NCBI GenBank assembly: GCA_964611285.1
Contig: CAZSZY010000001.1
Coordinates: forward strand, 1,593 to 65,592
Direction of reading: 5' to 3'
DNA length: 64,000 nucleotides
From: an uncultured Methanosarcinales archaeon
GTDB taxonomy: Archaea > Nanobdellota > Nanobdellia > Woesearchaeales > SKGA01
Notes under the pieces: model-generated
Database searches by the model: none
Told to the model about the DNA's origin: nothing
What the model saw: the letters and a program-made list of their open reading frames with translations, nothing else
Shown: one piece after another, positions 1 through 64,000 of the stretch
Position numbering within the stretch: position 1 is the stretch's first letter
Layout of the letters: every line of letters begins with the position of its first letter
Translations under genes and position numbers: made by a program

Positions 1-746
1 CCATCAAATGCAACAACATCTGTTTCTCCACCTGGATAATCTGGACTATTTGGTGCTAAAATATACTCATAACCATTGTATTGTTGAAGAGAAAGTCTAT
101 CAATCAAAATAAGCATGCCTTTTCCATGGTTCATGAAATCAAGGTCTACAACATCTTGCAAGCTTAAGCTTACTTGACTTCCCATACCATTATTATCTAC
201 GCTAAAGCCCACATTTTGAATGATATTGTTAAAAAGACTATCACTTTCTGCAAGACCAAAACTATTAAGTAATGTTCCAATACTATTTACTCGAACTCCT
301 TGACTATTTGCATTGACATAACTTTCTACTCCTAATTCTGAACAACGAAGTAAACCTCCCATAGTTCCTCCGAAAGATTGAAGGTCTAGATTACAATCTT
401 GCCATCCACCACCATAACGGGGAATCATTACTCCATCAAATTCAATCATATAAGGATTATAGCCAGAAACATAAAGTCCTCCTTTTGTCCAGGAAGAACC
501 TCTATTATGTAATTCTACGAGAACTTGAAAACCATTTTCGTCTCTAGAAGCTCCTTGATAATAATAAAGGTTTGGTGGTGGACTTGCTGTATCTGCAAAT
601 CTCATAAAAACACCTTGCGTGCCTTTGTAATAATCAGTATTGGATGTATCTCTGCCTAAAACAGATCCAGGGAATGCTCCTCCGTTACAAGAGCTTAAAA
701 AGAGCATTGCAATAAGCAATAATGGTAGTATTAGTCGTAGTTTCAT
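1..746 (-). CDS. Secreted surface protein, 5' part only (the ORF runs off the window start); paralog of the 797..2557 product
   Basis: Reverse-strand ATG at 746-744 opens an ORF that stays open to position 1. N-terminus MKLRLILPLLLIAMLFLSSCNGG is a Sec/lipobox-like signal, followed by a GTQG motif as in the neighbouring 586-aa protein. Confidence 0.45.
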   Translation of the reverse strand, partial: MKLRLILPLLLIAMLFLSSCNGGAFPGSVLGRDTSNTDYYKGTQGVFMRFADTASPPPNLYYYQGASRDENGFQVLVELHNRGSSWTKGGLYVSGYNPYMIEFDGVMIPRYGGGWQDCNLDLQSFGGTMGGLLRCSELGVESYVNANSQGVRVNSIGTLLNSFGLAESDSLFNNIIQNVGFSVDNNGMGSQVSLSLQDVVDLDFMNHGKGMLILIDRLSLQQYNGYEYILAPNSPDYPGGETDVVAFD

Positions 747-796
747 AGTCCTCACCTTTCGAATTGTGTATCGAGCATTTATATATTATTTGGTTA

Positions 797-2557
797 CTAT
801 TGGAAATATTGTGTAATTTGAGGCGTTACACGCACAAAATCAGCGTTTCCTTGCTTATCAATTACTTTAACGCAGATTGCTGTATCATCTTGATTATACG
901 AAGGAGACGTTGTTCTAAAATTTACTCGTTTTAAAACAGGATCATAAACACCTGCAACAATATTTTCTAGATATTTAAATTCTGGTAGATTCTTGCAATC
1001 AGGAGCTTTATTTGGTCCAACTAGTGTTGACCATGTTGCTTTTTCAACAAGTGTCCAGTACGCAATTTGTTCACAACCACAGGTTTGTTGAGGATCTTCA
1101 AACGAATTATCGTCACCATCTCTACAAGACCAAGTTAAAAATGAATCTGTAATTTCTGCTTGTTCTACTTGAGGTTTTTGATTTCTTTCGAAACATTTTG
1201 GCCATCCGCAAAAAGAACCTGGTTGACATAAATTTTTATCAATCATGCAAGAAGACGGATTTTGTCTGCAAGTTGCTTCATTTCCATAAACACAATTAAG
1301 TGCTTTCCATGCAGATTCTGTTTCTTGAACTGTTGTTCCTTGTTGAAGTATTGGCCATTTGTATGCTAAAGGATTATTTGCGGGATCATTTGTTGCCACT
1401 TCTCTAAATGGCTGTGCATTTCTAGTATCGGCATAGTATTTACAATTTGATTCGCATCGATTACCTTGATTGTCAGATATGAATGTTTCCCATGCATGAC
1501 AAAAGTCTTCATTAACAACTGTTTCTTCAAATAAGTTAAGCGGTCGTGTACGTTCAACAATAATGTTCTTTGAAATGGTGTCTGTATAAAGATAAGATAA
1601 TTCTATTCGTAAAGGCGCTAAATAATTTGAACCAACTAAGTCTATACTATTTTCTTCAAGTTTACAAACCGGCTCTGCTTCGCCTTCTCTAAGTCGCACT
1701 ATTTCTGGGAAACAAACAAGTTTATCTTGTCCTAAATAAGCATCTATTCTTAATGCGTTAACTGTTTCAGAAGTTACATCACCACAAACACCTATTAATT
1801 GTTGATCATTAATGACATCAAAGTCAGAGACTATTCCTCGACCATTATGTTCTATATGTATAACAAATTGAGGAAGTACATATGTTCCTTTTGGAACCAT
1901 GTTGGTTTCAACAGCAGTTATTGCTACTGGCGCGCCTTGTCCTTTTGAATAACTATGATCTTCTGCTTGACATACCTTTCTTCGAGGATCTATATTCTGA
2001 GGATCTTTGTCAATGCAAATATCATCTGAAAAATAAGTTTTGTAAGGATAACATGTTGTTGCATAAAACGTTGCAGTGTTTTTTTCAAAGTTTGCAACTA
2101 TTGGTTTTGCGTTAAAACTTAGAGAATCTTTTTGAGTTGCAGCATAATAAAATTCATTATCTTGACCAAATAAATAATAGTTTTCCCCATCAGGATACGA
2201 TGGCGACTTCCCATAAATTTGCAAACCAGTATAAGCGGGCTCTATGCTTTCTTCATAGTTTCCTGTTTGTTTAAGCATTTCTAATGAGTCAAATGTGATT
2301 TTGAATGATGCCGTATAATTGTCAACGATATCAAATGCGCCTTTATTTTCTACGAGGATTTGCACATCAAGCGGTGCACCTTCAAATACTTTTTCAGGAG
2401 GTGCTTGCTCTAAAAAAGATAATTTTAAACCTTGTGTTCCTGTAAAATAATCAACATCAGTAAAGCTGTATCCTCCTCTACCAAAAGGCGAACCAGACAT
2501 TGTGCAACTTGCAAGGAAAAGCGAGAAAATAACTAAAAATAATAATATTTTTTTCAT
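797..2557 (-). CDS. Large secreted (lipoprotein-like signal) Cys-rich surface protein
   Basis: 586-aa ORF. N-terminus MKKILLFLVIFSLFLASCT is a signal peptide with a lipobox-like Cys. There are many Cys pairs, I recognise no enzymatic motif, and it is a paralog of the upstream partial ORF. Confidence 0.5.
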   Translation of the reverse strand: MKKILLFLVIFSLFLASCTMSGSPFGRGGYSFTDVDYFTGTQGLKLSFLEQAPPEKVFEGAPLDVQILVENKGAFDIVDNYTASFKITFDSLEMLKQTGNYEESIEPAYTGLQIYGKSPSYPDGENYYLFGQDNEFYYAATQKDSLSFNAKPIVANFEKNTATFYATTCYPYKTYFSDDICIDKDPQNIDPRRKVCQAEDHSYSKGQGAPVAITAVETNMVPKGTYVLPQFVIHIEHNGRGIVSDFDVINDQQLIGVCGDVTSETVNALRIDAYLGQDKLVCFPEIVRLREGEAEPVCKLEENSIDLVGSNYLAPLRIELSYLYTDTISKNIIVERTRPLNLFEETVVNEDFCHAWETFISDNQGNRCESNCKYYADTRNAQPFREVATNDPANNPLAYKWPILQQGTTVQETESAWKALNCVYGNEATCRQNPSSCMIDKNLCQPGSFCGWPKCFERNQKPQVEQAEITDSFLTWSCRDGDDNSFEDPQQTCGCEQIAYWTLVEKATWSTLVGPNKAPDCKNLPEFKYLENIVAGVYDPVLKRVNFRTTSPSYNQDDTAICVKVIDKQGNADFVRVTPQITQYFQ

Positions 2558-4806
2558 GCTTCTACCCTCACTACAACTGATTTTTGTATGCTATATTCAT
2601 AATCAACAGTCAATAACATAGTGGTTTTACTCCAGTCAACACCTCGCGGGAAAAATACATTTACATAATTCTTATCTACAGAAACATCGCATTCTATGGT
2701 GGTAAAAATTTCCCATGCTTTAAAGTCATCTAAAATATTGTAAATCCATCTACCTTCTTCAGACATTGGTTGTAAATCCATTCCTGGTGCAAAATTACAA
2801 TTTGAAAGAGCCAATCCTTCAGGCATGTTAAATTGTGCCTCTGTTACTCGCTCTATTTTTTGTATGCCACCAGTTTCATCATTTGATTTTTGTAATTGAA
2901 ATTTGATTTTATGAATTCTACTAGGGTTATCATCTTGTATGCCTTCTACATCTATAGCCATTGGCATTTTCAAAATATTAGCTCCCATTTCTTTTGTATT
3001 AGAAACACCAATTTGTATAGGACCAGCACTCGTGATTGCTTTTGTTTCCTCACTGAGAAGGTCGTTAATATTTGTTGTTTTTCCGGAATCTTTTTCTTGT
3101 ACTAAAAGGACGTTTTCAAAATCAGAAGATATGAGTTTAATAGGTAATCTCAGAGTTGAGCGATAGTTATAGACTGCTTTGACATCAACATTATGTGAAC
3201 CTGGAGGTAGTCGCTGAAAAATACAACTTACTCTTGGGAAAAAACTTGCTGTAACTTCCACAGGATAACTAGGGTCAATAATTCCCATGTACGTTCCTGT
3301 TCGACAACTTGTTGAGATACTTATGGGTTCGTAGGAGTTTGCTTGATAGTCAATATCTATTTGTATGGGCTCTGTCGAGTAAAATATTTCTTTGAGAGGG
3401 TCAGGATTTTCCATCGTTACTCCCATGAACTTATACGTCGATTCAGTTTCTCCTTCAGGCAAAAATTCTCCTTCTCCTTTAAGTCGTTGTTCTGTTATCC
3501 AAAGCTGTACTTTTTCAAGAAGATTTGCATTTTCCCAATTTGCATCTCGCTCTGCTTTTGTTTGTTGCATATCGGCTTGAGCCCTATCACTTCCTAGATA
3601 AGGAATGAATGAAAAACTAGTAAGTATTAGAATTGCTATAATCATTGTTGCAGCAATTGTTCGAGAGGAAACAATATCCATAGATTTCAGAACGAAAAGA
3701 ATACTAAATAATGCAAAGAGAGCCATGACAATAACAGTATTGCCTTTAAAGAATTGGGCAAGGAACTCATTTGCTTTAAGCATTAAACTAAGAATTACAT
3801 TTAATGCCATAAACATAAGTAGACCAAACATTTCTTTTTGTTCAAGCACTCCTAATTTTGTTCCTAAAAGTAAAAGTAACGCAATAACAATTATTACGGG
3901 AAGTGATGACATCATATGTGTTTCTGAGAATGCACCTATTCCAAATGGTCCTGCAACAGCAATACCAATAAAAAAGAGTAAAAAAACTAGTTTTTGATTT
4001 TCTGCTGCAAGTCCACTAAAGTGTCCTCGTATTCTTGCTAAACGTTTTTTTAATTTATCTCGTTCATTTGCTTCAACAATAGCTATTTTATGATCATAAT
4101 CTTGTCGTACTCGCTCTATTTTTCCAGGTAGTTTTTCTTCCCATGCTTTACGAAGTTGTGCTGGAGGACCCCATTTTGCTAAAAGTATTTCTGGTGCTAA
4201 ATCTGCAAAGTTTCCGAATACAGGAATCATACCTATGGCCATATCCACTACTAAAAAAATAAGGATTTTGATGTAAGCCATTAAATCAAAAAGTAAAAGA
4301 CAAGGTATAAACCAAAATACTGCTGAAACAAAAAATGAAATTATATCTCCTACAAAAGGAATCCATCCAAGAGCAAAATCAACAGCGCCCATCAAGTATA
4401 AAGAAATATTGCTCATGAAAAAACTATAAGGAAAAGGAGGACTACCTGAACGCATCTTTTCTATTTTTGCGTCACACTGTTGTTTGAGCTTTTCAATTTT
4501 TGCTCTTTTTTCTTCATTTACTTTTGTTGTTTCTTCTGTTTCTTCTTTTTGCTCTTCTTGTTCTTTTTCTAATCGCTCGTTTTCTTTTTCTTGAGCTTCT
4601 TCTGCTGCAGAATTATCTTGGGGAGGAGAACGAGTTGTTGAAGCAACTACTGGCGCAACCACTACGGGCTCAGGTGCTTCTACAGGTGTTGCTTTTTCAG
4701 TAAGTTTATCAGAAAGTTTTCCAAGAGCTTTTTCACCAAGAGCAGCAACACCTTCTTCAAGTGCTTTCTTTCCTTTGGATCCTAAACCTGAAAATTTACC
4801 TGGCAT
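2554..4806 (-). CDS. Membrane protein with an N-terminal Glu/Lys-rich coiled-coil, a polytopic TM core and a large C-terminal extracytoplasmic domain
   Basis: 750-aa ORF whose stop overlaps the start of the 797..2557 gene. It has a low-complexity EEQKEETEE segment and 6-8 predicted hydrophobic helices in the central region. Confidence 0.45.
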   Translation of the reverse strand: MPGKFSGLGSKGKKALEEGVAALGEKALGKLSDKLTEKATPVEAPEPVVVAPVVASTTRSPPQDNSAAEEAQEKENERLEKEQEEQKEETEETTKVNEEKRAKIEKLKQQCDAKIEKMRSGSPPFPYSFFMSNISLYLMGAVDFALGWIPFVGDIISFFVSAVFWFIPCLLLFDLMAYIKILIFLVVDMAIGMIPVFGNFADLAPEILLAKWGPPAQLRKAWEEKLPGKIERVRQDYDHKIAIVEANERDKLKKRLARIRGHFSGLAAENQKLVFLLFFIGIAVAGPFGIGAFSETHMMSSLPVIIVIALLLLLGTKLGVLEQKEMFGLLMFMALNVILSLMLKANEFLAQFFKGNTVIVMALFALFSILFVLKSMDIVSSRTIAATMIIAILILTSFSFIPYLGSDRAQADMQQTKAERDANWENANLLEKVQLWITEQRLKGEGEFLPEGETESTYKFMGVTMENPDPLKEIFYSTEPIQIDIDYQANSYEPISISTSCRTGTYMGIIDPSYPVEVTASFFPRVSCIFQRLPPGSHNVDVKAVYNYRSTLRLPIKLISSDFENVLLVQEKDSGKTTNINDLLSEETKAITSAGPIQIGVSNTKEMGANILKMPMAIDVEGIQDDNPSRIHKIKFQLQKSNDETGGIQKIERVTEAQFNMPEGLALSNCNFAPGMDLQPMSEEGRWIYNILDDFKAWEIFTTIECDVSVDKNYVNVFFPRGVDWSKTTMLLTVDYEYSIQKSVVVRVEA

Positions 4807-4842
4807 ACACGTTCCTCTTTTTTGTTAAGTAATTATTCAAAA

Positions 4843-6546
4843 TTACTCTACAGTTATTTTTATTTGTGAGATGGTTACATCTCGTTGCGGTTCTATAATG
4901 AGAGAATTCGTTCCCTCTCGAACATATGGATTAATAATTTTTTTAACTCGAGAGTTATAGGTATTTACAGGCAATACACCTTCGCCGTTGAAGTTAAAAT
5001 TTACTTTTTTGTAAGAGTCATCTACAAAAAACATTTCTAAAAAGATATTAACTCCTGCTTTTAATTCTAGCTCTCCAGGTTCATCAGTAAATGTTGATGG
5101 ACAATTTGGTCTTTTTCTGTCTTCATCAATATATCCATCTGGACAAGCATCACATTCTGCAGAGGTAACTGCCGTTGTACAAATATCATCTACGCCAGTA
5201 TAAGGTACGTCAGCACACCAAAAAGTATTAGGTATTTCAAAGCAACAATCTTTATCATAATCGGCATGACAATTTGATGGGCAAATGCCATCAGTATCGT
5301 CGCCACATCGATTTTTACCATCTTCGTTTGGTTCTCCTTGATAGTCTTCATAGCCACTTGGACAACGATTAGCATAGCTTGCTAACACCATGTTTACACA
5401 TCGGTCTCGAGCATTATCTGTTTTAAAATCGCACCAATAATTATTTCTTGATTCTTTAAAGCAACAATCTTTGTCTTGATAACTGTCACAACCATTTGGA
5501 CAAACACCATCAACTCCTCCACAAAATTCATTATCTTCATCGACTCCGACAAAAAGATCTTCATCTAGTTTAAAATAATAAATCGGATATTCTGGGTCTG
5601 CGAGTTCAACATTAAGATTTACCTGATCAATAATGTAAGAACCATATTCAGAAACGAATTCTAGAGTGTTTTCGCCCGAACGAAGTGTTTCTTTTCCTAA
5701 GGAAACATGATTTTTAAGTCCGCAGTCAGGGATTCCATTGAAAATAGTTTCTCCATTAACCATAATATCAATTTTTCCTACGTTGACATTATCACAGTCT
5801 GGGAAAAAATCTAAAACTGCTTTTTCCATAGTATCATATTCTTTTGAGACGATGAAGAATTTTTGCATATTCATACTGTGAGAAGAATCAGTAATATCGC
5901 CTACAATTCTTAGATTTTGTAGTTCATACTCATTCACTCTCCAGAATGCAAAACCTGGACTTGAAACAGTAAAGTACAACACGTTATCGCTCTTCAAGTA
6001 ATCTTGAGGTAGTGCTATTGGTGTTGGTGTTCCTGTTTCGAGTGTTCCTTCAAAGAGTTGTAAGCCATTGAGGTATATTTTCAAAACACCTGCTGGTCTA
6101 TAGACATTAAATGAGAGATAAACCCGCTCTGTTGCGTATTTATCCACTGAGAAAGTAATTTCTTGTGCTTGTTTGTCAAATGCAGAGTTTTTAACATAAA
6201 GTGAGGCCACATTTTGTATGAGATTAGCATCCGTATCAGTATATATCGTAAAACTAGTGAGCGAGTGCTCTATTTCTGAATCTTTTATGTAGTTTATTTG
6301 TCCAACTTGTGTTGAAAGTGGTGTTGTTCCAATGAGATGTGAGTACCCAGTTGAACTTGCTTGTGGCGTTCCAGGAATTGCTTCATCGTTAAGCAGAGCT
6401 TCTCTTTCTTCCGGTGGAAGAAAAAGTATGTAAAAGATTACAATCAGCGTGATGAGAAGAACTAACAGCGCTGCACCACCAGCCCCTACAACTGTGTGGG
6501 CCTGTCCTTTTCGTTGAGTAGAGAATAGACTAGTCATATCATTCAT
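4843..6546 (-). CDS. Surface protein with an N-terminal signal anchor (possibly a class III/pilin-like signal, RKGQ followed by a hydrophobic stretch) and two tandem Cys-rich modules
   Basis: 567-aa ORF. N-terminus is ...QRKGQAHTVVGAGGAALLVLLITLIVIF. Two repeats, GVDGVCPNGCDSYQDKDCCF and TDGICPSNCHADYDKDCCF, each follow the pattern DGxCPxxCxxxYDKDCCF. Confidence 0.45.
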   Translation of the reverse strand: MNDMTSLFSTQRKGQAHTVVGAGGAALLVLLITLIVIFYILFLPPEEREALLNDEAIPGTPQASSTGYSHLIGTTPLSTQVGQINYIKDSEIEHSLTSFTIYTDTDANLIQNVASLYVKNSAFDKQAQEITFSVDKYATERVYLSFNVYRPAGVLKIYLNGLQLFEGTLETGTPTPIALPQDYLKSDNVLYFTVSSPGFAFWRVNEYELQNLRIVGDITDSSHSMNMQKFFIVSKEYDTMEKAVLDFFPDCDNVNVGKIDIMVNGETIFNGIPDCGLKNHVSLGKETLRSGENTLEFVSEYGSYIIDQVNLNVELADPEYPIYYFKLDEDLFVGVDEDNEFCGGVDGVCPNGCDSYQDKDCCFKESRNNYWCDFKTDNARDRCVNMVLASYANRCPSGYEDYQGEPNEDGKNRCGDDTDGICPSNCHADYDKDCCFEIPNTFWCADVPYTGVDDICTTAVTSAECDACPDGYIDEDRKRPNCPSTFTDEPGELELKAGVNIFLEMFFVDDSYKKVNFNFNGEGVLPVNTYNSRVKKIINPYVREGTNSLIIEPQRDVTISQIKITVE

Positions 6547-6560
6547 TCTAGGAGAGACAG

Positions 6561-6575
6561 TATTTAAAGGTTTCG
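6561..6575 (-). promoter_or_regulatory. BRE/TATA promoter element (cgaaacc-tttaaata on the minus strand) for the 4843..6546 gene
   Basis: tttaaata lies about 14-23 nt upstream of the first ATG codons. The identical 15-mer recurs at 19321..19335 in another upstream region. Confidence 0.4.
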
Positions 6576-6622
6576 CGCCAAATAAAGAAGTTCATTTATA
6601 AAGAAACTAAAAAGAATGCAAC

Positions 6623-7720
6623 TTAAGGCAACCACGTTTTTTTATTTGCAATTTTTTCTGGCAAATATTTGTCCATAACCATATTTAGCCCGTGTGCTGC
6701 AAATGCCTGCTGCTCTACACGAATTTTCTCTTTGGCCATTTTTTGCAAGGCTTTTTGCCACTCTTTATGGTCTTTAAAGAAAGGATCATTTTTGAGCATA
6801 TCTTTAATTTTCTTTAGGTCAATTTCCTTAAGTGGATGCGTTGGTAATTTATAATCCTCAATATCCTGAGGTGTTACGCCAATAAACGTTGCTTTTGGTA
6901 CACAAAAAAACTCATTAATGTGCGCTGCATTCCCACTTCCAACTTTGAGTGTTCGATAAATATTTCCATACCCATATGGATCTCCGTCCGTAAATACATA
7001 AACAGGTAGTTTTTGTTCATCAGAAAGTTTTCTAATAAACCGTCGACAAGCTCGCGTCGGCACACCACTCATAGCAACAAGTATACAATTCGCTTTTTGC
7101 CAATATTTATGTTTGTTCAAACGCTCAAACGCACCTTGTGTTTCTATTGCTAAAACAAACTTTGCTTTTGTTTCAAATTTTAAATGTTCAACTGATGAGG
7201 GAATAGAATATGCACCACTTCCAAATTTTGTGCAATCAATTTTAAGTTCTTTTTTTGTTTCAAAGTCAACATCAATTACAGTAAGTGCTCCTGCAACTGC
7301 ACCACCATGATCGCCAGGAACAAAACCCATTTTTTCCCTGTTAACATGAAGCATTGCTTCAATGTCATCCATAACACTATCTGATTCTGGTTGCTCACTA
7401 AATCGTGCATCGCCCCAGTTTTTAGAAACATAGTAGGCCTCTCTTTTTGTTGCACTGTCATCACTTTGTAAAAGCTCTTTTGATAATGCCATCATACGAA
7501 GCGTTTGTGCAAATGTTTTTATTGTGGTTGCAGTGAGAGAGCGCTCTTTCACCTTGTTTTGGATTTTAAAATAACCTTCTTTTTTGTCAAATTCGACATT
7601 ACTTAATGATCGTACAGGTGTTGTCATAACAGGAGGTTTTTTCTTTTTGACTGCTTGATAAATATTATTAGCTACAACTTTAATTTTATTTTCTACTTCT
7701 TTGTTTTCTTTAGCAGTCAT
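6623..7720 (-). CDS. top6A: DNA topoisomerase VI subunit A (Spo11/Top6A family)
   Basis: 365 aa with a winged-helix/Toprim layout. Top6A-like segments (YGNIYRTLKV, DGDPYGY-like Toprim acidic cluster) are present, and it sits immediately downstream of Top6B. Confidence 0.8.
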   Translation of the reverse strand: MTAKENKEVENKIKVVANNIYQAVKKKKPPVMTTPVRSLSNVEFDKKEGYFKIQNKVKERSLTATTIKTFAQTLRMMALSKELLQSDDSATKREAYYVSKNWGDARFSEQPESDSVMDDIEAMLHVNREKMGFVPGDHGGAVAGALTVIDVDFETKKELKIDCTKFGSGAYSIPSSVEHLKFETKAKFVLAIETQGAFERLNKHKYWQKANCILVAMSGVPTRACRRFIRKLSDEQKLPVYVFTDGDPYGYGNIYRTLKVGSGNAAHINEFFCVPKATFIGVTPQDIEDYKLPTHPLKEIDLKKIKDMLKNDPFFKDHKEWQKALQKMAKEKIRVEQQAFAAHGLNMVMDKYLPEKIANKKTWLP

Positions 7721-7722
7721 AA

Positions 7723-9411
7723 TTAATCATCCTCCTTTTTGTTTTCATTATTTTCATCGTCTGTTTCGTCTTCACCATCGCTCTTTTCATCTTTTCCAAT
7801 CTTGGCCCATTTTTCGTCAAACTCTTTATTCTTTGTTGGATCAAATTCAACGTCATCAACTTCTCCACGTTTATCTTCAAGAATCATTCCAAGTTTTTTA
7901 ATAATTTCTTCTTCGTCTGCTTTATCTAAACCAAGTAGTTCGGCTAGACCTATCGCAACGTGCGACATATATTTTTGAATGTAACTTCGTTTTTTAAGCT
8001 CTGTTTTAACTCGTGATTTTTTTGCAGTATATTTTGCAAGACTTCGTCCTGCTTCTTGAAGTGCTTTCTTTATTTCGTCGAGTATTTCTGGATAATGTGC
8101 TATTGCTTCTTTACTTTCACTGGTAAATGGAACCCACACTGAAGAAATATGTACCAGAATAGTCAGTGGCCCAACTGGTAGATTGCCAGATGACTGATTT
8201 AGGCCGTATGGTTTCCAATTTAAGCTTTGTATTGCTTTGGTAACTCCGCACGCTCCTTGTTGAAAGAGAAGTGGTACTCTGTTTGCAAATCGCATAACAT
8301 TTGCTGATTTATCTTTTGGTTGAAAGCCACCATAAGCAAGCGCTACTTCTATTTGAAATGGATTTCCTCTATATACGGCTGGTGATCGAGAGACTGTTGT
8401 ATAAAATTCTGCATTAATTTCTTTCTTTATTCCTTTTTCTAATAGCTCTGCAGTAATTGGAGAAATACAATCAGGAGATGGTGTTTGAATTTTTATTTCG
8501 TTAATTGCCTTAATTATTTTTTCTGCTTCTGCAGGACCCATTTTTTTAGGTTTCGCATTTGGAAGAATTCTTGCATGTTCTGCAATTTCTTTTGCAACCC
8601 GAAGACTTACTTTACTAAATTCTGTTGTCATAAATTGTTGGAATGTTTTTGCTTCAGTCATCTCCATCATTTTCATAAAGACGCCAAGCTCCACACCATA
8701 AGGATGTGGTTTTATTTCTTCAGCTTCCTTTGGTTTTCGTTCTGTTGCTCGCGGAAAAATAAATTGTTCTGCTTTTGGATTGGTATAAATAATGGTGACG
8801 TGCGGATTAACTACAGCTGTTTCTTTTAAGTATTCATCAACACTTTGACCTCCTCGTTGATAACTTCCTTCAAGATCAATCTCTATTTTTGTACCATGAT
8901 CTTTTGACCATTCTTTTACTTCTTCTTTTAGAATTTCGGGTTTATTTTTTTCAGTATCTATTTTGAGTTCACAATAATAAGCTGGTTCACCAGCACCTAT
9001 TTTTGAAATTATTCTTGCAGCCCGTCCTGTTGTAAGTTGGCCGTACATAACACTTGCACTAATTCCAATACCTTGTTGTCCTCGGCTCTGCTTTAAACTA
9101 TGAAATTTACTTCCATAGAGAAGTTTTGCAAAAATGCTTGGTACTTGTTTTCGAACTATACCAGGACCATTGTCTTCAATGATGACTCGAAATCTATCAT
9201 TATTCATATCAATTATTTCAACACTTATTTCAGGAAGAACGCCTGCTTCTTCACATGCATCTAAACTATTATCCACTGCTTCTTTTATAGTGGTAAGAAG
9301 TGCTTTTCGTTTGTTGTCAAAACCGAGTAAGTGTCTGTTTCGAGCAAAGAATTCTGCAACACCAATATCTCTTTGTTTGGTTGCTAGTTCGTGTGCCTTA
9401 TGTTCTGCCAT
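7723..9411 (-). CDS. top6B: DNA topoisomerase VI subunit B (GHKL ATPase)
   Basis: 562 aa. N-terminal Bergerat ATPase fold motifs are present (IEDNGPGI, GQQGIGIS), there is an acidic C-terminal tail, and the gene is contiguous with top6A. Confidence 0.8.
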   Translation of the reverse strand: MAEHKAHELATKQRDIGVAEFFARNRHLLGFDNKRKALLTTIKEAVDNSLDACEEAGVLPEISVEIIDMNNDRFRVIIEDNGPGIVRKQVPSIFAKLLYGSKFHSLKQSRGQQGIGISASVMYGQLTTGRAARIISKIGAGEPAYYCELKIDTEKNKPEILKEEVKEWSKDHGTKIEIDLEGSYQRGGQSVDEYLKETAVVNPHVTIIYTNPKAEQFIFPRATERKPKEAEEIKPHPYGVELGVFMKMMEMTEAKTFQQFMTTEFSKVSLRVAKEIAEHARILPNAKPKKMGPAEAEKIIKAINEIKIQTPSPDCISPITAELLEKGIKKEINAEFYTTVSRSPAVYRGNPFQIEVALAYGGFQPKDKSANVMRFANRVPLLFQQGACGVTKAIQSLNWKPYGLNQSSGNLPVGPLTILVHISSVWVPFTSESKEAIAHYPEILDEIKKALQEAGRSLAKYTAKKSRVKTELKKRSYIQKYMSHVAIGLAELLGLDKADEEEIIKKLGMILEDKRGEVDDVEFDPTKNKEFDEKWAKIGKDEKSDGEDETDDENNENKKEDD

Positions 9412-9457
9412 GGGCGTTAGTAAGAAGAAGTCGTTTTTTAAAGTTTTGTATGTTTAG

Positions 9458-10252
9458 CTAGATACTCAAGCAAGCATTTTTGTTTTCATCAAGGACTAAT
9501 TCACTACAAAAAGTGGTTTCTCCAGCTATAATGAAGGTCATATAGCAATTATCTTTCTGTTCAATTGAAGTTATTTCTTGGCAGAGATTTGGATCATTGT
9601 ACGTTTCTGAAGTAACTTGGTAACAAATATCTCTTTTATTTTCATCTATAACTTCTTGACAAAGCCCTGTCGCTGTTTCTTTGTCTTCCGCTCGTAGCGC
9701 CAATAATAAAGCTGAATCTTTTCTTATTTCGTCTAGAGAAGGCGGCCCCATTTCTGTTTGTTCAAAAACAGGTCGATCTGATGTATTAACGTGTAATTCC
9801 GTCAAATCATCAACTAAAGGTATTTCTCCGCTAGGGGTATTAAATAAATATGCTAAGACTAGAATAAAAAGAACTATTGGCAAAATCATTATTATAGCTA
9901 TGGCGTCGGGTTTTTTCCATTTTTTCCCTGGTTTATGTTCTTTATCTTCGAAATGCTCCGATCCTATTTGTTTAAAAGTTTTATCTAATATTTTCTTTGA
10001 ATATCCTTCATCTTTAAGAGAAGAATATAATTGTTCTGCTTTATATCCTTGAGAAATATAACTTTCAACATAGTCTTTTAAGTCTGGTTGCTCTTTTTCG
10101 AGATGATCATGAGTTATTTCAGCAAATGCTGCAGCTATCATTTCTTTATTATAACCGTGATCTGCTAAATGTTCTTTGAGTTGCGCTCTAGAATAACCTT
10201 TCTGTAACTGCTCAATAATATAGTTTGCTAGCTCACTCACCATTCTTTTCAA
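9458..10252 (-). CDS. Hypothetical single-pass membrane protein with three ~30-aa N-terminal repeats and a Cys-containing C-terminal domain
   Basis: 264 aa. Repeats follow the pattern GY..(A/K)QL...L.D.GY.K..I. A central TM helix is IAIIMILPIVLFILVLAYLF. Confidence 0.35.
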   Translation of the reverse strand: MKRMVSELANYIIEQLQKGYSRAQLKEHLADHGYNKEMIAAAFAEITHDHLEKEQPDLKDYVESYISQGYKAEQLYSSLKDEGYSKKILDKTFKQIGSEHFEDKEHKPGKKWKKPDAIAIIMILPIVLFILVLAYLFNTPSGEIPLVDDLTELHVNTSDRPVFEQTEMGPPSLDEIRKDSALLLALRAEDKETATGLCQEVIDENKRDICYQVTSETYNDPNLCQEITSIEQKDNCYMTFIIAGETTFCSELVLDENKNACLSI

Positions 10253-10301
10253 TCATCTTTAAAGAAAAGAAGTTTTTAAACGTTTGGTTGAGAAGATCGC
10301 T

Positions 10302-10844
10302 TTAAAAGTTCGCTAATTCGTTGAATTTTTTCTGTTTTCGGTGTTTTTCTAACCAATTAAAAACACTTGAGTGAGGGCTTCCAGTGAGTAATGATTCTAA
10401 AGCTTTTTTAGATACTGCTACATTGTCACAAAAGCCAATAATTGCAATTGTTTTACCGTACACACTAATATTTGTTTCAGTGAGTTCTTCAATAATGGAT
10501 CGTGCTTTTCCATTTTTTCCTATAGTTCTTCCTTTTAGTCGTTGCATCTGGTCTTTTGACTTAACATAGTCTGAAAGACTAAGCACTTCTAAGACATAGT
10601 CTTGTTTAAGAAGATGGCGAGCTATTTCGGGGTTAAATCCTCGTGCTATTGCTCGAATGATGTCTTTGAGAATATAGAGGCTGACTGAATCTGTTCCTAT
10701 GAGTTGTACCTCCCCTTCTTTAGAATCGATATTAATGGTTGTTTTGGTAATGCTTTCTAGTTCTTTTTTAATGGACCCCTCTTTACCAATAAGTACTGCT
10801 ACACGTTCTTTTGGTATTTTTAGCTCGTAAGAGTATTCATCCAT
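10302..10844 (-). CDS. KH-domain RNA-binding protein (archaeal Dim2/Pno1-like)
   Basis: 180 aa with two KH-like segments containing GKEGS and GKNG (GxxG) loops. Its adjacency to an Rio1-type kinase is a conserved archaeal arrangement. Confidence 0.7.
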   Translation of the reverse strand: MDEYSYELKIPKERVAVLIGKEGSIKKELESITKTTINIDSKEGEVQLIGTDSVSLYILKDIIRAIARGFNPEIARHLLKQDYVLEVLSLSDYVKSKDQMQRLKGRTIGKNGKARSIIEELTETNISVYGKTIAIIGFCDNVAVSKKALESLLTGSPHSSVFNWLEKHRKQKKFNELANF

Positions 10845-10878
10845 ATTTAAACTAAGAAATCAAATTCTTTTTTAAAGG

Positions 10879-11589
10879 TTATGTGCGGATAATTTCTTTC
10901 AAAAGTTCTTCTGGTTCGGTTTTAATCCCATATTTCTTGAAAAAAGTGCTAATTACGCTTAAATCTCTAAGCATGAGCTCTTTAGCGTTTGGCGAATCTG
11001 TTGCTGTTGTTTGAGAGAAGTCAATAAACACAGCTTTTCCTTTTTGAACCAAAATATTGTGTGCTGAGAGATCGCCATGCACCAAACCTAACTGATATAG
11101 TTCTTTCACTGCAACTAGTATTTCGTCTAACATTGCTTGGGGGTTTTCTAACTCTACATCCTTAAGCTGTGGTGCGGCCTTGTCTCCTTCGTTAATATAT
11201 TCCATAACAATAACATTATCTTTAAATGTTAAGACAGTTGGTACTCGTATTCGCTCTCTTGCTCGCATGAGATTTCTGTATTCTCTTTGAGTCCACGTAA
11301 AAATAATTCTTCGTTTTTGTCCTTTCAGATTCAAGTAGCGAGGGTCTTGACTGATGTATTCATACATCTTGTTAAAATTACAGTTTTCTAGACGATAGAT
11401 TTTCACAGCAACTAAGGTTCCATCTTTTGTTTCTGCTGTAAAGACATTTGCTTCTTTACCTAATGCAATGGACCCTACTAATTCTTCAAAATAACCTTGA
11501 GCTGCAAGTTTTCGAAGTAATTGTTCTGAGTGCTGGTCAAAGACATTTCCATATGTCTTCCATGCTTCGCGACTTTTATTTACTACCAT
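10879..11589 (-). CDS. rio1: RIO-type serine/threonine protein kinase (Rio1-like)
   Basis: 236 aa. It has the catalytic-loop motif LVHGDLSAHNIL, a flexible-loop/ATP-binding Lys region (VAVKIYR), and no N-terminal wHTH, which excludes the Rio2 type. Confidence 0.8.
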   Translation of the reverse strand: MVVNKSREAWKTYGNVFDQHSEQLLRKLAAQGYFEELVGSIALGKEANVFTAETKDGTLVAVKIYRLENCNFNKMYEYISQDPRYLNLKGQKRRIIFTWTQREYRNLMRARERIRVPTVLTFKDNVIVMEYINEGDKAAPQLKDVELENPQAMLDEILVAVKELYQLGLVHGDLSAHNILVQKGKAVFIDFSQTTATDSPNAKELMLRDLSVISTFFKKYGIKTEPEELLKEIIRT

Positions 11590-11639
11590 CTATCTATCTC
11601 AAAAACATCTTCTCTTTTAAACTTTCTGAGAAAAAATGT

Positions 11640-11713
11640 GGGCCGGACGGGATTTGAACCCGCGACTTCACCGTCTTCAGCGGTGCGCTCTGCCAGTCTG
11701 AGCTACCAGCCCG
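11640..11713 (-). tRNA. tRNA-Phe (anticodon GAA), no encoded CCA
   Basis: The reverse complement reads GGGCUGG-UA-GCUCAGACUGGCAGAGC-GCACCGCUGAAGACGGUG-AAGUC-GCGGGUUCAAAUCCCGU-CCGGCCC-C. It folds as a cloverleaf with a 7-bp acceptor stem, a GCUC D-stem, anticodon loop CUGAAGA and a GGGUUCAAAUCCC T-arm. Confidence 0.8.
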
Positions 11714-11753
11714 TAATGTTTCTAGAATCAAACGGACATTTATAAGGTTTACT

Positions 11754-13985
11754 CTATCCAGCAAGCTGTATATTGTTCATTACTTGACCTGAAACAACGT
11801 TGAAAAGAATGACAATAATAAATACAAGAACGCAATATATCATTGCTGATTTTGTCATGTTTTGCCCTAGTTCATATTGCTCACCAATAACATCAGGACC
11901 ATTTTCTATACCATTACCAATTACCGTCAAGATATATGCAAGCATGATTACATAGAGGCCTACAACTATCTGAAAATAATAGGTTGGAATTCCCGTTCCA
12001 AACATCGCTAAAAGTCCTGCGCCACCCATACCATCAGAACCCGCGGCAACTTTTCCTATTTGATCACCAAGAGTGCCCATAATATTTGTTATCATACTTG
12101 TAATTCCAACAACAACAGCAGAAATTACGGGTGTTAAAAAAAGTGCTTGACTTTTCATACTACTAATAACATCTCCCATTAAATCTTTGAGTCTTTCATC
12201 TACACGGTGCATTTGTTTAATATAATCAGAAACATTGATAATTGCTTGACTTGCTACTCGAGGTCCTTTTCTGCTTGATTCTACAAGAACTTTCATAGAA
12301 CTTTCAATAATATCGGACGGATAATATTTGAGTGCTCCTTTTTCTTTGTCAAAAATGGCTTGATGAACACTCATCCCTAAACGCGTTATATTAACATGTA
12401 CTAGCGTAAAGAATTTTCCCGAGATAGTATTTTGCATCGATTCTGCTACGCGCCCAAAAGCTGTTTCTGCTGGAATTCCATCTCCCAATCTATTTCCTAG
12501 TTGAAAAAGAGCAGATGAAAATTCTACCTCTAATGCTTTTGCTTGCTTTCGTATTTTTATTACATTTCCCGACTTTAACTTATAGAACAAGCCAATGCTC
12601 AATCCCACCCCCAAAGGCACAAATATACTAATAAGAAGCGCCCCCAAACCAAACGGACCAATAACATTGCCGGTTGGGTCATTATCAATAATTTCTTCTC
12701 TATACGCTAAAAATTTAACTTTTGCAAGTTGATCGGGGTTATATTGATCAACCATACCAAATCGCCAACCATTTCCATTATCTACAATTCCATAATCGGG
12801 AAGTCCCAAATTATACCAAATAAGTGGAGAAAAACCAATAAACAATAATACCAAACCAACAGCAGCAGCTAAAAATATTGGTTTAACAAATCTTTCTTTA
12901 TTACCTATTTTAATAACAATATTTTTGTATTTTTTTAATTCAGGATTTTTCTCAGTAATATCCTCATCACCCGATCCTCCAGGACGAGTTGATAAAATGT
13001 TTTTCCCTAAATAATAAACTATTGTTGGCAGTGCTAAATTATAAATTGCAAATAAATGATACCACTTAAATCCACCCATAAAACTTACAACTAAAGGTAA
13101 AATAACAAGCGTTAAGATTGGCAGAACAACACCCAACATGTTTAATGTTGTTAAAGGTGTTTTCAGACCATGAGCATAGTGAAGCATTTTTTCATATGTT
13201 TCATCTAGCATAACACTTAATGATTTATCCAAACTATTTAGTCGTCTATCATTACTTGCTTCGTAAAGTGAAGATTGTATAAGATGCATACTTTCTACAA
13301 ATTCTCGATTATATTTTTGCCAAGTTTCTAAATATGCGTTTAATGAATCTTTTAGTTCATCATATTTTTCTGTTTCAACATCCCATATTATTTTTCTTAA
13401 GTCAAGTGATAATGGAGGAGCTAAATGTTCTGCTGCAAAATTTATTGCTAATTCTAAGTTTGAAGTGTGACGCATGTAGGTCACCACATAAAATATTGCA
13501 AGCACCATCTGATTTGATGCTTTCATTCTCCACGTGTTAGCTAGCATAAATGGTAGTTTTTGTAGAGGTAGCATTAAAAGCAGTCCTCCAAAAAATGCAA
13601 AAATAACAAAGAACGTGTTTCCTTCTTGACCGAGAAGAACAGGAATCATAAAAAAAACAAGTACTGAAAAAAGAACAAGAAGTAATGGTACAAAAATGGA
13701 TGCGCTATTTACACCTGTTGGCGTTGTATTCAAATGACAAATATCTATTGCTTCTTGTAATTTGGGTGCTTTCTTATCGTCTGGTTTGAAAGGGAGTGTT
13801 TTCTCAGCTATCTGACAAAGTTTTTCATAAAAAGAAAGATGAGCGGGCATGTATTGTTGTTTAAAGTCATCATATGCTCGTGATGTGATAGTTTCGTCTT
13901 CTCCAGAGGCCTCTTTACCTGCAAGTTCATGCTCCAAACGTTCTTTAAAGAGCGAAGTTACTTTTTTAATATCAGGGTCGACCAT
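11754..13985 (-). CDS. Type II/IV secretion-system platform protein (FlaJ/TadC/GspF family), polytopic membrane
   Basis: 743 aa. Two cytoplasmic helical T2SSF-like repeats (around LAINFAAEHLAPPLSLDLRKII and RKGPRVASQAIINVSDYI) are each followed by TM bundles. It lies directly downstream of the secretion ATPase and the stop and start are adjacent. Confidence 0.55.
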   Translation of the reverse strand: MVDPDIKKVTSLFKERLEHELAGKEASGEDETITSRAYDDFKQQYMPAHLSFYEKLCQIAEKTLPFKPDDKKAPKLQEAIDICHLNTTPTGVNSASIFVPLLLVLFSVLVFFMIPVLLGQEGNTFFVIFAFFGGLLLMLPLQKLPFMLANTWRMKASNQMVLAIFYVVTYMRHTSNLELAINFAAEHLAPPLSLDLRKIIWDVETEKYDELKDSLNAYLETWQKYNREFVESMHLIQSSLYEASNDRRLNSLDKSLSVMLDETYEKMLHYAHGLKTPLTTLNMLGVVLPILTLVILPLVVSFMGGFKWYHLFAIYNLALPTIVYYLGKNILSTRPGGSGDEDITEKNPELKKYKNIVIKIGNKERFVKPIFLAAAVGLVLLFIGFSPLIWYNLGLPDYGIVDNGNGWRFGMVDQYNPDQLAKVKFLAYREEIIDNDPTGNVIGPFGLGALLISIFVPLGVGLSIGLFYKLKSGNVIKIRKQAKALEVEFSSALFQLGNRLGDGIPAETAFGRVAESMQNTISGKFFTLVHVNITRLGMSVHQAIFDKEKGALKYYPSDIIESSMKVLVESSRKGPRVASQAIINVSDYIKQMHRVDERLKDLMGDVISSMKSQALFLTPVISAVVVGITSMITNIMGTLGDQIGKVAAGSDGMGGAGLLAMFGTGIPTYYFQIVVGLYVIMLAYILTVIGNGIENGPDVIGEQYELGQNMTKSAMIYCVLVFIIVILFNVVSGQVMNNIQLAG

Positions 13986-13986
13986 T

Positions 13987-16401
13987 CTACTGTTTTGTTT
14001 CCTTTTGTTTTTTATCTATTCGTTTCATTTCGTTTTCTAGCCAATCATTCCATTCAAAATAAACAGCATCGGAATCTTCTCTTCCCAGACGCTTAATCAC
14101 TTTTTCCACTGTTTTATGAAATCGATCGTTTGCAAGAATAACAAATTCTGCTTCAATAAGTGAAGGAATATTTTTTTCTTGACTAATATCAAAAATTCGT
14201 TGTTTTATTTTTGCTCGAAGTTCAATATTGTTCCATAGAGCATCCCAATTACCTGTATACTCTTTTATTTTTGCAGCGATATCTTTGAGTATTTCGCTTT
14301 CTCCATTAAGTAGTTCTGGTGTTGGCTCTAGTTGGTCTGTTGCAGCATTGTATTTCATCAAGTCAACAAAACCTCCTTCAAGTCCAGGATCATCTTGCCA
14401 ATCTTTTCTTACTTCTGTAATTTGTAATACTCTTCTCATTTTATGCAGACCGTCCGCAGATTTAATTGGATTTGCAATAACAATAATGTCTGTTGCCTTA
14501 AAGGATGTTTTTGGAATACCAATATCATTAACCAATCGATCATAAATACCGTAAGGACTATCACCGTGAATAGTCCCTGCAACTACGTTTGCTGCAGCTC
14601 CTACTCGCATTGCTTCGTAAAGTGCTTTTGCTTCACCACTTCGTACTTCACCTACAATAAGTGCAGAGTCTCCTAAACGAAGCGTACTTCTAATACCATC
14701 TTCAGCACTAAACTCTTCACCGGATTTTGCAAGAGCACTTGCAACTTTTAGTGGTTGTATGTTAAATCCTAGTTTTCTCATAGATGTTGTTGGAAGTTCT
14801 AATGTATCTTCAATAGTAAGAATTCTGTGACGTCGCATAATTTCAATCAAAAGTGATGACAGAAAACTACTTTTACCACTACTTCTTGTTCCACAAACAA
14901 GTATTGTTCTTGTTCCATCAATTAAGAAAGAAAGAAGTCCTGCTGCCAATCCATTAATCATTTTGTATTTGATAAACAAAGGTAATGTCCATGGCTGATC
15001 TCTATGTCGCCGAAATGAAAATGCAAGCCCTGTTGGATTTAATGGAGAAGTAATAGTTGATGTTCGAACACTCGCTCCTGGAAGTTCTAGTTCGGTATCA
15101 AGAATTGGATTTGCTTCATCTAATGGTCGTCCAGAAATCATTCGTAATTTACTTGCCCAACTTTCACTATCACTAATAGTTGGGAAAATATTTGTTATAC
15201 AATCATCATAGTCTGCATGCACAATAAAGATAGGAATTTCTCCAGGTGGACTGTTCACGCTAATATCTTGAATTTTTTCATCTGAAAGTAAAACTTCCAC
15301 CAGACCAAAACCAACAGTATAACGAACAAGTATTCTTGCAAGTTCTTCATTATCTTCTTCAGTAATTTTTATATTTCTGTAGTTTGCTAGCTCAGAGATT
15401 AAATCTTTTCCTACATTATGAAAAACATCTCTCATTCTTTTTGGGTCGGTAAATTCATCTTTATCTGGTTTATGTTCTGAAAGTATTCTTCTTGCAGTAT
15501 CTAGTAAATCATAAAGTTCTTCGCTAAGTTTAAACTCTGGCGGCATGATGTGATAGAGATATTGTACAGAATCTGGTTTTTCAAAAATAACTATTTCTGT
15601 TTGTCCAACCATGTAGTTTTCTAGTTCTGTTGCGTTTTTTGGATACGCAGCCATAAGTTTGGTAAACATAAAATCTGGTTTTATAGTGGGGAAAAATATT
15701 CTTCGGTAAGGATCTCTATTTCCAATTTCATGTCCTTCAATATAGGGCTTTGCAACTACAAAAAATTTTGTTCCTTCAATCATTGAAGTAATATGATCTA
15801 AAAGTTGAATGTAATGTGTTTGACTGCGCACGAGCACAGAATCTACTTCTTTTTCTAATTGTATTTGTTCTCGACGACGAATTCTCTTTAAACGAACATA
15901 GCAAGATAATGGGTCTTTTTTAAGTTCTGTAAATAAAATATGATGGAGTTCATTATATTTTGAAGAAAGACTTGTTTCTGAAACGCTTTGTGCTAGTGAA
16001 GGATAACTAAAGAGGTCTTTATTTCGAACGAGTTTTGCATATAAACGAGAAATTTCCGCAAGCAATGTTACTTGAGGATAATCATATTCATAATCATGCT
16101 TTTGTGAGAAAATTATTTTTGTTGCTGTTGGATTTTCAACAAGCATAGTTATTGCTTCAGACATCGTGATTTCATCATCTTCTATTGATGGTATTCTACC
16201 ACGTGTATTGTAATCTACAAGCAATGTCGTGCCATCGCCTTCGCGATCCACTTCGTAATTTAGTTTTTTATCTGGCAAAAACACTCTCCCTCTTTTCACT
16301 CCCCAGTGAATATGTTTAGAGTACTCACTAAGTACAATGCAAACTGCAGTTTTACAATATATAAAACTTTGTTTACGCCGAATTTTCCGGTGGTTGCGCA
16401 A
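13987..16401 (-). CDS. Type IV pilus/archaellum assembly ATPase (FlaI/VirB11/CpaF family) with a long N-terminal extension
   Basis: 804 aa. It has Walker A GTRSSGKSS, an Asp box ILTIEDTLEL, Walker B/His box DSALIVGEVRSGEA...TIHGDSP, and roughly 350 extra N-terminal residues. Confidence 0.75.
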   Translation of the reverse strand: MRNHRKIRRKQSFIYCKTAVCIVLSEYSKHIHWGVKRGRVFLPDKKLNYEVDREGDGTTLLVDYNTRGRIPSIEDDEITMSEAITMLVENPTATKIIFSQKHDYEYDYPQVTLLAEISRLYAKLVRNKDLFSYPSLAQSVSETSLSSKYNELHHILFTELKKDPLSCYVRLKRIRRREQIQLEKEVDSVLVRSQTHYIQLLDHITSMIEGTKFFVVAKPYIEGHEIGNRDPYRRIFFPTIKPDFMFTKLMAAYPKNATELENYMVGQTEIVIFEKPDSVQYLYHIMPPEFKLSEELYDLLDTARRILSEHKPDKDEFTDPKRMRDVFHNVGKDLISELANYRNIKITEEDNEELARILVRYTVGFGLVEVLLSDEKIQDISVNSPPGEIPIFIVHADYDDCITNIFPTISDSESWASKLRMISGRPLDEANPILDTELELPGASVRTSTITSPLNPTGLAFSFRRHRDQPWTLPLFIKYKMINGLAAGLLSFLIDGTRTILVCGTRSSGKSSFLSSLLIEIMRRHRILTIEDTLELPTTSMRKLGFNIQPLKVASALAKSGEEFSAEDGIRSTLRLGDSALIVGEVRSGEAKALYEAMRVGAAANVVAGTIHGDSPYGIYDRLVNDIGIPKTSFKATDIIVIANPIKSADGLHKMRRVLQITEVRKDWQDDPGLEGGFVDLMKYNAATDQLEPTPELLNGESEILKDIAAKIKEYTGNWDALWNNIELRAKIKQRIFDISQEKNIPSLIEAEFVILANDRFHKTVEKVIKRLGREDSDAVYFEWNDWLENEMKRIDKKQKETKQ

Positions 16402-16457
16402 GAAATAGGTCTTTTCTCAGGAAATATTTATAAGACGAGTTCATCTTAATAAGTGTT

Positions 16458-16949
16458 ATGACTGAGCCAAAGCTTTTTCCTGAAGGTCCAACACCTGAAG
16501 AACATGTTGCAAAACATCAAAATAAAGAAGAAACATTGCAACCAATTAACACCAAAGTTAATGATATTGCTACTCGATTAAAAATTCTTGAAGAAAGATA
16601 TATGACTTTAAAAAAAAAATCTCAACTTGGTGAGCAAAATATTGTAGAAGCTCAAAAAGATCACTTTGAAGAGTTGCAGATACTTAATGAGAACTTGATG
16701 GAAACAAAACACGCCATCAGAGATATAACTGAGAAAGTAAGCTTGCTAAGTCAAGAAGTGAGTAATTTTGCTACAAAAAATGACTTAACTGTTCTGCAAC
16801 GGTATGTGGAATTTTGGGAACCAATGGATTTTGTAACAAGAAAAGAAGTAAACGCATTTCTAAGAAAGAAATTAGGAAAACCGAAGTCCGTCAGTACGCC
16901 AAACGAGAAAAAATCTGCTTCAGATATTACTTCCTTAGATCATCAGTAA
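16458..16949 (+). CDS. Hypothetical coiled-coil protein
   Basis: 163-aa ORF on the strand opposite the pilus-module genes, and convergent with them. I recognise no motif. Confidence 0.3.
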   Translation: MTEPKLFPEGPTPEEHVAKHQNKEETLQPINTKVNDIATRLKILEERYMTLKKKSQLGEQNIVEAQKDHFEELQILNENLMETKHAIRDITEKVSLLSQEVSNFATKNDLTVLQRYVEFWEPMDFVTRKEVNAFLRKKLGKPKSVSTPNEKKSASDITSLDHQ

Positions 16950-17328
16950 TTCTTGATAATTCTGAAACGTTTTCTGTAAATATAGGCAGTACTTTTGCAA
17001 ATACTTTTTCCATGGCTTTAAGTTCTGCACCAACATCTAAGATGTGTTGATCATATTCCCCAACTTTTCCAATGACTGCTTGATGTAGTTTATCAAATTC
17101 ATCTCGCATATCTTGAAGTTGTTGTTGCATAGATGTTAATTTACTATCAGCTACGTTTTTCCACTCAATAATTTTAGTAATATCTTTTACTAAATCATTC
17201 CATTTTTCATCAATGATTGCTTCAATAAGTTCTTCATTGGTTGTTTGGAATTGTTGTTGAGACTGGAGCGGCTGCTGCATTGGAGGCGGCGGTGCCAGTC
17301 CTGGAGACGGGGGATTTGGTGGTAACAT
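16927..17328 (-). CDS. Hypothetical protein with a Pro/Gln-rich N-terminus and a coiled-coil; positioned like an archaellum/pilus accessory protein
   Basis: 133 aa. It sits between the paralogous membrane proteins and the ATPase gene on the same strand. Confidence 0.3.
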   Translation of the reverse strand: MLPPNPPSPGLAPPPPMQQPLQSQQQFQTTNEELIEAIIDEKWNDLVKDITKIIEWKNVADSKLTSMQQQLQDMRDEFDKLHQAVIGKVGEYDQHILDVGAELKAMEKVFAKVLPIFTENVSELSRITDDLRK

Positions 17329-17365
17329 GTTTTCACTCTCTTTTTTATTTGTACTTTAACTAAGC

Positions 17366-18046
17366 TTATGGTAATTGTGTTTTTGCTAAAAACATTATAG
17401 TAAACATGCCGATGAGCATAAGCATTATCATTCCCAATATTTTTGGATGAACTATTGTTTGGAGCACGTTGTCTCCAAAGTCATCTGATGCTGTCGAACC
17501 CGATTGACCTGCTTGATCCGTAACATCTGTCTGAATATCATTAAAGGAAGGATTGTCATACACATCAATTGAGCCATCGTTTGGAACTTGCTCTACTGGA
17601 ACATAATTTTCAGTTCCGTCTGTTGCTGTTATTCCTGGTTGTTCTTCTAAAAGCCGCTGACCATACGTTGAAGATAAGGAAACGATAAGTATGATAATAA
17701 AAATAACTGCCAATATCCAATAAACGCTTGGAGTCTTAATCATTGTTTCAAATATGCCATTGTCATCTCCTACAAACATGCGTAAGACAAAAAATATCAA
17801 AAATAAAAAAATAATAAGTACGGTAAACCAAGGCGTCATCGTTGTAATTATAGAGAACGTGTCTTGAGACACCATTGCTAGAAAAGCAAACGCTAATGCT
17901 ATAATTGCATAAAGTCCTTTTGAACTTGAATTATCTTTTAGTATATTGGTTACCAGTAAGAAACCATAGACTATAGCAAAGACTATGAGGAATACGAATA
18001 TTCCTGAAAAGTGTTGAAAAATACTTAAGTCCAAAAATGTTGCCAT
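17366..18046 (-). CDS. Polytopic small membrane protein, paralog 3 of a tandem triplet
   Basis: 226 aa, 4-5 TM segments. Its N-terminal hydrophobic core is related to the two upstream paralogs. Confidence 0.4.
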   Translation of the reverse strand: MATFLDLSIFQHFSGIFVFLIVFAIVYGFLLVTNILKDNSSSKGLYAIIALAFAFLAMVSQDTFSIITTMTPWFTVLIIFLFLIFFVLRMFVGDDNGIFETMIKTPSVYWILAVIFIIILIVSLSSTYGQRLLEEQPGITATDGTENYVPVEQVPNDGSIDVYDNPSFNDIQTDVTDQAGQSGSTASDDFGDNVLQTIVHPKILGMIMLMLIGMFTIMFLAKTQLP

Positions 18047-18070
18047 GGTTTAGTATCTCAAATAATTATT

Positions 18071-18676
18071 TTATTGGTTTTGATCGCTTTCAAAAAAGTC
18101 CTTGAGACCTTTAGCTGCGGATTTTTTCTCTCTCTCTTCCGGCGTCTTCTCATCAGCTGCAATAAACTTAATAATAAGTCCAAAGACAAGTACTGCTACA
18201 ATAAGCGGCATGACGTCACTGTTTAAAATTCGCCATATAAAAGACGCATTTTGAAATGTACCCATAGATGTCAAAAAGATTCCAAGTACTGTTAATCCTG
18301 AAATAAGTGTAAACCAAATACCAATACCTTTTGATCCATCTGGTGTTTTACCAGTCCAAAGACCAATAGTTAAAAGCATCATCACAATTGCCACTAAAAG
18401 AAGTCCTATTCCTGCTAAAGATTGGTTAATAACTTCTACAATTGTTTTTCCGTGAAAAAATACGACGCCGTAGAAATGTGAAAATACTACAGAAAGTGCA
18501 ACTACAAGAGCTACAACCGAACCATATTTTTTTACTTGATGTTTTTCTTTACCTAAAACCTTTGTCTTTTCCAACACCGCAAAAACTATGGTAAAAATGA
18601 GTATGAAAGGTAAAAGTACTTCAAACACACCCCATTGTTGCAAAGATTGAATCATTCCATCAAAACCGTAATACAT
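18071..18676 (-). CDS. Polytopic small membrane protein, paralog 2
   Basis: 201 aa. The motif VLLPFILIFTIVFAVLEKTKVLG is shared with the 18720..19295 product (VVLPFILVFTLFFAFLEKSKVLG). Confidence 0.4.
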   Translation of the reverse strand: MYYGFDGMIQSLQQWGVFEVLLPFILIFTIVFAVLEKTKVLGKEKHQVKKYGSVVALVVALSVVFSHFYGVVFFHGKTIVEVINQSLAGIGLLLVAIVMMLLTIGLWTGKTPDGSKGIGIWFTLISGLTVLGIFLTSMGTFQNASFIWRILNSDVMPLIVAVLVFGLIIKFIAADEKTPEEREKKSAAKGLKDFFESDQNQ

Positions 18677-18719
18677 ATTATCGCCTCGTGTTATTTATTT
18701 TTTAATAGTAGTATTTAAA

Positions 18720-19295
18720 TTATGTCTCTTCGCCAGAGCCACCTTTTTGAGGTTTAGTAACCCAAACCATGAAGCCAACGAAGACCAAAATCATTAAAAT
18801 TGTTGCAACACCTGCACTATCCCAACTTCGTAAGAGAAAGTTGTAAATAGCATCAAGCCAGCCCATTGCGTTAAATAAAATGAGCAATATGCCTAGCGCA
18901 CTCACAATCCAAAAACCCATCTTCCATCCTTTACCCATCGTACCTAAGTCAAACTCTTTATCTCCTGTATGGGTAACACCTACTGCTAAAATAAACATAA
19001 GACCTGTAACAATAAGGATTACAGTGTTAGCAATTACTTCGCTGATGATTCTGACGAGTTGTGCTGATGCGACTACGAAAAATGCCGCTGAAAAAGCAAT
19101 GATAGCGTTTAGATTTTTTCTCGTGAAACGATGCTCAGTTCCTGTTTTGTCTTTTATAACTTCAATCCCTAATACTTTGGATTTTTCTAAAAATGCAAAA
19201 AACAAGGTGAAGACAAGGATGAAAGGTAAAACTACATCATACACGCCTATCTTTGCCATAAAAGCAATTGTTCCGCTGAGAATGCTATCTGCCAC
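18720..19295 (-). CDS. Polytopic small membrane protein, paralog 1 (GTG start as drawn; the true start may be internal)
   Basis: 191 aa. It has the shared motif and 4 TM segments. A promoter 15-mer lies 25 nt upstream. Confidence 0.4.
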   Translation of the reverse strand: MADSILSGTIAFMAKIGVYDVVLPFILVFTLFFAFLEKSKVLGIEVIKDKTGTEHRFTRKNLNAIIAFSAAFFVVASAQLVRIISEVIANTVILIVTGLMFILAVGVTHTGDKEFDLGTMGKGWKMGFWIVSALGILLILFNAMGWLDAIYNFLLRSWDSAGVATILMILVFVGFMVWVTKPQKGGSGEET

Positions 19296-19320
19296 GTATC
19301 TTAGATACGACTAAAGAGAC

Positions 19321-19335
19321 TATTTAAAGGTTTCG
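19321..19335 (-). promoter_or_regulatory. BRE/TATA promoter (cgaaacc-tttaaata on the minus strand) for the 18720..19295 operon
   Basis: Identical 15-mer to 6561..6575. The TATA end is 25 nt before the start codon, consistent with a leaderless transcript. Confidence 0.4.
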
Positions 19336-19422
19336 TTCAAAAAAAAAGGTTATAAGTTAAAGAAAAAGACGTCTACCTACCGTTTTATAGCGACTAAGAG
19401 ATTTTTGAAAAAGACACAAGAA

Positions 19423-19430
19423 TTTATAAA
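19423..19430 (+). promoter_or_regulatory. TATA box (tttataaa) of the divergent translin-cyclophilin-aspS operon
   Basis: It lies 26 nt upstream of the ATG at 19457, with an A-rich BRE-like stretch immediately 5' of it. Confidence 0.4.
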
Positions 19431-19456
19431 TAAAGACACGTTTATCGCGTATTAGG

Positions 19457-20062
19457 ATGGGGTTAAAAAATATTCAACAATTCAAAGAAGAGTTATCTCG
19501 TTTGCAACAAAATTACGAACAAGATGATATAACTCGAGAAGAAATCATAACATTTGCACGAAAAGCATTAAAACCTGCTAAACAAGCAATTTACGCCGCT
19601 CATCGAAATGATCTAACTGAAGCAGAAAAACTACTAGAAACTGCAAAAGATGCAATTAATGAAGCACACAAGCGCCTTGAAGCATCAGGTCTTCGCGATG
19701 TAGGTATGCTGCATGCAAGCGTTGAAGAATATATTGAAGGTCTATGTTATGTCTCATTCATTAAAAACGGTTCGCTTCCTTTGCTTAGTGATCTTAACTT
19801 AACGTTTACTCCTAAACCCGAAACATATTTACAAGCCATGTGTGATTGTGCTGGCGAGTTATCTCGACGTGCAGTTATTGCCGCTACAAAAAATGAAAAA
19901 AACGTAGTCGTAACTATTCACGAAACATTAGGTGAACTTCTAGAGTTATTTATGGAGTTTGATTTTCGCTCTAGCGAACTTCGCAAAAAAACAGAGAACT
20001 TAAAATATAGTTTAAACAAAGTAGAAAGTATTTTGTATGATTTACAGGTGAAGGCAAGATGA
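19457..20062 (+). CDS. Translin-family-like helical nucleic-acid-binding protein (tentative)
   Basis: 201 aa and all-helical. The overall pattern resembles translin/TRAX. The assignment rests on resemblance only. Confidence 0.35.
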   Translation: MGLKNIQQFKEELSRLQQNYEQDDITREEIITFARKALKPAKQAIYAAHRNDLTEAEKLLETAKDAINEAHKRLEASGLRDVGMLHASVEEYIEGLCYVSFIKNGSLPLLSDLNLTFTPKPETYLQAMCDCAGELSRRAVIAATKNEKNVVVTIHETLGELLELFMEFDFRSSELRKKTENLKYSLNKVESILYDLQVKAR

Positions 20063-20685
20063 AACGAACGGTTACACAGAAAAATAATCGTGGAAAATTA
20101 GTTGTGGGAATTATTGCAGCTATCATTGTAATTTTAATTATAGGATATTTAGTTATTACAAACTTGTCAGCTTATGCGGGTGAAGACGAAATGGTAAATG
20201 AAAAAATTGTTACAATCAGCACATCAAAAGGAAATATTGTTGTCCAGCTTAACGAAGCAGAAGCACCTATTACTGTTGCAAACTTTAAACAATATGTAAA
20301 AGAAGAATTTTATAATGGAACTGTATTTCACAGAGTTATTAAAGATTTCATGGTTCAAGGTGGAGGGTTTACACCTGATGGCAATCAAAAGAAAACAAGC
20401 GCACCAATTGTTCTAGAAGCCGGATTAAGTAATGATAGAGGCACAATCGCAATGGCCAGAACTAATGATCCTAACAGTGCAACAACACAATTTTTTATCA
20501 ATCACGCAGATAATGGATTTCTCAATCCATCACCTGGCAATCCTGGTTATGCTGTTTTTGGAAAAGTAATTAGCGGCATGGATGTTGTTGATGAAATTGC
20601 AAAAGTGCAAACAAAGGATGGTGATTGGCCTGTTGAAAATGTTATGATTACTAGCATCACTTTTGGAGGAGAAATCAATGTATAG
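20059..20685 (+). CDS. Cyclophilin-type peptidyl-prolyl cis-trans isomerase with an N-terminal membrane anchor
   Basis: 208 aa. Cyclophilin signatures are FHRVIKDFMVQGGGF and TNDPNSATTQFFIN. An N-terminal TM helix is present and the start overlaps the upstream stop (ATGA). Confidence 0.85.
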   Translation: MKRTVTQKNNRGKLVVGIIAAIIVILIIGYLVITNLSAYAGEDEMVNEKIVTISTSKGNIVVQLNEAEAPITVANFKQYVKEEFYNGTVFHRVIKDFMVQGGGFTPDGNQKKTSAPIVLEAGLSNDRGTIAMARTNDPNSATTQFFINHADNGFLNPSPGNPGYAVFGKVISGMDVVDEIAKVQTKDGDWPVENVMITSITFGGEINV

Positions 20686-22378
20686 AACACATACTTGTGG
20701 AGAACTTCGAGCAACTGATGTTGATAAAAAAGTAATGCTTGCGGGATGGGTGCACACTATTCGAACTCATGGCGCATTAACATTCATTGATCTTCGAGAC
20801 CGATACGGAATCACACAAATTGCTGCAAACAAAGAATTAGCAGAAAACATTACTAAAGAATCTGTTGTACAAGTTAAAGGAAGCGTGCTCAAAAAACCTG
20901 AAGCAAACAAAGCGTTAGCAACTGGCGAAGTAGAACTTAAAGCAACAGAAGTTACTCTTTTAAACAAATCAAAACCACTTCCTCTAGCACTTGGTAATCC
21001 TGAAACAACAGAAGAAACTCGATTAAAATATCGTTATCTTGATTTGCGAACAAAAAACATGCAGAAAAATCTTATTTTACGTCATAAAGCCACCATTGCT
21101 ATTCGAGAATATTTTGATAAAGAAGGATTCTTAGAATTAGAAACTCCAATTCTTGGTAAAAGTACTCCTGAAGGTGCGAGAGACTATCTTGTACCTAGCC
21201 GAGTTAATCAAGGAAAATTTTATGCTCTTCCTCAAAGTCCTCAAATTTTCAAACAATTGTTTCAAGTTTCTGGTTTGGATAAATATATGCAAATTGTAAA
21301 GTGCTTTCGTGACGAAGATCTTCGTGCAGACCGACAACCAGAATTTACACAAATTGATTTGGAAATGAGTTTTGTTGAAGAAGATGATATTTACAAGTTA
21401 CTTGAAGGAATGATTAAACATGTGTGGAAGAAAACACTTGATGTTGATATCCCAATTCCATTCCCTAGACTAAAATATGAAGAAGCAATGCTCAAGTATG
21501 GTAGTGATAAACCAGACCTTCGATTCGATTTAGAAATTGAGGATGTAACAAAGTGGGCTAAAACTACTGACTTTGGCGTCTTTAAAGAAGCAGAATGTAT
21601 TCGTGCGCTAAAAGTAAAAGAGAACTTTTCTAGAAAACAAATCGACAAGTTAACTGATGTTGTCAAAATTTATGGTGCTAAAGGTTTAGCATTCCTTAAA
21701 CTTGAAGAAGGTCAACTTGCTGGCGGTATCGCTAAATTTGTTAAAGACGCACCATTCAACTTAGAAGAAGGAGAAACTGTTTTCTTTGTAGCTGACATAC
21801 AGCGTACTGTTGCACCTGCACTTGGCGCTCTTCGAAGTCATCTTGGTAAAGAGCTTAATCTTATCAATAAAGATGCTTGGGAATTCGTTTGGATTACTGA
21901 GTTTCCTCTTATGGAATGGAGTGAAGAACGACAATCTTGGGGGCCTATGCATCATCCATTTACCAGTCCAACGCTGGGAGATAGAGCATTACTAAAAACA
22001 ACTCCTGAGAAAGCGAGTTCTCGAGCTTACGATTTAGCATTAAATGGGGTCGAGCTTGGCGGTGGAAGTATTCGGATTCATGATCGAGCTCTTCAAGAAG
22101 AAGTGTTTGATGCATTAAATATTTCTCGAGAAGAACAAGAACGAAAGTTTGGTTTCATGCTTGGTGCTTTTGAATATGGCGCTCCACCTCATGGTGGTTT
22201 AGCATTTGGTCTTGATAGAATAATCATGATGCTTGTTGGTGCAGACAATATTCGAGAAGTTATGGCATTTCCTAAAAACAAAGATGCTCAAGATTTAATG
22301 ATGGATTCACCTAGTGATGCAGAAGATGAGCAACTTGAAGAATTAGGAATTAACATAAAAACACTCAAAAACAAATAA
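20663..22378 (+). CDS. aspS: Aspartyl-tRNA synthetase, bacterial type (with GAD insertion domain)
   Basis: 571 aa. It has class II motifs and the bacterial-type signatures LRYRYLDLR, QSPQIFKQL, FTQIDLEMSF and GGGSIRIHD. The length fits the bacterial type, not the ~430-aa archaeal type. Confidence 0.85.
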   Translation: MEEKSMYRTHTCGELRATDVDKKVMLAGWVHTIRTHGALTFIDLRDRYGITQIAANKELAENITKESVVQVKGSVLKKPEANKALATGEVELKATEVTLLNKSKPLPLALGNPETTEETRLKYRYLDLRTKNMQKNLILRHKATIAIREYFDKEGFLELETPILGKSTPEGARDYLVPSRVNQGKFYALPQSPQIFKQLFQVSGLDKYMQIVKCFRDEDLRADRQPEFTQIDLEMSFVEEDDIYKLLEGMIKHVWKKTLDVDIPIPFPRLKYEEAMLKYGSDKPDLRFDLEIEDVTKWAKTTDFGVFKEAECIRALKVKENFSRKQIDKLTDVVKIYGAKGLAFLKLEEGQLAGGIAKFVKDAPFNLEEGETVFFVADIQRTVAPALGALRSHLGKELNLINKDAWEFVWITEFPLMEWSEERQSWGPMHHPFTSPTLGDRALLKTTPEKASSRAYDLALNGVELGGGSIRIHDRALQEEVFDALNISREEQERKFGFMLGAFEYGAPPHGGLAFGLDRIIMMLVGADNIREVMAFPKNKDAQDLMMDSPSDAEDEQLEELGINIKTLKNK

Positions 22379-22455
22379 TTGTTTTTGGTGTGCTTCACAG
22401 CAAATAAAAAAATAATTAGCAGTCAACAACAAAACGCAGGAAACCGGCTCGCTGT

Positions 22456-23004
22456 TTAAACAACCATAGTAAATGCTATTCTGACATCAGATTTTACACC
22501 AATGTATTTCATGGCAAAGTCGGATGTATCCAATAGGAAATCTGTACTTAAACTATTCTTAGTCACTGTTACAGGAAATTCGATTGACTTTGTGATGCCT
22601 CTAAATGTTAACTCTGCAGTCATCATTCCATTTGCAAGAGCTGTTGACTGAATAGATATTTTAGGGTATGTTGTAACATCAAAAAAGTCATCGCTTTTGA
22701 GGTGATTGTTTAATGATTCAATTCCCATATCAACACTGCTTGCCAAAATAACTCCTTTAGCTCCAGTTATTTGACCATCAGTAATAGTAAATTCTCCACT
22801 CCAATCTGTGAATGTTCCTACGTGAGATTTACCTATCGCATAACCTTCAAATTCAAGTACGCTTTGTGAGATATCAATCGCTTTTGATCCTCCAAAACCT
22901 TCGGGGATAGTAGAACCCGCACCGGTTGCTTGAGGATCAATTCCTCCAGAACAACTTACAAGCGCCAAAAGCGCAATTATCGCTAAAATAAACACATATT
23001 TCAT
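22456..23004 (-). CDS. YceI-like secreted/lipoprotein beta-barrel protein
   Basis: 182 aa. It has a lipoprotein-type signal (LALVSCSGG) and the YceI-like segment HLKSDDFFDVTTYPKISI. Confidence 0.55.
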   Translation of the reverse strand: MKYVFILAIIALLALVSCSGGIDPQATGAGSTIPEGFGGSKAIDISQSVLEFEGYAIGKSHVGTFTDWSGEFTITDGQITGAKGVILASSVDMGIESLNNHLKSDDFFDVTTYPKISIQSTALANGMMTAELTFRGITKSIEFPVTVTKNSLSTDFLLDTSDFAMKYIGVKSDVRIAFTMVV

Positions 23005-23117
23005 ACAATGTCTCCTCCTTTGTTATGGGTTTCTATGAAGGTTAGTTTATAAAAACCTTTTGTAAGAGAGGTGGTGAGAAGGATTTATAAATGAAAAGAT
23101 GAAAAAAGAATATATAG

Positions 23118-25130
23118 GTGTGGCCCGTGGGAATTCCGGTAAGAGCAATACAATATCAATGGGAATCATTGTTGTATAGAAAAGAGTTAACCAGAACGTA
23201 TTCTTATAAACAAGAGTTTGGACCTCAAGTACTTTCCAGAGATAAAAACGGTCTAGCAAATAAAGTGAAGTTTCCCGTCTATGTAAATGACTCTGCTAAA
23301 GATGTGTATTTAGTCGGAGAATTTAATGACTGGGGCAAGAAAAACAAAGAAAAGTTTAAGCTCGGCAAAGAAGAAACGGGCTTTCAAAGTATCGTTGTTA
23401 CAGGCATTAAACATAAAGATTCTTATTTATTTTTAGTGAATGACAAAGGAAGTGAATTCTTACTTCGTGATCCTGCTAGTTTTTGTTTTGATAAAAAAGG
23501 AAACGCTCAGTTTTGGGACTTTAATGATCCTTCAACGTACAAAAAAAAACACGAAGGACCGGATACATTACATCGAGTTACAAATATTTTACAAACAGAT
23601 TTGCCTGGTCTTGTTGCAAAATGGTTTAAGTTGGATGATAAGGCCGTTACTCTTGCAGAAAGCAAAGATGACTTATTTACCTACATAAAAAATTGTGGCG
23701 TTTTACAAAAAGTCAGAGAATTAGGTTTTAACACTATTCAGTTTCTACCAATAGCTCAAAGTATTGATGGTGATAACTGGAAATTTCGATATTTATCACC
23801 TTACCCTTTTGCTGTGCAAAGAGCATGGGGAACACCGGACTCATTTCTTGCAATGGTGGATGAATGTCATAAATTAGGAATTGCGATAATTACAGATATT
23901 ATTCTTAGTCACAGCCCTTACAAAGATTATTCTTTATTTGGTATGCGCGGTGAAGATGTAGGAATCCATCGTTGGCAAAGCAAACATCGCGAAGATACTT
24001 ACCTTGAAGAATTTACTCCATGGGGAACAAAACGTTTTCGTTATGGTGATGAGCATATTAGAAGGTATCTAGTAGAAAGCGCATTGCATGTGCTTACCCA
24101 TTACGGTGTTGATGGTTTTCGGATCGATAATGTTGATGGTATATTGCGTTATGGCGATGCTGGTCAAGGAGAGGAAAGACCGCATGGACGATTATTTCTT
24201 AGAGAACTAATTACTCAAGTGTATGAACATAATCCTTTAGCATTAATTCATTTAGAGTCACATTATTTTTATGGAGATAACGCTAAAATGTTGGTTTCTC
24301 CTTTAGCAAGTGATACTCGCGCATTAGGCGCAACAGCATACAATAGTTCTCGTTTAACATATTATTTTCACAAAGAAGTTATGCCTAAATCATCAGAACA
24401 AATTTCGGTCTGGCGTTTTGAACAAATTAGAGAAGAAAAAGAGTGGGGACGATCTAACTCCACAATTGCTGATTTTCATAACCATGATGCGGCCGCAGGG
24501 CTCATGGCTGAGCGAGCAACAGGATCATATGCATATGATGCGCTAATTTTGAAAAGACACGATTTATGGTTTCATGCTGTTGGAAAAATAAAAATGATGG
24601 AAGCAATTATCGCGTTTGGTTGTGAAGGCCGTATTCTTGATTTATTACAAACATTTTTACTGCAAGAAGGAACTTTTGAACATGATAGTAGTATTAATTG
24701 GGGAATGTTAAAAAATGATGTGCGTAGTCAAAAAATTGCTTCCTATAAACAACATATAAACAATATTGCAGAGCATCCCGCGTTTTGGCCCGAAAACACA
24801 CTTTATCGAAAGTATTTGAATGTTGATGAAAAAAATAAAATTCTTGTTATCAAACGAGAAGATAAAACAACAAATTCAAGAGAAGAATTTTATATACTCA
24901 TAAATCTGTCAACTAATGAAACATACGATTATGCTTTTGGTATTGAAGAAGTAGGTGAGTATGAACTCATATTTAACAGCGACGACGAAGCATATATGGG
25001 AACAAATAAGGCAAAATTACCACATGAACTTACTGCTAAACGCAGTCAACAATTTGCTCTTTTCAAAGAAGAAATCAACATACCAGTTGTTACACCATAC
25101 CATGTATTGGTCTTTAAACATAAAAAATGA
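23118..25130 (+). CDS. GH13 alpha-amylase-family enzyme with an N-terminal CBM48-like domain (branching-enzyme/isoamylase-like)
   Basis: 670 aa with a GTG start. The GH13 conserved regions are I DIILSHS, II GFRIDNVDG and IV FHNHD. The N-terminal motif VYLVGEFNDWGKK is typical of CBM48. Confidence 0.65.
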   Translation: MWPVGIPVRAIQYQWESLLYRKELTRTYSYKQEFGPQVLSRDKNGLANKVKFPVYVNDSAKDVYLVGEFNDWGKKNKEKFKLGKEETGFQSIVVTGIKHKDSYLFLVNDKGSEFLLRDPASFCFDKKGNAQFWDFNDPSTYKKKHEGPDTLHRVTNILQTDLPGLVAKWFKLDDKAVTLAESKDDLFTYIKNCGVLQKVRELGFNTIQFLPIAQSIDGDNWKFRYLSPYPFAVQRAWGTPDSFLAMVDECHKLGIAIITDIILSHSPYKDYSLFGMRGEDVGIHRWQSKHREDTYLEEFTPWGTKRFRYGDEHIRRYLVESALHVLTHYGVDGFRIDNVDGILRYGDAGQGEERPHGRLFLRELITQVYEHNPLALIHLESHYFYGDNAKMLVSPLASDTRALGATAYNSSRLTYYFHKEVMPKSSEQISVWRFEQIREEKEWGRSNSTIADFHNHDAAAGLMAERATGSYAYDALILKRHDLWFHAVGKIKMMEAIIAFGCEGRILDLLQTFLLQEGTFEHDSSINWGMLKNDVRSQKIASYKQHINNIAEHPAFWPENTLYRKYLNVDEKNKILVIKREDKTTNSREEFYILINLSTNETYDYAFGIEEVGEYELIFNSDDEAYMGTNKAKLPHELTAKRSQQFALFKEEINIPVVTPYHVLVFKHKK

Positions 25131-26389
25131 ATTTTAAAACCGAAAGACGACATCAAATGCACGCAGCTGCAATAAAACACTTAGGTGCAGGTAGTATCTT
25201 TGTTGGATTAGCATACGCATCGTTTGAGACTGTTTGGGCTTTGTTAGTATACAGTATTTTTCCTAGTAAAACAGCTGTAGGTATCGTTATTGGAATATTT
25301 TATTTACTATTATTATTTTCTCTTGCATTCTTATATCCATTATTTAATAAGTTCTCAGCAAGAAAACTTTTACTCAGTTCTCTCGGTGTAAATTCAGTCG
25401 TTATGATTTTTTATGCAGTAGTATATTACCTTCTTCAAATCAGTGTAGCAACAAGAATGCAAGCACAATTATTGTTCTTTACCCTTGCAGGAATCAATGC
25501 CATCTTTATGGCATTACGAATTCAATCCATGGGTATTCTTCTTCGTATGAATAGTATGCGAAAAGAAATTAGTGCAAATGAGAACTTTATGTACATGGTT
25601 GCAAATATTGGGTGGGTGCTTGGTCCATTAATTGTCGGTATTATAGCCAAAATATTTCGTGTTGATTTTTTAGTGCTTATCATAGTTATGATATTAGCAA
25701 GTGTTTGCCTATTAGTTGCAACATATGTCATGGCGTTCTCTCAAACAATTCTAAAAAAAGAAAAACAGCAAGAAATGCAGAAAATAAATGTATTTAAGAA
25801 TTTACGAATGTTTTTTAGAAGCAAAAAAAGATTAGTAAGTTACATTCTTAGTAGTGGTTTAGAGGTGTGGTGGACTATACCTTACATTTTTATTCCTATT
25901 GAAATGATTGAACATTATGGCTTTGGTGTTAAAGAAGTGGGAATTTTCATGTTCTTGCTTTGTTTACCACTTATTATTATTGAGTTTTTTATGAGAAGAC
26001 AATTAAGTGTTTCTCTGAGAAAAGTTATTATGTTTGGTTTTGGATTTGTTGGCACATTTGGCTTTATTGCTGCAATGACAGGAAACATTTATTTATTTCT
26101 TGGCTCAATTATTATTGCCAGTTTTGGTATGGGTCTTTTAGAACCTACAACAGAAAGCTATTTTTTTAGCATTACTAATCAAGAAGAAAGTGAGCGGTTC
26201 TATGGCTCATTTATGACTTCAAAACACATCGGAGGAACTGTCAGCAAATTTGCTCTTGCAGCAATCCTCTTTTTTGCGCCCCTTCGTATAGGACTTATTT
26301 TTATTTCTATTTTAATGATTGTTTTTGCAATGATTGCGGTTCCTAAGAAAAATAAAAAACACAAACAAATTGTTGCAACGAGCGCATAA
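25127..26389 (+). CDS. Major-facilitator-like polytopic transporter
   Basis: 420 aa with about 12 hydrophobic helices in two halves. Its start overlaps the upstream stop. Confidence 0.45.
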   Translation: MNFKTERRHQMHAAAIKHLGAGSIFVGLAYASFETVWALLVYSIFPSKTAVGIVIGIFYLLLLFSLAFLYPLFNKFSARKLLLSSLGVNSVVMIFYAVVYYLLQISVATRMQAQLLFFTLAGINAIFMALRIQSMGILLRMNSMRKEISANENFMYMVANIGWVLGPLIVGIIAKIFRVDFLVLIIVMILASVCLLVATYVMAFSQTILKKEKQQEMQKINVFKNLRMFFRSKKRLVSYILSSGLEVWWTIPYIFIPIEMIEHYGFGVKEVGIFMFLLCLPLIIIEFFMRRQLSVSLRKVIMFGFGFVGTFGFIAAMTGNIYLFLGSIIIASFGMGLLEPTTESYFFSITNQEESERFYGSFMTSKHIGGTVSKFALAAILFFAPLRIGLIFISILMIVFAMIAVPKKNKKHKQIVATSA

Positions 26390-26391
26390 CT

Positions 26392-26874
26392 ATGAGCCAA
26401 AAAACATTTGAAGCGATTTGTTCTCTTCTTAATGGGAAAAATATATCTTATAAACATGAGCATCATGAAACTATTGGACGTTCTTCTGATAAGGCATCTG
26501 AAATAAGAGGAACTAAATTAAGTGATGGTGCTAAGGCATTAGTGCTTAAAACAAAGTCAGGAAAATTTTTTCAAGCAATTATTCCTGCAGATAAAAAAGC
26601 CAATCTTAAAGAATTAAAAAAACTTAATGGTGAAAAGAATGTTTCCTTGGCAAGCCCTAACGAGGTTCTTTTGTTAACTGACTGTGTTATAGGCAGCGTC
26701 CCGCCTTTTGGAATTTTCTGGAACTTAATTGTTTTTGCCGATAAAAGTCTTTTAGGAAAAAAAGAAGTGGTTTTTTCAGCAGGCACATTAGAAGATTCCA
26801 TTTTTATTTCTCCTAAAGATTTAATCAATTGCAATAATGCATCTATTGTTAATATTGCAAAAGAAAAAGAATAA
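26392..26874 (+). CDS. YbaK/ProX-family aminoacyl-tRNA deacylase
   Basis: 160 aa. The segment ALVLKTKSGKFFQAIIPADKKANLKEL...GSVPPFG matches the YbaK/ProX editing-domain pattern. Confidence 0.6.
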   Translation: MSQKTFEAICSLLNGKNISYKHEHHETIGRSSDKASEIRGTKLSDGAKALVLKTKSGKFFQAIIPADKKANLKELKKLNGEKNVSLASPNEVLLLTDCVIGSVPPFGIFWNLIVFADKSLLGKKEVVFSAGTLEDSIFISPKDLINCNNASIVNIAKEKE

Positions 26875-27510
26875 CTAAAAATGAGTTCCTCGAACAGGTA
26901 CAAAATCTCTAGGTCCATCTGATTTCTTCATTGTAGTATATACTTGCATAAGTTCATACAAATCATTTGAACACTTTGTGAGTTCTTCTTCTGCTTCATC
27001 AACTGCATTTTCTTGTAATCGTTTCCAGAACCATTTCTTTAGTAATTTAAGAAGGGGGCTCTTTCTCCAAGGATTATCTGGATTGTCATCGTCGTGTGCA
27101 AAGTGCATGTAAAATGAAGCATTTACTTTAAACTCTCCATTGTTTAGCTTGATTTTCTTTCCTTCGTGCATAAACTCTTTTTCTTCCATAATAAGAGTTT
27201 TCATATCCCATCGTACATAAAATCGAAGTGAGTTCTCAAAGTTCTTTATAGGATCTTTGTATGCTCGCCACCAAATATCGTGATTTAATGCACCATCATC
27301 AAGTGTTACTTCTGAGAATAATGTTTCAAAATCTCCCTCGCCACGTTGTATATCTTTCCAACCTTCGTGCTCCATAAATTCATGAAGTCGTTTGTAGAGA
27401 AGTTCTAGATTAAATGTTTCTTTAACAACAAATTCCCAACTAATCAGAGGATCTTTTTCTGTTACTTCTCCAGGGATTTTTCCAGGTGGTGGTGCTACCA
27501 TGATAAACAC
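26875..27510 (-). CDS. Hypothetical protein
   Basis: 211-aa ORF with no recognisable motifs. Confidence 0.3.
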   Translation of the reverse strand: MFIMVAPPPGKIPGEVTEKDPLISWEFVVKETFNLELLYKRLHEFMEHEGWKDIQRGEGDFETLFSEVTLDDGALNHDIWWRAYKDPIKNFENSLRFYVRWDMKTLIMEEKEFMHEGKKIKLNNGEFKVNASFYMHFAHDDDNPDNPWRKSPLLKLLKKWFWKRLQENAVDEAEEELTKCSNDLYELMQVYTTMKKSDGPRDFVPVRGTHF

Positions 27511-27524
27511 ATTTTTTTGTATAG

Positions 27525-28901
27525 TTATAAGTTTTTCTTACGGGAAGTAATAACTAACCAGAAATAAAGTGGTGTTACAATTCCCACTAATAAGACGGCA
27601 AGACTTTTTAAGAGTAAAGTAAATGGCATTCCGCCTATTTGAGCAAGATATGCTCCTGCGATTACTAAAATAAGGAAAGGAATTGCGGAAAGAGTTTTTA
27701 ATGAAGTATAAAAAGTTTTTTTCTCAGAGGGACCTAGTAATTTGTTTGTTAACAATCCTTGCGCAACTCCTAAAATGCTAGAGCCAAGTACTGCCAGTGA
27801 TGCTGCAAGAACTACTGCATAAAAATGAGGATTATAAAGCAAAGCCAAAGGCATCATGGCCATAAGAAGTGTTCCAAACACAAACATAGGTGCTAGACCT
27901 GCTTGTCGTTGAACAAACTGAGTAACACTTGATCCTAAAAGGGAAACCAGTATTGCAACACCAAAGACCACTGCAACATTCAGAAATCCTCCAAAGTAAC
28001 TTGTTTTGTAAAATTCATAAATAACATAACCATAAAATGCAGCTCCCAAAGTATGCGCTACGCCAATAAAAAGAGACCCTAAGAAAAGAAACGTTGAATA
28101 TGAATCTGAAAAAAATAATTTCGCTTTTGAAGTGCTTTCGTGTATATATTCTCTAAGAAATTTGATGAATGAATAGTGTTTTTTAGGAACATTTTGTAGA
28201 GGTGTTTTTGCTAAAATAAACCCTGACAAAATAAACATTATTGCTGCAAATTCAAACACAACAAAATAACCTGCCAAAGGTATTGTTTTTCCCATCACCA
28301 GTATTGATTGGCCTTCCATGCCAAAGTGTTCTAATAAAAAACCTGAAAAAAGAAATGCAACAAGCGTTATAAGCAAACCAAAATGACTTATTTTTCGTAA
28401 GAACTTTGATCGTTTCTCGTGGTGTAAATGCAGATCAACAAGTTGTACATGTAAGTGACCGTAAGCCACAACACCAATACTTCCAAGAAGAACTGCTACT
28501 GCAAAAAGAAAGGTTGAATGTAATCGTATTCCTAATAAAACTCCTAGAAAACTAAATCCAAAAATAATTCCTGCAGTGCTAATAAATTGTTTTCCTAAAG
28601 TTTTAAGTTGAGAAAACTCTTTAATGAATGCTGCAAAAAAGTCGCTGATAACATCTCTAAATGCATTGATGATACCCACTAATAGAGCGCCTGCACCAGT
28701 GAGAAAAAATAATATGTTAATGAATTGATGCGCGCCAAGACCATAACCTATTCTGTCTAGTATTTCTCGTAAAGAAAAAGCCCTATTTAGAATTTTGTAA
28801 CGTGATTTGTTTTGTGCGACTACTGAGAAATCAGACGTGGTGTATGTCTCATCTAACTCTTGGTCAGCTTGCTCTTCCATTAATTCTTGCAAATCACCCA
28901 T
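27525..28901 (-). CDS. Polytopic membrane transporter (MFS-like)
   Basis: 458 aa with about 12 TM helices and an acidic N-terminal cytoplasmic tail. Confidence 0.45.
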   Translation of the reverse strand: MGDLQELMEEQADQELDETYTTSDFSVVAQNKSRYKILNRAFSLREILDRIGYGLGAHQFINILFFLTGAGALLVGIINAFRDVISDFFAAFIKEFSQLKTLGKQFISTAGIIFGFSFLGVLLGIRLHSTFLFAVAVLLGSIGVVAYGHLHVQLVDLHLHHEKRSKFLRKISHFGLLITLVAFLFSGFLLEHFGMEGQSILVMGKTIPLAGYFVVFEFAAIMFILSGFILAKTPLQNVPKKHYSFIKFLREYIHESTSKAKLFFSDSYSTFLFLGSLFIGVAHTLGAAFYGYVIYEFYKTSYFGGFLNVAVVFGVAILVSLLGSSVTQFVQRQAGLAPMFVFGTLLMAMMPLALLYNPHFYAVVLAASLAVLGSSILGVAQGLLTNKLLGPSEKKTFYTSLKTLSAIPFLILVIAGAYLAQIGGMPFTLLLKSLAVLLVGIVTPLYFWLVITSRKKNL

Positions 28902-29044
28902 AATAAAACATAGTAAAAAATCCTTATTTAAAACCTTCGCTTAAAAAAGAATAAAACACTTACCCCTCTCGAGTAGTTCGAAAAAAGAGAGTAACGGATG
29001 AATGGGGAGAAATATTTATAAAGAAAATTTCGTGTTTAAAAGGT

Positions 29045-30265
29045 ATGGGCATAGGTACGGCTATACGAAAACTTGTTGATATCAAGACTAAACAAGCAGT
29101 AGCTGTATGGGAATTTAATACAACCGATAAACTCATAGCGCCTCCGGCAACATACAAAAACACCATTATTGTTGGCACGCGAAAAGGAAGAGTCATGCAA
29201 CTAAACAATAAAGGTGAGATTATTTGGACGTTTCATCCTCATGAAAATGTCTCTTCACAAGAAGCATTATTCTTAGATGAAGATAATGTGTATGGTATTA
29301 ATGATGAGCCATTAATTTTTTCTAATGAAAATCAAGAACACATTTTAGTAGTTTCTGAGTTCGGCATATTGTATTGTCTTTCTAATGAAGGCAAGTTGGA
29401 ATGGAAAGTAGAAACAGATGGTCCTTTGCGAGCTTCACCAAAAATAAGTATGTTCTCTGCAAAAAGTGAGCGAATATTCTTGGGTTCTCATGACGGATTC
29501 GTATATATCGTCACATTAGAAGGAAAAGTTGAACACAAGTTTGAAGTGGGAACGCCTATTGAAACAAGACCGGTAATTACTGGTGAGCAAATTATTGTTG
29601 GAACGGCCAAGGGTGAAGTTGTCTCGCTTGACAGAGAAGGACGAATAAGTTGGCGATTTAAGACAGGCGATAAAATTGTAGCACACATGACTATTGCTGA
29701 ACTTCGAAGCGGTCAAGGATTAACTCTTCTTGTTGGTTCTCAAGATAAACAATTATATGCATTATCGCTTGATGGCGAACCACAATGGACCTTCCAAACA
29801 GAAGGAACTATTCTAGCACAACCCATAGCATTTGATATCAATAATGACGGACACAAGGAAATTCTTCTTGCATCATGCGATAACAGAATTTACTGCTTAA
29901 CAGCGTTTGGTGAAGAAATATGGAGTTATGAAACAGATTTCTGGATAACAACAGCACCACTAGTTGCAGATATTGATGGCGATGGAACCATAGAAGTAGT
30001 TGTAGGTAGCTTAGATAGTAAAGTATATGTCTTTGACGGTCAAGGCAGCTATAAATTAGATTACATTCCTGGACTGGGCGGCATAGTACACCAAACAGGC
30101 CATTATTCAGGTAATATGAATAAAGATGTTGGTAAAAATCAAGGAAAGCTCTTATGTGAGTTCCAAACAGATAATGATGTTGTTGGCTGTACATACTTAA
30201 AAAGCAGCAAAACAATCATTGCAGGGACCAAAAAAGGGAAAATATATAATATAAAAGTTAATTAA
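29045..30265 (+). CDS. PQQ-like beta-propeller repeat protein
   Basis: 406 aa with repeated roughly 40-aa blades of the form hhhGoxDGxhYxhD, for example VVVGSLDSKVYVFDGQG and LLASCDNRIYCL. Confidence 0.6.
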   Translation: MGIGTAIRKLVDIKTKQAVAVWEFNTTDKLIAPPATYKNTIIVGTRKGRVMQLNNKGEIIWTFHPHENVSSQEALFLDEDNVYGINDEPLIFSNENQEHILVVSEFGILYCLSNEGKLEWKVETDGPLRASPKISMFSAKSERIFLGSHDGFVYIVTLEGKVEHKFEVGTPIETRPVITGEQIIVGTAKGEVVSLDREGRISWRFKTGDKIVAHMTIAELRSGQGLTLLVGSQDKQLYALSLDGEPQWTFQTEGTILAQPIAFDINNDGHKEILLASCDNRIYCLTAFGEEIWSYETDFWITTAPLVADIDGDGTIEVVVGSLDSKVYVFDGQGSYKLDYIPGLGGIVHQTGHYSGNMNKDVGKNQGKLLCEFQTDNDVVGCTYLKSSKTIIAGTKKGKIYNIKVN

Positions 30266-30270
30266 AAGGA

Positions 30271-31101
30271 GTGAGAGGTGAGTTTTACGTGGCTGAGCCA
30301 ATTGTAAAAAATAAAAAAGAGATTCTTCGTGTGAAAACACACATCAAGGGCTTGGATGACCAAATGCAAGGAGGTATTCCTAAAGGTCACATAACACTAA
30401 TAGCGGGCTCTGCCGGTACCATGAAATCTTCTGTAGCATTTAACATCTTGTATAATGAAACAGTACAAAATAAGATGACTGGTCTTTACATCTCTTTAGA
30501 GCAATCCTATTCATCAATTATTAATCATGTTATTAACATGGATTATGACTTGACAAAAATCAATCTTGTTATTATACGTGAACTTGCAAGACTTGAAGAA
30601 GATATAGCAAAAATGAAGCCAGGTCAAGGTAATTTGCTTATTGTTGATGTTGGTTGTATTCGTAAAGAAATTAAAGATGTTAAGCTTGAAGAGAATAGAA
30701 GTTGGCTTAATGTTATTAAGAACGTTGTGAAGAAAATTAAAGCAGAAAAACCAGTTGATCTATTCGTATTAGATTCGCTAAGTGCATTATATGTTCTGTC
30801 TAAGTTTAACAATCCACGTATTGAATTATTCTATATTTTTGAATTCCTTCGTGACTTAAATATCACGTCATTTATGATAACAGAAACTCCTTTGGATGGA
30901 TTAAAGATTGGAGAGTATGATGAAGATTTCTTATCCGATGGTATAATGTATATTCGTTTGAATTCTTATCGTCGTAAACAAATTAGAGAAATTAGCATTC
31001 TGAAAATGAGAACTACAAGTTGTAACCACGACACATTTAGTTTGGAATTCAAGAATGGCGCGTTCTATGCAGAATATGGTGGACAAAACCCTCTTATGTA
31101 G
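30271..31101 (+). CDS. KaiC/RadA-like RecA-superfamily ATPase with a degenerate Walker A
   Basis: 276 aa. The segment GLDDQMQGGIPKGHITLIAGSAGTMKSS matches the KaiC-like pattern GLDelLgGGipkGs..LisGgpGtGKT. The second Gly of the P-loop is replaced by Met. Walker B is LFVLDS. Confidence 0.55.
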   Translation: MRGEFYVAEPIVKNKKEILRVKTHIKGLDDQMQGGIPKGHITLIAGSAGTMKSSVAFNILYNETVQNKMTGLYISLEQSYSSIINHVINMDYDLTKINLVIIRELARLEEDIAKMKPGQGNLLIVDVGCIRKEIKDVKLEENRSWLNVIKNVVKKIKAEKPVDLFVLDSLSALYVLSKFNNPRIELFYIFEFLRDLNITSFMITETPLDGLKIGEYDEDFLSDGIMYIRLNSYRRKQIREISILKMRTTSCNHDTFSLEFKNGAFYAEYGGQNPLM

Positions 31102-31156
31102 GGTTTAATTTTTTTCATTTTTTATATTAATCTAACAAAGGCGAATATAAAAATAA

Positions 31157-33082
31157 TTAGAAATATGCTATGTCTTCATCTGTTCTAATTCCTTCTATAA
31201 TTAAATAGTTCCACAAAAGCCCTTTGACTTTATCTATTTTTACTTGAAATCCATTTTCAGAGAATATTTGCTTTAATGCAGGCAAATCTTTTAGCAAATC
31301 ATTATTCGGAATAAATTTGTACAGATCAATATATTCAAAAAAACGAATTGTGGCATTTTCAGGAACCAATGTTTTAATCTGACGTAAATAATCCGGCAAG
31401 TCTCTAAGTAAGCTAAGCATACCAATACTAAGAACGACATGAGCTTCCTTAATCTCGGGATGGGTTCTAGAAATAAGATGTTCATCAAAAAGAACCTCTG
31501 ATTTTGGAAAACGTTTTTGCAAATAAGCAACAAGTTTTTCAGAATGCTCAACAATAATTATATTCTCTTCTGAAAAAGGAATTTCTTTCACGAGTAAACC
31601 AGAACCAGCACCTAAAAAAAGAACTTTGTGATGAGGTTCGATTCTTTCAAGAAGTTTTCGTCTAATTCTTCGTGGTAAAAATAATCTCTCCAAGATTTTT
31701 GAAAGTTCTAATGTTTTATTCTGAAATGTTATGGACGCTTTTGGATTATGATAAAAGTTCATCAATAAATAAACAGGAATTCCTAAAATAATAAAAGATC
31801 CTATAATGCCAATTACTTCTAAGGCGTTAGTGGCATTTCTTGCCCACATTAAAAGTAGAACTACTGAAAAAGAAATAAGAAACCAAGGGCCAATTTTTCC
31901 TCCGGGGGCTTTGTAACCATCAAATGAAGGATGTTTTTTCCTGATAAAAATAAGACTAAGCACAACACTCGCATAAAGAACTAATACCATAGGAACTAAT
32001 AGATGGAGTAGTTTCTCATAATTCCCCGCACCAACTACAACAATTGCAGAAGTAACTATGGCTTGGAAGATGATTGCTTTGTAAGGAGTATTATTTTTTT
32101 TGTGTTTATCTGCAAAGTGAGAGACGAACAATTTATCTTTAGCTAGTGCAACCAATAAATTTGGCGATGCAACAATCCATCCAGCCACACTCCCTATTAT
32201 TGCTAAATATACTAAAATACTATAAAATGGTCCTGCTGCCGAACCATAAACAGCTGTTGCAAGAGCAGTTAAGGGAGCTTCAGATGTTGCCAGTACACTC
32301 CAATGTAAGATGCTTTTACTTGCTATGACAAATAGTAAAGAAAGAACAGAAATAATAATTGTTCCTCGAACTAAGGCGCGAGGCATTACTCGTTTTGGGT
32401 TTTCTACTTCTTCTGCTAAGAAAGTTGCTGTTTCCCATCCAAAAAAAGTTTCTGCAATAAAAAAGATTGTTCCAAAAATAATCACCAAACCACCAAAAAC
32501 ACCTCCTGCGGAGAGATTTAAACCGACAAAACTTGTATGTGAAAGCCAACCAGTAAAATTTGCTGGATTAAAATTAATTAACCCAGGAATAAGTATTCCT
32601 AAAATAGCAAGAAGCGTGAATCCTGAAAAAGTCAAGAGCATGACTTTGCTAGTTTTCATGCCTTTAAATGCCATGAGATTAAATGCTAAAATAAAAAATA
32701 CACTGATACCTATTACCACTAGATTTGAAAGTGCAGGACCAACATATTTTATTGCTCCTACCATAAGCATGGCAATAGTAATATTAGCAGAAATTATTGT
32801 TACCCATCCTAGAATAAAACTCGGAAAAAAACCAAAAGCTGCTTTGGCATATTCGTAAACACCACCTTCTTTGGGATAGCGACTTACTAATTCTCCAAAA
32901 ATAGTACTGTAATAAATTGCTATAAGACCCATAATAGCCCAAGATACTATTGCAAAAAGTCCTGCTTCTCGAGCTCCAACAGCAGGGAGGAAAAATATTC
33001 CCGTTCCCACAATACTATTTATTGCTATAAAAAGTATAACTATAAAAGACCATTTCCTCGGAGAATTGGCTTCAGAAACCAT
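31157..33082 (-). CDS. Fusion protein: APC-family amino-acid/polyamine permease (N-terminal ~440 aa, 12 TM) plus a C-terminal class I SAM-dependent methyltransferase/spermidine-synthase-like domain
   Basis: 641 aa. The permease part has the APC-like motif GTGIFFLP near the N-terminus. The C-terminal domain has motif I HKVLFLGAGSGLL and post-I IIIVEHSEKL. Confidence 0.5.
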   Translation of the reverse strand: MVSEANSPRKWSFIVILFIAINSIVGTGIFFLPAVGAREAGLFAIVSWAIMGLIAIYYSTIFGELVSRYPKEGGVYEYAKAAFGFFPSFILGWVTIISANITIAMLMVGAIKYVGPALSNLVVIGISVFFILAFNLMAFKGMKTSKVMLLTFSGFTLLAILGILIPGLINFNPANFTGWLSHTSFVGLNLSAGGVFGGLVIIFGTIFFIAETFFGWETATFLAEEVENPKRVMPRALVRGTIIISVLSLLFVIASKSILHWSVLATSEAPLTALATAVYGSAAGPFYSILVYLAIIGSVAGWIVASPNLLVALAKDKLFVSHFADKHKKNNTPYKAIIFQAIVTSAIVVVGAGNYEKLLHLLVPMVLVLYASVVLSLIFIRKKHPSFDGYKAPGGKIGPWFLISFSVVLLLMWARNATNALEVIGIIGSFIILGIPVYLLMNFYHNPKASITFQNKTLELSKILERLFLPRRIRRKLLERIEPHHKVLFLGAGSGLLVKEIPFSEENIIIVEHSEKLVAYLQKRFPKSEVLFDEHLISRTHPEIKEAHVVLSIGMLSLLRDLPDYLRQIKTLVPENATIRFFEYIDLYKFIPNNDLLKDLPALKQIFSENGFQVKIDKVKGLLWNYLIIEGIRTDEDIAYF

Positions 33083-33174
33083 ATAGTGATATTTTAGGGC
33101 AATCCCTTTTTAAATATTATTAAACATGTGATTGAGAAGCAAGATTTAAGTATGCTGTTCAATTTTCTTATTTT

Positions 33175-34398
33175 ATGAAATTCGTACACTTTGCAGATTG
33201 CCACCTTGATGGGTATCGTGAGGAAAAACTCGCTCGTTTGGGTTTTGAGCATTTTGTGAGTGTTATTACTTTTGCTCTTGAAAAAAAGGTTGACTTTGTT
33301 CTGCTCGCAGGAGACTTGTTTAACACCGCTCTTCCTCGTGTTGATACATTAAAAGATGTTGTTGAGCAGCTTAAGCGATTGCAAGATGGGAGCATTCCTG
33401 TCTATGCAATTGCCGGTAGTCATGACTTTTCTCCTCATGGAAAGACTATGTTTGATGTATTAGAGAAAGCAGGACTTCTTATTAACGTAATGAAAGGAGA
33501 TATTGATATTCAAGGAAGACTGCAATTACAATTTACTATTGATGAAAAAACTAAAGCCCATATCACCGGTATCATTGGTAAGAAAGGCATGCTAGATAAA
33601 CAACTCTACGAAGATTTAGCGCCAATAAAACCAGTGGAAGGCGTTCCAAATATTTTCTTGTTTCACACAAGCATTACAGAACTTAAACCTAAAAACTTAG
33701 AGCTTATGGAAAGTGCAGAAATTTCTATTCTTCCTGCTGGATTTGATTATTATGCTGGGGGTCATGTACATATTGTTAAAGAGTTTTCTAGCTTAAGTTA
33801 TCAAAACGTAGTATATCCAGGACCAACTTTTCCAAATAATTTCGCAGAACTTGAAAAATTACAACACGGAAGTTTTGTGTTTTATGATAGTGAAGAAAAT
33901 TTTGGTGGTAAACATTTCAAGCATGTTTTCATTGAAAAAAAACCAGTTATGTCATTCGTTATCGATGCTGATGGGAAAACACCTGTGCAAGTGGAAGAAA
34001 ATATTCGAGATGTAGTCAAAGGTAAAGAATTGCAAAACGTCATCCTACTTTTTCGTTTTGTAGGTAAACTTTCAGAAGGTAAAACACAAGATATTGATTT
34101 TAAAACTGTGTTTCAGGAATTGTATACTAAAGGAGTGTTTATTGTTTTGCGCAATACTGATAATTTAAGTTCTCCTCTCTTTGAAGAAATAGAAGTAAAA
34201 GATGGTACTGCTGAGGAAATTGAAGCAGAAACAATTACAGAACATCTTAATCAAATTCCTCTTCCTAAAAACTTAAATGAACAAGATATTATTGAGAAAT
34301 TGATTAAAGAACTTTCCATTGAGCAAATGGATGGTGAAAAGAAATCAACATTTGTTGAACGTATTGAAAAAACCGCTAAAGAAATTCTAGAAAAATAA
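33175..34398 (+). CDS. Mre11/SbcD-family calcineurin-like metallophosphoesterase (DNA repair nuclease-like)
   Basis: 407 aa. The phosphoesterase motifs are FADCHLD, LLAGDLFN, AIAGSHDF and GGHVHI. No Rad50 gene is adjacent. Confidence 0.55.
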   Translation: MKFVHFADCHLDGYREEKLARLGFEHFVSVITFALEKKVDFVLLAGDLFNTALPRVDTLKDVVEQLKRLQDGSIPVYAIAGSHDFSPHGKTMFDVLEKAGLLINVMKGDIDIQGRLQLQFTIDEKTKAHITGIIGKKGMLDKQLYEDLAPIKPVEGVPNIFLFHTSITELKPKNLELMESAEISILPAGFDYYAGGHVHIVKEFSSLSYQNVVYPGPTFPNNFAELEKLQHGSFVFYDSEENFGGKHFKHVFIEKKPVMSFVIDADGKTPVQVEENIRDVVKGKELQNVILLFRFVGKLSEGKTQDIDFKTVFQELYTKGVFIVLRNTDNLSSPLFEEIEVKDGTAEEIEAETITEHLNQIPLPKNLNEQDIIEKLIKELSIEQMDGEKKSTFVERIEKTAKEILEK

Positions 34399-34428
34399 AA
34401 AATAAAAGAAAAATTAATGTTTTTAACA

Positions 34429-35724
34429 TTAAGGTTTGAATCTTGTGGGTGTTCTTGGAAATGGTATTGCATCTTTAATACTATCAAGTCCGCAGATCCA
34501 TGCAATCACTCGTTCTACTCCTACACCGTAACCGCTATGTGGTACGCTACCGAATTTTCGCAGGTCAAAATACCAATCATAGTCTGCTGGGTCTTCTCCT
34601 TCTGCTGCAAGTCGATCACTCATATCCTTAACATCAAGACTTCGCTCACTTCCGCCTACAATTTCTGTTCCAATGCCAGGTGCTAACATGTCAAAGCATA
34701 GTGCTTCGTCAGGAAATTCTGGGTCTCGTGGTTTGTAAAAACCCATTGCAACGACTGGATAATGTGTAACTATGCAAGGCGTGTCAAAATGTTGCATGAT
34801 TGCTCGCTCTTCTTCTGTTCGAAGATCTTTTCCAAAGGGAACATCAATACCATCTTTTTCTTTAATCATTGCAACTGCATCTCGATATTTGATGCTCGGC
34901 CAGTCTTTCTCGCACATTGCAATAAGTGCTTGTGGATCTTGTTCTAAAAATTCAAAATCTTCTGCTCGCTCTTCTGCGCATTTTTTGACGCAGTATTTGA
35001 GTTCTTCTTTTGCAAATGCAGTAACTTCTGGTAGTTGCATCCATGCTGCTTCCATTTCTGCCATCCAAAATTCGCTTAAGTGACGTGACGTATTACTTTT
35101 TTCTGCACGAAACGTTGGTCCCATGTCGTAGATTTTTTCTAGTGCAAAAATTCCTGCTTCGCCGTATAACTGCCAAGTTTGTGCCAAATATGTTTTGTCT
35201 TGATAGTATTTTACTTCAAAAACCGTGCTTCCACCCTCACTTTGTGAAGGTTGTAGTATTGGCGTATCAAATCTAAAAAATCCTTGTTGTTTATAAAATT
35301 CATCTCTAGCTTGCACATAGCTACTTCGAATTTTCATAATTGCTGTAAGTCGTCGGCTTCTAAGAGAAAGATGTCGTTTGTCCAGCAAGAATTCTTGGCT
35401 TTGGTCTTTTCCTATTGGAAATTGATCGCTTTCACCAACGACAGTAAATTCTTTTACTGCAATTTCATAACCACTTGGCGCTCGCTCATCTTTTTTGATA
35501 GTGCCTGTTATCTTCATACTTGCTTCGATTTGCAGTTTACCTGCAATGTCAAATTGTTCATCGCCAATAACATCTCGTTCTATAACACATTGTATAATTG
35601 CCGAGCTATCTCTAAGTACGATAAATTGTAGTTTTTTACTGCCTCGTTCTCTATAGACCCAACCGCGAATGGAAACTTCTCCTTCGCCCTGAGCCATTGC
35701 TTCTTTTATTGATTGGTATGTCAT
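34429..35724 (-). CDS. asnS: Asparaginyl-tRNA synthetase (class IIb). AsnRS is favoured over archaeal-type AspRS
   Basis: About 431 aa from the likely start MTYQSIKEAM at 35724; the drawn ORF extends to 35784. It has an N-terminal OB fold. Motif 3 is GSVPHSGYGVGVERVIAWICG. The GGSERSLDV segment resembles the AsnRS GGSQRE motif. Confidence 0.65.
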   Translation of the reverse strand: MTYQSIKEAMAQGEGEVSIRGWVYRERGSKKLQFIVLRDSSAIIQCVIERDVIGDEQFDIAGKLQIEASMKITGTIKKDERAPSGYEIAVKEFTVVGESDQFPIGKDQSQEFLLDKRHLSLRSRRLTAIMKIRSSYVQARDEFYKQQGFFRFDTPILQPSQSEGGSTVFEVKYYQDKTYLAQTWQLYGEAGIFALEKIYDMGPTFRAEKSNTSRHLSEFWMAEMEAAWMQLPEVTAFAKEELKYCVKKCAEERAEDFEFLEQDPQALIAMCEKDWPSIKYRDAVAMIKEKDGIDVPFGKDLRTEEERAIMQHFDTPCIVTHYPVVAMGFYKPRDPEFPDEALCFDMLAPGIGTEIVGGSERSLDVKDMSDRLAAEGEDPADYDWYFDLRKFGSVPHSGYGVGVERVIAWICGLDSIKDAIPFPRTPTRFKP

Positions 35725-35972
35725 TTTTGTTTCCTCATATTGTTTATTTTGATTTTTTGGAAAATGAATGATAAATATAAGCACAATACTCCTTAATAAG
35801 AGTTTGTATTAACTGCCTACAAGGGCTAGAAAGTGGTTTTATGCACGATTAATTACACTATACACTACTTGAAGCATTGACTTGTCCTTGTCCGTTGTTG
35901 TATAGTATGCGTACATCTTAAGATAAAATAATCATAACTCATTTATAAATTTTGGCAGTATAATTAAGAGAA

Positions 35973-36272
35973 TTAAAAAAGAAATTTGTAAGACGCGGGA
36001 AAATTAGGAGTATTAACTTGGTGTCCTATAACAATGCCTTCCCCAACTTCAAGAGCTTCTACGTCTTCTTTACAATCAAACTTTTTCTTAAGAGCATAAG
36101 AAATAAAGTTGTTTACAAATTCATCGCGAGCAAAAAATAATACACTGCCGCGTTTTACAGAATATCTTCCAAACATATGTTTAAGATGTATTTGGTATGC
36201 GACATCTCTTTCAAGCTCCTCGCCAAAGGTCTCTTTTAGACATTCTAAGAGTGGCTCAATTTCGGGTTTCAT
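35973..36272 (-). CDS. Hypothetical small protein
   Basis: 99-aa ORF with no motif. Confidence 0.25.
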   Translation of the reverse strand: MKPEIEPLLECLKETFGEELERDVAYQIHLKHMFGRYSVKRGSVLFFARDEFVNNFISYALKKKFDCKEDVEALEVGEGIVIGHQVNTPNFPASYKFLF

Positions 36273-36590
36273 ATACTCGCCAAACCCTCTGCTAAATGGA
36301 GCAATATGTGCTATTGAAAATTCTTGAGAAGGAATAATAATATTTAATTCAGAGTAAGCGCTTTTTCAAGCATTTCCTTGGAGTTCTTTCATTTCTTTTT
36401 TGACAAGACCGCCAAGAGTATCGAATGTATCAAATAATTCAGGAGATATCCTGTTGTTTTTCAGTTCGGGGATTTGTAAAACGAATAATCTGTTCATGTA
36501 AAAATAGCTAAATGTAATCGCACTTTTAAAACTAATGGCGTCTTTTATAAACAAAGAATTATAAATGACAAAATAAAAAAAATAGATAAC

Positions 36591-37121
36591 ATGGTTTTTA
36601 TTGATATTACTAAAACTGATTATTTAATGAGTAATCAAAGAAGATTTATTGAACTTATTATTTATGCAAGCAGCGCATTTCTAATTCCATTTTTACTCGG
36701 TCATCCGCAATGGCTAGTAGGTATTCTCGTAAATACGTCTTTAGTGCTTGCAGGTCTTAACTTAAAGAAACATAATTTACTTCCCGTGATCATTCTTCCT
36801 AGTATCGCAGTATTAACAAAAGGATTAATTTTTGGACCATTTACTGTTTTTTTACTTTACTTCATCCCTTCAATTTGGATAGGTAATGCCTTACTTACTC
36901 TTTCCATGAAGTTAAAGATGAATAAATGGATTAAACTCACTATGGGAGTTGCATCTAAAACTGTTCTTCTCGGAGTGACTGCACTAGTACTTGTTAATTT
37001 TAATGTTGTTCCTGAATTATTTTTGGCAGTTATGGGTTTAACTCAGCTATATACTGCAATTGGCGGGGGCTTTCTTGCATTTAGCATTCACGAAATTAAG
37101 AAACGAGCGTTAACAAAATGA
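36591..37121 (+). CDS. Small polytopic membrane protein, translationally coupled to the hydrogenase-like gene
   Basis: 176 aa with 5 TM helices. Its stop overlaps the start of 37118..38167 (ATGA). Confidence 0.35.
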   Translation: MVFIDITKTDYLMSNQRRFIELIIYASSAFLIPFLLGHPQWLVGILVNTSLVLAGLNLKKHNLLPVIILPSIAVLTKGLIFGPFTVFLLYFIPSIWIGNALLTLSMKLKMNKWIKLTMGVASKTVLLGVTALVLVNFNVVPELFLAVMGLTQLYTAIGGGFLAFSIHEIKKRALTK

Positions 37122-38167
37122 AGAATTTCATAATTAATCTTGTTGTAGATAAAAAAAAGTGCATTGGCTGTAAGCTTTGCGTTAATGCTTGCCCTGTAAA
37201 TGCAATCACTATTATTGATAAAAAAGCATTTATTGATAACGATAAATGTATTAGCTGTGGAAAATGTGATATTGTTTGTCCTGTAGATGCTATTAACTTT
37301 CCAACAGATGTGACAAAAATTGAGGAAATGTTTGTTAACAATGAAAAAATCTTTTTGCTCGTTGCTCCTTCTTTTGTTGTTCATTATGGAAGTGAAATTC
37401 CCGACTTACTTTTAGATTGGCGAAGTTGTGGCTTTGATAAAATTGCTGAAATTACTTATGGTGCAAAACTGGTAACAGAAAGATATCAACATCTTATCAA
37501 AGAAAAAAAAGAAGCGAGATATATTACATCAACTTGCCCTGTAACCTTTGACTACATCTTCAAATACGAAGAACATAACATAAAACATGTTGCTCCTATT
37601 GTTTCTCCAATGGTTGCTATGGGTATGGCAACAAAGAAATATTTTCCTGAGCATAAAACAGTATTTGTTGGTCCTTGTCCTGCTAAAATTGTTGAGGGCC
37701 GAGAATATGAAGCTATTGATGCTGCGTTAACATTTTTGCAGTTCGACAAATTATTGTCTAAGTATAGAAATAAAATAACTGTTGAAGAAAATGATCATTC
37801 GAAGTCGTTTGATAACTTTTACAATAATAGAAACAAAATCTATCCTCGCTCTGGCGGTCTATCTAAAATTATGACTGAACACGGCGTTCTTCATGACGGA
37901 CAATACATCGTAAGAGATGGCGTTCTAAGTATTAACGAATTGTTCTCCAGCGAAGTTCCTTTAGAAATAATATTTGTTGATATCTTGTTCTGTCCTGGTG
38001 GTTGTATAGGTGGCCCTGGGTTAAAATCAGTTCTCACAACTGAAGAAAAAATGCATTTCGTTGATGAATACAGAGAAAAAACAAGAGAAAGTGATGAAAA
38101 ACTCATTCAAAAATTTAATTTTGAATTAGTAGATGATTTTGACTTAACTCCTTGTTTCTTCAAATAA
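37118..38167 (+). CDS. 2x[4Fe-4S] ferredoxin domain fused to an [FeFe]-hydrogenase H-cluster-like domain (HydA/Narf-like, with atypical motif L1)
   Basis: 349 aa. There are two CxxCxxCxxxCP ferredoxin motifs (CIGCKLCVNACP, CISCGKCDIVCP). H-cluster motif equivalents are L1 TSTCP (canonical TSCCP), L2 PCPAKIVE (PCxxKxxE) and L3 FCPGGCIGGPG (ACPGGCxxGGGQ). Confidence 0.6.
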   Translation: MKNFIINLVVDKKKCIGCKLCVNACPVNAITIIDKKAFIDNDKCISCGKCDIVCPVDAINFPTDVTKIEEMFVNNEKIFLLVAPSFVVHYGSEIPDLLLDWRSCGFDKIAEITYGAKLVTERYQHLIKEKKEARYITSTCPVTFDYIFKYEEHNIKHVAPIVSPMVAMGMATKKYFPEHKTVFVGPCPAKIVEGREYEAIDAALTFLQFDKLLSKYRNKITVEENDHSKSFDNFYNNRNKIYPRSGGLSKIMTEHGVLHDGQYIVRDGVLSINELFSSEVPLEIIFVDILFCPGGCIGGPGLKSVLTTEEKMHFVDEYREKTRESDEKLIQKFNFELVDDFDLTPCFFK

Positions 38168-38600
38168 AAAAAGCAGCTAATTTCAAAACATCAGATATGT
38201 CGTCCCAACCACTAGAAGAAGAAGTGGCGCCTTGTTGTTGTAGACAAGACTGATAATCATAAGCTAGAGATTGACATTCGGCAACTAAAGAATTAAATTC
38301 TTCCTCATAATAATCTAAATCATAAGAAGCACGATTATAATCTCCTGTTAAAGAATTATATTCACTTAACAATTCATTATAGTCATCTACTAAATCATTA
38401 TAATCATCAAGTAAAAGAGTGGAATTCAAAACCAACGCATTATAATCTTCTTCTAAAATGTCATGATCCGCTTGCAGAAGAAGGTTATCTTCGTTTGAAA
38501 CTAATTGATTAGAAATTTGAAACATAATAATACACAAAAAAACACCTGAAACTACCAAAAAAACATAAAAAGCAGTTTTGTAAGATTTTTGATGCTTCAC
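38160..38600 (-). CDS. Secreted/anchored low-complexity protein with DYN-type heptad repeats
   Basis: 146 aa. It has an N-terminal TM/signal and repeats DDYNDLVDDYNELLSEYNSLTGDYNRASYDLDYY. Confidence 0.35.
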   Translation of the reverse strand: MKHQKSYKTAFYVFLVVSGVFLCIIMFQISNQLVSNEDNLLLQADHDILEEDYNALVLNSTLLLDDYNDLVDDYNELLSEYNSLTGDYNRASYDLDYYEEEFNSLVAECQSLAYDYQSCLQQQGATSSSSGWDDISDVLKLAAFFI

Positions 38601-38691
38601 AAGTAAAATCTAGAGAAGGAAGTTATTTAAAACTACCTATAAGGGTAAATAATGAGTTATTTTATAAGTCAAAACGGCTTTCCAATAAAAT

Positions 38692-39024
38692 ATGGAACGA
38701 GTTAATATCGACATAGAAAAATCAAATAAAGAAGAAAAGATGTTTCTAATAAACGAATGTCAATCTGCTTATCTCCATAATGAACAAGCAAAACAAAACA
38801 ACATTAACTTAGTTTATGTAATAACAGGAGTATATATTACAGCCATAGCAATCTGTATTTCTTTAAACACCCTACTTTCAGGATATTTAGCAGTTCTTAT
38901 AGGATTTATTCAAATACAAAAATTAAATCAGTTTTTTAAGAGTGACAAAGAAATTAAAAAAAAGCAAGAAAATATTCTAAAACAAAAAATTAGTATTATA
39001 AAAAAAACATTTAAGTTAAAATAA
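38692..39024 (+). CDS. Small membrane protein
   Basis: 110 aa with 2 TM helices and a Lys-rich C-terminus. Confidence 0.3.
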   Translation: MERVNIDIEKSNKEEKMFLINECQSAYLHNEQAKQNNINLVYVITGVYITAIAICISLNTLLSGYLAVLIGFIQIQKLNQFFKSDKEIKKKQENILKQKISIIKKTFKLK

Positions 39025-40236
39025 TTAATCTCCTTTCCAGTCAAGGTAGAATTTCACTTGGTCGCGTCGTTCTGCTTCCATATAGCGATGTTTTATGTTG
39101 CTAGAAAACTCTTTATTTTCTTTTCCACTAAAATATTCTTCTAAGAACTCTTTTGCGTAATCGTCATAAGAACCGTTTTTTATTGCTTCTCGCAGTTCTT
39201 TAACAAGATTGTTCATAAAATGTAAGTTATGAATTGTTGCTAGTTTGTAGCCAATGAGTTCATGACTTCGAAGCATGTGATGTACGTATGCTCGAGAATA
39301 ATTTTTGCATGTAGAACAAGTACAACCTTCTTCAATTGGCCCTTTGTCTTCTTTATACAAAACTTTTTTGATGGCAATTCTTCCTTTCTTAGTAAGCATG
39401 CTTCCATGTCGTGCGTTTGATGTTGGATAAATACTGTCAAAACAATCAACTCCAAGACCAACAGCTTTGACAACATCTGGCGGACTTCCTAAGCCCATAA
39501 GATACTTTACTTTGTCAACTGAAAAATGTTTCACACTTTGCGCAATCATATCCATAAGCTCTGCTCGGCTCTCTCCAATAACAAGACCTCCAAGCGCAAC
39601 ACCATCAAAATCCATTTCATTAATTTTATATGTGGAAAATCTCCTGTATTCATCGCGTGTTCCACCTTGCGCTATACCAAAGAGTAATTGTTTACTTCCT
39701 GTTTCTTCTTTGATTTTTTTATGATGCAGTAAACTTCGTTTTGCCCAATCATGAGTTCTTCGTATCGCATCAACATATGATTTTCCATCTAACCCGTAAT
39801 GCGCAACATCATCTAATGTCATGGCAACATCAGAATTTAATTTGAGCTGATTTTCCATAGCAATCTCAGGGGTATACTTATGCTTCTTTCCCCATTTATC
39901 TTTGAAGAGTGCGCCCTCATCTGTTTTCTTAATTAAGAAATCTTTACTTAAGACTTGAAATCCACCGCTGTCTGTAAAAATTGTTTTATTAAAACCGGTG
40001 AATTTGTGAATACCGCCAAGTTTTCCCACCACATCAATTCCTGGCGCAAGCGAGAGAAGAAAGGAGTTGTTAATCATTGCTTCATAACCAAGAAAATCAA
40101 TGTCATCAGCAGCCATGGCTTTGACACTACCTTTGCTTGCAACAGGCATAAAAAAAGGTGTGATAACATCTCCGTGTGCCGTAGTAAGTTTTCCTACGCG
40201 CGCCTTGCCATCAGTATGAAGTATTTGAAATACCAT
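39025..40236 (-). CDS. tgt: tRNA-guanine transglycosylase catalytic domain (archaeosine/queuine TGT family), with no PUA or C-terminal domains
   Basis: 403 aa. It has the TIM-barrel TGT motifs (DSGGFQ, GIAQGG), a zinc site CTCSTCKNYSRAYVHH, and the archaeal-type N-terminus MVFQILHTDGKARVG. Confidence 0.8.
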   Translation of the reverse strand: MVFQILHTDGKARVGKLTTAHGDVITPFFMPVASKGSVKAMAADDIDFLGYEAMINNSFLLSLAPGIDVVGKLGGIHKFTGFNKTIFTDSGGFQVLSKDFLIKKTDEGALFKDKWGKKHKYTPEIAMENQLKLNSDVAMTLDDVAHYGLDGKSYVDAIRRTHDWAKRSLLHHKKIKEETGSKQLLFGIAQGGTRDEYRRFSTYKINEMDFDGVALGGLVIGESRAELMDMIAQSVKHFSVDKVKYLMGLGSPPDVVKAVGLGVDCFDSIYPTSNARHGSMLTKKGRIAIKKVLYKEDKGPIEEGCTCSTCKNYSRAYVHHMLRSHELIGYKLATIHNLHFMNNLVKELREAIKNGSYDDYAKEFLEEYFSGKENKEFSSNIKHRYMEAERRDQVKFYLDWKGD

Positions 40237-40273
40237 GTGAGTAGAAGAAAGAAGAAAGAAGGATGATTAATAA

Positions 40274-41068
40274 CTATTTGCTTTCGCTTAAGAATTCCAT
40301 AACTTCGCTTGCTTTTTTATTGTTTAGAATTATTTCTCTGAGTGCATGAGACATGCCAAATGGTTTTGTGCATTGCCATACGTTTCGACCAACTGCCATT
40401 CCTGTTGCGCCTGATTTCATAATATCTTCTGCTTGTTTAAGGAATAGTTTTGGTTCCATTTTTGTACCGCCTGCAGTCATTACTCGTGCTCGACCACCAC
40501 TTTTTACAACCCATTTGTAACCATCAGGCTCCTCATTGTATTTTAGTTTTACAAAATCAGCTCCTAGTTCTAATCCTATTCGTGCAGAGTATGCTAAAAT
40601 TTCTGTGGTGAGATCGTTTCGTACTGCTTGTCCTCGCGGATACAACCATGCAACAACTGGGATACCATAATCATGTGCTTGTTCTACTATTTTTCCAAAT
40701 TCTTGAAACATTTCTGGTTCTCGTTCACTACCAGGATAAATAGTATATCCTACAGCTGATGCACCTAGTTTCAATGCTCTGTCTACGGAACAGATTTGTC
40801 GAGAAATAGGAGTAAGATGCGGAATGCTTGTTTTTCCATTAAGTTTTACTACTAAAGGCACTTCTTTGTATGCTTCATGATAGTATTTTTCAGCTAGTCC
40901 TGATTGCAGGATAATAGCATTATAATGAGATTCTAATGCAATATCGAGAATGTGGGTTGGGTCAATGGTTTTTAGGTTAAAATCTTCAGGTCCATGTTCA
41001 AGTCCCTGATCACACGCAAGCATAAGTGACTTGTTATTTTTCATTAATTTTGACGTGTTAATTCTCAC
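40274..41068 (-). CDS. fbaB: Class I fructose-bisphosphate aldolase, archaeal DhnA type (or ADH synthase paralog)
   Basis: 264 aa. It has the Schiff-base Lys region FVKLKY and matches DhnA family patterns with VVKLNGKTS and AWLYPRG. Confidence 0.7.
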   Translation of the reverse strand: MRINTSKLMKNNKSLMLACDQGLEHGPEDFNLKTIDPTHILDIALESHYNAIILQSGLAEKYYHEAYKEVPLVVKLNGKTSIPHLTPISRQICSVDRALKLGASAVGYTIYPGSEREPEMFQEFGKIVEQAHDYGIPVVAWLYPRGQAVRNDLTTEILAYSARIGLELGADFVKLKYNEEPDGYKWVVKSGGRARVMTAGGTKMEPKLFLKQAEDIMKSGATGMAVGRNVWQCTKPFGMSHALREIILNNKKASEVMEFLSESK

Positions 41069-41076
41069 TCTCTCAC

Positions 41077-42414
41077 CTACTTTTTACTGTGGAGATACCC
41101 TAATAATATCTCACTCATTGTTTGTTTATCGTGACAATCCTTTATAAGTCTTGCTAGTGTATCTTGATGAAAAATGTCTTTAAACCATGAAACAAAATCG
41201 TTTCTGGTGCTTGTTACATGGTGATAGAAGACTTCATCAGGCATGGTGGGTAAATAATAGGCCATTCCTTCAATACTTGCTATTTCTCGTCCATCAACAC
41301 ATGTAAAAATAGTATCTTTTGAAGAAATGTGAAATTGTGGATGTTGATATTCATCTGAACGTTCAAGTTCAGCTTTTGGTATAGTAAGCGTTCCCTGGAA
41401 CGCGTTTGCTCTGTGGAATGCTTCTTCTTTTTCTAGTATGGTTTGTTTTGCTCCAGGAGCACCTATAATGCTTTCTGCTTGTACCATCGCAATTTTTAAT
41501 GCAAGTTCAATAGGTTGTTCATAAAAAAGTCCGCTAATAAATCCTGAAGCAAAGGCATCTCCTGCGCCTGTTGTTTCTACCACTTTAAGACGTGGTGAGG
41601 GTGTTAACACATAATGTTTATTTTCATAAAAACAAGTTGCGCCTTTTGCAGCGTCTGTAATAATTACGTAAGTTATTCCTTGGTCTGCAAGTTCTTTTGA
41701 TAGTTTTATCGCATCTCCTTTTTTTCCAAGGAGAAGTTGTGCTTCTTCTAAGTTCAAAATTAATGCATCGCAGTTTTCTAATACATCTTGTAGTGCAAGC
41801 AATCCTAGTTGTGCTTGATAGTTAGAAGGATTAAAAGCTATTTTTAATCCGTTTGTTTTTGCGTGAGTAAAAATTGTTTTGAGTGTTGCAAATGATCGTT
41901 CAATCATGGACGAAGAATATAACCATTTAGCGTGAAGTTTATCATAAGGTACTTCACTTGCATGTAAATGATTGTTTGCTCCTTTAAATGTGAGAATGGT
42001 TCTGTCGTGTTCAATGGAATCAAGAACAATAGAATATCCTGTTTGTCCATCTTGAGCACCAATAAACTCAATATTATTTGTTGATAACAATTTTAAAACA
42101 TTTTTTGCATTATCATCCTGTCCTAGTTTTCCTAAGAAAGCTGTTTTGCAACCCATTCGGGAAAAAAGTACTGCTGTATTTGTTCCACCACCACCAATAA
42201 GAAAGTCAAGGTCAGTAACCATTATCTTACTTCCAGAAGGATAAGCAATGAGATCTTTTTCTCCGTCTTTGGTTACTATTTTAACTAGAGAAGAAGCTGT
42301 ATTTGCAAATACGTCCACTGTCGCGCTCCCAACGGTAATTATATCATACAAGAACCTCTCACCTCTATACTTAATTACGAAGAGTTTGTTTATAAAGGTT
42401 TTGAAGCGGAGCAC
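41077..42414 (-). CDS. PfkB-family carbohydrate/nucleoside kinase with a ~130-aa C-terminal extension of unknown function
   Basis: 445 aa. It has an N-terminal GG dipeptide (DFLIGGGGTNTA) and the PfkB signature ETTGAGDAFASGFISG. The C-terminal roughly 130 aa show no recognisable motif. Confidence 0.65.
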   Translation of the reverse strand: MLRFKTFINKLFVIKYRGERFLYDIITVGSATVDVFANTASSLVKIVTKDGEKDLIAYPSGSKIMVTDLDFLIGGGGTNTAVLFSRMGCKTAFLGKLGQDDNAKNVLKLLSTNNIEFIGAQDGQTGYSIVLDSIEHDRTILTFKGANNHLHASEVPYDKLHAKWLYSSSMIERSFATLKTIFTHAKTNGLKIAFNPSNYQAQLGLLALQDVLENCDALILNLEEAQLLLGKKGDAIKLSKELADQGITYVIITDAAKGATCFYENKHYVLTPSPRLKVVETTGAGDAFASGFISGLFYEQPIELALKIAMVQAESIIGAPGAKQTILEKEEAFHRANAFQGTLTIPKAELERSDEYQHPQFHISSKDTIFTCVDGREIASIEGMAYYLPTMPDEVFYHHVTSTRNDFVSWFKDIFHQDTLARLIKDCHDKQTMSEILLGYLHSKK

Positions 42415-42458
42415 TGCAAGGACATAAATTTATATAATCATTATACTAAAGACCCTAT

Positions 42459-43670
42459 ATGTTTCTTCCAATACAAAAAGCTCTGGAACAAGATGTCACA
42501 CGCGTAGGAGTTAAAGCAAAGCTTTTTGCACAGTTAGAACAACAACTTACATTACCATTTAGTTTGGTTATAAGTAGCGAAGTGTACAACTCATTTCTTA
42601 ATCATAATAATTTGGAAGAACAAATTGTGGAATTATTTGAGCATGGTGATTCACCTGATAAACTTATTGCAGGATTTACTCAACTAGCCCAATTATTTGA
42701 GCAGGCATCTTTTTCTCCAGATGTTATTGCTGAATTAAGAGAGTGTTTTGAATTAGCAGCTCTTGATACAAGTGACTTAAATTCTTTATCTTCTCAACAG
42801 CAAGGTTCTGCTGTGTTAGTGCTTCGTCGAAGTACTGATTACAATGATACGGATGTTACTTGTCCCGGAACTATTTTTACAAAGGAATCATTTTCAGACT
42901 TTCTTCGCGCAGTAAAAAGTTGTATGCTAAGTGCATTCACACCCTCCTCTGTTATTGCAAGAAGGGCACAAAATGTTTTTTCATTCTCTGTTGCAGTTAT
43001 TGTTTCCAGAATGCCAACAATACAAACATGTCTTGAGTCTAGTTTATATTTTCATAAAAACAATATCATCGTACAAAGTTATATGGGTTTTCCAGATCGA
43101 AGCAATATTGTTCCTAAAGATACATTCACATTAAGTGTTGATTTTTTGCGCATTATGGAAGCGAATGTTATAGAACAAACTGTTGTTGCTGTTTTTGATA
43201 AAGTTGCTAATCAAATGCAACATCGAAAGTATGCTCCTGGCGGCTCTTCCCAAACTGTTCCTGATCAAATGATTTTAGAAGTTGGCCGATTAACAAAAAA
43301 GATTAGCACTACGCTCCAGAGCAAAGAACTTTCAGCAGAGTTTGTTGCAAATAACGACGGAGAAATTATTTGTTTTGATGTAGTGTTGGCACCGCGTACC
43401 GGTCAGACGAAAAAACCCTCAGAAGAAAAATCCACGCAGGAAATTCCTAATTCTCAAACTACAAATGAACCTTTGCCGACATTATCTGAAACTCTTGCGG
43501 GCGAGCAAGAACTTGCAAGTGCATTAATTTCATTTCTTGCAAAACATAAATTTTCAAAGTATGGTCCTGCTTTAGATGTTGTTGTCAGAAGTTTAAAGAA
43601 CGAAGTTAACCTCTCGACTTTAAAACAAGGTATCATGATGGCTAAAGAGTTAATTGAAGAAGCGGATTAA
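42459..43670 (+). CDS. Stand-alone PEP-synthase/PPDK N-terminal (PEP/pyruvate-binding, ATP-grasp-like) domain protein (tentative)
   Basis: 403 aa. VLVLRRSTDYNDTD...FTKES and AVKSCMLSAFTPSSVIARR resemble the PPDK_N patterns vavRSSa.aED...sFAGq and vkkvwaSlf..rai.YR. There are no phospho-His or PEP-utilising domains. Confidence 0.35.
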   Translation: MFLPIQKALEQDVTRVGVKAKLFAQLEQQLTLPFSLVISSEVYNSFLNHNNLEEQIVELFEHGDSPDKLIAGFTQLAQLFEQASFSPDVIAELRECFELAALDTSDLNSLSSQQQGSAVLVLRRSTDYNDTDVTCPGTIFTKESFSDFLRAVKSCMLSAFTPSSVIARRAQNVFSFSVAVIVSRMPTIQTCLESSLYFHKNNIIVQSYMGFPDRSNIVPKDTFTLSVDFLRIMEANVIEQTVVAVFDKVANQMQHRKYAPGGSSQTVPDQMILEVGRLTKKISTTLQSKELSAEFVANNDGEIICFDVVLAPRTGQTKKPSEEKSTQEIPNSQTTNEPLPTLSETLAGEQELASALISFLAKHKFSKYGPALDVVVRSLKNEVNLSTLKQGIMMAKELIEEAD

Positions 43671-44611
43671 TTTTTTTCTAACACAATTATTTTTCTTGTT
43701 AAGGATTTATGTATGTAGATTTCAAAAGAATTTTTTATTGTCCAAGATGTTTTTCCAAGCAAGGACTCTATGTCGGTTGTATTTGCTACACCAATTACGA
43801 GTTTTTCTGTTAAATCTTGTGCAAGAAAAAAGAATTTTTCATAAAGAGAATTAATTCCTTCAGTAATAGTTGAGTTTTTCCCATAAGGAAGGTCAGTTAT
43901 AATTGCAAGCGCTTTTTCTTCTAAAGTTAATGCATCTTTTTTTGTAAAATTTGCTTTAACACTGAGTTCTTGGGCGTTCTCACGTGCTTTACCAACTAAT
44001 TCTGCGCTTATATCACTTCCTTGGACATTAAGCCCCATGAGTTTACCTTCTATAACCAGTCCTCCAGCGCCACAAAAAGGGTCGATAAACCCATCACTAA
44101 CAGCTAAGTTAATCATGGCGCGCGCTAGTTTTGGATGCATGCTTGTTGGATGATTATATAATTTCAAATGAGAACGACGAGTATGAGGATTATCATCATT
44201 AAAATAAATTTCTTCAGTTACATAAATAATATCTGTGACCCAAAAGAAAACATAATGATGGGTTGGATGATGAATGTCCACTTCAGGACTTGTTTGTCGG
44301 CCATATAAATTGTCTGCTAAGCTTTTACTTGTTGGTCCTTGACCAGAAATGTTCTCAACAGTGATTTTGAAAGTGTTTTTTAAAACCAAATCTAAAAGTT
44401 CTTCTTCGTGCTGTACATCTCGAATAACTTTTCCTATTCTTCGAGTATAAGCAAGACGCAAAGCAAGCGTTAAATCAATTTCATCTGTTTCTAAAAGTAA
44501 TAGTTCTGAAGAAATAACTATAACTTTGCCAAAAAGAGTTTCTACTTCTGCTTTTGCTAAGTTTGGATGCTCTCCTGAAAGAAAAAAAACATATGCCATG
44601 GTAATCAACAA
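43667..44611 (-). CDS. trm11: Trm11-like tRNA (guanine-N2)-methyltransferase (THUMP + class I MTase)
   Basis: 314 aa. The N-terminus MAYVFFLSGEHPNLAKAEVETL is Trm11/THUMP-like. The MTase motif I is DPFCGAGG and motif IV is DLPYG. Confidence 0.65.
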   Translation of the reverse strand: MLITMAYVFFLSGEHPNLAKAEVETLFGKVIVISSELLLLETDEIDLTLALRLAYTRRIGKVIRDVQHEEELLDLVLKNTFKITVENISGQGPTSKSLADNLYGRQTSPEVDIHHPTHHYVFFWVTDIIYVTEEIYFNDDNPHTRRSHLKLYNHPTSMHPKLARAMINLAVSDGFIDPFCGAGGLVIEGKLMGLNVQGSDISAELVGKARENAQELSVKANFTKKDALTLEEKALAIITDLPYGKNSTITEGINSLYEKFFFLAQDLTEKLVIGVANTTDIESLLGKTSWTIKNSFEIYIHKSLTRKIIVLEKN

Positions 44612-44655
44612 TCAACAGAACCCCAAACGCCGGCTCACCGATAGTTTGCCTCTCG

Positions 44656-45147
44656 TTAGTATTCCCAACCGTTTTCGTCTTCGTGTTTTTTCTTAGCGTA
44701 ATCTCCAAGAATATTTACTACGTAACGAAAAAAGTTTTTTTCAAACTCATTGTACTGAGTGATAATATCAATGTTTACTATTTCTTCTCGGCCATCAATA
44801 GTTGTAGTAATAGAAACGTGTCTTCTATATTCTTGATCTGACACATGAGGTGCTCGATATATTTTTCTCATTAAAAAGAACAAATCAACGTTGTCTTGTA
44901 CTTCTTGTTGCGGATATAATTTTTTCACAAGATTTCCTTTTTCTATTGGTGTGGTTGGTGTTTCTTGTAAATTTTTAGTGTCTTTTGCATAAGCTAAAAG
45001 TGCACTCAGAAGTAAATCATAAGCATCAATAAGACGAGAAAGCGTGTTTATTAAGACATCTGCTGTTCGGGTATATTTAAGACTCACATAAATAAGGTGG
45101 TCTGCTCGTTTGAGTTCTTCGCCTGCATCATCTAAAAGTTCTATCAT
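44656..45147 (-). CDS. Hypothetical helical protein (paralog of the upstream neighbour)
   Basis: 163 aa. Its N-terminal ELKRADHLIYVSL resembles ERAQRQLALADHLL of the neighbour. The genes abut at 45147. Confidence 0.3.
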   Translation of the reverse strand: MIELLDDAGEELKRADHLIYVSLKYTRTADVLINTLSRLIDAYDLLLSALLAYAKDTKNLQETPTTPIEKGNLVKKLYPQQEVQDNVDLFFLMRKIYRAPHVSDQEYRRHVSITTTIDGREEIVNIDIITQYNEFEKNFFRYVVNILGDYAKKKHEDENGWEY

Positions 45148-45611
45148 TAATTGCTCACCGTCAATAGTATTTTTTTCATTAATATTCGCGTTAGCGATAA
45201 AATGTTTTTTAATTGTAATTGATTAAGCACATTAAGTTGATATGCATCGTCTGCTAAAACCATGGTTGATTTTCTTGCAAATTCAACAATACTTTCTTCG
45301 TGTTTTTCAAATAAATTGTTTGTTTGTTCTAACATGTTCATTTCTTGATTGGAGCTAATATTTCGTTCTTTGGTTACATGTTTAAATTTTGCTAATTTAA
45401 CTACAAATGAAGTGTCTTTAAGAACAATTTGCTTTGGAGTAAAAAAAGCAATTGTTGCTGTAATGACATCGTCTTGTGCTTTGTGTATATTGCGCAGTAC
45501 CCCTATAAGCAATTTTGGGTCTTTGGATAAAGGATACGTTGCTGTGAGTAAATGATCAGCCAAAGCGAGTTGGCGTTGTGCTCGTTCTAAGGATGAATGA
45601 ATATTGTTCAC
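45147..45611 (-). CDS. Hypothetical helical protein
   Basis: 154 aa and all-helical. It forms a gene pair with 44656..45147. Confidence 0.3.
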   Translation of the reverse strand: MNNIHSSLERAQRQLALADHLLTATYPLSKDPKLLIGVLRNIHKAQDDVITATIAFFTPKQIVLKDTSFVVKLAKFKHVTKERNISSNQEMNMLEQTNNLFEKHEESIVEFARKSTMVLADDAYQLNVLNQLQLKNILSLTRILMKKILLTVSN

Positions 45612-45613
45612 TT

Positions 45614-45967
45614 TTATTCTTCGTTCTCTTCTTGTAAGCTAAGAATGGCTTGTGCTAAATCTCCGCCTGCATCTTGTATTGCTTGTGTTGCTGTTTGTTT
45701 ATCTACTTGTGCTTGCTCCATAACAGTTTCTACATCTTCATCATTAATTTCAGGCGCGACATCCCGTTCTACAACATTTGCTTCACCAACTATTTGGTAT
45801 GTCTCTTGACCCATCATATTTACTTTTGCAACGTCTGGATTTGAGATAATTATATCTTTATCAGCCAATCGTATAATAACTTCTTCTGCTTGCAAGTCTT
45901 CTTGTTGCACACCCATTTTTTTCATGGCTTGCTTCATTTGTCGAGAATTCATACCGGGTATCATCAT
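45614..45967 (-). CDS. nac: Nascent polypeptide-associated complex protein (archaeal NAC alpha, NAC + UBA domains)
   Basis: 117 aa. The NAC domain contains MKKMGVQQEDLQAEEVIIRL and the C-terminal UBA segment is ATQAIQDAGGDLAQAIL. Confidence 0.8.
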   Translation of the reverse strand: MMIPGMNSRQMKQAMKKMGVQQEDLQAEEVIIRLADKDIIISNPDVAKVNMMGQETYQIVGEANVVERDVAPEINDEDVETVMEQAQVDKQTATQAIQDAGGDLAQAILSLQEENEE

Positions 45968-46007
45968 AGGAGCCTCATATCTAGCAATGTATTATTATGA
46001 TAAAAAT

Positions 46008-46175
46008 TTAAGGTAAAACTGGAACAGACTTATTCAGAACCATAACAATAATAATTACCAAAATTGTTACTGCTAGGATTACTTGCGGCGCTATACGTAC
46101 TTTTGATGTTGATTCGTTGTAAAAACTTGTAAGACCCGCGCCACTTGATGGCATACTAATTTTATTATCAGCCAT
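46008..46175 (-). CDS. secG: Preprotein translocase subunit Sec61beta/SecG-like (archaeal), a 55-aa mini-protein absent from the ORF track
   Basis: Manual translation gives MADNKISMPSSGAGLTSFYNESTSKVRIAPQVILAVTILVIIIVMVLNKSVPVLP. The conserved SSGAGL(x)xFY motif and single C-terminal TM are typical of archaeal Sec61beta. Confidence 0.55.
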   Translation of the reverse strand: MADNKISMPSSGAGLTSFYNESTSKVRIAPQVILAVTILVIIIVMVLNKSVPVLP

Positions 46176-46246
46176 GGAAAAATAAGAAACTATCTAACTT
46201 TATAAAGCTTTTTGTTAAGAAAGGCCAATTCAGGGGTTAGAGCGTC

Positions 46247-46669
46247 CTAAATCACATATTCACAGTTTTCTTCGCATGATGCAGAACCTGTAGAACCATT
46301 TACTATAATGATGGTTTCATAAGATGCTTCGTCTCGTTTAGAAATAATGATTTGTGCTTTGTAATCATCTCCTTCCCTATACGTGTTAACGAGTGTTGAC
46401 TGCCAGAAATTTGCTTGCACATACCCTTTCACGAAAGATAATGATTTAGCTTCTGCATCGTCTTGAGTAATGCCTAGTTGAACAGTAAACCGACATTGTA
46501 CGGGACTGCTTGCTTCTCGGCCATCAGGACACACATAAATAACTTTATCAGAGGTTACTTGTTGGTTTCCTCCTACACTTCCATCTGCACAAAAATAGAT
46601 TTTTTGAGCTCCACATCCTGATAGAATAAGTAGAGAAAGAAGTGTGAGTGCAAGTAAAACTTTTTTCAT
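46247..46669 (-). CDS. Small secreted lipoprotein
   Basis: 140 aa with lipobox signal LLILSGCGAQ and several Cys. Confidence 0.4.
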   Translation of the reverse strand: MKKVLLALTLLSLLILSGCGAQKIYFCADGSVGGNQQVTSDKVIYVCPDGREASSPVQCRFTVQLGITQDDAEAKSLSFVKGYVQANFWQSTLVNTYREGDDYKAQIIISKRDEASYETIIIVNGSTGSASCEENCEYVI

Positions 46670-46726
46670 AAACAGGTCTTAAGAATTAGCGTTTTTAAAT
46701 GTTTTGAATACAACTAAAAGAAAAGT

Positions 46727-47092
46727 GCGTAGAGTTACATAAGCCACCTTCTGTCGCGACCAAATATATTTGCGCTAACATACGATATCACGTAACTGGA
46801 TTCTACTAAGCGTCATACTGACTTGCACCGGCAAGGTCGCAAATTTCATCCTTCCTTTTGGGGACGTCAACAGGTTATTCTTGCTTTTTGTCACCAAAAA
46901 GCGTCGCTTGTATCATTCCATAACCCAAAAGAGGTTGTTTTCTGTACGGTTGCCAATCCTATTCGGATTCTCGCCTTACGACGAGTTGCTCTGCTGCAAA
47001 GCGTCTGGCTCGCCTAAACGAACATAACCTTTGCTGTAGTGGGTGGACTTTCCTAAGATCCGAAGATCCTTACCAGTCTGATAACCCTACGC
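46727..47092 (-). ncRNA. rnpB: RNase P RNA (archaeal, type A-like)
   Basis: GC-enriched non-coding island. The reverse complement contains CR-I AGGAAAGUCCACC (plus 47041-47058) and CR-IV/V GACAGAAGGUGGCUUAUG (plus 46737-46757). A P1 helix forms between GCGUAG at the 5' end (plus ~47087-47092) and CUACGC at the 3' end (plus ~46727-46732). Confidence 0.75.
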
Positions 47093-47124
47093 AAAGAATT
47101 GAAAAGAAGCTTTGTTTATAAGTA

Positions 47125-49041
47125 TTATTCTTCTTTATTGTGAAAATGGTTGAAAAAGACTATTATGATTGCTAGAAGCGGTATAAAGAGTAATGGTAAG
47201 AGAATCTCCCAATCAAATGATTGTTCTGATTCTGCTAAAAGAATAGTGTTTCCTGTAAGAGAAGTGTTTTTGGCAACAGTATAAGTTAATTCTACTGGCT
47301 CATGAACATCTTCTAAGTGCCACATAATAACCGGATCATCTTCTAAGATGATTGGTGCTCGACTAAATGCCAATTCTGAAACGTGCTGCGCAACTTCTTT
47401 TGAAATAACCTCTACAACATCAATTGTTGTTTCATTTTCTTTTGGTTGTACTCTTATTTTTATTTCTGTTGCAATAAATTTTTCGTCGTCTTTGGTGGTC
47501 ACTTCTTTAACAGTAATTTCTTTTTGTATAGTAAAAGTTTCTTTTGCTTTTTCTTGTCGACGAATTACTTCCCCACTATCTTGTTTATCTCTTTTTTGAA
47601 CGATGAGATTAACTTGTTCTTGTTGTTTTTGATACTCTCGTAGTTGGCTAGGTATTTGAGGTTGTTCTAAAGAAACATTTATTTTAGAAAATATTTTTTC
47701 TTCTTTAAATCCAGCCAATTTTTCTTCAAGAACAGTATTTCTCGCCTGAAAAGAATATTCTCGTTCTTTTTTAGTCATTAGTTCTTTAGGGTCTTCAAGA
47801 ATTTCTTTTGTATCAATGGGTTTTGTTTCTTCAACAAGATTAATAACTTCAGATTCGTTCTTTTGTTGTTCTTCTATAACTTCTTCTTCGTTCTGAGTTG
47901 TTTTTACTTCAAATGTTTGAAGCAATTGTTTTGTACTTGTATTATCTGTTAAAGAGAAGGATTCAACATAGAGTTCATATGCTGTTGTGGTAAGAATAGG
48001 TATTTCCCACAATAAGTAAGAGTTCAAAGGTGATGTTTCGGAGCGAATATACGGGTCAAAAAAGATTCCTGAGTCAGAAACAATAAAAAAATGTTCGTGA
48101 TTATCAGTGGATACGGGAAGTGTACTTCGGTAATAATTTGCTTGCACGTTAAACGTTGAATTTTTCAAAACAACTGTTGGAACATTAAATTCGAGCGAGT
48201 GTGTTGTTGGTTCTGTTAAAGTGATATTTTCAGTTACATTAACTGTTTCGTTTGTAGTAGTATTTATTGTTGTATTTACACAAATATTTTGTTGACATTC
48301 TAAATCATATGAACAAATAAACAAATCTTGGTCGCAAGGGTCATTTTCAAATACATATGTTGTTGTTTCTTCAATCTCGCAAACAAGACGATCATACGCA
48401 TCATATCCTGCAGAAATATAACCTTCTTGACAGACACAAGTTCTTAAAATTATGTCTGGCTGGGTTCCTTCCCCACAATGCCACACACAAGTAGCCGGAT
48501 GTGTTTGCATAAATAAAAAAGGTTGGTTACAATAATCGCAAAACCCTTCAAAACAAAAAAGGTCATTTTGACAATCTGCGGTTTCACTGCATTCATCGCC
48601 TTCTGCTGCCAAAACTGGAGCGGTCATTTTAATAGTGAATGAAGTAAGAAAAATTGTGGGTTCTGTTGAATTTTTATAATGAATTTCATATACTGTTTCA
48701 TTAGTTGGATAATCTAGCCACATGCTTGTAACCACGGTCCAAGTTGAATCAGAAGAACTACTTGTTAAAGTGTTATCTCCTATCTTTAAGACTAAAAACC
48801 CTGAAGGTGTAGATACTGTGCTTGTATTTTCTGGGAAAAAATTCGCATGTATTTCCGCAAGAGTTCCTGGAATAATTGCGGAAGGATGAGAATAATAAAG
48901 TGTACCTCCTTGAACAGCTAATTGTTCTTCAACAAAAAAAGGCATAGGGTCTCCAGCATAACTATAATCAGATATAACTAATGCTGAAATTATTAGTAAA
49001 AATACAAAAAGAAATGTGTGAAGCTGTATGTGTAGTTTCAT
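47125..49041 (-). CDS. Large secreted surface protein with Cys-rich EGF-like modules and a C-terminal conserved motif + TM anchor
   Basis: 638 aa with a Sec signal. The C-terminus is DDPVIMWHLEDVHEPVELTYTVAKNTSLTGNTILLAE...LLPLLFIPLLAIIIVFF + NHFHNKEE. Confidence 0.45.
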   Translation of the reverse strand: MKLHIQLHTFLFVFLLIISALVISDYSYAGDPMPFFVEEQLAVQGGTLYYSHPSAIIPGTLAEIHANFFPENTSTVSTPSGFLVLKIGDNTLTSSSSDSTWTVVTSMWLDYPTNETVYEIHYKNSTEPTIFLTSFTIKMTAPVLAAEGDECSETADCQNDLFCFEGFCDYCNQPFLFMQTHPATCVWHCGEGTQPDIILRTCVCQEGYISAGYDAYDRLVCEIEETTTYVFENDPCDQDLFICSYDLECQQNICVNTTINTTTNETVNVTENITLTEPTTHSLEFNVPTVVLKNSTFNVQANYYRSTLPVSTDNHEHFFIVSDSGIFFDPYIRSETSPLNSYLLWEIPILTTTAYELYVESFSLTDNTSTKQLLQTFEVKTTQNEEEVIEEQQKNESEVINLVEETKPIDTKEILEDPKELMTKKEREYSFQARNTVLEEKLAGFKEEKIFSKINVSLEQPQIPSQLREYQKQQEQVNLIVQKRDKQDSGEVIRRQEKAKETFTIQKEITVKEVTTKDDEKFIATEIKIRVQPKENETTIDVVEVISKEVAQHVSELAFSRAPIILEDDPVIMWHLEDVHEPVELTYTVAKNTSLTGNTILLAESEQSFDWEILLPLLFIPLLAIIIVFFNHFHNKEE

Positions 49042-50063
49042 TTTTTCTTTGGAGAGAATTTTTCAAAATAAAGTATGAAAAGAGCAACAAGCGGTATGAT
49101 TAATAATGGTGCAACTAATCGCCAGTTGATATCTGGATGCTTAGGATTGTCTGTTGTTTGTGCTAATAAAACAGTATTTCCTGTTACTTCTGTTGTTTTA
49201 TCGATGGTATAGATTAATTCTATGGGTTGTGTAACATCTTCTAAATGCCACATAATAACGGGATCATCTTGTAAAGTAGTGAATGGTGTGTCTGTTTGCA
49301 AATATGTTGCTCTGCTTGCAAAGTTTTTTGGAATGTGCTCAATAACATCTAATGAAGTTATTAGTTCTTCTGGTACAATGCGCAAAATAATAATTGTTTC
49401 ATCTCTTGTAGTGCCATCTTCATATGTTGTTTGTTGGTACGTTCTTAATTTAGTGAAGGTGGTTAACTTTTCTGCTGTTGACTGGAAATTTTTAATTTCT
49501 TGTAAAGTAAGCGCAGGCATATCGTTTTCAATTAGTAAGTTTCTTGTGTCATCTAAAATATCATCAGATAACTTTTCCAAAGATAAAATCTCTGGTTCTT
49601 GTTCTGTTTGTGATGCTATTGGTTTTGGAGTCACAACCACAGAAAATTTTTTTTCCATTGCAACAGTGTTATTTGAAACATATGCTAAACGATAATTGGC
49701 ATTTGACCGAAGCGAGTCTGCCCAAGAAAGGTAAAAATAGGCATTTTCTTCACCTACATCAGGGCCTGTTGACTCCGGTAGTAATGGCACGCCATCTCGA
49801 TATAAGGTGAAGACGCCAGAACCATATTCTGGATAAAAAAGAATTTCTACAAGAAATAAGTCATCTTCTAAAATAGTGGTTGGATAATCAAAGTAGAGTT
49901 TTCCTTGCAGAATTAGTATTTCCTCTCCAGTCGTAATTAATTTTTGGAAGTCGTCTTCTGCTGCATAAACAGAAGTAACTAAGAGAAGGAAAAATAGAGC
50001 TACAAATAGATGCTTCATCATATGATTACTCAGGAAAGTTTGTTTATATAGTTTTCGTAGCAA
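49038..50063 (-). CDS. Secreted surface protein, paralog of the downstream gene (same C-terminal domain and anchor)
   Basis: 341 aa. The C-terminus is DDPVIMWHLEDVTQPIELIYTIDKTTEVTGNTVLLAQ...LVAPLLIIPLVALFILYF + EKFSPKKK. The start overlaps the stop of the 47125..49041 gene. Confidence 0.45.
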   Translation of the reverse strand: MLRKLYKQTFLSNHMMKHLFVALFFLLLVTSVYAAEDDFQKLITTGEEILILQGKLYFDYPTTILEDDLFLVEILFYPEYGSGVFTLYRDGVPLLPESTGPDVGEENAYFYLSWADSLRSNANYRLAYVSNNTVAMEKKFSVVVTPKPIASQTEQEPEILSLEKLSDDILDDTRNLLIENDMPALTLQEIKNFQSTAEKLTTFTKLRTYQQTTYEDGTTRDETIIILRIVPEELITSLDVIEHIPKNFASRATYLQTDTPFTTLQDDPVIMWHLEDVTQPIELIYTIDKTTEVTGNTVLLAQTTDNPKHPDINWRLVAPLLIIPLVALFILYFEKFSPKKK

Positions 50064-50097
50064 AACGTTTTTATACCATCATAACGGCAAAATAGGT

Positions 50098-51621
50098 ATG
50101 GCTGTTGGTTTGCATAGAAAATTCTTTCAAAAAATTCCCTTTGAAATAGAAGAAATCATCCTTTTTGCAATTATTCTGTTAAATGTGTTTGATGCAATTG
50201 AAGTGCTTCCTTCTGGACTGGATTACGTTAAAAAAATTATTTCTTGGTCTGCATTGGGACTACTTCTTTACAAAGCCAAAATAATAAAATTGTTTACAGG
50301 AGTAGATAGACCTTGGTTAGATGGTATTCTTATTGGTGGATACTTCTTACTTATCATAAAAAATTTGGTTGCGTATGCTACAGGTAGTGTTCAAACAAAT
50401 TCTGCATTCTTACAACCACTCTATATTTTTTTGTTTAATAATTCGGGAATAATAGAACGTACTGGAATGATTATAGGTTTGTGTTTGTTGATTTTTGTTG
50501 CTGTTCATTTGACGTTGCGAGCCAAGATAAAAGCACCTTGCGTATTAGCTATTTTAAAAGAAGCGGATACAGAAATTGATTCCACAAAAAAAGCAGTAAG
50601 AAGATTTGGAAAAGCAATATTTGTTATTTTTATGTTCTTTGTTGTCATCTTTAATTTGGTTATGGAATGGCTTGCAATTGCTATTGATGCTCCTTTGTTA
50701 ATGATTGGTCTTGCAACATATTTGTTTTTTATTATAAAACATAAAAAAAGATTTTTACCAGAATCATTTCTTGCTAAATTTGGAGATTTTGGAGGAAAAT
50801 TTTACGAAGATGTTATTGAACATTTCAAGTATAAACATACTATTCTTCGTGCATTAAGTGGATTATTAGTATTACATTTGCTCACTGATGCATTAAATTT
50901 TATGTGGCCATTTATTTTCAGTGTTGCTGATCCTTTGTATTATAGTTTGTTTTCCTCAGCTCACCCGTTTCTTATCGGGCTATTGCAAACTAATTTCCTG
51001 CAAGTCGGTTTACTACAAGGGCTGGTTGCTCTAAGTATTTACATAGCTAATATTATTGGTTTGCTGGCTTTATTATTGCTTCCTGGCTTGTTATGGATTT
51101 TATTATACAAAAATAAACCATTAATATTAAAAAGAAGAATTATTGCTTTGCTACTGGGCACATTTACTATTATGATAATTAATCCCGTTTTTCTCATACG
51201 ACCTTTATTTGGTGAAGTGTTATTTGGTGTAGATATTATTGGAAGGTCTGTTCTGCAAACAGGTTTACTTATCCCTCTTGTGGTTCTTATTGTTGGTCTT
51301 CTTGTTGGATTGTTTGTATATGTTGTTTCAAAGGAAGTATATTATGAAAAAAAGTTTGTGAAGTTAATTGTTGTAATTGTGCAATTCTTTTTTGCAGCAT
51401 ATAGTGTGATGTTCTTTTTTTCTATAACAACGTATTATACGAGCATTATTCCTTTTGCATTTGCAAGCAATAGATGGCTCTTAGGGTTTATGCTGGTCAT
51501 TCTTTTCGCTTGTACAGTGATTTTTTATGTGCTCTCACTGATAAGTTTTCTATTTGATACGCATCTTCATGCTCAAAAGCATCTTCGATACAAACCTTTA
51601 AGAAGCAAAAAGCATTCGTAA
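50098..51621 (+). CDS. Large polytopic integral membrane protein of unknown function
   Basis: 507 aa with at least 12 hydrophobic helices. It is divergent from the surface-protein pair. Confidence 0.4.
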   Translation: MAVGLHRKFFQKIPFEIEEIILFAIILLNVFDAIEVLPSGLDYVKKIISWSALGLLLYKAKIIKLFTGVDRPWLDGILIGGYFLLIIKNLVAYATGSVQTNSAFLQPLYIFLFNNSGIIERTGMIIGLCLLIFVAVHLTLRAKIKAPCVLAILKEADTEIDSTKKAVRRFGKAIFVIFMFFVVIFNLVMEWLAIAIDAPLLMIGLATYLFFIIKHKKRFLPESFLAKFGDFGGKFYEDVIEHFKYKHTILRALSGLLVLHLLTDALNFMWPFIFSVADPLYYSLFSSAHPFLIGLLQTNFLQVGLLQGLVALSIYIANIIGLLALLLLPGLLWILLYKNKPLILKRRIIALLLGTFTIMIINPVFLIRPLFGEVLFGVDIIGRSVLQTGLLIPLVVLIVGLLVGLFVYVVSKEVYYEKKFVKLIVVIVQFFFAAYSVMFFFSITTYYTSIIPFAFASNRWLLGFMLVILFACTVIFYVLSLISFLFDTHLHAQKHLRYKPLRSKKHS

Positions 51622-51626
51622 GCTTT

Positions 51627-52283
51627 ATGGCAAAGGAAAAGACGATGGAGAAGAAAAGCGATAATCAAGATGTTACATCGTCTGCTACAATTGAGATTGT
51701 AGAAATGTGGGAAGCGAAGAAATTTGCAAAAACCATTGGCCAAGAAACTGCTCAAAATATTCTTGCATTCATTGCTGAAAAGAAGGGCTCTACTGCAACT
51801 GAAATTGCAAAAGGATTACAAACTCCTTTATCCACTGTTCATTATAATCTTAAATCATTAGTTAAAGCTAAAATTATTGATGATAATTCATTTCATTATA
51901 GCAGCAAAGGTAAAGAGGTCGCACACTACGAACTCACAGGAAAAGTTATTGTAATTGTTCCCAAGAAAAGTCCTGGGTTATTAACTCAATTAACAACCGT
52001 TCTTCCTGGCTTATTTATTGCGGGTATAATTGGAGCTATTGGTTTGGGTGCCGCTCTTCTAAAAAGTGGTTCTGCTAGTAAGATAAGCAATCTAGCGGTT
52101 AGTGGCGCGCGAGAAATGAGTACAGACATGGTCACACTTACTAAACAAGCACCCGCCACTCAAACAGTTGTTGAGACAAGTAGTCAAAATACACATATTT
52201 TTGCAGGAATTCTTATTGGTATTGGCACAGTTATTTTAGGTATGATAATTTTCTGGTTCATTAGAAAAACTATTCGTAAGTGA
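51627..52283 (+). CDS. Membrane-anchored winged-helix (ArsR/PadR-like) transcription regulator
   Basis: 218 aa. The HTH segment is NILAFIAEKKGSTATEIAKGLQTPLSTVHYNLKSLVKAKII. There are two C-terminal TM helices. Confidence 0.5.
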   Translation: MAKEKTMEKKSDNQDVTSSATIEIVEMWEAKKFAKTIGQETAQNILAFIAEKKGSTATEIAKGLQTPLSTVHYNLKSLVKAKIIDDNSFHYSSKGKEVAHYELTGKVIVIVPKKSPGLLTQLTTVLPGLFIAGIIGAIGLGAALLKSGSASKISNLAVSGAREMSTDMVTLTKQAPATQTVVETSSQNTHIFAGILIGIGTVILGMIIFWFIRKTIRK

Positions 52284-52324
52284 GAACATCATATTTATAA
52301 ATCGTTATTACCCAGCTACCTAGC

Positions 52325-53299
52325 ATGGGTGAACCTATATTTAGAGTGCAGAATGTAAGTAAGTCCTTCGGGACGCACGTCGTACTTGATAATATTAACT
52401 TAGATATTAATTCTGGAGAAATTATTGGTATTATCGGCGCTAGTGGTGCGGGTAAGACAACATTTTTAAACGCACTTATTGGTTTCATTCAGCCCGATAA
52501 GGGAGATATTCTCTTCCGACTGGATCATTTATTATCTTATAGAAATTCATACATTTATCGTTCTGTTTTTAAAAAACAACAATTGGTGAAGAAAGTATAT
52601 GGGTTTGCGTCGCAACAACCATCATTCTATGACGAATTAACAACAAAAGAGAACATGGTTTATTTTGGTTTACTACATAACCTGAACATGGATGCAGTTC
52701 GTTCAAACAGCGAAACATTACTTAATCTTATGGATTTAAAGAAGTCATCTGATATTCTTGCTAAAAATCTCTCAGGTGGTATGGAGCGACGTTTAGATAT
52801 TGCGTGCGCCTTAATGCACGACCCTGATGTTCTTATTCTTGACGAGCCAACAGCAGATCTTGATCCTCTGCTTCGAAATCATATTTGGGAACTCGTTAGA
52901 AAAATCAATCAAAAAGGAACAACCATTATTCTTTCCAGTCACCACTTAACTGAGCTTGAAGTATTGTGCGACAGGGTTGTAATCATTAAAGAAGGAAAGG
53001 TATTGGCTATTGGAAAACCAGAAGAACTCAAAAAGAAGTTTATTATTGAGCAAGAAATTACTATTCAAACAATACCTGGAAACTACAAAAGTTTAGTAAA
53101 AGCAATTCCTAAAAAGAACATTACGCGGATGCGTGTTGCAAATCACTCACTGCATATATACACTGCAAATCCTGAAAGCGTACTCGCTCAAGTATTATCT
53201 GCCTTAAAGACTAGACGAGAAAAATTATCATTCATTAAAGTTACTAGCGCATCACTTGATGATGTATTCATATCTATTTGGGAGAAAGATAAAAAATGA
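52325..53299 (+). CDS. ABC transporter ATP-binding protein
   Basis: 324 aa with Walker A GASGAGKTT, signature LSGGMERRL, Walker B VLILDEPTADLD and H-loop SSHHL. Confidence 0.85.
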   Translation: MGEPIFRVQNVSKSFGTHVVLDNINLDINSGEIIGIIGASGAGKTTFLNALIGFIQPDKGDILFRLDHLLSYRNSYIYRSVFKKQQLVKKVYGFASQQPSFYDELTTKENMVYFGLLHNLNMDAVRSNSETLLNLMDLKKSSDILAKNLSGGMERRLDIACALMHDPDVLILDEPTADLDPLLRNHIWELVRKINQKGTTIILSSHHLTELEVLCDRVVIIKEGKVLAIGKPEELKKKFIIEQEITIQTIPGNYKSLVKAIPKKNITRMRVANHSLHIYTANPESVLAQVLSALKTRREKLSFIKVTSASLDDVFISIWEKDKK

Positions 53300-55245
53300 A
53301 GTTCATAAAATCTGTAATGAAGAATTTCAAAGTATTGTTTCGTATGAAAACAGCTCTTCTTGCAGTAGTATTTGGACCTCTTCTTATCATCTTACTCATT
53401 GGATTTGCATTTAGTTCTAGCGGTAGTGTGCAATTAACCGTAGGATATCATGCTCCTGATGATAGCACACTCACTAATGAATTTATTACTAGTCTTGAAA
53501 GTAGCAATTATTTACTAAAGGAATTTGTTAATGTGGATGATTGTATTAATGAATTAGAGTTGGGTTTATTACATACATGTATTGCGTTCCCCGAAGATTT
53601 TATTATTGAAAAAGACAAACAAAACAACATTATTTTTTATGTTGATAAGTCGCGTATTAATTTAGTCTATACGGTAATTGATGGTGTTTCTGCGCAAATA
53701 GGAATAAAATCCGAAGAACTTAGTAGAAGTTTAACTGAAACATTAACAGAAACATTAACATCTACCGCGTCTCGTGTCGATACAAGTATTGGTTCACTTA
53801 TCAAAGCAAAAAAAGATATGACGGACACTATTGCTGATGCTGATGCTATAGGAACTGATTTAGGAAATGTTGATTTAGAAGCAGTAAGCGTGAGTATAGA
53901 CATAAGTATTGAACGAGATTTTATTGACGACGCTCTTGATGATATTTATGACGAAGTAGACACATTTAATGACGCACATAACGACTCAGCTAGTGCCTTA
54001 CTTTTAGATATTGGAAATTTGACTTCTGTGGCAGATGATAATCTTAGCGCATTACAAACTAAAATTGCGGTTTCATTAGGGAAACTTGATGACGTAGAAG
54101 AAAAAATGACTGCTGCAAAAGAGCTTACTGCTAGCAGTAAGACAAGAATTGAAACTATTCGTACTAAACTCGGCGATATTAATACGGAGATTGATGAAGT
54201 CAAAAAAACACTTGAAGATATTTCTCGAGATATTAATACTATTGAAATTACATCCTCCGATCAAATTATTAATCCTATTTCAACAACTATTGAAACTGTT
54301 TCAGCAGATAATAATCAACTACTAGTATTATTCCCATACGTGCTACTCCTTATTGTTTTATTTGTTGGTTTAATGCTTTCCAGTACATTAGTTGTTATAG
54401 AAAAAAGAAGCAGGGCGTCATTTAGAGTATTTACAACATCTACGCGAGATGAATTTTTCCTCATTTCAACATTTGTTACTGCGTTTATTATTATTGCATT
54501 TCAAGTAACACTCATATTGGGATTGGTAAGTTATTTTGTTGCAAATATTATTACTACTAATTTACTTATCAATATTATTCTTCTTATTTTATCTTCATCG
54601 TTATTTATTATGCTGGGTATGGCTATTGGTTATCTCATGTCATCACAACAAGGTGCGAATATGACTAGCATTTCTGTTGGGGCAATACTTTTATTCATTT
54701 CAAATCTTATCATTCCTTTAGAGAGTATCTCGCCATACTTACAAAAGGTTGCTCGGTTTAATCCTTATGTTCTGGCATCAGAGAGTTTACGACGTTCAAT
54801 TTTGTTTAACATCACCTTTAAGGATGTCATGGTTGACTTGTCAATTCTTTTAGCATACAGCGTAGTTATTTTCATACTTATTGTGGTCTTCCAAAAACTA
54901 TCTAAGATTCGTTACTTTCAACACAATCCACATATAAAGGCAAGAAAAATCAAAGAAGAAGAAAATGGTGTTTGGATTAAAAACAAACTTATTAAGACTG
55001 AAAAAGAGTTTATCGAGCAAGTTCGTTCTTTAGATGAAGAAGAATATACTAAGCTCGTTCGTAAGCAGAGCATGAAAGTAAAAAAGTTCATAAAAAGAGA
55101 CTTAGGAAAACCACTTATTGCAGGAAAAGTGTATAAACTTCAGAAAAAAGAATTGCTTGAGGAGTTTGCAAAAGTTAATCAAGAGATGATTAAGAAAATT
55201 CAGAAAAAACATCACGATAAACATCATAAAAAACACGCTAAATAA
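53296..55245 (+). CDS. ABC-2-type permease with a large extracytoplasmic coiled-coil domain (YhgE/Pip-like)
   Basis: 649 aa. It has an N-terminal TM, a ~300-aa helical ectodomain, a 5-6 TM ABC-2 core, and a Lys/His-rich tail. The start overlaps the ATPase stop. Confidence 0.55.
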   Translation: MKFIKSVMKNFKVLFRMKTALLAVVFGPLLIILLIGFAFSSSGSVQLTVGYHAPDDSTLTNEFITSLESSNYLLKEFVNVDDCINELELGLLHTCIAFPEDFIIEKDKQNNIIFYVDKSRINLVYTVIDGVSAQIGIKSEELSRSLTETLTETLTSTASRVDTSIGSLIKAKKDMTDTIADADAIGTDLGNVDLEAVSVSIDISIERDFIDDALDDIYDEVDTFNDAHNDSASALLLDIGNLTSVADDNLSALQTKIAVSLGKLDDVEEKMTAAKELTASSKTRIETIRTKLGDINTEIDEVKKTLEDISRDINTIEITSSDQIINPISTTIETVSADNNQLLVLFPYVLLLIVLFVGLMLSSTLVVIEKRSRASFRVFTTSTRDEFFLISTFVTAFIIIAFQVTLILGLVSYFVANIITTNLLINIILLILSSSLFIMLGMAIGYLMSSQQGANMTSISVGAILLFISNLIIPLESISPYLQKVARFNPYVLASESLRRSILFNITFKDVMVDLSILLAYSVVIFILIVVFQKLSKIRYFQHNPHIKARKIKEEENGVWIKNKLIKTEKEFIEQVRSLDEEEYTKLVRKQSMKVKKFIKRDLGKPLIAGKVYKLQKKELLEEFAKVNQEMIKKIQKKHHDKHHKKHAK

Positions 55246-55687
55246 AAGCAAGTAAAAGTACAAGAAATAAAGCCAGTAAAACTAATTGCAGTATCTTCTC
55301 AAAAAATCCGCCAACTTTCAGAGATCCCTTTATTCTTTTTTGTAATGGCCAAAAAGATAATCCTTCTTTAGTTATGCTGTCCAATAATAAGTGTGAAAAC
55401 ATTCCTAAAAAAAATGAAGCTCCTGCTAAGAAGAAGAATAATTCTGCGAAAATGATACTTAAAAGTACTAATAATAAAAATGAATGAAAAAATCCTCTAT
55501 GAGTGAATAAGTAACCAACAAGTTTTACTTTTCTTCCTAAAGTAGATGTAGCAATATCAACATCCGGGAACAATGAGCCCACTATTGCAAAAGCTATGAT
55601 TGCTATCTTTGTTACTGTTGCAGGCACTAAAGAGGCCAGAAATAGCCCTATGAGTAAACCTGCGAGGAGATGGGTTTTTCCTTGCAT
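55238..55687 (-). CDS. Membrane-bound metal-dependent hydrolase-like protein (DUF457/YdjM-like)
   Basis: 149 aa. The N-terminus MQGKTHLLAGLLIGL, PDVDIA and HRGFFHSF match the YdjM-like His/Asp pattern. Confidence 0.4.
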   Translation of the reverse strand: MQGKTHLLAGLLIGLFLASLVPATVTKIAIIAFAIVGSLFPDVDIATSTLGRKVKLVGYLFTHRGFFHSFLLLVLLSIIFAELFFFLAGASFFLGMFSHLLLDSITKEGLSFWPLQKRIKGSLKVGGFFEKILQLVLLALFLVLLLAFI

Positions 55688-55695
55688 GAGAAGTA

Positions 55696-56781
55696 TTAGT
55701 CTAAAGCTTTGTCAATATCATCAATACTGAGCAATTCTTCATCACTATCTCCAACTAGTTCTTCTGTTACGCTTTCTGGCGTTGGAATTTCTTCCGCTAC
55801 TGATTCTGCTTCAGGAGCTTTAGAAATAGGTGTTGCGGTTTGTTGTTCGTTAACTTTGGGTGATGTCGTTTCTGCTCCTTGTGGCTTCGGATTTGAGTTT
55901 ACGTTGTAAAGAACTAATTCTTTAGTATTGTATTGTTCGTTAACTTTTACTCGTGCTCGAGCTGAAATTATTCTTCCTAAAAGATCTGTTTTTATTTGTT
56001 CCCATGCATCTGTATCATCTTTTAGCTTAAGAATTTCTTCGTCTGTTTTTGAAAGCAAATTTTGTAGTTGTTCTTTCCAAAGTGTTGCTCGCATATTTCC
56101 TGTGTTATCGTCAAGTAATATATTCATAACGTAGTTTGTTGTTGTTTGACCATCGGTTGTTCGTTCAAAGTATCGAGGGTCAAATGCTTGCACTATTGTT
56201 GCTTCTATTTGAATAAATGTATCACTATCAACAATATCATTAATTTTTCTTGCGGGTGTTTCTGCTTCTGCTGCTCGTTCTTTTACTTCTACAGTTTTTC
56301 CTTCTGGATTAATAATAATGTGTGAGGAGTTACCCATGTGTAGTTCTACTCGATTATTGTTTTCTTTTGAGTAGGCGCTTTGCACTTCAAGGACATCTCC
56401 TTCATTTATTTTTGTATGATAATCTGTTTTATCGTTCCAAAATGTTAGTCTCATAAAACCTGTTTCATCGCCAACAAATAAGCTTCCTACTTTTCCTTTA
56501 CCATCTGCGCCAAAGGTTCGTAGTTCATATTTTCGAAGAACTTTAACAAGTACTGTAACATTTCTCATGCCTGCAAGCACGTCTTTTAGTTTGACTGTTT
56601 GAGCTGGAGTACTACCAAGAGAGACTCCTAAATCATTTGCAATAATATGTACTGCACCTTCTTCACTGATAAGACCGCCTAGAGATTTTAGTTTCTCATC
56701 TACTCTCTTTTGGAGCTCTTCTTTGGTAATCTTGCCTGATGCTAGAATTTGAGTTGTAATTTGTTTTAATCGTTCGTCCAT
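55696..56781 (-). CDS. rpa: Replication protein A-like ssDNA-binding protein (OB folds)
   Basis: 361 aa. The N-terminal helix LGGLISEEGAVHIIANDLGV is typical of euryarchaeal RPA, followed by two OB-fold-like segments. It has an acidic C-terminus. Confidence 0.55.
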   Translation of the reverse strand: MDERLKQITTQILASGKITKEELQKRVDEKLKSLGGLISEEGAVHIIANDLGVSLGSTPAQTVKLKDVLAGMRNVTVLVKVLRKYELRTFGADGKGKVGSLFVGDETGFMRLTFWNDKTDYHTKINEGDVLEVQSAYSKENNNRVELHMGNSSHIIINPEGKTVEVKERAAEAETPARKINDIVDSDTFIQIEATIVQAFDPRYFERTTDGQTTTNYVMNILLDDNTGNMRATLWKEQLQNLLSKTDEEILKLKDDTDAWEQIKTDLLGRIISARARVKVNEQYNTKELVLYNVNSNPKPQGAETTSPKVNEQQTATPISKAPEAESVAEEIPTPESVTEELVGDSDEELLSIDDIDKALD

Positions 56782-56829
56782 GGGATATCCCTCACTAACC
56801 TGCTACAAAGAACGAGTTGTTTTTAAGTC

Positions 56830-57375
56830 TTATGGCTTTTGGTCCAGTGCTTTAAGAAGTTGCTTTATAAAGACCATATCATATCCTTGCGTGATAAGCA
56901 TTTGCGACATTTGGTCCGGCGTCCATCCTGCTTGAACATATTGTCTCATGGTTGGCAGAATTTTATTAACTGCCTCAATTGTTATATGCTTATGATGGTG
57001 TTTTCTCCACATAATTAATCCAATTAAAGAGATTAAGAGAAGTACTCCAATTATTCCAACAATTAAAACCAAGTTGTTAGTATACATATCTGTTGAGAAA
57101 TTATTAAGATTGTTTTCTATTTCGTCTTCAGGAGGAGTGTAAGCTTCTGGAATATAAATTCTGTCTGGAGTGGATGTTTGCACTTCCGCTAGTTCGGAAA
57201 CATTACTATAATATGCTGGCGCGACATTGCTTTCACAAAATGCATAATAATCATCACCAAGTTCTGCTATTGCTCTCTCGGGGGTATCACATATAGAAAA
57301 GTCAAAAGCAATAACTACAAAAGAGAAAAGAAAAAAGAATAATACTATCAAAAGTATTTTTCTTAAATATTGCAT
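56830..57375 (-). CDS. Small membrane protein (two TM helices)
   Basis: 181 aa. Its start overlaps the stop of the giant upstream gene. Confidence 0.3.
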   Translation of the reverse strand: MQYLRKILLIVLFFFLFSFVVIAFDFSICDTPERAIAELGDDYYAFCESNVAPAYYSNVSELAEVQTSTPDRIYIPEAYTPPEDEIENNLNNFSTDMYTNNLVLIVGIIGVLLLISLIGLIMWRKHHHKHITIEAVNKILPTMRQYVQAGWTPDQMSQMLITQGYDMVFIKQLLKALDQKP

Positions 57376-60300
57376 ATTTGACCTCTCGTATCACCTAAGT
57401 GCGGTGCTCCATAATAACAACAACTTGTTGTTGTTTGCCGAGCGTCTTCAGCGGCAGTCCATTTACGAGTTCCCATTTCAAAATGCCACCATTCTTTTCC
57501 ATAACGAACAAAACCATGTTGACACATAAATGATTCTTGTTGCACATAATCTATTTGTTTTGATGTTGCTAAGTCAACTATTTGAATATCTATTGCGCCG
57601 CCAACTTGGTGTGGACAAAGCTTTGCTTTAGGATCATCCTTACTTCCAGGATTACAAGCCATACTACTATCAAATCCTGATAACTCCCAAAGTTTGTATT
57701 GAATATCCCATGAACGATGTGCTTGTGTAATTATCATCGTCCAACCTTTTTGCTTGAGCTCTGGCGATAATTTTTTTAATTCTGTCACGAGTTGTTCATT
57801 GCCTGCACATATTTTTCCTACACTCGTTTGTGTTTCATCACAAATAACGTTCGGAATATCTGTTATTTGATATAGTGGACTAACTTTATCTAAAGGATTT
57901 ACAAATCCCGGATATATTTTTAGATTGCTTGCTGTTTTTGGAATTAAATCATCTGTTGTTATGAACATATTTTTGTTGTGTATACAAATGAAATTTGCTG
58001 CATAGTTGCTTGTGGTAAATTGTGTTCCTGCCTTAAGCAAGCTCAGTTCTGTATCTGAAAGTGGAAGAGGACTGTTTTGCGAGTCTAGAAATTTAAAAGA
58101 TGAAGTTTGAGTTGATGTTCCGTTGTTTCCATAGTTATCAACAGGTGTTATTCGGTAATAATAATCAATATTATCTTCAAAGGATTTTCCATAAGGACTT
58201 TTTCCATTAACTTTAAAGAAATATTTGTTCACTTGCCCTGATTGCACACCAAGTTGTTCAAGTATCGCGGGATATTGTTGACTAATTGGTAATTCTAATG
58301 CTGTTGCCACAAGAACGTTTTGTTGTCCTACATTTGTTTTAAAAGACACATCCTCTGAAATTTCAATAATAAAAGAATATATTTCTTCTTGATTGGATGG
58401 CGTTTCCCACTTCAGAAGTATTGTTGAAGAAAGGCCTAAGATGTCCAGTTGCCCAGTAAAAGGAAGAGATTCTATAGATGAAGGATTGACTAATGGACTA
58501 TTAAAAATGGTTTGAGAATCAAACCCCAAAGGATTCAGTGATGGTGTTTCTAAACAAACACCAGTAGTTGAAGATGTAGCAGGCCGAACTTGCGGTGGTT
58601 TGACATCATTTAAGTAGACACTAAATTTGAGAATATCTCCTGTAGTAAGTATTTCTGCTTGAAAACTAAAATAATGTTTATTGTCTTCACAAGTAAGATG
58701 TGTAACATTTTGTTGATAAGGAAGCCATGTCATTGATGAATATGTTTGTTTGAGAAGGCCGAACGCGAGAACGTCTGTTCCTGTTTGAGAACCTGCAGGA
58801 TTTGTTGGTGTAATAATATTCCAAGGATTTGTAGTGGTAGATATTTTTCCCGCGCCCGTATCATCCACCCATAACTTTGCATCATCTATATCTTGGGTGT
58901 TTCCTGTTATATTAAGAATAATTGCTGATTGCGATAATGAAAGATTACTTGTTGGAATTGCGGGATTAAAAGGGAATTCGTACACGAATTTTCCTTCTGC
59001 AGTAAATGTTCCATTTGAAAAGAATATCATGTTTTGATGTTTTTTTCCCAATCCTCTATAATCAGTAACTATTGGACAAATACAATCTTTTTGTTCGTTA
59101 AATCGACAATCCAAAACTTGCTCCACCACATCATCTGCTAAAGGATTGTCTTCTTTTAATCGAGTAATAATAATATTTTTTGCATGTTTTCCATTAAACT
59201 GTTGCATTTTAGCAAGCACACAAGTTTCTAAATCATTATCACATGTTTTAAGCTCAGGAATGAAGTCTTGAGAGATAAAATTCATTGTTGCCAAATCCAT
59301 TTTTGTTGATGTTGAGAATGCAGGTGTAAATGTTAATTCTGAAGTAATATGTAGTGATGAGAGTGCTGATAAGTCATCCCAGTTTGCATCAAAATATGCT
59401 CTCCACGAGCAATATAATCCTTTCGCTCGCTCTGCATACTCGCATGTTTTGTCTTGCACAAAATATTGTTTGCCACTACCTATGACTTTTTCGTAACTTC
59501 CTTGATAAATACAGAATATACAATTCCAAAATGTTTCAGGGGTGTTTTTGTATGCTGAGCATTCTTCGTATTTTCCTGTGACAGCATCAACACCATCCAA
59601 TGCTTCTTTGTATGCTCCTAAATCTGTTTTTGCAGTACAACTTGTTTGACTTTCGTCAGATACAACCCACTGTCCTGTACAACCACAACCTGCAGCGCAA
59701 GATAACGGCCAACCACAACCAGTTAACGAACTTTTTTGTTGGCTAGTACATTTATCATTTTTTCCTAAGCTTGATTCTAAAACCATGTGCGTAACTAAAA
59801 GTGCAGGGTCTACCCCAGAATCAATAGCTGTTTGTATTGCTAAATCGTAGTATGTTAATTGTGGTGATTTGAATGGTTTAGAACTAAGTTGATTAATATA
59901 ATTCTGTGATGGTGCTGATACTGTTGTTTGTGCGTCACACCATTCAAAAGGTCCAATAAATGGAGGGATGACTTGTAAGTCAGGTGGTAAGAGAGCATTT
60001 CCACTTGCCTGATAAGAAGGTCTAAATATTGCTTCTATTTTGGTGTCTAAACCTGATGCATATTTTTCTGGTAAGAATTCTTTTACCAAACCTTTTTTTG
60101 GATCAGCATGAATAATAATTGGTTTGCCTGCTATCTTATCTGTTTCAATGTATATCGCTATATAAATTCCGCCTCCAGGAACATCGGAACCGTCTTCTCG
60201 CACTCGTTGTTCGTCTCGCAGGAAAAGTATGTCTCCTGGCTCTGCGTTTGTTAAAAGATATGCAAGCGTGCAGGTTTTTTGTTTGCAGACAAGTGATTGT

Positions 60301-61280
60301 GCTTCTGCTTGTTGTAAGTATGTCGCTTCTCCTTCTCGATTTGTAAAAAAAGTTATATTGGCATGTTTTGCTACCCACCACACCCATCCTGCGCTATCAA
60401 ATCCTGGCGGAAGCAGAGTTCGTTGAGTAAATCTATCATCAGGAATGGTTAATCTTGAAAAAAATGTATCTGTTAAAGAAACAATTGAAGATGGTTGCGT
60501 GGGTGTTGTTGTTGGCGCTACGTATCCTGAAAGAGTTCGTACATCTTGCGGACAATAAGGTGATTCTCCATTGACAATATAAGCGTATTTTTTATTTTGT
60601 GTTTTGTAAGTCTCGTAAAGTAAATTGGTAACTTGTGCAAAACATTCGCCTGTTGAGCACGTTATTGGTTTTTCTTTTGTGTAAAAACCAAGCGCGGTTT
60701 TAGGATATTGTTTTCTAATTAAAAAAAGATCTTTGCAAGTATATGTTTTTGCTTGATCAGTTGTGCTTTTTGAGATGAAGGGGAGAGAAACTTCTTCTCC
60801 TGATGCTTGCAGAGCAAGTTCTTGCGATGATAGTTGAGCAAGATTTAAATCGTATAAGAAATAAAGTGGAGTATCTCCTGGATAATGTTGTAGATAGTTA
60901 AAGAAGAAGTCATCAAAATAATTTTTTATAGTATTAGAATATTTGGGCATACAGTCTTTTGTTTTTGAATTATAATTTGGATACAAATAATTTCCGCAGG
61001 CAGAGGGCACCGTATCGCCTGTTTCTGTGAGTTGTTGATAAACACCAGCACTTTCTAGAAACGCACTTCTTGTTAATGTTGCTGAAAGGTCAGCTGCTTT
61101 GTCTATATACGTGTTTGCCGCCGCGGCTTTTTCTACCTGTTGTAAGATAGTATACTGATTTACACCTATATCATTCTTAACAGTTGTCAATGAGTTATTT
61201 GAAACGAGAAGAGCAACTCCTATCAAGAAGAAAAGCGCGACAAGTGGCCATTGTACTCCTCCTTTTTTTCCTCGTATCAT
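57363..61280 (-). CDS. Giant secreted multidomain protein with a pilin-like N-terminus, an SLT/lysozyme-like segment, Ig/FN3-like repeats and a C-terminal VanY/peptidase-M15 (D,D-peptidase) domain
   Basis: 1305 aa. The N-terminus is MIRGKKGGVQWPLVALFFLIGVALLV. The SLT-like segment is GVDPALLVTHMVLESSLGKND. The C-terminal M15 motifs are ITQAHRSWDIQ, CPHQVGGAIDIQ (HxxGxAxD) and GKEWWHFE (ExWH). Confidence 0.6.
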   Translation of the reverse strand: MIRGKKGGVQWPLVALFFLIGVALLVSNNSLTTVKNDIGVNQYTILQQVEKAAAANTYIDKAADLSATLTRSAFLESAGVYQQLTETGDTVPSACGNYLYPNYNSKTKDCMPKYSNTIKNYFDDFFFNYLQHYPGDTPLYFLYDLNLAQLSSQELALQASGEEVSLPFISKSTTDQAKTYTCKDLFLIRKQYPKTALGFYTKEKPITCSTGECFAQVTNLLYETYKTQNKKYAYIVNGESPYCPQDVRTLSGYVAPTTTPTQPSSIVSLTDTFFSRLTIPDDRFTQRTLLPPGFDSAGWVWWVAKHANITFFTNREGEATYLQQAEAQSLVCKQKTCTLAYLLTNAEPGDILFLRDEQRVREDGSDVPGGGIYIAIYIETDKIAGKPIIIHADPKKGLVKEFLPEKYASGLDTKIEAIFRPSYQASGNALLPPDLQVIPPFIGPFEWCDAQTTVSAPSQNYINQLSSKPFKSPQLTYYDLAIQTAIDSGVDPALLVTHMVLESSLGKNDKCTSQQKSSLTGCGWPLSCAAGCGCTGQWVVSDESQTSCTAKTDLGAYKEALDGVDAVTGKYEECSAYKNTPETFWNCIFCIYQGSYEKVIGSGKQYFVQDKTCEYAERAKGLYCSWRAYFDANWDDLSALSSLHITSELTFTPAFSTSTKMDLATMNFISQDFIPELKTCDNDLETCVLAKMQQFNGKHAKNIIITRLKEDNPLADDVVEQVLDCRFNEQKDCICPIVTDYRGLGKKHQNMIFFSNGTFTAEGKFVYEFPFNPAIPTSNLSLSQSAIILNITGNTQDIDDAKLWVDDTGAGKISTTTNPWNIITPTNPAGSQTGTDVLAFGLLKQTYSSMTWLPYQQNVTHLTCEDNKHYFSFQAEILTTGDILKFSVYLNDVKPPQVRPATSSTTGVCLETPSLNPLGFDSQTIFNSPLVNPSSIESLPFTGQLDILGLSSTILLKWETPSNQEEIYSFIIEISEDVSFKTNVGQQNVLVATALELPISQQYPAILEQLGVQSGQVNKYFFKVNGKSPYGKSFEDNIDYYYRITPVDNYGNNGTSTQTSSFKFLDSQNSPLPLSDTELSLLKAGTQFTTSNYAANFICIHNKNMFITTDDLIPKTASNLKIYPGFVNPLDKVSPLYQITDIPNVICDETQTSVGKICAGNEQLVTELKKLSPELKQKGWTMIITQAHRSWDIQYKLWELSGFDSSMACNPGSKDDPKAKLCPHQVGGAIDIQIVDLATSKQIDYVQQESFMCQHGFVRYGKEWWHFEMGTRKWTAAEDARQTTTSCCYYGAPHLGDTRGQICNI

Positions 61281-61942
61281 CGTGTAAATAAATTAACCTC
61301 AACCATTAATTTAATGAAGTTTGCGCGATACGTCGTTTCTGGTTTTCGCATTTCTACAACAACAATATATTGATTTGGACCAAAGTTGCCGACTTTTTGT
61401 GTTGGTAGAGTAACTATTGCTTGTATTTCGTTTTGTTTTTTTAATTTCCCTGGATGAGAATACTCGTGTACATCTTTTCCTGTTGTTGTATCTACAAGTC
61501 TGATAACGTAATACACATCTTCTGCATATTCCATAAATGATTGTTGTAACTTTTTACTAAGTGGTTGATAGTAATTCATGGTGTGTTCAAACTCATCTTC
61601 CAATATATCTGATTTTAGCACGTCTCTTCGTGCTTCAACGATTTTATCTTTTGGATGAAGCGTCATGTAATAGTCTAGAAGCGCAAATTCTACAATGAAT
61701 GTTTGTGGCGTTCCTTGCTCGCCATCAATAATTAAAGGTGTTTGCATATATGTTTGTAAGAGCCGTTGTTGCTCGTAGCTATTATGAAGCTCGTAAACAT
61801 CGTCAGTAACTGATTTTCCTACAAGCGTATTTACTTGGTTAAATATGATAAATCCTGCAACAATTAAAAGAAGTGCAAAAAATATTGATGCGATATCGTC
61901 AGACATCCAACCAACTCCTTTTTTGTTCATTCTTCTAACCAT
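61277..61942 (-). CDS. Type IV pilin-like protein (class III signal peptide candidate)
   Basis: About 217 aa if the start is M5 at 61930. The N-terminus is MNKKGVGWMSDDIASIFFALLLIVAGFIIF, i.e. KKG followed by a hydrophobic helix. Confidence 0.5.
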   Translation of the reverse strand: MVRRMNKKGVGWMSDDIASIFFALLLIVAGFIIFNQVNTLVGKSVTDDVYELHNSYEQQRLLQTYMQTPLIIDGEQGTPQTFIVEFALLDYYMTLHPKDKIVEARRDVLKSDILEDEFEHTMNYYQPLSKKLQQSFMEYAEDVYYVIRLVDTTTGKDVHEYSHPGKLKKQNEIQAIVTLPTQKVGNFGPNQYIVVVEMRKPETTYRANFIKLMVEVNLFTR

Positions 61943-62768
61943 AAAATGTCACCTTAAGTTCTGCTGGCATGAGTTTTCCTGTGGTTGTTTTGACTTGACA
62001 AATTCCTTTGTAGTCTGCTACAAAATCTTGATAGGTACAAGCACCAACTTTTGAATAACAAAAATCGGAAAGTTTTGGTTGTGGATTGTATTTTGCTGCT
62101 TGAGCACTAAGAGAAAGTAAGCATGTTGCGTTGGGATTATTTGGAACTAAAGTTACTGCATCAGTAATACAGTCTTCAATTGCTTTAAAGTCATCTTCTG
62201 ATAATTCAACTGGCATGTTAAACAAACAGTCGTTTTGTTTATTTGCTTCAAGAAGTGCATCTTTTCTAAGACCACAAAATTCTTTATGATATACTTCTTT
62301 CACAAGAACGTATCGTTCTTGCGCAGGAGCTGGTTTCATATTCTTAATAATTTCAAGGGGGGATAGTTTACTATCTGTTTCTAGAAGTATTGCTCGTCGC
62401 ACTTGAAATGCATTTGGATCTGTTGGTAATGGACGCACATCAATAGTCACTGTGGGCAAGATATCTTCGCCTACAAAGCACTCATGTATGCGCGTATCTG
62501 ATATTTTTGATAGGTCAATAATGCTAGGATGTACTTCTGATTGTTGTGCTGTTGTTTGCTCCGTCCATGAAAAACAAGTATTTGTAACTCGTGAGATAAA
62601 AAGATCTTCATTAAGTTGATATGGTGTTTTGGTTAGTGATGCAAAAAAGGTTGCTCCAAAGCCCCATATTGAGAAGACTAACCATATAGAAATAATGAGA
62701 CCTATAAGCCAATAAAATACTTTACTAGTAGTAACTTCCTGACCTTTTTTGTTATCAAATAATCGCAT
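61935..62768 (-). CDS. Type IV pilin-like protein (class III signal peptide candidate)
   Basis: 277 aa. The N-terminus is MRLFDNKKGQEVTTSKVFYWLIGLIISIWLVF, a KKGQ motif followed by a hydrophobic helix. Confidence 0.55.
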   Translation of the reverse strand: MRLFDNKKGQEVTTSKVFYWLIGLIISIWLVFSIWGFGATFFASLTKTPYQLNEDLFISRVTNTCFSWTEQTTAQQSEVHPSIIDLSKISDTRIHECFVGEDILPTVTIDVRPLPTDPNAFQVRRAILLETDSKLSPLEIIKNMKPAPAQERYVLVKEVYHKEFCGLRKDALLEANKQNDCLFNMPVELSEDDFKAIEDCITDAVTLVPNNPNATCLLSLSAQAAKYNPQPKLSDFCYSKVGACTYQDFVADYKGICQVKTTTGKLMPAELKVTFYG

Positions 62769-62846
62769 AGCTATTTCACTTTAATTTCTGCGTATTTATC
62801 GCTTATATAACTTACCTTCCTATAGAAACCACTCTAAAGTAAAGAA

Positions 62847-63755
62847 CTAAGGATTAAGTGTTTTTTGTGCTTGGGGATAGGTTTGTTCTATTGCTGCTGC
62901 AATAGCTCCGGCAATTATTCGTTGTGTATCTGAGTCCTGAAGCGTGGCAAAGTTTGCATGTGATGTTCCCAAAGAAATGTCCATTGTTCCTTGCGAATAT
63001 GAATAAGTTTGTTGTCCACCAATAATAGGTTGTAAAAGACCATCTAATACTTGCCTACTATTTGCTACTAAAAGTCGAACTGCATCAGGATTAATATCTG
63101 AATAATAAATAATATGTTGTTGCTCAGGTGAGAAACTAAGTTGCACAATAATTGTTGCTTGAGACTCGGGAACTGTTGGAATATGGAGTGCTGCTAATTG
63201 TTGATTGAGTGCTTGCGCAATATTCGTAAGAATGTTTGCATCTCCGCTCGTGCCAGGAACTGTTGTTACAGCAATTTTTACATTTGTTAGTCCTGTTGCT
63301 TGTGAAGTTACTTGTGCTAATGATACAGACCCATCATGCACTATTACCGCGCTTCCTTGTTTTGTAAGAATAACAAGTGCCGCATCAAGTGTTGTTTCGG
63401 CTGGAAGCACAACGTCATCTGAGCCGTAAAAATAGTATTCATGAAATGTGGTTAGTCTAGATATCTTTTTTTGAGGAGCATCTTTTGCCGCGACAACTTG
63501 TATACTATTATCTTTTTGAATAACACTTCTTGTCTGTAGAGAAACAGGATGTTGATAAGTAACATCGTATGGTGATGAGTGAAGTGCTTCTAACTCCAAA
63601 GCCACATTTTTTGCTAATATAGTACTCTCTAATTTTTCTGGATGAATATACACATCAACTAAGTTAAGTAATACAATCCCGACCATCGCCGCAATAATAA
63701 GACCGCCTATGGTTGCAAGGTTCCACTCAACGGATGCTTTTTTATTTGTAAACAT
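62847..63755 (-). CDS. Type IV pilin-like protein (class III signal peptide candidate)
   Basis: Likely start is the second Met at 63755, giving MFTNKKASVEWNLATIGGLIIAAMVGIVLL. The drawn ORF extends to 63800, overlapping the upstream stop. Confidence 0.5.
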   Translation of the reverse strand: MFTNKKASVEWNLATIGGLIIAAMVGIVLLNLVDVYIHPEKLESTILAKNVALELEALHSSPYDVTYQHPVSLQTRSVIQKDNSIQVVAAKDAPQKKISRLTTFHEYYFYGSDDVVLPAETTLDAALVILTKQGSAVIVHDGSVSLAQVTSQATGLTNVKIAVTTVPGTSGDANILTNIAQALNQQLAALHIPTVPESQATIIVQLSFSPEQQHIIYYSDINPDAVRLLVANSRQVLDGLLQPIIGGQQTYSYSQGTMDISLGTSHANFATLQDSDTQRIIAGAIAAAIEQTYPQAQKTLNP

Positions 63756-63768
63756 TATATTTCTCTTA

Positions 63769-64000
63769 TTATTGTACTGATTCAAAACTCTTGGAAACAA
63801 GTGTTAACAGAAGAATTCTACTTGGAGGGGGTCCAGATTGCTCTTTAATGCTTGGTTTAAATGCTTGTCCTAAAGATTGTGTTTCTGTCTGATTTGGAAT
63901 TCCTGTTCCTATCGCGGTACATATATCTTCGACTGATTTTTCAGTAATATACAGTTTTGATGAAGTTTCTTGATTGTTAAGAAGAACGTTATCTACTACA
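63769..64000 (-). CDS. 3' end of a further gene of the pilin-like cluster (C-terminal fragment; the gene continues beyond the window)
   Basis: A manually translated open frame ...IGTGIPNQTETQSLGQAFKPSIKEQSGPPPSRILLLTLVSKSFESVQ* ends at a TAA whose reverse complement lies at 63769-63771. It is not in the ORF track because it is partial. Confidence 0.35.
   Translation of the reverse strand, partial: VVDNVLLNNQETSSKLYITEKSVEDICTAIGTGIPNQTETQSLGQAFKPSIKEQSGPPPSRILLLTLVSKSFESVQ

Follow-up and report, generated by a model that had tools for sequence, protein, structure and literature searches.

The closest described counterparts of the locus analysed here are gene sets conserved across cluster-2 DPANN archaea that encode an ATPase, a TadC-like protein and coiled-coil proteins (Hamm et al. 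2024, Nat Commun, PMC11291902). The lineages concerned include Woesearchaeota, Nanoarchaeota, Pacearchaeota and Aenigmarchaeota, and the copies of these loci in Ca. Nanohaloarchaeum antarcticus are expressed at the protein level (PMC11291902). The locus that we examined lies in a window of 64,000 nucleotides (contig CAZSZY010000001.1 of the assembly GCA_964611285.1, placed in the Woesearchaeales by GTDB; "the window" denotes this whole stretch). Compared by architecture and lineage, it has the composition by which the reported loci are recognised, namely, a CpaF-like ATPase and a TadC-like platform adjoined by one or two soluble coiled-coil proteins. Since such loci have already been reported, that of the window is a further member of a noted, uncharacterised system. 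It lacks filament genes, as does "Locus 2" of Hamm et al., whereas their Locus 1 is resembled by a second, pilin-bearing cluster with a P-loop KaiC-like ATPase that was seen in one related genome (L081) (PMC11291902). The main text of that study makes no mention of several features described below, that is, paralogous proteins with five transmembrane segments (5-TM), cryptic T2SSF repeats, an N-terminal ATPase domain and slow evolution; it likens the coiled-coil proteins to viral attachment fibres, but those of the window have neither a signal peptide nor a membrane segment (PMC11291902).

Archaeal adhesion pili (Haloferax PilB/PilC, Methanococcus Epd, Sulfolobales Aap/Ups) likewise join an ATPase of the FlaI/GspE/TadA clade to an adjoining platform of the TadC/FlaJ type, and their pilins with class III signals can be encoded elsewhere (PMC4858521). 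In contrast to these pili, the window ATPase is about 250 aa longer, with an N-terminal domain specific to its family, Pfam does not detect the platform, nothing corresponds to the accessory set of two coiled-coil proteins and three 5-TM paralogs, and the locus is devoid of pilins and evolves much more slowly than is described for archaeal pili, the components of which are reported to be fast-evolving (PMC4858521). Like the window locus, the two-gene systems of Thermoproteales subclade 4D combine a divergent ATPase, extended by an additional N-terminal domain, with a membrane partner that sequence comparison does not identify as TadC; their loci, too, are without pilins, and a change of function has been suspected for them (PMC4858521); the window partner, however, is a double-T2SSF protein, five further conserved genes are present, there is no link to TFIIB or RNA polymerase, and the lineage is a different one. 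The bacterial Tad/Flp pilus, which is expected to share the mechanism, provides the second-best solved relative of the ATPase, CpaF (E 2.9e-21), but its TadB and TadC are two single-repeat proteins whereas the window platform holds both repeats in one, and the other Tad components are absent. Finally, the archaellum core (FlaI, FlaJ, FlaH) supplies the best curated model for the ATPase, FlaI, and a single long platform with two T2SSF repeats, FlaJ; nevertheless, the ATPase scores less than a quarter of the FlaI cutoff, and FlaH, FlaF, FlaG and archaellin are all missing from the module.

Seven linked genes in DPANN genomes

The window locus consists of seven genes, which encode the ATPase, the platform protein, three small membrane paralogs (A, B and C) and two coiled-coil proteins (cc133 and cc163; Table 1). 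The six open reading frames that an earlier note on this DNA had assigned to the minus strand are all real and lie where that note placed them, but its list overlooked the seventh conserved gene, cc163, on the plus strand. The 3' end of the cc133 gene is overlapped by cc163 over 23 nt.

Table 1. Positions of the genes, domains and motifs of the locus in the window
Feature	Coordinates	Strand	Description	Basis
Platform protein	11754..13985	-	743 aa, ~9 TM, two cryptic T2SSF repeats with a beta-rich domain between them	
T2SSF repeat 2	12120..12509	-	residues 493-622	Pfam T2SSF matches of P0468 (E 7.4e-9) and P0499 via alignment A3
Beta-strand-rich platform domain	12660..12920	-	residues 356-442, between the two halves	secondary structure of model
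T2SSF repeat 1	13095..13490	-	residues 166-297	Pfam T2SSF matches of P0447, P0476 and P0505 via alignment A3
ATPase	13987..16284	-	secretion superfamily, 765 aa, GTG start	start from homologs; PF00437
T2SSE catalytic core	14473..15087	-		Pfam match
His box	14563-14580	-	AGTIHG, residues 569-574	
Walker B	14641-14658	-	IVGEVR, residues 543-548	
Asp box	14794-14814	-	IEDTLEL, residues 491-497	
Walker A	14869-14892	-	GTRSSGKS, residues 465-472	
ATPase N-terminal extension	15610..16284	-	residues 1-225, small beta-beta-alpha-beta-beta unit and helical bundle	
Divergent intergenic region	16285..16457	.	173 nt, between cc163 and ATPase	read directly from sequence
cc163	16458..16949	+	coiled-coil protein, 163 aa, divergent from ATPase	ORF
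cc133	16927..17328	-	coiled-coil protein, 133 aa, Pro/Gln-rich N-terminus, strongly conserved C-terminal helical domain	
Paralog C	17366..18046	-	226 aa, ~5 TM, divergent	ORF
Paralog B	18071..18676	-	201 aa, ~5 TM, motif LLPFILIFTIVFAVLEKTKVLG	ORF
Paralog A	18720..19295	-	191 aa, ~5 TM, motif VLPFILVFTLFFAFLEKSKVLG	ORF

The module is present in 488 species-representative genomes. We compared 83 loci from Woesearchaeota and Nanoarchaeia, 55 of which have at least 5 kb of upstream sequence and are referred to here as informative, along with two more distant ones, from an Aenigmatarchaeota genome (L084) and from a distant metagenome contig (L085). In about 70 of the 83 loci, the genes for the ATPase and the platform are direct neighbours, and all five accessory genes, in the fixed order A-B-C-cc133-cc163-ATPase-platform, accompany the pair in 39 of the 55 informative ones; in the commonest arrangement, both coiled-coil genes occupy the strand opposite to that of the paralog triad and the ATPase-platform pair. 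The entire module is retained in L084 and L085. Thus, the linkage of an ATPase-platform pair with three 5-TM paralogs and two soluble coiled-coil proteins is conserved, and the gene order does recur in related genomes, a check that the earlier note had called for. Five of the seven module proteins have known relatives solely within these DPANN lineages.

The module is chromosomal, single-copy and vertically conserved, with housekeeping genes on its flanks, including the aspartyl-tRNA synthetase (AspRS) gene in 27 loci and a gene for a translin-like protein in 18. Across the same 11 genomes, the median identity of the ATPase is 72.8%, compared to 49.7% for AspRS; within these lineages, the rate of evolution of the module is below that of a tRNA synthetase.

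The intergenic region that separates the divergent cc163 and ATPase genes contains TATA-like boxes in both directions, which are putative promoters: ATTTATAA at 16426-16433, 32 nt upstream of the cc163 ATG, and TTTTATATA at 16358-16366 on the minus strand, about 75 nt upstream of the ATPase GTG. The GTG start is itself preceded by GAGGGAGA. A scan for bacterial promoters and terminators yielded no enrichment over shuffles; the sigma-70 model is not applicable to archaea.

The ATPase and the platform protein

The earlier note gave the ATPase 804 aa, a figure that corresponds to the longest open reading frame, with a TTG start at 16401. The actual start is the GTG at 16284, because the identical database protein (P0001) has 765 aa and begins with MFLPDKKL, and the full-length homologs listed are mostly 752-796 aa long. 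Even at this length, the protein is oversized as claimed, exceeding the solved relatives by about 250 aa (511 aa in afGspE, 513 aa in FlaI). It comprises a family-specific N-terminal domain of about 220 aa that has no recognisable relative, a FlaI/GspE-type N-domain, the RecA-like core and a C-terminal extension. The T2SSE family is matched above its cutoff (PF00437, 54.7 bits against 24.9, E 8.5e-15), and the full set of secretion-ATPase motifs that had been read from the sequence, Walker A, Asp box, Walker B and His box, is indeed there. Nowhere is the family alignment more conserved than in the motif region: in residues 376-625, the window residue is shared by 71-96% of the 31 sequences per 25-residue block. 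The secretion ATPase looks functional.

Family placement was based on relative model scores and structure scores. Among the NCBIfam models, FlaI is the best (NF058587 equivalog, 128.6 bits against a cutoff of 550, E 2.9e-37), followed by TadA/CpaF (TIGR03819, 104.6 against 373), whereas VirB11 (TIGR02788, 62.6 against 250) and TrbB (TIGR02782, 62.3 against 305) match in the RecA-like core only; the ATPase falls below every curated NCBIfam equivalog cutoff. Among solved structures, the best match is afGspE (2oap, E 3.5e-26), ahead of CpaF and of FlaI (E 2.3e-15). These scores, which bear out the affinity with archaeal FlaI, GspE and TadA/CpaF and leave VirB11/TrbB far lower, assign the ATPase to the archaeal FlaI/GspE/TadA group. 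Within it, the protein is far from all characterised relatives, scoring about half as high as the canonical paralog.

The stop codon of the ATPase gene precedes the platform ATG by 1 nt, and the two proteins are translationally coupled. The whole 743-aa platform protein has no direct match in Pfam, NCBIfam or PDB, be it as a single sequence or as a 25-sequence profile, so the label "FlaJ/TadC-like" that it had been given was a guess in need of a test. The window protein does not reach the gathering score of T2SSF (PF00482), and its sub-sequences align with the model at E 0.18 for repeat 1 (profile positions 9-125 of 125) and E 7.7 for repeat 2 (positions 4-117 of 125). The same model is, however, matched by 20 of the 43 members of the same full-length family (best E 1.1e-15), and through such members T2SSF homology extends to both repeats of the window protein. 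One family member carries the NCBI name "type II secretion system F family protein", the family profile matches the EpsF chain in the repeat 2 region (E 0.029), and the protein has the cytoplasmic helical-bundle fold of GspF/PilC. In an hhalign comparison, the family profile gave a probability below 2% against two single-sequence T2SSF proteins from L081; this uninformative result is probably due to the templates being single sequences. On the strength of transitive homology and fold, the platform is a genuine double-T2SSF protein that the databases miss. The label has therefore held up, and the lack of T2SSF repeats, named beforehand as an observation that would speak against the whole reading, is not what we found. 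Between the two halves, the model places strands at residues 356-367, 398-411 and 421-442; this beta-rich domain, the least conserved part of the family alignment, is predicted, on an inferred topology, to face outside.

Accessory proteins and pilin genes

The three paralogs each have about five hydrophobic segments, and in paralog C, TM4 and TM5 are additionally separated by an acidic loop of about 70 aa. They are polytopic membrane proteins and, as the earlier note had it, not pilins. Their paralogy is likewise real but unequal. Paralogs A and B are 31% identical (E 4e-14), and A aligns with the B family at a probability of 99.9% (hhalign, E 7e-34); paralog C is related at the profile level only, with a weak BLASTP match to B (E 0.006) and a profile-profile match of 97.5% probability over 109 columns (hhalign, E 4.8e-12). 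The motif formerly quoted for all three is carried by A and B alone, paralog C reading FVFLIVFAIVYGFLLVTNIL in its place. Orthologs of A are found in 41 of the 83 loci, always as the first gene of the triad, those of B in 42, and those of C in 42, always as the third. Paralog A has no Pfam or NCBIfam match, and the B family comprises 119 database proteins, essentially without Pfam domains, nearly all of which, where named, come from Woesearchaeota or Nanoarchaeota. A relationship of the paralogs to the platform family was considered and rejected (hhalign probability 1.8%). The three 5-TM proteins are anciently triplicated and form a conserved part of the module.

The window cc133 is a short form, without the UBA-like N-terminal domain that is present in most orthologs (median length 213 aa) and that in the long forms yields weak Raf1_HTH and UBA matches; alignment A4 contains 25 invariant columns, and its members share 50-67% identity with the window protein. 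The second coiled-coil protein, cc163, was detected in 54 of the 83 loci, adjoining the ATPase gene and divergent from it, with homologs in L084 (E 1e-14) and L085 (E 1e-30), and has a conserved C-terminal motif, W-x-P-M-x-F-V-T-R. A hydrophobic segment was found neither in cc133 (maximum KD 0.89) nor in cc163. Pfam scans of both families (24-25 members each) and a PDB profile search with the cc133 family produced generic coiled-coil matches only (BLOC1_2, syntaxin, occludin, phage tail fibre).

The window module encodes no pilin, prepilin peptidase or secreted protein, and in the Woesearchaeota loci pilin-like genes do not occur consistently within 10 kb of it. Directly downstream of the platform gene, L084 and L085, which are the two most distant loci, have several genes whose products bear textbook class III signals (MVLNKKG/LSTL, MRKG/VSLPVEF, MRAQG/LPLNF), and one such gene occupies this place in the locus L003 (MRKG/QFALEF). 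The cluster at 57-64 kb of the window, in which the earlier note had sought the filament subunits, does encode proteins with class-III-like N-termini, but across 85 related loci no homolog of any of these turned up within 10 kb of the module, and gene neighbourhood lends no support to a link between the two. Apart from the module, related genomes harbour a canonical pilus cluster that comprises pilins, an ATPase of its own, a KaiC/FlaH-like ATPase and two T2SSF proteins, as seen in L081; pilins encoded elsewhere in the genome can therefore be explained without the module. The window also contains a KaiC/FlaH-like gene, at 30271-31101, 14 kb from the module, the L081 homolog of which belongs to the canonical cluster.

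Filament assembly and other possible functions

Taken together, the ATPase scores, the T2SSF repeats and the recurring gene order support the core of the original reading, in which a secretion ATPase and a platform of the FlaJ/TadC type belong to an assembly module within the superfamily of type IV pili and archaella. The seven genes probably specify one membrane machine, a DPANN-specific form within the type IV filament superfamily; the pilin genes downstream of the platform gene in L084, L085 and L003 speak for this view. The hexameric ATPase would dock on the T2SSF domains of the platform, and ATP-driven movement of the platform would lift pilins with class III signals out of the membrane into a surface filament; the pilins would be encoded elsewhere in the window genome and, in some other lineages, directly downstream. 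The three paralogs might assemble into a hetero-oligomeric collar or stator that surrounds the platform in the membrane, with the acidic loop of paralog C exposed on the outside, and the two coiled-coil proteins could provide a scaffold or ring in the cytoplasm by which the ATPase is positioned or regulated, in the manner of FlaX, FlaCDE or PilM-type accessories. These accessory roles are drawn by analogy, given that we detected no relatives of the accessory proteins among known pilus or archaellum accessories. Because of the lifestyle of these organisms, such a filament would most likely serve in attachment to, or exchange with, the host cell. Against filament assembly count the lack of pilin genes in the window module, the second, canonical pilus cluster of related genomes and the slow evolution of the ATPase relative to AspRS, which is unusual for pilus machinery.

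This slow evolution is among the observations favouring the main alternative, in which the ATPase-platform engine has been re-used for another, non-filament envelope task central to DPANN cells, as an ancient and possibly essential machine. The task could be the transport of protein, lipid or nucleic acid at the host contact site, or membrane remodelling; the 5-TM paralogs would then make up a conduit or stator of a new kind in the membrane, scaffolded on the cytoplasmic side by the coiled-coil proteins. A precedent exists in the pilin-less two-gene ATPase systems of Thermoproteales subclade 4D, which are possibly not pili (PMC4858521). The Woesearchaeota modules without pilins, the distance of the ATPase from its characterised relatives and the housekeeping neighbourhood all point in the same direction; conservation that matches or exceeds that of an aminoacyl-tRNA synthetase and the existence of a distinct canonical pilus cluster in related genomes would make sense if the module had nothing to do with filaments. 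Nonetheless, pilin genes lie immediately downstream in L084 and L085, no channel-like or substrate-binding domain was found, and, to our knowledge, all characterised T2SSE-T2SSF pairs work on pilin-like subunits. We accordingly consider a non-filament machine unlikely, though likelier than the other alternatives.

Arguably, the paralogs and coiled-coil proteins might be mere neighbours of the ATPase-platform pair, with an unrelated function, given their separate transcription units and variable orientation, the 16 of 55 informative loci in which the triad is not nearby, and the failure to find a sequence link to pilus proteins. However, the gene order is maintained across lineages, Aenigmatarchaeota included, in which platform identity has dropped to about 25-35% and the flanking genes differ; seven genes would not be expected to stay together in this way unless they were functionally coupled, and Hamm et al. 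independently found the coiled-coil proteins through their association with the ATPase and TadC (PMC11291902). Coincidental neighbourhood therefore appears quite improbable.

It is less probable still, to the point of being very unlikely, that the module is an archaellum, a rotary swimming motor, although FlaI is the best NCBIfam model, the long platform, with its two T2SSF repeats, resembles FlaJ, and the window does contain a KaiC/FlaH-like gene. The FlaI score is far under the equivalog cutoff, and the best-scoring solved structure is afGspE rather than FlaI. Genes for FlaH, FlaF, FlaG, FlaC/D/E/X and archaellins are absent from the module and its conserved neighbourhood, and the association of FlaI with FlaH, FlaJ, FlaF/G and archaellins was not found across the 85 loci; the FlaH-like gene is 14 kb off, with its L081 homolog in the other, canonical cluster. 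A conjugation or DNA-transfer system of the VirB11/TrbB type, suggested by weak model matches (62-63 bits), is effectively refuted: the matches are limited to the shared RecA-like core, at about half the FlaI/TadA scores and far below the cutoffs, the partner is a platform protein of the T2SSF type, absent from VirB11 systems, the surroundings contain no genes for VirB4, VirD4 or a relaxase, and the module is a vertically conserved, single-copy chromosomal one with housekeeping flanks.

DPANN archaea are tiny and symbiotic, contribute much of the diversity of archaea and rely on being in physical contact with their hosts. The module is among the few lineage-wide, highly conserved envelope machines of DPANN, and the present analysis adds that the paralogs are a conserved part of it, that the platform is a double-T2SSF protein and that evolution of the module is slower than that of a tRNA synthetase. 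Lineage-wide conservation, in 488 genomes, and five proteins without outside relatives make it a defined and tractable target in cultivated DPANN. Should this machine prove not to build a filament, it would represent a functionally new branch within the type IV filament superfamily.

Gene content, conservation, and neighborhood of the module

The six minus-strand ORFs reported in the earlier note, namely, the small membrane proteins A, B, and C (191, 201, and 226 aa), the coiled-coil protein cc133 (133 aa), the ATPase, and the platform protein, are all found in the window, which has a G+C content of 35% and encodes proteins with nearest relatives in metagenome-assembled genomes of Woesearchaeota and Nanoarchaeota (DPANN). 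The module includes a seventh gene, cc163, divergent from the ATPase gene. The ATPase length of 804 aa assigned previously is that of the longest possible ORF, with a TTG start at 16401; the actual start is the GTG at 16284, because an identical database protein is 765 aa long (N-terminus MFLPDKKL) and the full-length homologs among the matches listed are mostly 752–796 aa. The purine-rich sequence GAGGGAGA is located just before this GTG. The intergenic distances point to three transcription units: the three paralog genes with cc133 (gaps of 43, 24, and 37 nt), cc163 by itself, and the ATPase with the platform (1 nt from stop to start).

Features of the window and of related loci (L001, L081, and L084)
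Feature	Sequence	Coordinates	Strand	Remarks
Q-G-Y motif	window	9458-10252	-	264-aa membrane protein, two copies
tRNA-Phe (GAA)	window	11638-11712	-	bounds the module on one side
cc163	window	16458-16949	+	163-aa coiled-coil protein
Translin-like protein, cyclophilin-type ORF, AspRS	window	19457-22378	+	other side of the module
Beta-propeller protein	window	29045-30265	+	next to the KaiC/FlaH-like ATPase gene
KaiC/FlaH-like ATPase	window	30271-31101	+	PF06745, E 1e-33; adjoins the beta-propeller protein
Q-G-Y motif	window	56830-57375	-	C-terminus of a 181-aa membrane protein adjoining the 57-64 kb cluster
Four consecutive proteins (1305, 221, 277, 317 aa)	window	57363-63800	-	class III-like N-termini
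Q-G-Y motif	L001	7790-8476		N-terminus of long cc133 orthologs
Q-G-Y motif	L081	15824-18307		N-terminus of the canonical 827-aa ATPase, three to four copies
Additional genes	L084	3793-4254, 4278-5093, 5831-6652		between the paralog triad and the coiled-coil genes

When one genome per species was scanned, relatives of the platform protein were detected in 488 genomes. Among the best 80 of these records, the lineage labels, where given, are Woesearchaeota, Nanoarchaeota/Nanoarchaeia, or Nanobdellota; the others are labeled just “archaeon” or carry labels that we take to be placeholders or mis-assignments. Many public TPA records with a Woesearchaeota-type module (L004, L010, L018, and others) are titled “uncultured Methanosarcinales archaeon,” and two homologs are labeled Patescibacteria (P0301) and Thermoproteota (P0065); all of these labels appear to reflect placeholder naming or mis-binning of contigs, not a genuine presence outside DPANN. 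The family extends to Aenigmarchaeota, and all seven gene types are kept both in L084, an Aenigmatarchaeota locus, and in L085, a distant metagenome contig.

The gene order, which the earlier note singled out for checking, recurs in related genomes: the ATPase and platform genes are adjacent in about 70 of 83 examined loci, and all five accessory genes are present, in the fixed order A-B-C-cc133-cc163-ATPase-platform, in 39 of the 55 informative loci (those where the sequence upstream of the ATPase extends for 5 kb or more). The orientation of cc133 seen in the window is the second commonest. Among related loci, AspRS is found beside the module in 27 and the translin-like protein in 18, so that the module resides in a conserved housekeeping neighborhood (the cyclophilin-type ORF was assigned from its sequence alone). 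In all 11 genomes that allowed the comparison, the ATPase shows higher conservation than AspRS (median identity 72.8% vs 49.7%), a contrast that AspRS paralogy could inflate, the figures against an AsnRS-like protein being 61% and 66.5%; the platform protein is more conserved than AspRS in 7 of the same 11 genomes.

The platform protein and the ATPase

Neither single-sequence nor profile searches of Pfam, NCBIfam, and PDB gave any match for the 743-aa platform protein. An exhaustive profile search yielded 1,232 cluster representatives, and domain scanning of 43 divergent, full-length members (23–48% identical to the window protein) gave matches to PF00482 in 20 (best E 1.1e-15) and to the related SpoIIIAB family in 4. 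Mapped via the alignment, the T2SSF matches correspond to two repeats, residues 166–297 and 493–622 of the window protein, the sub-sequences of which align weakly at these two places over nearly the full length of the T2SSF profile. The PF00482 matches in the family and the two mapped repeats show that the window platform is a double-T2SSF protein, consistent with the FlaJ/TadC-like identity proposed earlier, against which a lack of T2SSF repeats would have counted. In four loci (L025, L054, L060, and L073), no ATPase gene adjoins the platform gene, so the pair can be unlinked; in L025, the place of the ATPase is taken by a 148-aa ORF and an oppositely oriented 634-aa ORF.

The ATPase matches PF00437 above the threshold (E 8.5e-15), with all four motifs (Walker A, Asp box, Walker B, and His box) intact. 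Both the NCBIfam ranking (FlaI, 128.6 bits; TadA, 104.6; VirB11 and TrbB, about 62), where every score is far under its curated cutoff, and the ranking of solved structures (Archaeoglobus GspE, E 3.5e-26; CpaF, 2.9e-21; FlaI, 2.3e-15; VirB11, 3.5e-7) place it in the archaeal FlaI/GspE/TadA group and not with conjugative VirB11, although it is not an equivalog of any characterized enzyme. Against the best-matching references, the canonical second ATPase of L081 reaches scores about double those of the module ATPase, which is thus a divergent branch. The module ATPase is very constrained inside its own family: across residues 376–625, the window residue is matched in 71–96% of the sequences per 25-residue block of a 31-sequence family alignment.

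The extra length of the ATPase comes mainly from about 220 aa at the N-terminus, a region specific to the family and predicted to form a small beta-beta-alpha-beta-beta unit and a helical bundle (pLDDT 86, confident); searches by sequence and by fold detected no recognizable relatives of this region. One homolog (P0035; 1293 aa, 74% identical) carries PF14528 and PF14890 among its precomputed Pfam assignments, which we take to be intein and homing-endonuclease families; together with the protein length, these indicate a likely intein inserted within this highly conserved ATPase gene.

Paralogs and coiled-coil proteins

The relationship between paralogs A and B is clear (E 4e-14), and C is related at the profile level (probability 97.5%). 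Other genomes have separate orthologs of each, arranged in this same order, so the triplication is old. Each paralog contains about five hydrophobic segments; comparison with the platform family gave no relationship for any of them, and neither did searches of Pfam and NCBIfam. The cc133 and cc163 proteins, in which no hydrophobic segments were found, are soluble, and their family searches returned coiled-coil noise only. Most cc133 orthologs are about 213 aa long and start with a small UBA-like three-helix domain, which the window cc133 lacks.

The additional genes of L084 combine an N-terminal membrane region containing a paralog-like motif (FFIPFAIVFLISYGIFERMKIF) with a C-terminal coiled coil; the 153-aa protein among their products matches the paralog profiles only weakly (E 0.004–0.06, small database). 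If real, these fusions would hint at an interaction of the paralogs with the coiled-coil proteins.

Several proteins with no other relationship share a short helical motif, Q-G-Y-x(4)-I-x(3)-L-x(3)-G-Y-x(4)-I-x(2)-A. Its Pfam matches are weak (Raf1_HTH, UBA_3, and RecX_HTH1 only); it resembles a three-helix unit of the UBA or RecX type and could be an adaptor domain common to DPANN envelope and pilus proteins.

Substrates and function

Several classical class III signal peptide genes are located immediately downstream of the platform gene in L084 and L085, and one such gene is downstream of it in the related locus L003, tying the module to pilin-like substrates. The module is probably a pilin-handling type IV filament machine with subunits encoded elsewhere. 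A non-filament role would agree with the Woesearchaeota loci, where pilin candidates occur near the module in some cases but not consistently, and with the separate canonical pilus cluster of related genomes (an 827-aa T2SSE ATPase, two single-repeat T2SSF proteins, a KaiC/FlaH-like ATPase, and pilins); the pilin-like genes next to the platform in L084 and L085 argue against such a role, which we consider unlikely. The KaiC/FlaH-like ATPase of the window has a homolog in the canonical cluster of L081; no second T2SSE ATPase was found within the 64-kb window.

The four proteins of the 57-64 kb cluster, proposed in the earlier note as the source of the filament subunits, have N-termini KKG|G, KKG|V, KKG|Q, and KKA|S, each followed by a hydrophobic stretch, and close to the C-terminus of the 1305-aa protein there is a weak match to a VanY-like peptidase (E 0.0033, below cutoff). 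No homologs of these proteins were found near the module in 85 related loci. In a pilin-handling filament machine, and by analogy, paralogs A, B, and C might form a membrane collar or stator, and cc133 and cc163 a cytoplasmic scaffold.

Two conserved type IV pilus-like loci, each encoding a CpaF-like ATPase, TadC, and coiled-coil proteins, with filament genes in just one, have been described across cluster-2 DPANN, including Woesearchaeota and Aenigmarchaeota (Hamm et al. 2024, PMC11291902). The module matches these loci in architecture and lineages, and on this basis is most likely the pilin-less one. Pilin-less systems with divergent ATPases, possibly with a changed function, have also been reported in Thermoproteales (Makarova et al. 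2016, PMC4858521). Given the match to the DPANN loci, the window locus is a further member of an already noted, uncharacterized kind; new here are the conserved paralog triad, the proof of a cryptic double-T2SSF platform, the N-terminal domain of the ATPase, for which no relative is known, and the slow evolutionary rate.

Follow-up and report, generated by a model that had tools for sequence, protein, structure and literature searches.

A ferredoxin-fused homolog of the group E [FeFe] hydrogenases with threonine at the proton-relay position, encoded beside a transporter-like membrane protein in a DPANN archaeon

Introduction

Can a protein that keeps the H-cluster ligands of the [FeFe] hydrogenases and has lost their proton-relay cysteine still be a hydrogenase? 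The question is raised by a gene in a 64,000-nucleotide stretch of DNA (the window; positions below are counted from its first letter) in contig CAZSZY010000001.1 of assembly GCA_964611285.1, which is deposited as an uncultured Methanosarcinales archaeon and placed by GTDB in the Woesearchaeales. In a preliminary description of this DNA, the lost cysteine was read as the pattern of a sensory or Narf-like relative and as evidence against a catalytic HydA, and [FeFe]-hydrogenase homologs were called uncommon in archaea. The latter statement is outdated, since [FeFe] hydrogenases are on record for nine archaeal phyla; of 130 archaeal genomes that encode one, no more than 5 have the full HydEFG set (PMC11216029). 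The cysteine (Cys299 in CpI) and the group A proton pathway are defining for groups A and B, not for the superfamily as a whole. The group E enzyme Fm of Ca. Forterrea multitransposorum has been found experimentally to bind the H-cluster and to catalyse bidirectionally with a bias to H+ reduction, unlike TmHydS (Greening et al., Cell 2024, PMC11216029); the closed genome of its host lacks maturases, and Fm was active after accepting [2Fe]adt (PMC11216029). The enzymes of groups A1 and E that were modelled in that study are described as having no additional clusters (Greening et al. 2024, PMC11216029), and group E is sister to the sensory group C in the published tree.

Results

The open reading frame at 37118..38167 on the plus strand encodes a ferredoxin-fused protein of 349 aa, as had been described, in which Pfam recognised Fe_hyd_lg_C (residues 77-300, E = 4e-32) and two Fer4 domains. 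The F-domain (residues 9-60; 37142..37297, +; Pfam Fer4 and Fer4_21) contains two CX2CX2CX3CP motifs, C15/18/21/25 and C44/47/50/54, binding 2x[4Fe4S], and is followed by a compact H-domain with its core at 37346..38017 (+). The protein ends about 45 aa past the L3 motif, so that H-domain and tail together measure about 285 aa. Its C-terminal tail, DDFDLTPCFFK (38132..38164, +), is specific to the clade and was modelled with low confidence (pLDDT 65-77 over the last 20 residues), and C346 in it is kept in all six aligned orthologs. A scan for sigma-70 promoters and terminators, which is uninformative for an archaeal host, returned 13 sites where 10.1 were expected.

All three H-cluster motifs had been read correctly from the sequence, and phmmer paired them with those of CpI (TSTCP/TSCCP, PCPAK/PCTSK and CPGGC/CHGGC). 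The L1 motif T137-S-T139-C140-P141 (37526..37540, +) lies in the context YITSTCP, in which T139 is encoded by ACT at 37532-37534 and C140 by TGC at 37535-37537; the ligating cysteine is therefore kept, with Cys140 at the position of CpI Cys300, and the relay cysteine is lost, with Thr139 at that of CpI Cys299, and the alignment recovered no canonical cysteine there. The L2 motif P186-C187-P-A-K190 (37673..37687, +; context GPCPAKIVE) is preceded by Gly185 in place of CpI M353, and the L3 motif F291-C292-PGG-C296-IGGPG (37988..38020, +; context FCPGGCIGGPG) by Leu290 in place of M497. The AlphaFold2 model of the hydrogenase (pLDDT 91.8, pTM 0.90) was matched by Foldseek to CbA5H, CpI and DdH, with E-values of about 1e-17 to 1e-18 and TM-scores of 0.70-0.75. 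The protein is thus a genuine ferredoxin-fused [FeFe]-hydrogenase homolog with the Fe-hydrogenase fold, and the likeness of its H-cluster motifs is far beyond chance.

The four cluster ligands C140, C187, C292 and C296, corresponding to CpI C300, C355, C499 and C503, were invariant in 199 aligned relatives with one exception, an A3-type protein (L010) that deviates in the C300 column. The residues contacting the [2Fe] site were also kept, namely K190 (CpI K358), A83-P84-S85 (A230-P231-S232), S163-P164 (S323-P324) and E193 (E361), and these contacts, which are made to the [2Fe] subsite only, were invariant in the clade and in about 200 relatives. The group A proton pathway is replaced, C299 by T139, E279 by R122, E282 by H125, R286 by E129 and S319 by A159. 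At the position of CpI Phe417 in the [2Fe] pocket the protein has Tyr242 (codon at 37841..37843, +). Tyrosine occupies this column in 6/6 members of the clade and in 41/41, 40/40 and 36/37 sequences of the E-like short family, and phenylalanine in 44/48 and 25/26 sequences of the other groups (B, C and D being mostly Phe).

A neighbour-joining tree of the H-domain (234 columns) joined the clade with the short family, which includes Fm and L018, in 100 of 100 bootstraps; in the same tree, the choice between a position as sister to group E and one nested within it carried 53% support. The H-domain scored 230.5 bits with the E-like HMM, 211.4 with the CPR-short, 191.1 with the C/D-like and 137.9 with the B-like HMM; these group labels were set from length, domains, architecture and motifs, and that of Fm was checked against the published classification. 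These sequence comparisons group the H-domain with the 'ultraminimal' [FeFe] hydrogenases of group E, proteins of about 280 aa from DPANN archaea. In the sampled short family the CpI-C299 position is never Cys; it is V, T, N, A or P in archaea and P in CPR bacteria, and Fm has Asn there (L1 ICGNCP). Because absence of the cysteine is the rule of the family and one member is experimentally active (PMC11216029), its loss alone is no argument against catalysis, and the conclusion of a non-catalytic HydA drawn from it is not supported.

Like Fm, the protein has a compact H-domain of about 280 aa, the four Cys ligands, the [2Fe]-site residues, a residue other than Cys at CpI C299 and Tyr at F417, in a DPANN host with no maturases nearby. 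Unlike the group E enzymes, with which it shares only 33-40% identity, it has the extra 2x[4Fe4S] F-domain (349 as against about 286 aa), the group C-like L2 motif PCPAK and a deep branch of its own, and it has Thr at the relay position where Fm has Asn. The ferredoxin-fused proteins appear to form a rare, deep-branching and intermediate-looking clade (n = 6), and the retained N-terminal F-domain, which sets them apart from the described group E enzymes, looks new for the lineage. The hosts of the orthologs are recorded as Nanoarchaeota and Woesearchaeota.

In the putatively sensory group C/D proteins (TmHydS, TamHydS), too, the H-domain is preceded by an N-terminal 2x[4Fe4S] domain, C299 gives way to a small residue other than Cys (Thr here, Ala in TamHydS), and M353 and M497 are replaced; the L2 motif GPCPAK is found in many group C-like proteins. 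The eight ferredoxin cysteines align without gaps with the ferredoxin domain at the N terminus of group C-like proteins, and the spacing of 86 aa from the last of them to the L1 Cys is identical there. The protein differs from group C/D in having Tyr instead of Phe at F417 and a lower score with the C/D-like HMM than with the E-like one, and it lacks the C-terminal 220 aa of the group C-like proteins P0023 and P0034 in the alignment; Pfam detected no PF04060 (C-terminal Fe-S), PAS or other output domain in the 349 aa. With the group A enzymes (CpI, CrHydA1, CbA5H) it shares the fold, identical cluster ligands, K358 and the APS motif, and with the CpI core the arrangement of F-domain and H-domain, but the identity is about 20%, M353 and M497 are lost together with the proton pathway, the loops are condensed and a C-terminal extension like the small subunit is missing.

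Directly upstream, and overlapping the hydrogenase gene by ATGA at 37118..37121 (+; read from the sequence, with TGA at 37119-37121 over ATG at 37118-37120) as had been noted, lies a gene for a membrane protein of 176 aa (36591..37121, +), to which the hydrogenase gene is translationally coupled. Six helices were predicted for this protein instead of the five given in the preliminary description, and its fold resembles the six-helix one of ECF-transporter S-components; it is probably the 'hyd6TM' of Greening et al. 2024. The family to which it belongs is unnamed, and searches of 30 members against Pfam and NCBIfam and against PDB by sequence and profile gave no meaningful match. The identity to the ECF S-components RibU, ThiT, BioY, PanT, FolT, BtuM and CbiM is 6-13%. 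The invariant polar residues of the family are Q40, N48, N99, K123, Q152 and T155, and no His, Cys or acidic residue is invariant in it.

A copy 57% identical to this protein is encoded directly upstream of the ortholog P0003, and the gene is absent beside the orthologs P0002, P0004, P0005 and P0006, so it is not obligatory. The family adjoins hydrogenase genes in 32 of 41 CPR loci and 2 of 39 archaeal loci, stands beside the hydrogenase in 17 of 28 well-flanked metagenomic loci, and also occurs at A3-type hydCBA operons. In DPANN archaea and CPR bacteria, this gene family shows a genetic linkage to several [FeFe]-hydrogenase groups. Unlike the ECF S-components, the protein has a hydrogenase as its genomic partner, and no EcfT or EcfA/ABC-ATPase was recognised in the ten representatives read of the 25 most frequent neighbour clusters at 80 hydrogenase loci. 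An ECF module often lies elsewhere in the genome, and some S-components are solitary. In our literature search, no report connected either ECF S-components or CPR Dojkabacteria with [FeFe] hydrogenases.

The HydE, HydF and HydG maturases had been described as not visible in the window, and we agree: no radical-SAM CX3CX2C motif occurs in the ORFs of at least 120 aa in these 64 kb, so neither HydE nor HydG is encoded there. Within 5 kb of the hydrogenase loci of the family (n = 80), PFOR beta was found at 33/80, PFOR alpha at 23/80 and ADP-forming acetyl-CoA synthetase at 30/80. At the window and the ortholog loci, tblastn (E <= 1e-4) found no PFOR, ADP-forming acetyl-CoA synthetase, U32 or radical-SAM neighbours, and the argument from a fermentative module thus applies to the family and not directly to this locus.

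Discussion

Based on the fold, the invariant ligands and the lineage, we favour the reading, which we hold to be probable, that the gene encodes a bona fide group E-lineage [FeFe] hydrogenase catalytic subunit in which the ancestral N-terminal 2x[4Fe4S] F-domain is still present, with H2 evolution as its predicted activity. As judged from sequence, the protein would most likely function as an H2-evolving enzyme that is linked to ferredoxin and takes up protons along a non-canonical path. A reduced low-potential donor, either ferredoxin or a 2-oxoacid:ferredoxin oxidoreductase, would pass electrons via the two F-clusters to the [4Fe4S]H cluster held by C140, C187, C292 and C296, and from there to a [2Fe] subsite that would be held by K190, A83-P84-S85, S163-P164 and E193, at which protons would be reduced to H2 and fermentative reductant disposed of. 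With C299, E279, E282, R286 and S319 all replaced, the group A proton pathway is unusable, and protons must arrive by a route specific to the family. The hydroxyls of Thr139 and of the near-invariant Tyr242 are speculative candidates for the relay or for hydrogen-bond partners of the azadithiolate amine. We expect a slower turnover than that of group A enzymes.

Some evidence speaks against catalysis. When the equivalent Cys298 of a group A scaffold was substituted, every exchange except that to Asp brought the activity below the detection limit of the screen, 14% of wild type (PMC3485046). The pocket, in which Gly replaces M353, Leu replaces M497 and the canonical proton pathway is missing, is like that of the slow and putatively sensory groups C and D. 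The protein could accordingly be an H2-sensing or very slow hydrogenase like the group C/D HydS, which would bind the H-cluster and report H2 or redox state with no sustained flux, and to this reading belong also the non-Cys residue at C299, a layout and spacing of F-domain and H-domain identical with those in the first 300 aa of group C-like proteins, the sister position of group E to group C, and the lack of an adjacent PFOR in the window. We consider it rather unlikely, because the output domains of such sensors are missing from the protein and no kinase, phosphatase or regulator is encoded near the hydrogenase gene, because the H-domain fits best with the E-like family, in which Fm, unlike TmHydS, favours H+ reduction, and because the partner gene encodes a transporter-like membrane protein and not a signalling protein. 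Of the sensory pattern proposed in the preliminary description, the C/D-like pocket signature is thus retained and the signalling context is not; the Narf-like part is contradicted by the [2Fe]-site residues. Nar1/NARFL is a eukaryotic CIA factor with a hydrogenase-like fold, in which the [2Fe]-site residues are gone and only [4Fe4S] clusters are bound. A Narf-like identity was rejected on the grounds that these residues are retained here and the nearest relatives are prokaryotic (groups E, C and B); the protein also has an 8-Cys 2x[4Fe4S] domain.

A protein that is Nar1-like in function only could still be imagined, one which never receives a [2Fe] subsite and acts as an ordinary Fe-S redox protein or carries Fe-S clusters, or which performs other chemistry at a site with [4Fe4S] alone. 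The absence of HydEFG in the window, as of a full set in most archaeal [FeFe]-hydrogenase genomes, agrees with this, and so does the loss of the relay cysteine and the canonical proton pathway. The invariance of residues that contact only the [2Fe] subsite would be hard to explain if no such subsite were bound, Fm was activated by [2Fe]adt although its closed genome has no maturases, and no Nar1/NARFL chain was among the PDB sequence matches of the hydrogenase, so that we regard this explanation as unlikely. Finally, Thr139 might have arisen from a sequencing or assembly error or in a decaying gene, which is effectively refuted: a change from ACT to TGY takes two base substitutions and five orthologs of 51-70% identity all have ITSTCP, with 12 of 12 cluster cysteines conserved, the frame is intact, and the identical 349-aa protein was found in separate assemblies.

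In the hydrogenase reading that we favour, the upstream membrane protein would most likely supply a small molecule needed by the hydrogenase system or tether the enzyme to the membrane. A bolder proposal, which we put forward as improbable, is that it serves for the uptake of a cofactor or precursor specific to the hydrogenase, such as an already assembled [2Fe] synthon or some other component of the H-cluster, which would be scavenged from hosts or the surroundings, and that the ferredoxin-fused proteins have survived as intermediates between the multidomain sensory group C and the H-domain-only group E. Such cofactor uptake would explain active [FeFe] hydrogenases in DPANN archaea and CPR bacteria without maturases.

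If the assignment is confirmed, the protein would be a naturally occurring [FeFe] hydrogenase that carries Thr in place of the proton-relay Cys and has its own domain for electron entry, and it would offer a compact scaffold for studying proton delivery without the canonical Cys/Glu/Ser/Glu/Arg pathway. The combination of the N-terminal half of group C with a group E-type H-domain would bear on the origin of the ultraminimal enzymes, which was probably by domain loss. The linkage to a transporter-like protein in DPANN archaea and CPR bacteria would then provide a handle on how hydrogenases are matured or supported without HydEFG, the question raised by Greening et al. 2024.

Sequence and fold of the hydrogenase

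The open reading frame at 37118-38167 (forward strand) encodes a hydrogenase of 349 aa, and its ATG (37118-37120) overlaps the TGA (37119-37121) of the membrane-protein gene upstream (36591-37121, forward strand, 176 aa), so that the ATGA overlap at 37118-37121 described at first sight is real and can be read from the sequence. The motif CX2CX2CX3CP occurs twice in the N-terminal ferredoxin part (C15/18/21/25 and C44/47/50/54), and the catalytic-type domain (H-domain) carries L1 as YITSTCP, L2 as GPCPAKIVE and L3 as FCPGGCIGGPG, where T139 of L1 is encoded by ACT at 37532-37534. Pfam recognized two Fer4 domains and Fe_hyd_lg_C (residues 77-300, E = 4e-32). The top NCBIfam model, TIGR04105 'monomeric [FeFe] hydrogenase', scored 160.6 bits where 450 is the cut-off, thus no curated NCBIfam subfamily fits. 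The phmmer alignment to CpI, the group A reference, among PDB sequences placed TSTCP on TSCCP, PCPAK on PCTSK and CPGGC on CHGGC. The AlphaFold2 model, built from a 47-sequence alignment, had a pLDDT of 91.8 and a pTM of 0.90, and its Foldseek matches were CbA5H, CpI, DdH and the HydA of HydABC (E 1e-16 to 1e-18, query-relative TM 0.70-0.75). The likeness of L1-L3 therefore reflects a true hydrogenase fold, and Cys does not reappear at the L1 relay position on realignment to CpI. The preliminary description of a hydrogenase-like protein with Thr for the proton-relay Cys was real and correct at the level of sequence.

Threonine at the proton-relay position

T139 is genuine. Two base changes separate ACT from a Cys codon, the identical protein is found on contigs of separate assemblies, and ITSTCP and the full set of 12 cluster Cys are shared by all five orthologs, which are 51-70% identical, 348-374 aa long and of the same architecture. 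In an alignment of 199 sequences, the column of CpI C299 held T in 6/6 proteins of the study clade, V, T, N, A or P in the archaeal short proteins (T in 10/37), V, P, T or A in the metagenomic short proteins, A, S or C in group C/D-like proteins and C in all 26 group B-like proteins. This pattern indicates that loss of the Cys is the rule of the group E-type lineage, with Thr as one ordinary state; the substitution had been called correctly, but it is no oddity in a lineage described in 2024. The other residues of the group A proton path are also replaced (E279 by R122, E282 by H125, R286 by E129, S319 by A159), and M353 and M497 correspond to G185 and L290, like in groups C and D. The residues contacting [2Fe] are all present and conserved, i.e., A83-P84-S85 (CpI A230-P231-S232), S163-P164 (S323-P324), K190 (K358) and E193 (E361). 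We noticed Tyr at the CpI F417 column as a family marker: the study clade has it, and so does the short family with a single exception (Phe) among 118 proteins; in groups B, C and D the residue is mostly Phe.

Relatives and phylogenetic placement

Among 5.8 billion protein clusters searched, no more than six proteins of the study type were retrieved (P0001-P0006, the query and its orthologs), labelled Woesearchaeota or Nanoarchaeota. The next relatives, at 33-40% identity, included many H-domain-only proteins of ~275-310 aa, followed by group C-like proteins of ~560-580 aa, which add PF04060 and PAS domains and read TSACP at L1, and then by group B-like proteins of ~470 aa with SSCCP or TSCCP. 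Exhaustive phmmer against 1.84 billion 50%-identity representatives gave the study clade as one representative (565 bits), and the following match scored 188 bits. The GTDB species-genome scan located the H-domain-only short family in Iainarchaeota, Nanoarchaeota, Woesearchaeota and Pacearchaeota; one of these genomes, that of Ca. Forterrea multitransposorum (L018, 286 aa), is closed. Unexpectedly, the short family was also present in many CPR bacteria (Dojkabacteria/WS6, Saccharibacteria, Microgenomates). Group E has been described as an archaeal clade (PMC11216029). The CPR proteins (loci L014, L017, L019, L020, L022, L023 and ~35 others) are 272-327 aa long, consist of the H-domain only and are close relatives of archaeal group E, with Pro at the relay position in 40/40 (SSPCP or ASPCP).

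In a neighbour-joining analysis of 234 H-domain columns from 80 non-redundant sequences (100 bootstraps, with an A3-type HydA as root), the study clade and the short family, including Fm, the 'ultraminimal' group E enzyme, came together at 100% bootstrap. The study clade was monophyletic at 100%, the short family without it had only 53% support, and group C/D-like sequences joined next at 91%. Against the study H-domain, the archaeal E-like profile HMM scored 230.5 bits, the CPR short profile 211.4, the C/D-like profile 191.1 and the B-like profile 137.9. The gene fits best among the group E [FeFe] hydrogenases, as a deep-branching, ferredoxin-fused variant with putative activity.

The Forterrea protein matches Fm by genome, family and length (286 aa, which fits 33 kDa). 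Fm was expressed, matured with [2Fe]adt and shown by FTIR to form the H-cluster, and in voltammetry it worked in both directions, favouring H+ reduction (PMC11216029). Its L1 is ICGNCP, with Asn at the C299 position instead of the Thr found here. Group E enzymes average 286 aa, and those modelled were described without accessory clusters (PMC11216029), whereas the hydrogenase studied here has an N-terminal ferredoxin domain of the 2x[4Fe4S] type. Group C-like proteins have an N-terminal ferredoxin domain that aligns with it gap-free, and 86 residues separate the last ferredoxin Cys from the L1 Cys in both, which suggests that the domain was inherited and not newly fused. The protein thus looks like a group C N-terminal half on a group E-type H-domain, and we treat it as an apparently new architectural form among group E relatives as far as the published descriptions set it apart. 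Three complete-looking ferredoxin plus H-domain proteins of ~350 aa (P0284, P0343, P0346) showed 32-33% identity to it, with STACP, SSSCP or SSPCP as L1; the origin or the survival of short forms of this kind may not have been a single event.

A C-terminal tail, L-x-DD(F/I)D(L/F)(T/S)PCF with C346 (38132-38164), is conserved in 6/6 orthologs. In the alignment, this tail coincides with the beginning of CGACGYxxC, the C-terminal Fe-S motif found in group C-like proteins, and hence may be what is left of that domain. A convergent ORF (38160-38600, reverse strand, 146 aa) covers the hydrogenase stop with an overlap of 8 nt and encodes an N-terminal hydrophobic helix and then Asp/Tyr/Asn-rich heptad-like repeats (DDYNDLVDDYNELLSEYNSLTGDYN), with no significant Pfam match.

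Probable catalytic function

On balance, we lean towards a ferredoxin-linked, H2-evolving enzyme with a non-canonical proton path. The H-cluster ligands are complete, the contacts are kept under purifying selection, and the clade belongs with a group in which activity has been shown by experiment. A sensory or slow hydrogenase appears unlikely, as the protein has no signalling domain and no regulator is among its neighbour genes. Three further observations count against catalysis: groups C and D have the same pocket signature and are slow; in a group A enzyme, Asp was the sole replacement of the relay Cys with detectable activity (PMC3485046); and HydEFG maturases are absent from the 64-kb window, as the preliminary description had stated. 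That the protein binds [4Fe4S] clusters only is similarly improbable given the retained [2Fe] contacts.

Among 80 loci of short hydrogenases in archaea and CPR (L012-L091), PFOR beta lay within 5 kb in 33, PFOR alpha/gamma in 23 and ADP-forming acetyl-CoA synthetase in 30, in agreement with the oorAB/porAB adjacency remarked on in PMC11216029. Together with the short hydrogenase they look like a module from pyruvate to acetate, ATP and H2. Neither PFOR nor acetyl-CoA synthetase genes were found in the window or the ortholog loci, which counts against the H2-evolving reading.

In an Iainarchaeota/Forterrea-like subclade (loci L031, L040, L047, L049, L064, L067, L068, L069, L077, L084, L088), a same-strand peptidase-U32-family gene lies upstream of the hydrogenase (9 loci, PF01136 E = 1e-76) and, downstream, a radical-SAM gene whose product has a Cys-rich C-terminus (10 loci, one of which, the Pacearchaeota locus L071, has it on the opposite strand). 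These are possible candidates for maturation other than by HydEFG.

The coupled membrane protein

The six-helix, ECF S-component-like protein had no match in Pfam, NCBIfam or PDB sequences, and more than 120 homologs were found in DPANN archaea. A copy with 57% identity lies directly upstream of the ortholog P0003, and the gene is absent beside P0002, P0004, P0005 and P0006. In the window, the membrane-protein and hydrogenase genes (36591-38167) lie between 34429-35784 (aaRS side) and 39025-40236 (TGT side), and the flanking genes are shared with ortholog loci; where the membrane-protein gene is missing, a class II aaRS gene (AsnRS/AspRS-type) is still divergently upstream in the P0005 locus (L174) and TGT downstream in the P0004 locus (L172). 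Thus, the history of this site in the clade includes a gain or a loss of the gene.

The family recurs beside other hydrogenases, lying ~50-170 bp upstream of the short hydrogenase, mostly divergently, in 32/41 CPR and 2/39 archaeal loci. Of 28 metagenomic loci of the family that are flanked on each side by 1.2 kb or more, 17 had an [FeFe] hydrogenase gene within 5 kb. A member also lies downstream of an A3-type hydC-hydB-hydA operon in L010 and faces such an operon in L011. The HydA of L010 (2273-3967) has L1 ITSCSPGW, in which the second Cys, the [4Fe4S]H ligand (CpI C300), is replaced by Ser. The hydA of L011, an Altiarchaeales contig (684-2380, reverse strand, beside hydB and hydC), is split into ORFs of 423 aa and 126 aa, owing to a frameshift, pseudogenization or misassembly.

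We found no literature report of the S-component fold, the E-like enzyme link or the CPR link of this family. Q40, N48, N99, K123, Q152 and T155 are invariant in its DPANN and CPR copies, and no His, Cys or acidic residue is, which argues against a metal site of the CbiM or NikM type and for a polar organic ligand. Candidate cargoes are a vitamin, for example riboflavin to serve flavin-dependent partners, or a hydrogenase-specific precursor, or there is none if the protein is an anchor only. This conserved, hydrogenase-linked S-component-like protein is the most interesting lead.

Follow-up and report, generated by a model that had tools for sequence, protein, structure and literature searches.

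Pilin-like genes and a terminal, predicted murein hydrolase in a conserved operon of Woesearchaeota

Introduction

What use could an archaeon that makes no murein have for a 1305-aa protein in which murein-hydrolase domains follow an N-terminus resembling that of archaeal pilins? The question is raised by one end of a 64,000-nucleotide stretch of DNA, the whole of which is referred to here as the window. An earlier sequence-only reading of this region proposed a pilus- or fibre-displayed enzyme directed at a bacterial cell wall. Where the partners of DPANN archaea are known, they are mostly other archaea; the idea that the abundant Woesearchaeota exploit bacteria instead has rested so far on a few annotated transglycosylase genes.

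Results

Gene content and conservation of the locus

The genes concerned are listed below in window coordinates; in N-terminal strings a slash marks the putative cleavage site.

56830..57375, minus strand: conserved 181-aa gene downstream of the hydrolase gene, with a Sec-type signal, a Cys motif, a second TM segment and a His-rich tail
57363..61280, minus strand: predicted multidomain murein hydrolase of 1305 aa whose N-terminus is class-III-like, encoded by the final pilin-like gene of the operon
61277..61942, minus strand: 221-aa pilin-like protein (217 aa counted from MNKKG), ORF with orthologues of the same N-terminus in L003 and L004
61935..62768, minus strand: 277-aa pilin-like protein (…NKKG/QEVTTSKVFYWLIGLII…), ORF, N-terminus near-identical in L003 and L004
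62847..63755, minus strand: 302-aa pilin-like protein (MFTNKKA/SVEWNLATIGGLIIAAMVGIVLL), ORF with orthologues in L003 and L004
63769..64000, minus strand: 3' end of a 499-aa pilin-like gene, whose N-terminus (…VRG/EIRMSLVAIASLIMVALF) lies outside the window and was taken from L001, L014 and L015

The loci L001, L014 and L015 come from the same population as the window and were used to extend the cluster beyond the window end, which truncates it: in the same organism there are 14 consecutive same-strand genes, nine of them wholly beyond that end. The four minus-strand ORFs of the sequence-only reading are all present at the positions it gave, and the partial gene that it noticed up to 64000 is the C-terminus of the 499-aa protein. 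Its count of at least four consecutive genes missed the true size of the cluster, and the large gene, which it placed at the head, is on the minus strand the last pilin-like gene of the operon. The reading frames of the 14 genes in this genome overlap or nearly abut, with overlaps of 4 bp between the 1305-aa gene and the upstream 221-aa gene, 13 bp between the former and the downstream 181-aa gene, and 8 bp between the 277-aa and 221-aa genes. The longest ORF of the 302-aa gene starts at TTG and reaches 63800; the ATG start was chosen by an independent gene call in another assembly. No family match in Pfam or NCBIfam was obtained for the 221-, 277- and 302-aa proteins. The best-conserved member of the operon is an 82-aa protein (KKG/SELSMNVIIIAAI...) with more than 1200 homologues, which, where named, belong to Woesearchaeota, Nanoarchaeota or Nanobdellota; none among the matches listed is annotated as a pilin. 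This protein is a candidate for the major subunit.

The presence of an archaeal RNase P RNA and the naming of homologues as Woesearchaeota or Nanoarchaeota support a DPANN affiliation, and the source is a tiny archaeon of the symbiotic type (Woesearchaeota). At least six Woesearchaeota/Nanoarchaeota lineages show synteny at this locus. The same gene order, with RPA, YdjM and an ABC transporter after it, is found in L003/L008, L004, L006/L009 and L010, and variant versions of the locus in L011, L012 and L013. A giant hydrolase occupies the same position in L003, L004, L006 and L010, where it is followed by a 165-181-aa counterpart of the 181-aa gene, and the giant proteins of the syntenic lineages share only 29-60% identity. 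The enzymes encoded at the same locus end in other lineages include an Amidase_2+3D enzyme, likewise with a leader of this kind (NRKG/G), SLT and active NlpC/P60 proteins (P0009/P0010/P0019/P0022), and a GDSL esterase (P0008). In the additional 10 kb upstream (L008, L009) two giant Sec-type surface proteins are encoded.

The suggestion that the region is a lysis or tail module of a prophage or another mobile element, carried by chance, was rejected as hardly credible, on the grounds of the uniform GC content (about 35-36%) and of deep synteny, which includes the housekeeping RPA gene and is kept across lineages despite the divergence of the giants. Phage or integrase genes appear in none of the locus tables.

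N-termini of the cluster proteins

61197..61280, minus strand: residues 1-28 of the 1305-aa protein, MIRGKKG/GVQWPLVALFFLIGVALLV, with a basic leader, K-G and a hydrophobic helix; putative class III signal or pilin-type anchor

As far as their sequences go, the N-termini of the 14 operon proteins look like archaeal class III (prepilin-type) signals, in which K/R at position -2 and G/A/S at position -1 precede a hydrophobic helix of about 20 residues. In the 1305-aa protein this helix (residues 10-28) is predicted by AF2, and K6, G8, V9 and Q10 as well as the helix are invariant in its orthologues. The [KR]K[GAS] column can be aligned over 26 family members of 17-63% identity. The motif is present in 14/14 cluster genes of this genome, and [KR][GAS] stands right before the hydrophobic segment, after a short basic leader, in 63 of 64 cluster N-termini from five lineages. 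Within these 63 the leader has a median length of 9 residues, position -3 is K/R in 49 and position +1 is Q in 20; Epd pilins carry Gln at +1. The N-terminal strings quoted in the sequence-only reading are exact, and the KK[GA]-plus-helix arrangement, on whose conservation that reading had staked its class III call, is kept in the orthologues and in every gene of the longer syntenic cluster. Its statement that the helix follows the motif directly holds for the 1305- and 302-aa proteins and fails for the 221- and 277-aa proteins, where polar residues intervene (KKG-VGWMSDDIAS-IFF..., KKGQ-EVTTSKVFY-WLIG...) and the helix begins 8-10 residues past the putative cleavage site, which is atypical. 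A search of Pfam and NCBIfam for pilin-type models took in ten cluster proteins, and none of them matched a curated pilin or class III N-terminal model at E<=0.1 to 1.

Among the non-cluster proteins of the window that have an N-terminal hydrophobic segment, only two of about ten carry [KR][GA] ahead of that segment; the remaining ones bear ordinary Sec or lipobox signals. Two proteins encoded in the window, a cyclophilin (20059-20685) and one of 567 aa (4843-6546), show the same motif, which for this reason may double as a plain membrane anchor.

Candidate filament machinery

13987..16401, minus strand: 804-aa type IV filament assembly ATPase (Pfam T2SSE, 8.5e-15)
11754..13985, minus strand: 743-aa protein with about 8 TM segments in a hydropathy scan, directly downstream of the ATPase gene

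The PDB matches of the ATPase are an archaeal GspE-like protein (2oap, 3.5e-26), CpaF (2.9e-21) and FlaI (2.3e-15). Its gene lies 43 kb from the cluster in the same genome, and it is a candidate motor that may serve the pilin-like proteins. The 743-aa protein, for which Pfam and the PDB gave no match and which fits no platform model, is possibly the platform protein. A scan of 48 window ORFs (five others of at least 120 aa stood outside it) found neither Peptidase_A24 nor another class III signal peptidase, and Peptidase_A24 did not occur among the called genes with precomputed Pfam annotation in the fetched loci. No ATPase or platform gene is located within 10 kb of the cluster in any of seven loci, and the additional upstream sequence of L008 and L009 yielded no ATPase, platform or peptidase gene. 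Because no prepilin peptidase and no pilin HMM match was found and the N-domain of the 1305-aa protein is of no known fold, we infer the display on a filament rather than observe it.

The same negative results fit a different reading, which we regard as rather improbable, namely that the N-termini are uncleaved signal anchors, so that the operon would encode type II membrane proteins that make up a surface complex, and the hydrolase would be tethered to the archaeal membrane without any filament. The positive-inside rule predicts K/R ahead of a TM helix, the window cyclophilin bears the same motif, and the N-domain is without a pilin fold. The charge rule alone is insufficient, however, because it leaves unexplained the small residue (G/A/S) right after K/R in 63 of 64 N-termini and the enrichment of Gln at +1. 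Moreover, a run of 14 genes that includes a tiny, very conserved helix protein of 82 aa is typical of filament operons, and a filament ATPase is present.

Domains of the 1305-aa protein

60495..61196, minus strand: N-domain (residues 29-262) with G39-x2-Q42-Y43, a 40-residue helix and a C95/C110 pair
60006..60428, minus strand: catalytically degenerate NlpC/P60-fold module (residues ~285-425), Ser296 for Cys and Ile372 for His
59361..59873, minus strand: Cys-rich lysozyme-like (GH23/SLT-like) module (residues ~470-640) with candidate catalytic Glu502 in an invariant LESS motif
57996..59303, minus strand: spacer (residues ~660-1095), conserved among orthologues, without match in Pfam and PDB
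57411..57833, minus strand: peptidase M15 (VanY/LdcB-like) domain (residues ~1150-1290) with R1189, Q1194, H1224, D1231, E1263 and H1266

The protein has five full-length orthologues of 49-60% identity and a relative of 1803 aa, all from Woesearchaeota. Its N-domain is common to short M15 proteins and matched no pilin-like or other known fold.

The M15 motifs HxxGxAxD (H1224..D1231) and ExWH (E1263..H1266) are invariant in the five full-length orthologues, and H1224, D1231, H1266, E1263, R1189 and Q1194 are invariant also in an alignment of 17 family members. Taken alone, the window protein stays below the threshold of Pfam VanY (E=0.0033, 17.7 bits against a cutoff of 25). Searches of PDB sequences with the single sequence or a five-orthologue profile gave nothing useful for the whole protein or for any of the three enzyme regions; for M15, a wider family profile built from 17 members was required. 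The family profile matched the solved structures of YodJ (4ox3, 2e-9), VanX (1r44, 5e-9) and Ply500 (3e-8), and the zinc and catalytic residues (the His-x6-Asp...His ligands, the Glu of ExxH and the Arg of YRS..Q) line up with the motifs of 4ox3 and 1r44. A profile of the M15 domain retrieved 298 relatives; 28 of 38 M15-domain relatives pass Pfam VanY at E<=0.001, the best at 1.7e-18. To judge from its aligned residues, the VanY/LdcB-type M15 site is intact (R1189, H1224, D1231, E1263, H1266). The M15-domain relatives are mostly proteins composed of a class-III-like leader, the N-domain and M15, and the same kind of N-terminus is found on 73 of 119 full-length ones; the coupling of leader and hydrolase is characteristic of the family.

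Modelled by AF2 with only moderate confidence (pLDDT about 50-80), the lysozyme-like module has a lysozyme-like fold with the candidate catalytic Glu (E502) at a helix end. At the profile level, only Pfam Glucosaminidase was matched (E=0.045), while Pfam SLT and PDB sequences were not. In the relative P0009, the corresponding position does pass Pfam SLT, but its local motif is different. A word-indexed search for homologues of the central region added only P0007, a Sec-secreted protein of 405 aa that is a stand-alone Cys-rich lysozyme-like domain. The third module has the papain-like fold of NlpC/P60 enzymes. Since its catalytic Cys and His are replaced in the 1305-aa protein and close orthologues (Ser296, Ile372), it is a pseudo-enzyme module and not an active member of that group; the relatives P0010, P0019 and P0022 retain both residues. 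Among the structural matches behind these two fold assignments are the diffocin hub-hydrolase and the phi812 baseplate. The M15/VanY identity with its zinc site, as called in the sequence-only reading, is upheld by alignment to solved LdcB/YodJ and VanX structures, and the SLT/lysozyme-like call is right at the fold level; the NlpC/P60 module had been overlooked.

Discussion

The window covers the 3' part of an operon that is conserved in Woesearchaeota, and we see an even chance that this operon encodes a pilin-like fibre displaying a murein hydrolase. In this model, the 14 pilin-like proteins would be processed by a class III signal peptidase encoded elsewhere, and a type IV filament ATPase and platform, for which 11754-16401 encodes a candidate pair, would join the N-terminal helices into a short fibre or pseudopilus. 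The 82-aa protein might be the major subunit and the other operon members minor subunits, with the 1305-aa subunit, the last and largest, presumably placed at the tip of the fibre or on the surface of the cell. Its GH23-like module (Glu502) is predicted to cleave glycan strands and its M15 zinc peptidase (His1224/Asp1231/His1266, Glu1263) to cut peptide stems, and the dead NlpC/P60 module probably binds stem peptides. As the archaeon makes no murein, it would act on the wall of a bacterial host, prey or neighbour, or else on debris of such walls. Of the sequence-only reading, the M15 domain, the SLT fold, the conserved motif and the DPANN link have stood, and the pilus-mounted display is the part that we infer.

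Were free wall debris the substrate, the same assembly could serve in scavenging, as a bindosome-like enzyme display that releases amino sugars and peptides. Archaeal class III signal proteins with non-pilin roles are known, e.g., the sugar-binding proteins of the Sulfolobus bindosome (bioRxiv 10.64898/2026.04.22.720090), and an ABC transporter is conserved beside the locus. This transporter, however, is an exporter-type ABC-2 pair without a binding protein, and genes of muropeptide or amino-sugar catabolism were not seen in the window. Furthermore, the stacking of several bond specificities on one polypeptide recalls the enzymes with which phage tails and conjugation systems breach walls, and we consider scavenging unlikely.

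A further reading, in our opinion very improbable, is that the hydrolases remodel the archaeon's own envelope for the passage of an apparatus, as VirB1, PrgK and CwlT do in the secretion and conjugation systems of bacteria. The combination of an N-terminal TM segment with several wall-hydrolase domains in an apparatus operon is indeed the architecture of these proteins. Yet genes of murein or pseudomurein synthesis are absent from the window, and archaeal walls have neither the D-amino-acid stems nor the MurNAc that are attacked by M15 and Amidase_2 enzymes. We likewise regard pseudomurein as an unlikely target, since M15, Amidase_2, GH23 and 3D enzymes act on features that are missing there.

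The fibre model may be extended, with considerable doubt, to Woesearchaeota and related Nanoarchaeota as a whole: these would possess a dedicated, lineage-wide type IV filament organelle whose multi-enzyme, murein-degrading tip breaches the wall of living bacteria. If true, this organelle would be a cross-domain device of attack or attachment and the molecular basis of archaeon-on-bacterium episymbiosis or predation, and archaeal type IV filament biology would come to include enzymes displayed for use on members of another domain. The locus turns the hint given by transglycosylase genes into a defined, conserved and testable apparatus, in which 14 pilin-like genes are combined with terminal enzymes that differ in murein bond specificity, and marker-gene surveys, enzyme assays, proteomics and cryo-ET all find concrete targets in it.

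Comparison with known systems

Large extracellular murein-transglycosylase proteins of Woesearchaeota and Pacearchaeota, and the idea that these archaea are episymbionts of bacteria, have already been published (PMC8204110, PMC9723730), the GH23 genes by Vigneron et al. 2022 (PMC9723730). Those proteins are similar to the 1305-aa protein in phylum, very large size, secretion, a murein glycosidase domain and the proposed binding or degradation of bacterial walls (of hosts or prey), but neither paper mentions pili or pilins (0 occurrences), an M15 or NlpC/P60 module, or an operon context. With the large murein-transglycosylase proteins of fam00969 (Castelle 2021) there is agreement in taxon, size and predicted function; the 1305-aa protein has no Pfam SLT match. 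This literature was missed in the sequence-only reading. Large murein hydrolases of Woesearchaeota are known, and it is their tie to a pilin-like operon that appears to be unpublished.

In Methanococcus, the Epd pilus ('system 1') is encoded by an 11-gene cluster, and its small major pilin has no head (bioRxiv 10.64898/2026.04.22.720090; Makarova et al. 2016, PMC4858521). The locus studied here shares with Epd and other archaeal type IV filaments of many pilins a short basic leader with K/R-G/A, a hydrophobic helix and frequent Gln at +1, a long operon of diverse pilin-like genes with a tiny major-pilin candidate, and the presence in the genome of an ATPase related to Tad/CpaF and FlaI; it differs in the lack of HMM-level pilin homology and in that no ATPase, platform or peptidase gene belongs to the operon. 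None of these filament systems is known to carry wall hydrolases, and the words 'peptidoglycan' and 'hydrolase' occur 0 times in both surveys. The Sulfolobus bindosome, assembled by BasEF, is similar in placing non-pilin functional domains on a class III signal and helix in dependence on filament machinery, but its cargo consists of solute-binding proteins encoded beside ABC importers, whereas here murein hydrolases end a 14-gene operon.

With LdcB/YodJ, VanY and VanX the M15 domain shares aligned YRS..Q, HxxGxAxD and ExWH motifs, the same zinc ligands and the catalytic Glu. It is nevertheless very divergent, its single sequence falling below the Pfam cutoff, and it is fused to an N-terminal extension of 1150 residues, in an archaeon. 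Finally, PrgK, TraG, CwlT, phi29 gp13, the diffocin hub-hydrolase CD1368 and the phi812 baseplate cut the producer's own wall or that of the phage host; unlike in these multidomain conjugation and phage-tail hydrolases, the producer here is an archaeon that lacks murein, and a pilin-like segment serves as the anchor.

Organization of the pilin-like gene cluster

The four minus-strand genes and the partial fifth one described in a sequence-only reading of this region were recovered with exactly the same coordinates, and the N-termini quoted there are identical to those of the translated ORFs. The gene of the 1305-aa protein, which had been taken to head the cluster, is on the minus strand the last of the pilin-like genes and not the first. 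It overlaps by 4 bp with the gene of the 221-aa protein, which itself overlaps by 8 bp with that of the 277-aa protein, and by 13 bp with the downstream gene of a 181-aa protein. With the portion beyond the window taken from other assemblies of the same population (loci L001, L014, and L015), the full cluster comprises 14 consecutive same-strand genes, whose products are, in order, of 180, 380, 164, 162, 82, 394, 245, 330, 222, 499, 302, 277, 221, and 1305 aa. All 14 proteins begin with a short basic leader, in which K/R is followed by G/A, and continue with a hydrophobic helix (e.g., MKKA-QINMVFTFIAALLLIG, MKKKG-QSEIVGLVVIVIIISV, and MNKKG-SELSMNVIIIAAIGVLILV).

Giant surface proteins and flanking features of the cluster
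L008 1506-8394; L009 569-8089; L014 634-3393: giant surface proteins with Sec signals, directly upstream of the pilin-like cluster
57363-61280, minus strand: 1305-aa protein (giant hydrolase)
56830-57375, minus strand: 181-aa protein with a Sec-type signal, the motif FDFSICD…DDYYAFCE, a second TM segment, and a His-rich tail (KHHHKH)

A succession of 13-17 pilin-like genes, the giant hydrolase, a 165-181-aa counterpart of the 181-aa protein, RPA, YdjM, and an ABC-2 transporter is found in four other loci (L003/L008, L004, L006/L009, and L010), whose giant hydrolases share 29-60% identity. An accessory or protective role is conceivable for the 181-aa protein. Wherever the upstream region of these four loci was fetched, two giant Sec-type surface proteins precede the cluster: one is Cys-rich (1362-1422 aa), and the other (919-1073 aa), with a C-terminal TM segment and a K/E-rich tail, resembles an S-layer or anchor protein and precedes the cluster of the window in a 919-aa Sec-type version. 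In a variant (L011, L012, and L013), the cluster ends with a 350-375-aa M15 protein and a second large protein; in two cases out of three, the latter contains Amidase_2 and 3D domains.

N-terminal signals

Among 64 cluster N-termini from five lineages, [KR][GAS] stands right before the hydrophobic segment in 63, a figure partly fixed, as to the position before the helix, by the choice of site, of which the 63/64 frequency, the charge at -3 (K or R in 49), and Gln at +1 (in 20) are independent. Position -1 is mostly occupied by G (38 proteins), otherwise by A (22) or S (3), and the median leader length is 9 residues. Loss of the KKG motif in orthologues, which would have spoken against a class III (prepilin-type) signal, was looked for, and the motif proved to be invariant among orthologues of the 1305-aa protein and to occupy one alignment column in a family whose members share 17-63% identity. 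Sec and lipobox signals of the window (MKKILLFLVIFSLFLASC and similar) are clearly unlike the cluster N-termini, and only two window proteins outside the cluster carry the motif:

4843-6546, minus strand: 567-aa protein, encoded well away from the main cluster, whose N-terminus is class-III-like (…QRKG-QAHTVVGAGGAALLVLLITL) and in which a Cys-rich DKDCCF motif recurs
20059-20685, plus strand: cyclophilin-type prolyl isomerase with an N-terminus of the cluster style (…KNNRG-KLVVGIIAAIIVILIIGYLV)

The former has no Pfam match. Unless the latter is an extracytoplasmic foldase with the same export/anchor signal, the motif can act as a simple anchor. While the frequency and conservation of the motif favor class III signals, no pilin or class III model of Pfam or NCBIfam matches any cluster protein, 8-10 polar residues separate K-G from the helix in two cluster proteins of the window, and no Peptidase_A24 was found in 48 window ORFs (including all but five of those of at least 120 aa) or among the gene calls with precomputed Pfam annotation in the fetched loci. 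Uncleaved signal anchors holding a membrane-bound surface complex are one of the two main alternatives to the class III reading and, in our judgment, a rather unlikely one.

Predicted murein-active modules

At its C-terminus (residues ~1150-1290), the 1305-aa protein taken by itself is below threshold for Pfam VanY (E=0.0033) and Peptidase_M15. Among 1.84 billion representatives, the profile of this domain found 298 proteins (56 at E<=1e-10); among the matches listed, HxxGxAxD is present in 125 and ExWH in 145 of 148 relatives, and 28 of the 38 top hits pass E<=0.001 against Pfam VanY, the best of them with 1.7e-18. A family profile of 17 members, headed by the sequence from the window, matched the solved structures of YodJ/LdcB (2e-9), VanX (5e-9), phage Ply500 (3e-8), and also VanXY, with YRS..Q, HxxGxAxD, and ExWH in register, and R1189, H1224, D1231, E1263, and H1266 are invariant among orthologues. 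These profile matches and the zinc and catalytic residues bear out the M15 call made earlier; the assignment of the C-terminal domain to M15 is secure, and its active site is intact.

In the NlpC/P60 module, the Cys and His positions are occupied by Ser296 and Ile372 in the 1305-aa protein and its close orthologues; the module is degenerate and best read as one that binds. Glu502 of the lysozyme-like region (LESS motif) is invariant and located at a helix end, like the catalytic Glu of GH23 enzymes. A 405-aa protein, P0007, is a Sec-secreted stand-alone copy of this Cys-rich domain (QESSMG…SSLTGCGW…WNCIFC), which marks it as a distinct, mobile module outside Pfam coverage.

Among 119 relatives of the M15 domain that look full-length, 73 have the same type of N-terminus, and most are proteins of 330-430 aa composed of leader, N-domain (residues 29-262 of the 1305-aa protein), and M15; in the giants, NlpC/P60, lysozyme-like, and spacer regions are inserted between the latter two. 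The leader-hydrolase fusion is thus a trait of the family. Other murein enzymes at this locus end include NlpC/P60 domains taken as active in P0010, P0019, and P0022 (PGFDCSGW...H..Y.GNG..H, passing Pfam NLPC_P60), one that passes Pfam yet lacks the Cys in P0009, together with a Pfam-grade SLT, and a GDSL esterase in P0008. The Amidase_2+3D proteins at the locus end in other lineages also begin with ...NRKG-GAELYFLMIA. The strongest argument for bacterial peptidoglycan as the predicted substrate is that several independent murein bond specificities meet in one pilin-like operon.

Candidate major subunit and possible filament core

In the best conserved cluster member, of 82-86 aa, the core KKG-x-(E/D)LS(M/I)N-IIIAAIA is invariant, and a small tail contains four Cys. 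A word-indexed database yielded more than 1200 homologues of it; the 120 listed are labeled hypothetical, DUF6719, DUF948, or similar and in no case as pilins, and nearly all named ones among the matches listed belong to Woesearchaeota, Nanoarchaeota, or Nanobdellota. One, P0216, is labeled Bacteroidota bacterium at NCBI among many Woesearchaeota/Nanoarchaeota entries and probably represents a mis-binned contig. The 82-aa protein has the size and conservation expected of Epd/Flp-type, head-less major pilins and may be one of them.

In none of the loci compared does an ATPase or platform gene lie next to the cluster, which weakens the case for class III signals. Elsewhere in the window is the following gene:

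13987-16401, minus strand: type IV filament ATPase of 804 aa with a long N-terminal extension (Pfam T2SSE 8.5e-15)

This is a genuine filament ATPase, whose nearest relatives among solved structures are an archaeal GspE-like ATPase, CpaF, and FlaI. The 743-aa 8-TM protein encoded directly after it matches no class and may be the platform. Upstream are genes of a 133-aa coiled-coil protein and of three multi-TM paralogues (191-226 aa) that match no family, and the whole region (11754-19295, minus strand) may be an unusual filament core module.

We propose that, after processing by a class III peptidase, the cluster subunits would be built by a filament ATPase and platform into a short fibre or pseudopilus, with the 82-aa protein as major subunit. 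The giant hydrolase, at the fibre tip or surface, would cut stem peptides and glycan strands of a bacterial wall. Its placement at the tip is inferred from steric considerations and by analogy to the largest minor pseudopilin, which caps type II secretion pseudopili.

Origin of the window

An archaeal RNase P RNA and genes of topoisomerase VI, RIO kinase, and RPA identify the window as DNA of an archaeon. Its GC content is ~35% throughout, and nearly every homologue of the studied genes that has a name is assigned to Woesearchaeota, Nanoarchaeota, or Nanobdellota. Two class II Asp/Asn/Lys-type tRNA synthetases are encoded, one of 571 aa with a GAD domain (20663-22378, plus strand) and one of 451 aa without it (34429-35784, minus strand). 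The GAD domain is a feature of bacterial-type AspRS, and the 571-aa enzyme may be a bacterial-type acquisition. A 403-aa queuine/archaeosine tRNA-ribosyltransferase (39025-40236, minus strand; E 4e-122), in which the catalytic domain alone was detected, recalls by its shortness the bacterial queuosine pathway reported for some DPANN (PMC8204110).

Comparison with known systems

The feature noticed in the sequence-only reading is real, and its interpretation is supported in part: the locus is predicted to encode a system of archaea that resembles type IV filaments and is equipped with murein hydrolases, its assembly into a filament and its bacterial target being predictions as well. No paper came out of a full-text literature search that combined archaea, pilin, class III signal, and peptidoglycan hydrolase. 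Peptidoglycan and hydrolases are absent from the archaeal type IV filament surveys of Makarova et al. 2016 (PMC4858521) and a 2026 preprint (10.64898/2026.04.22.720090); the latter does describe bindosomes, class III signal proteins carrying non-pilin cargo. The other main alternative, a bindosome-like display that serves to scavenge wall debris and not to attack, appears to us rather unlikely. Large extracellular murein-transglycosylase proteins of Woesearchaeota and Pacearchaeota were described by Castelle et al. 2021 (PMC8204110) and Vigneron et al. 2022 (PMC9723730), who propose episymbiosis with, or predation on, bacteria and do not mention pili. In the light of these proteins, the 1305-aa hydrolase is a divergent member of a known theme, to which the pilin-like leader, the conserved 14-gene operon, the M15 + N-domain family, and the widespread candidate major subunit appear to be new additions.
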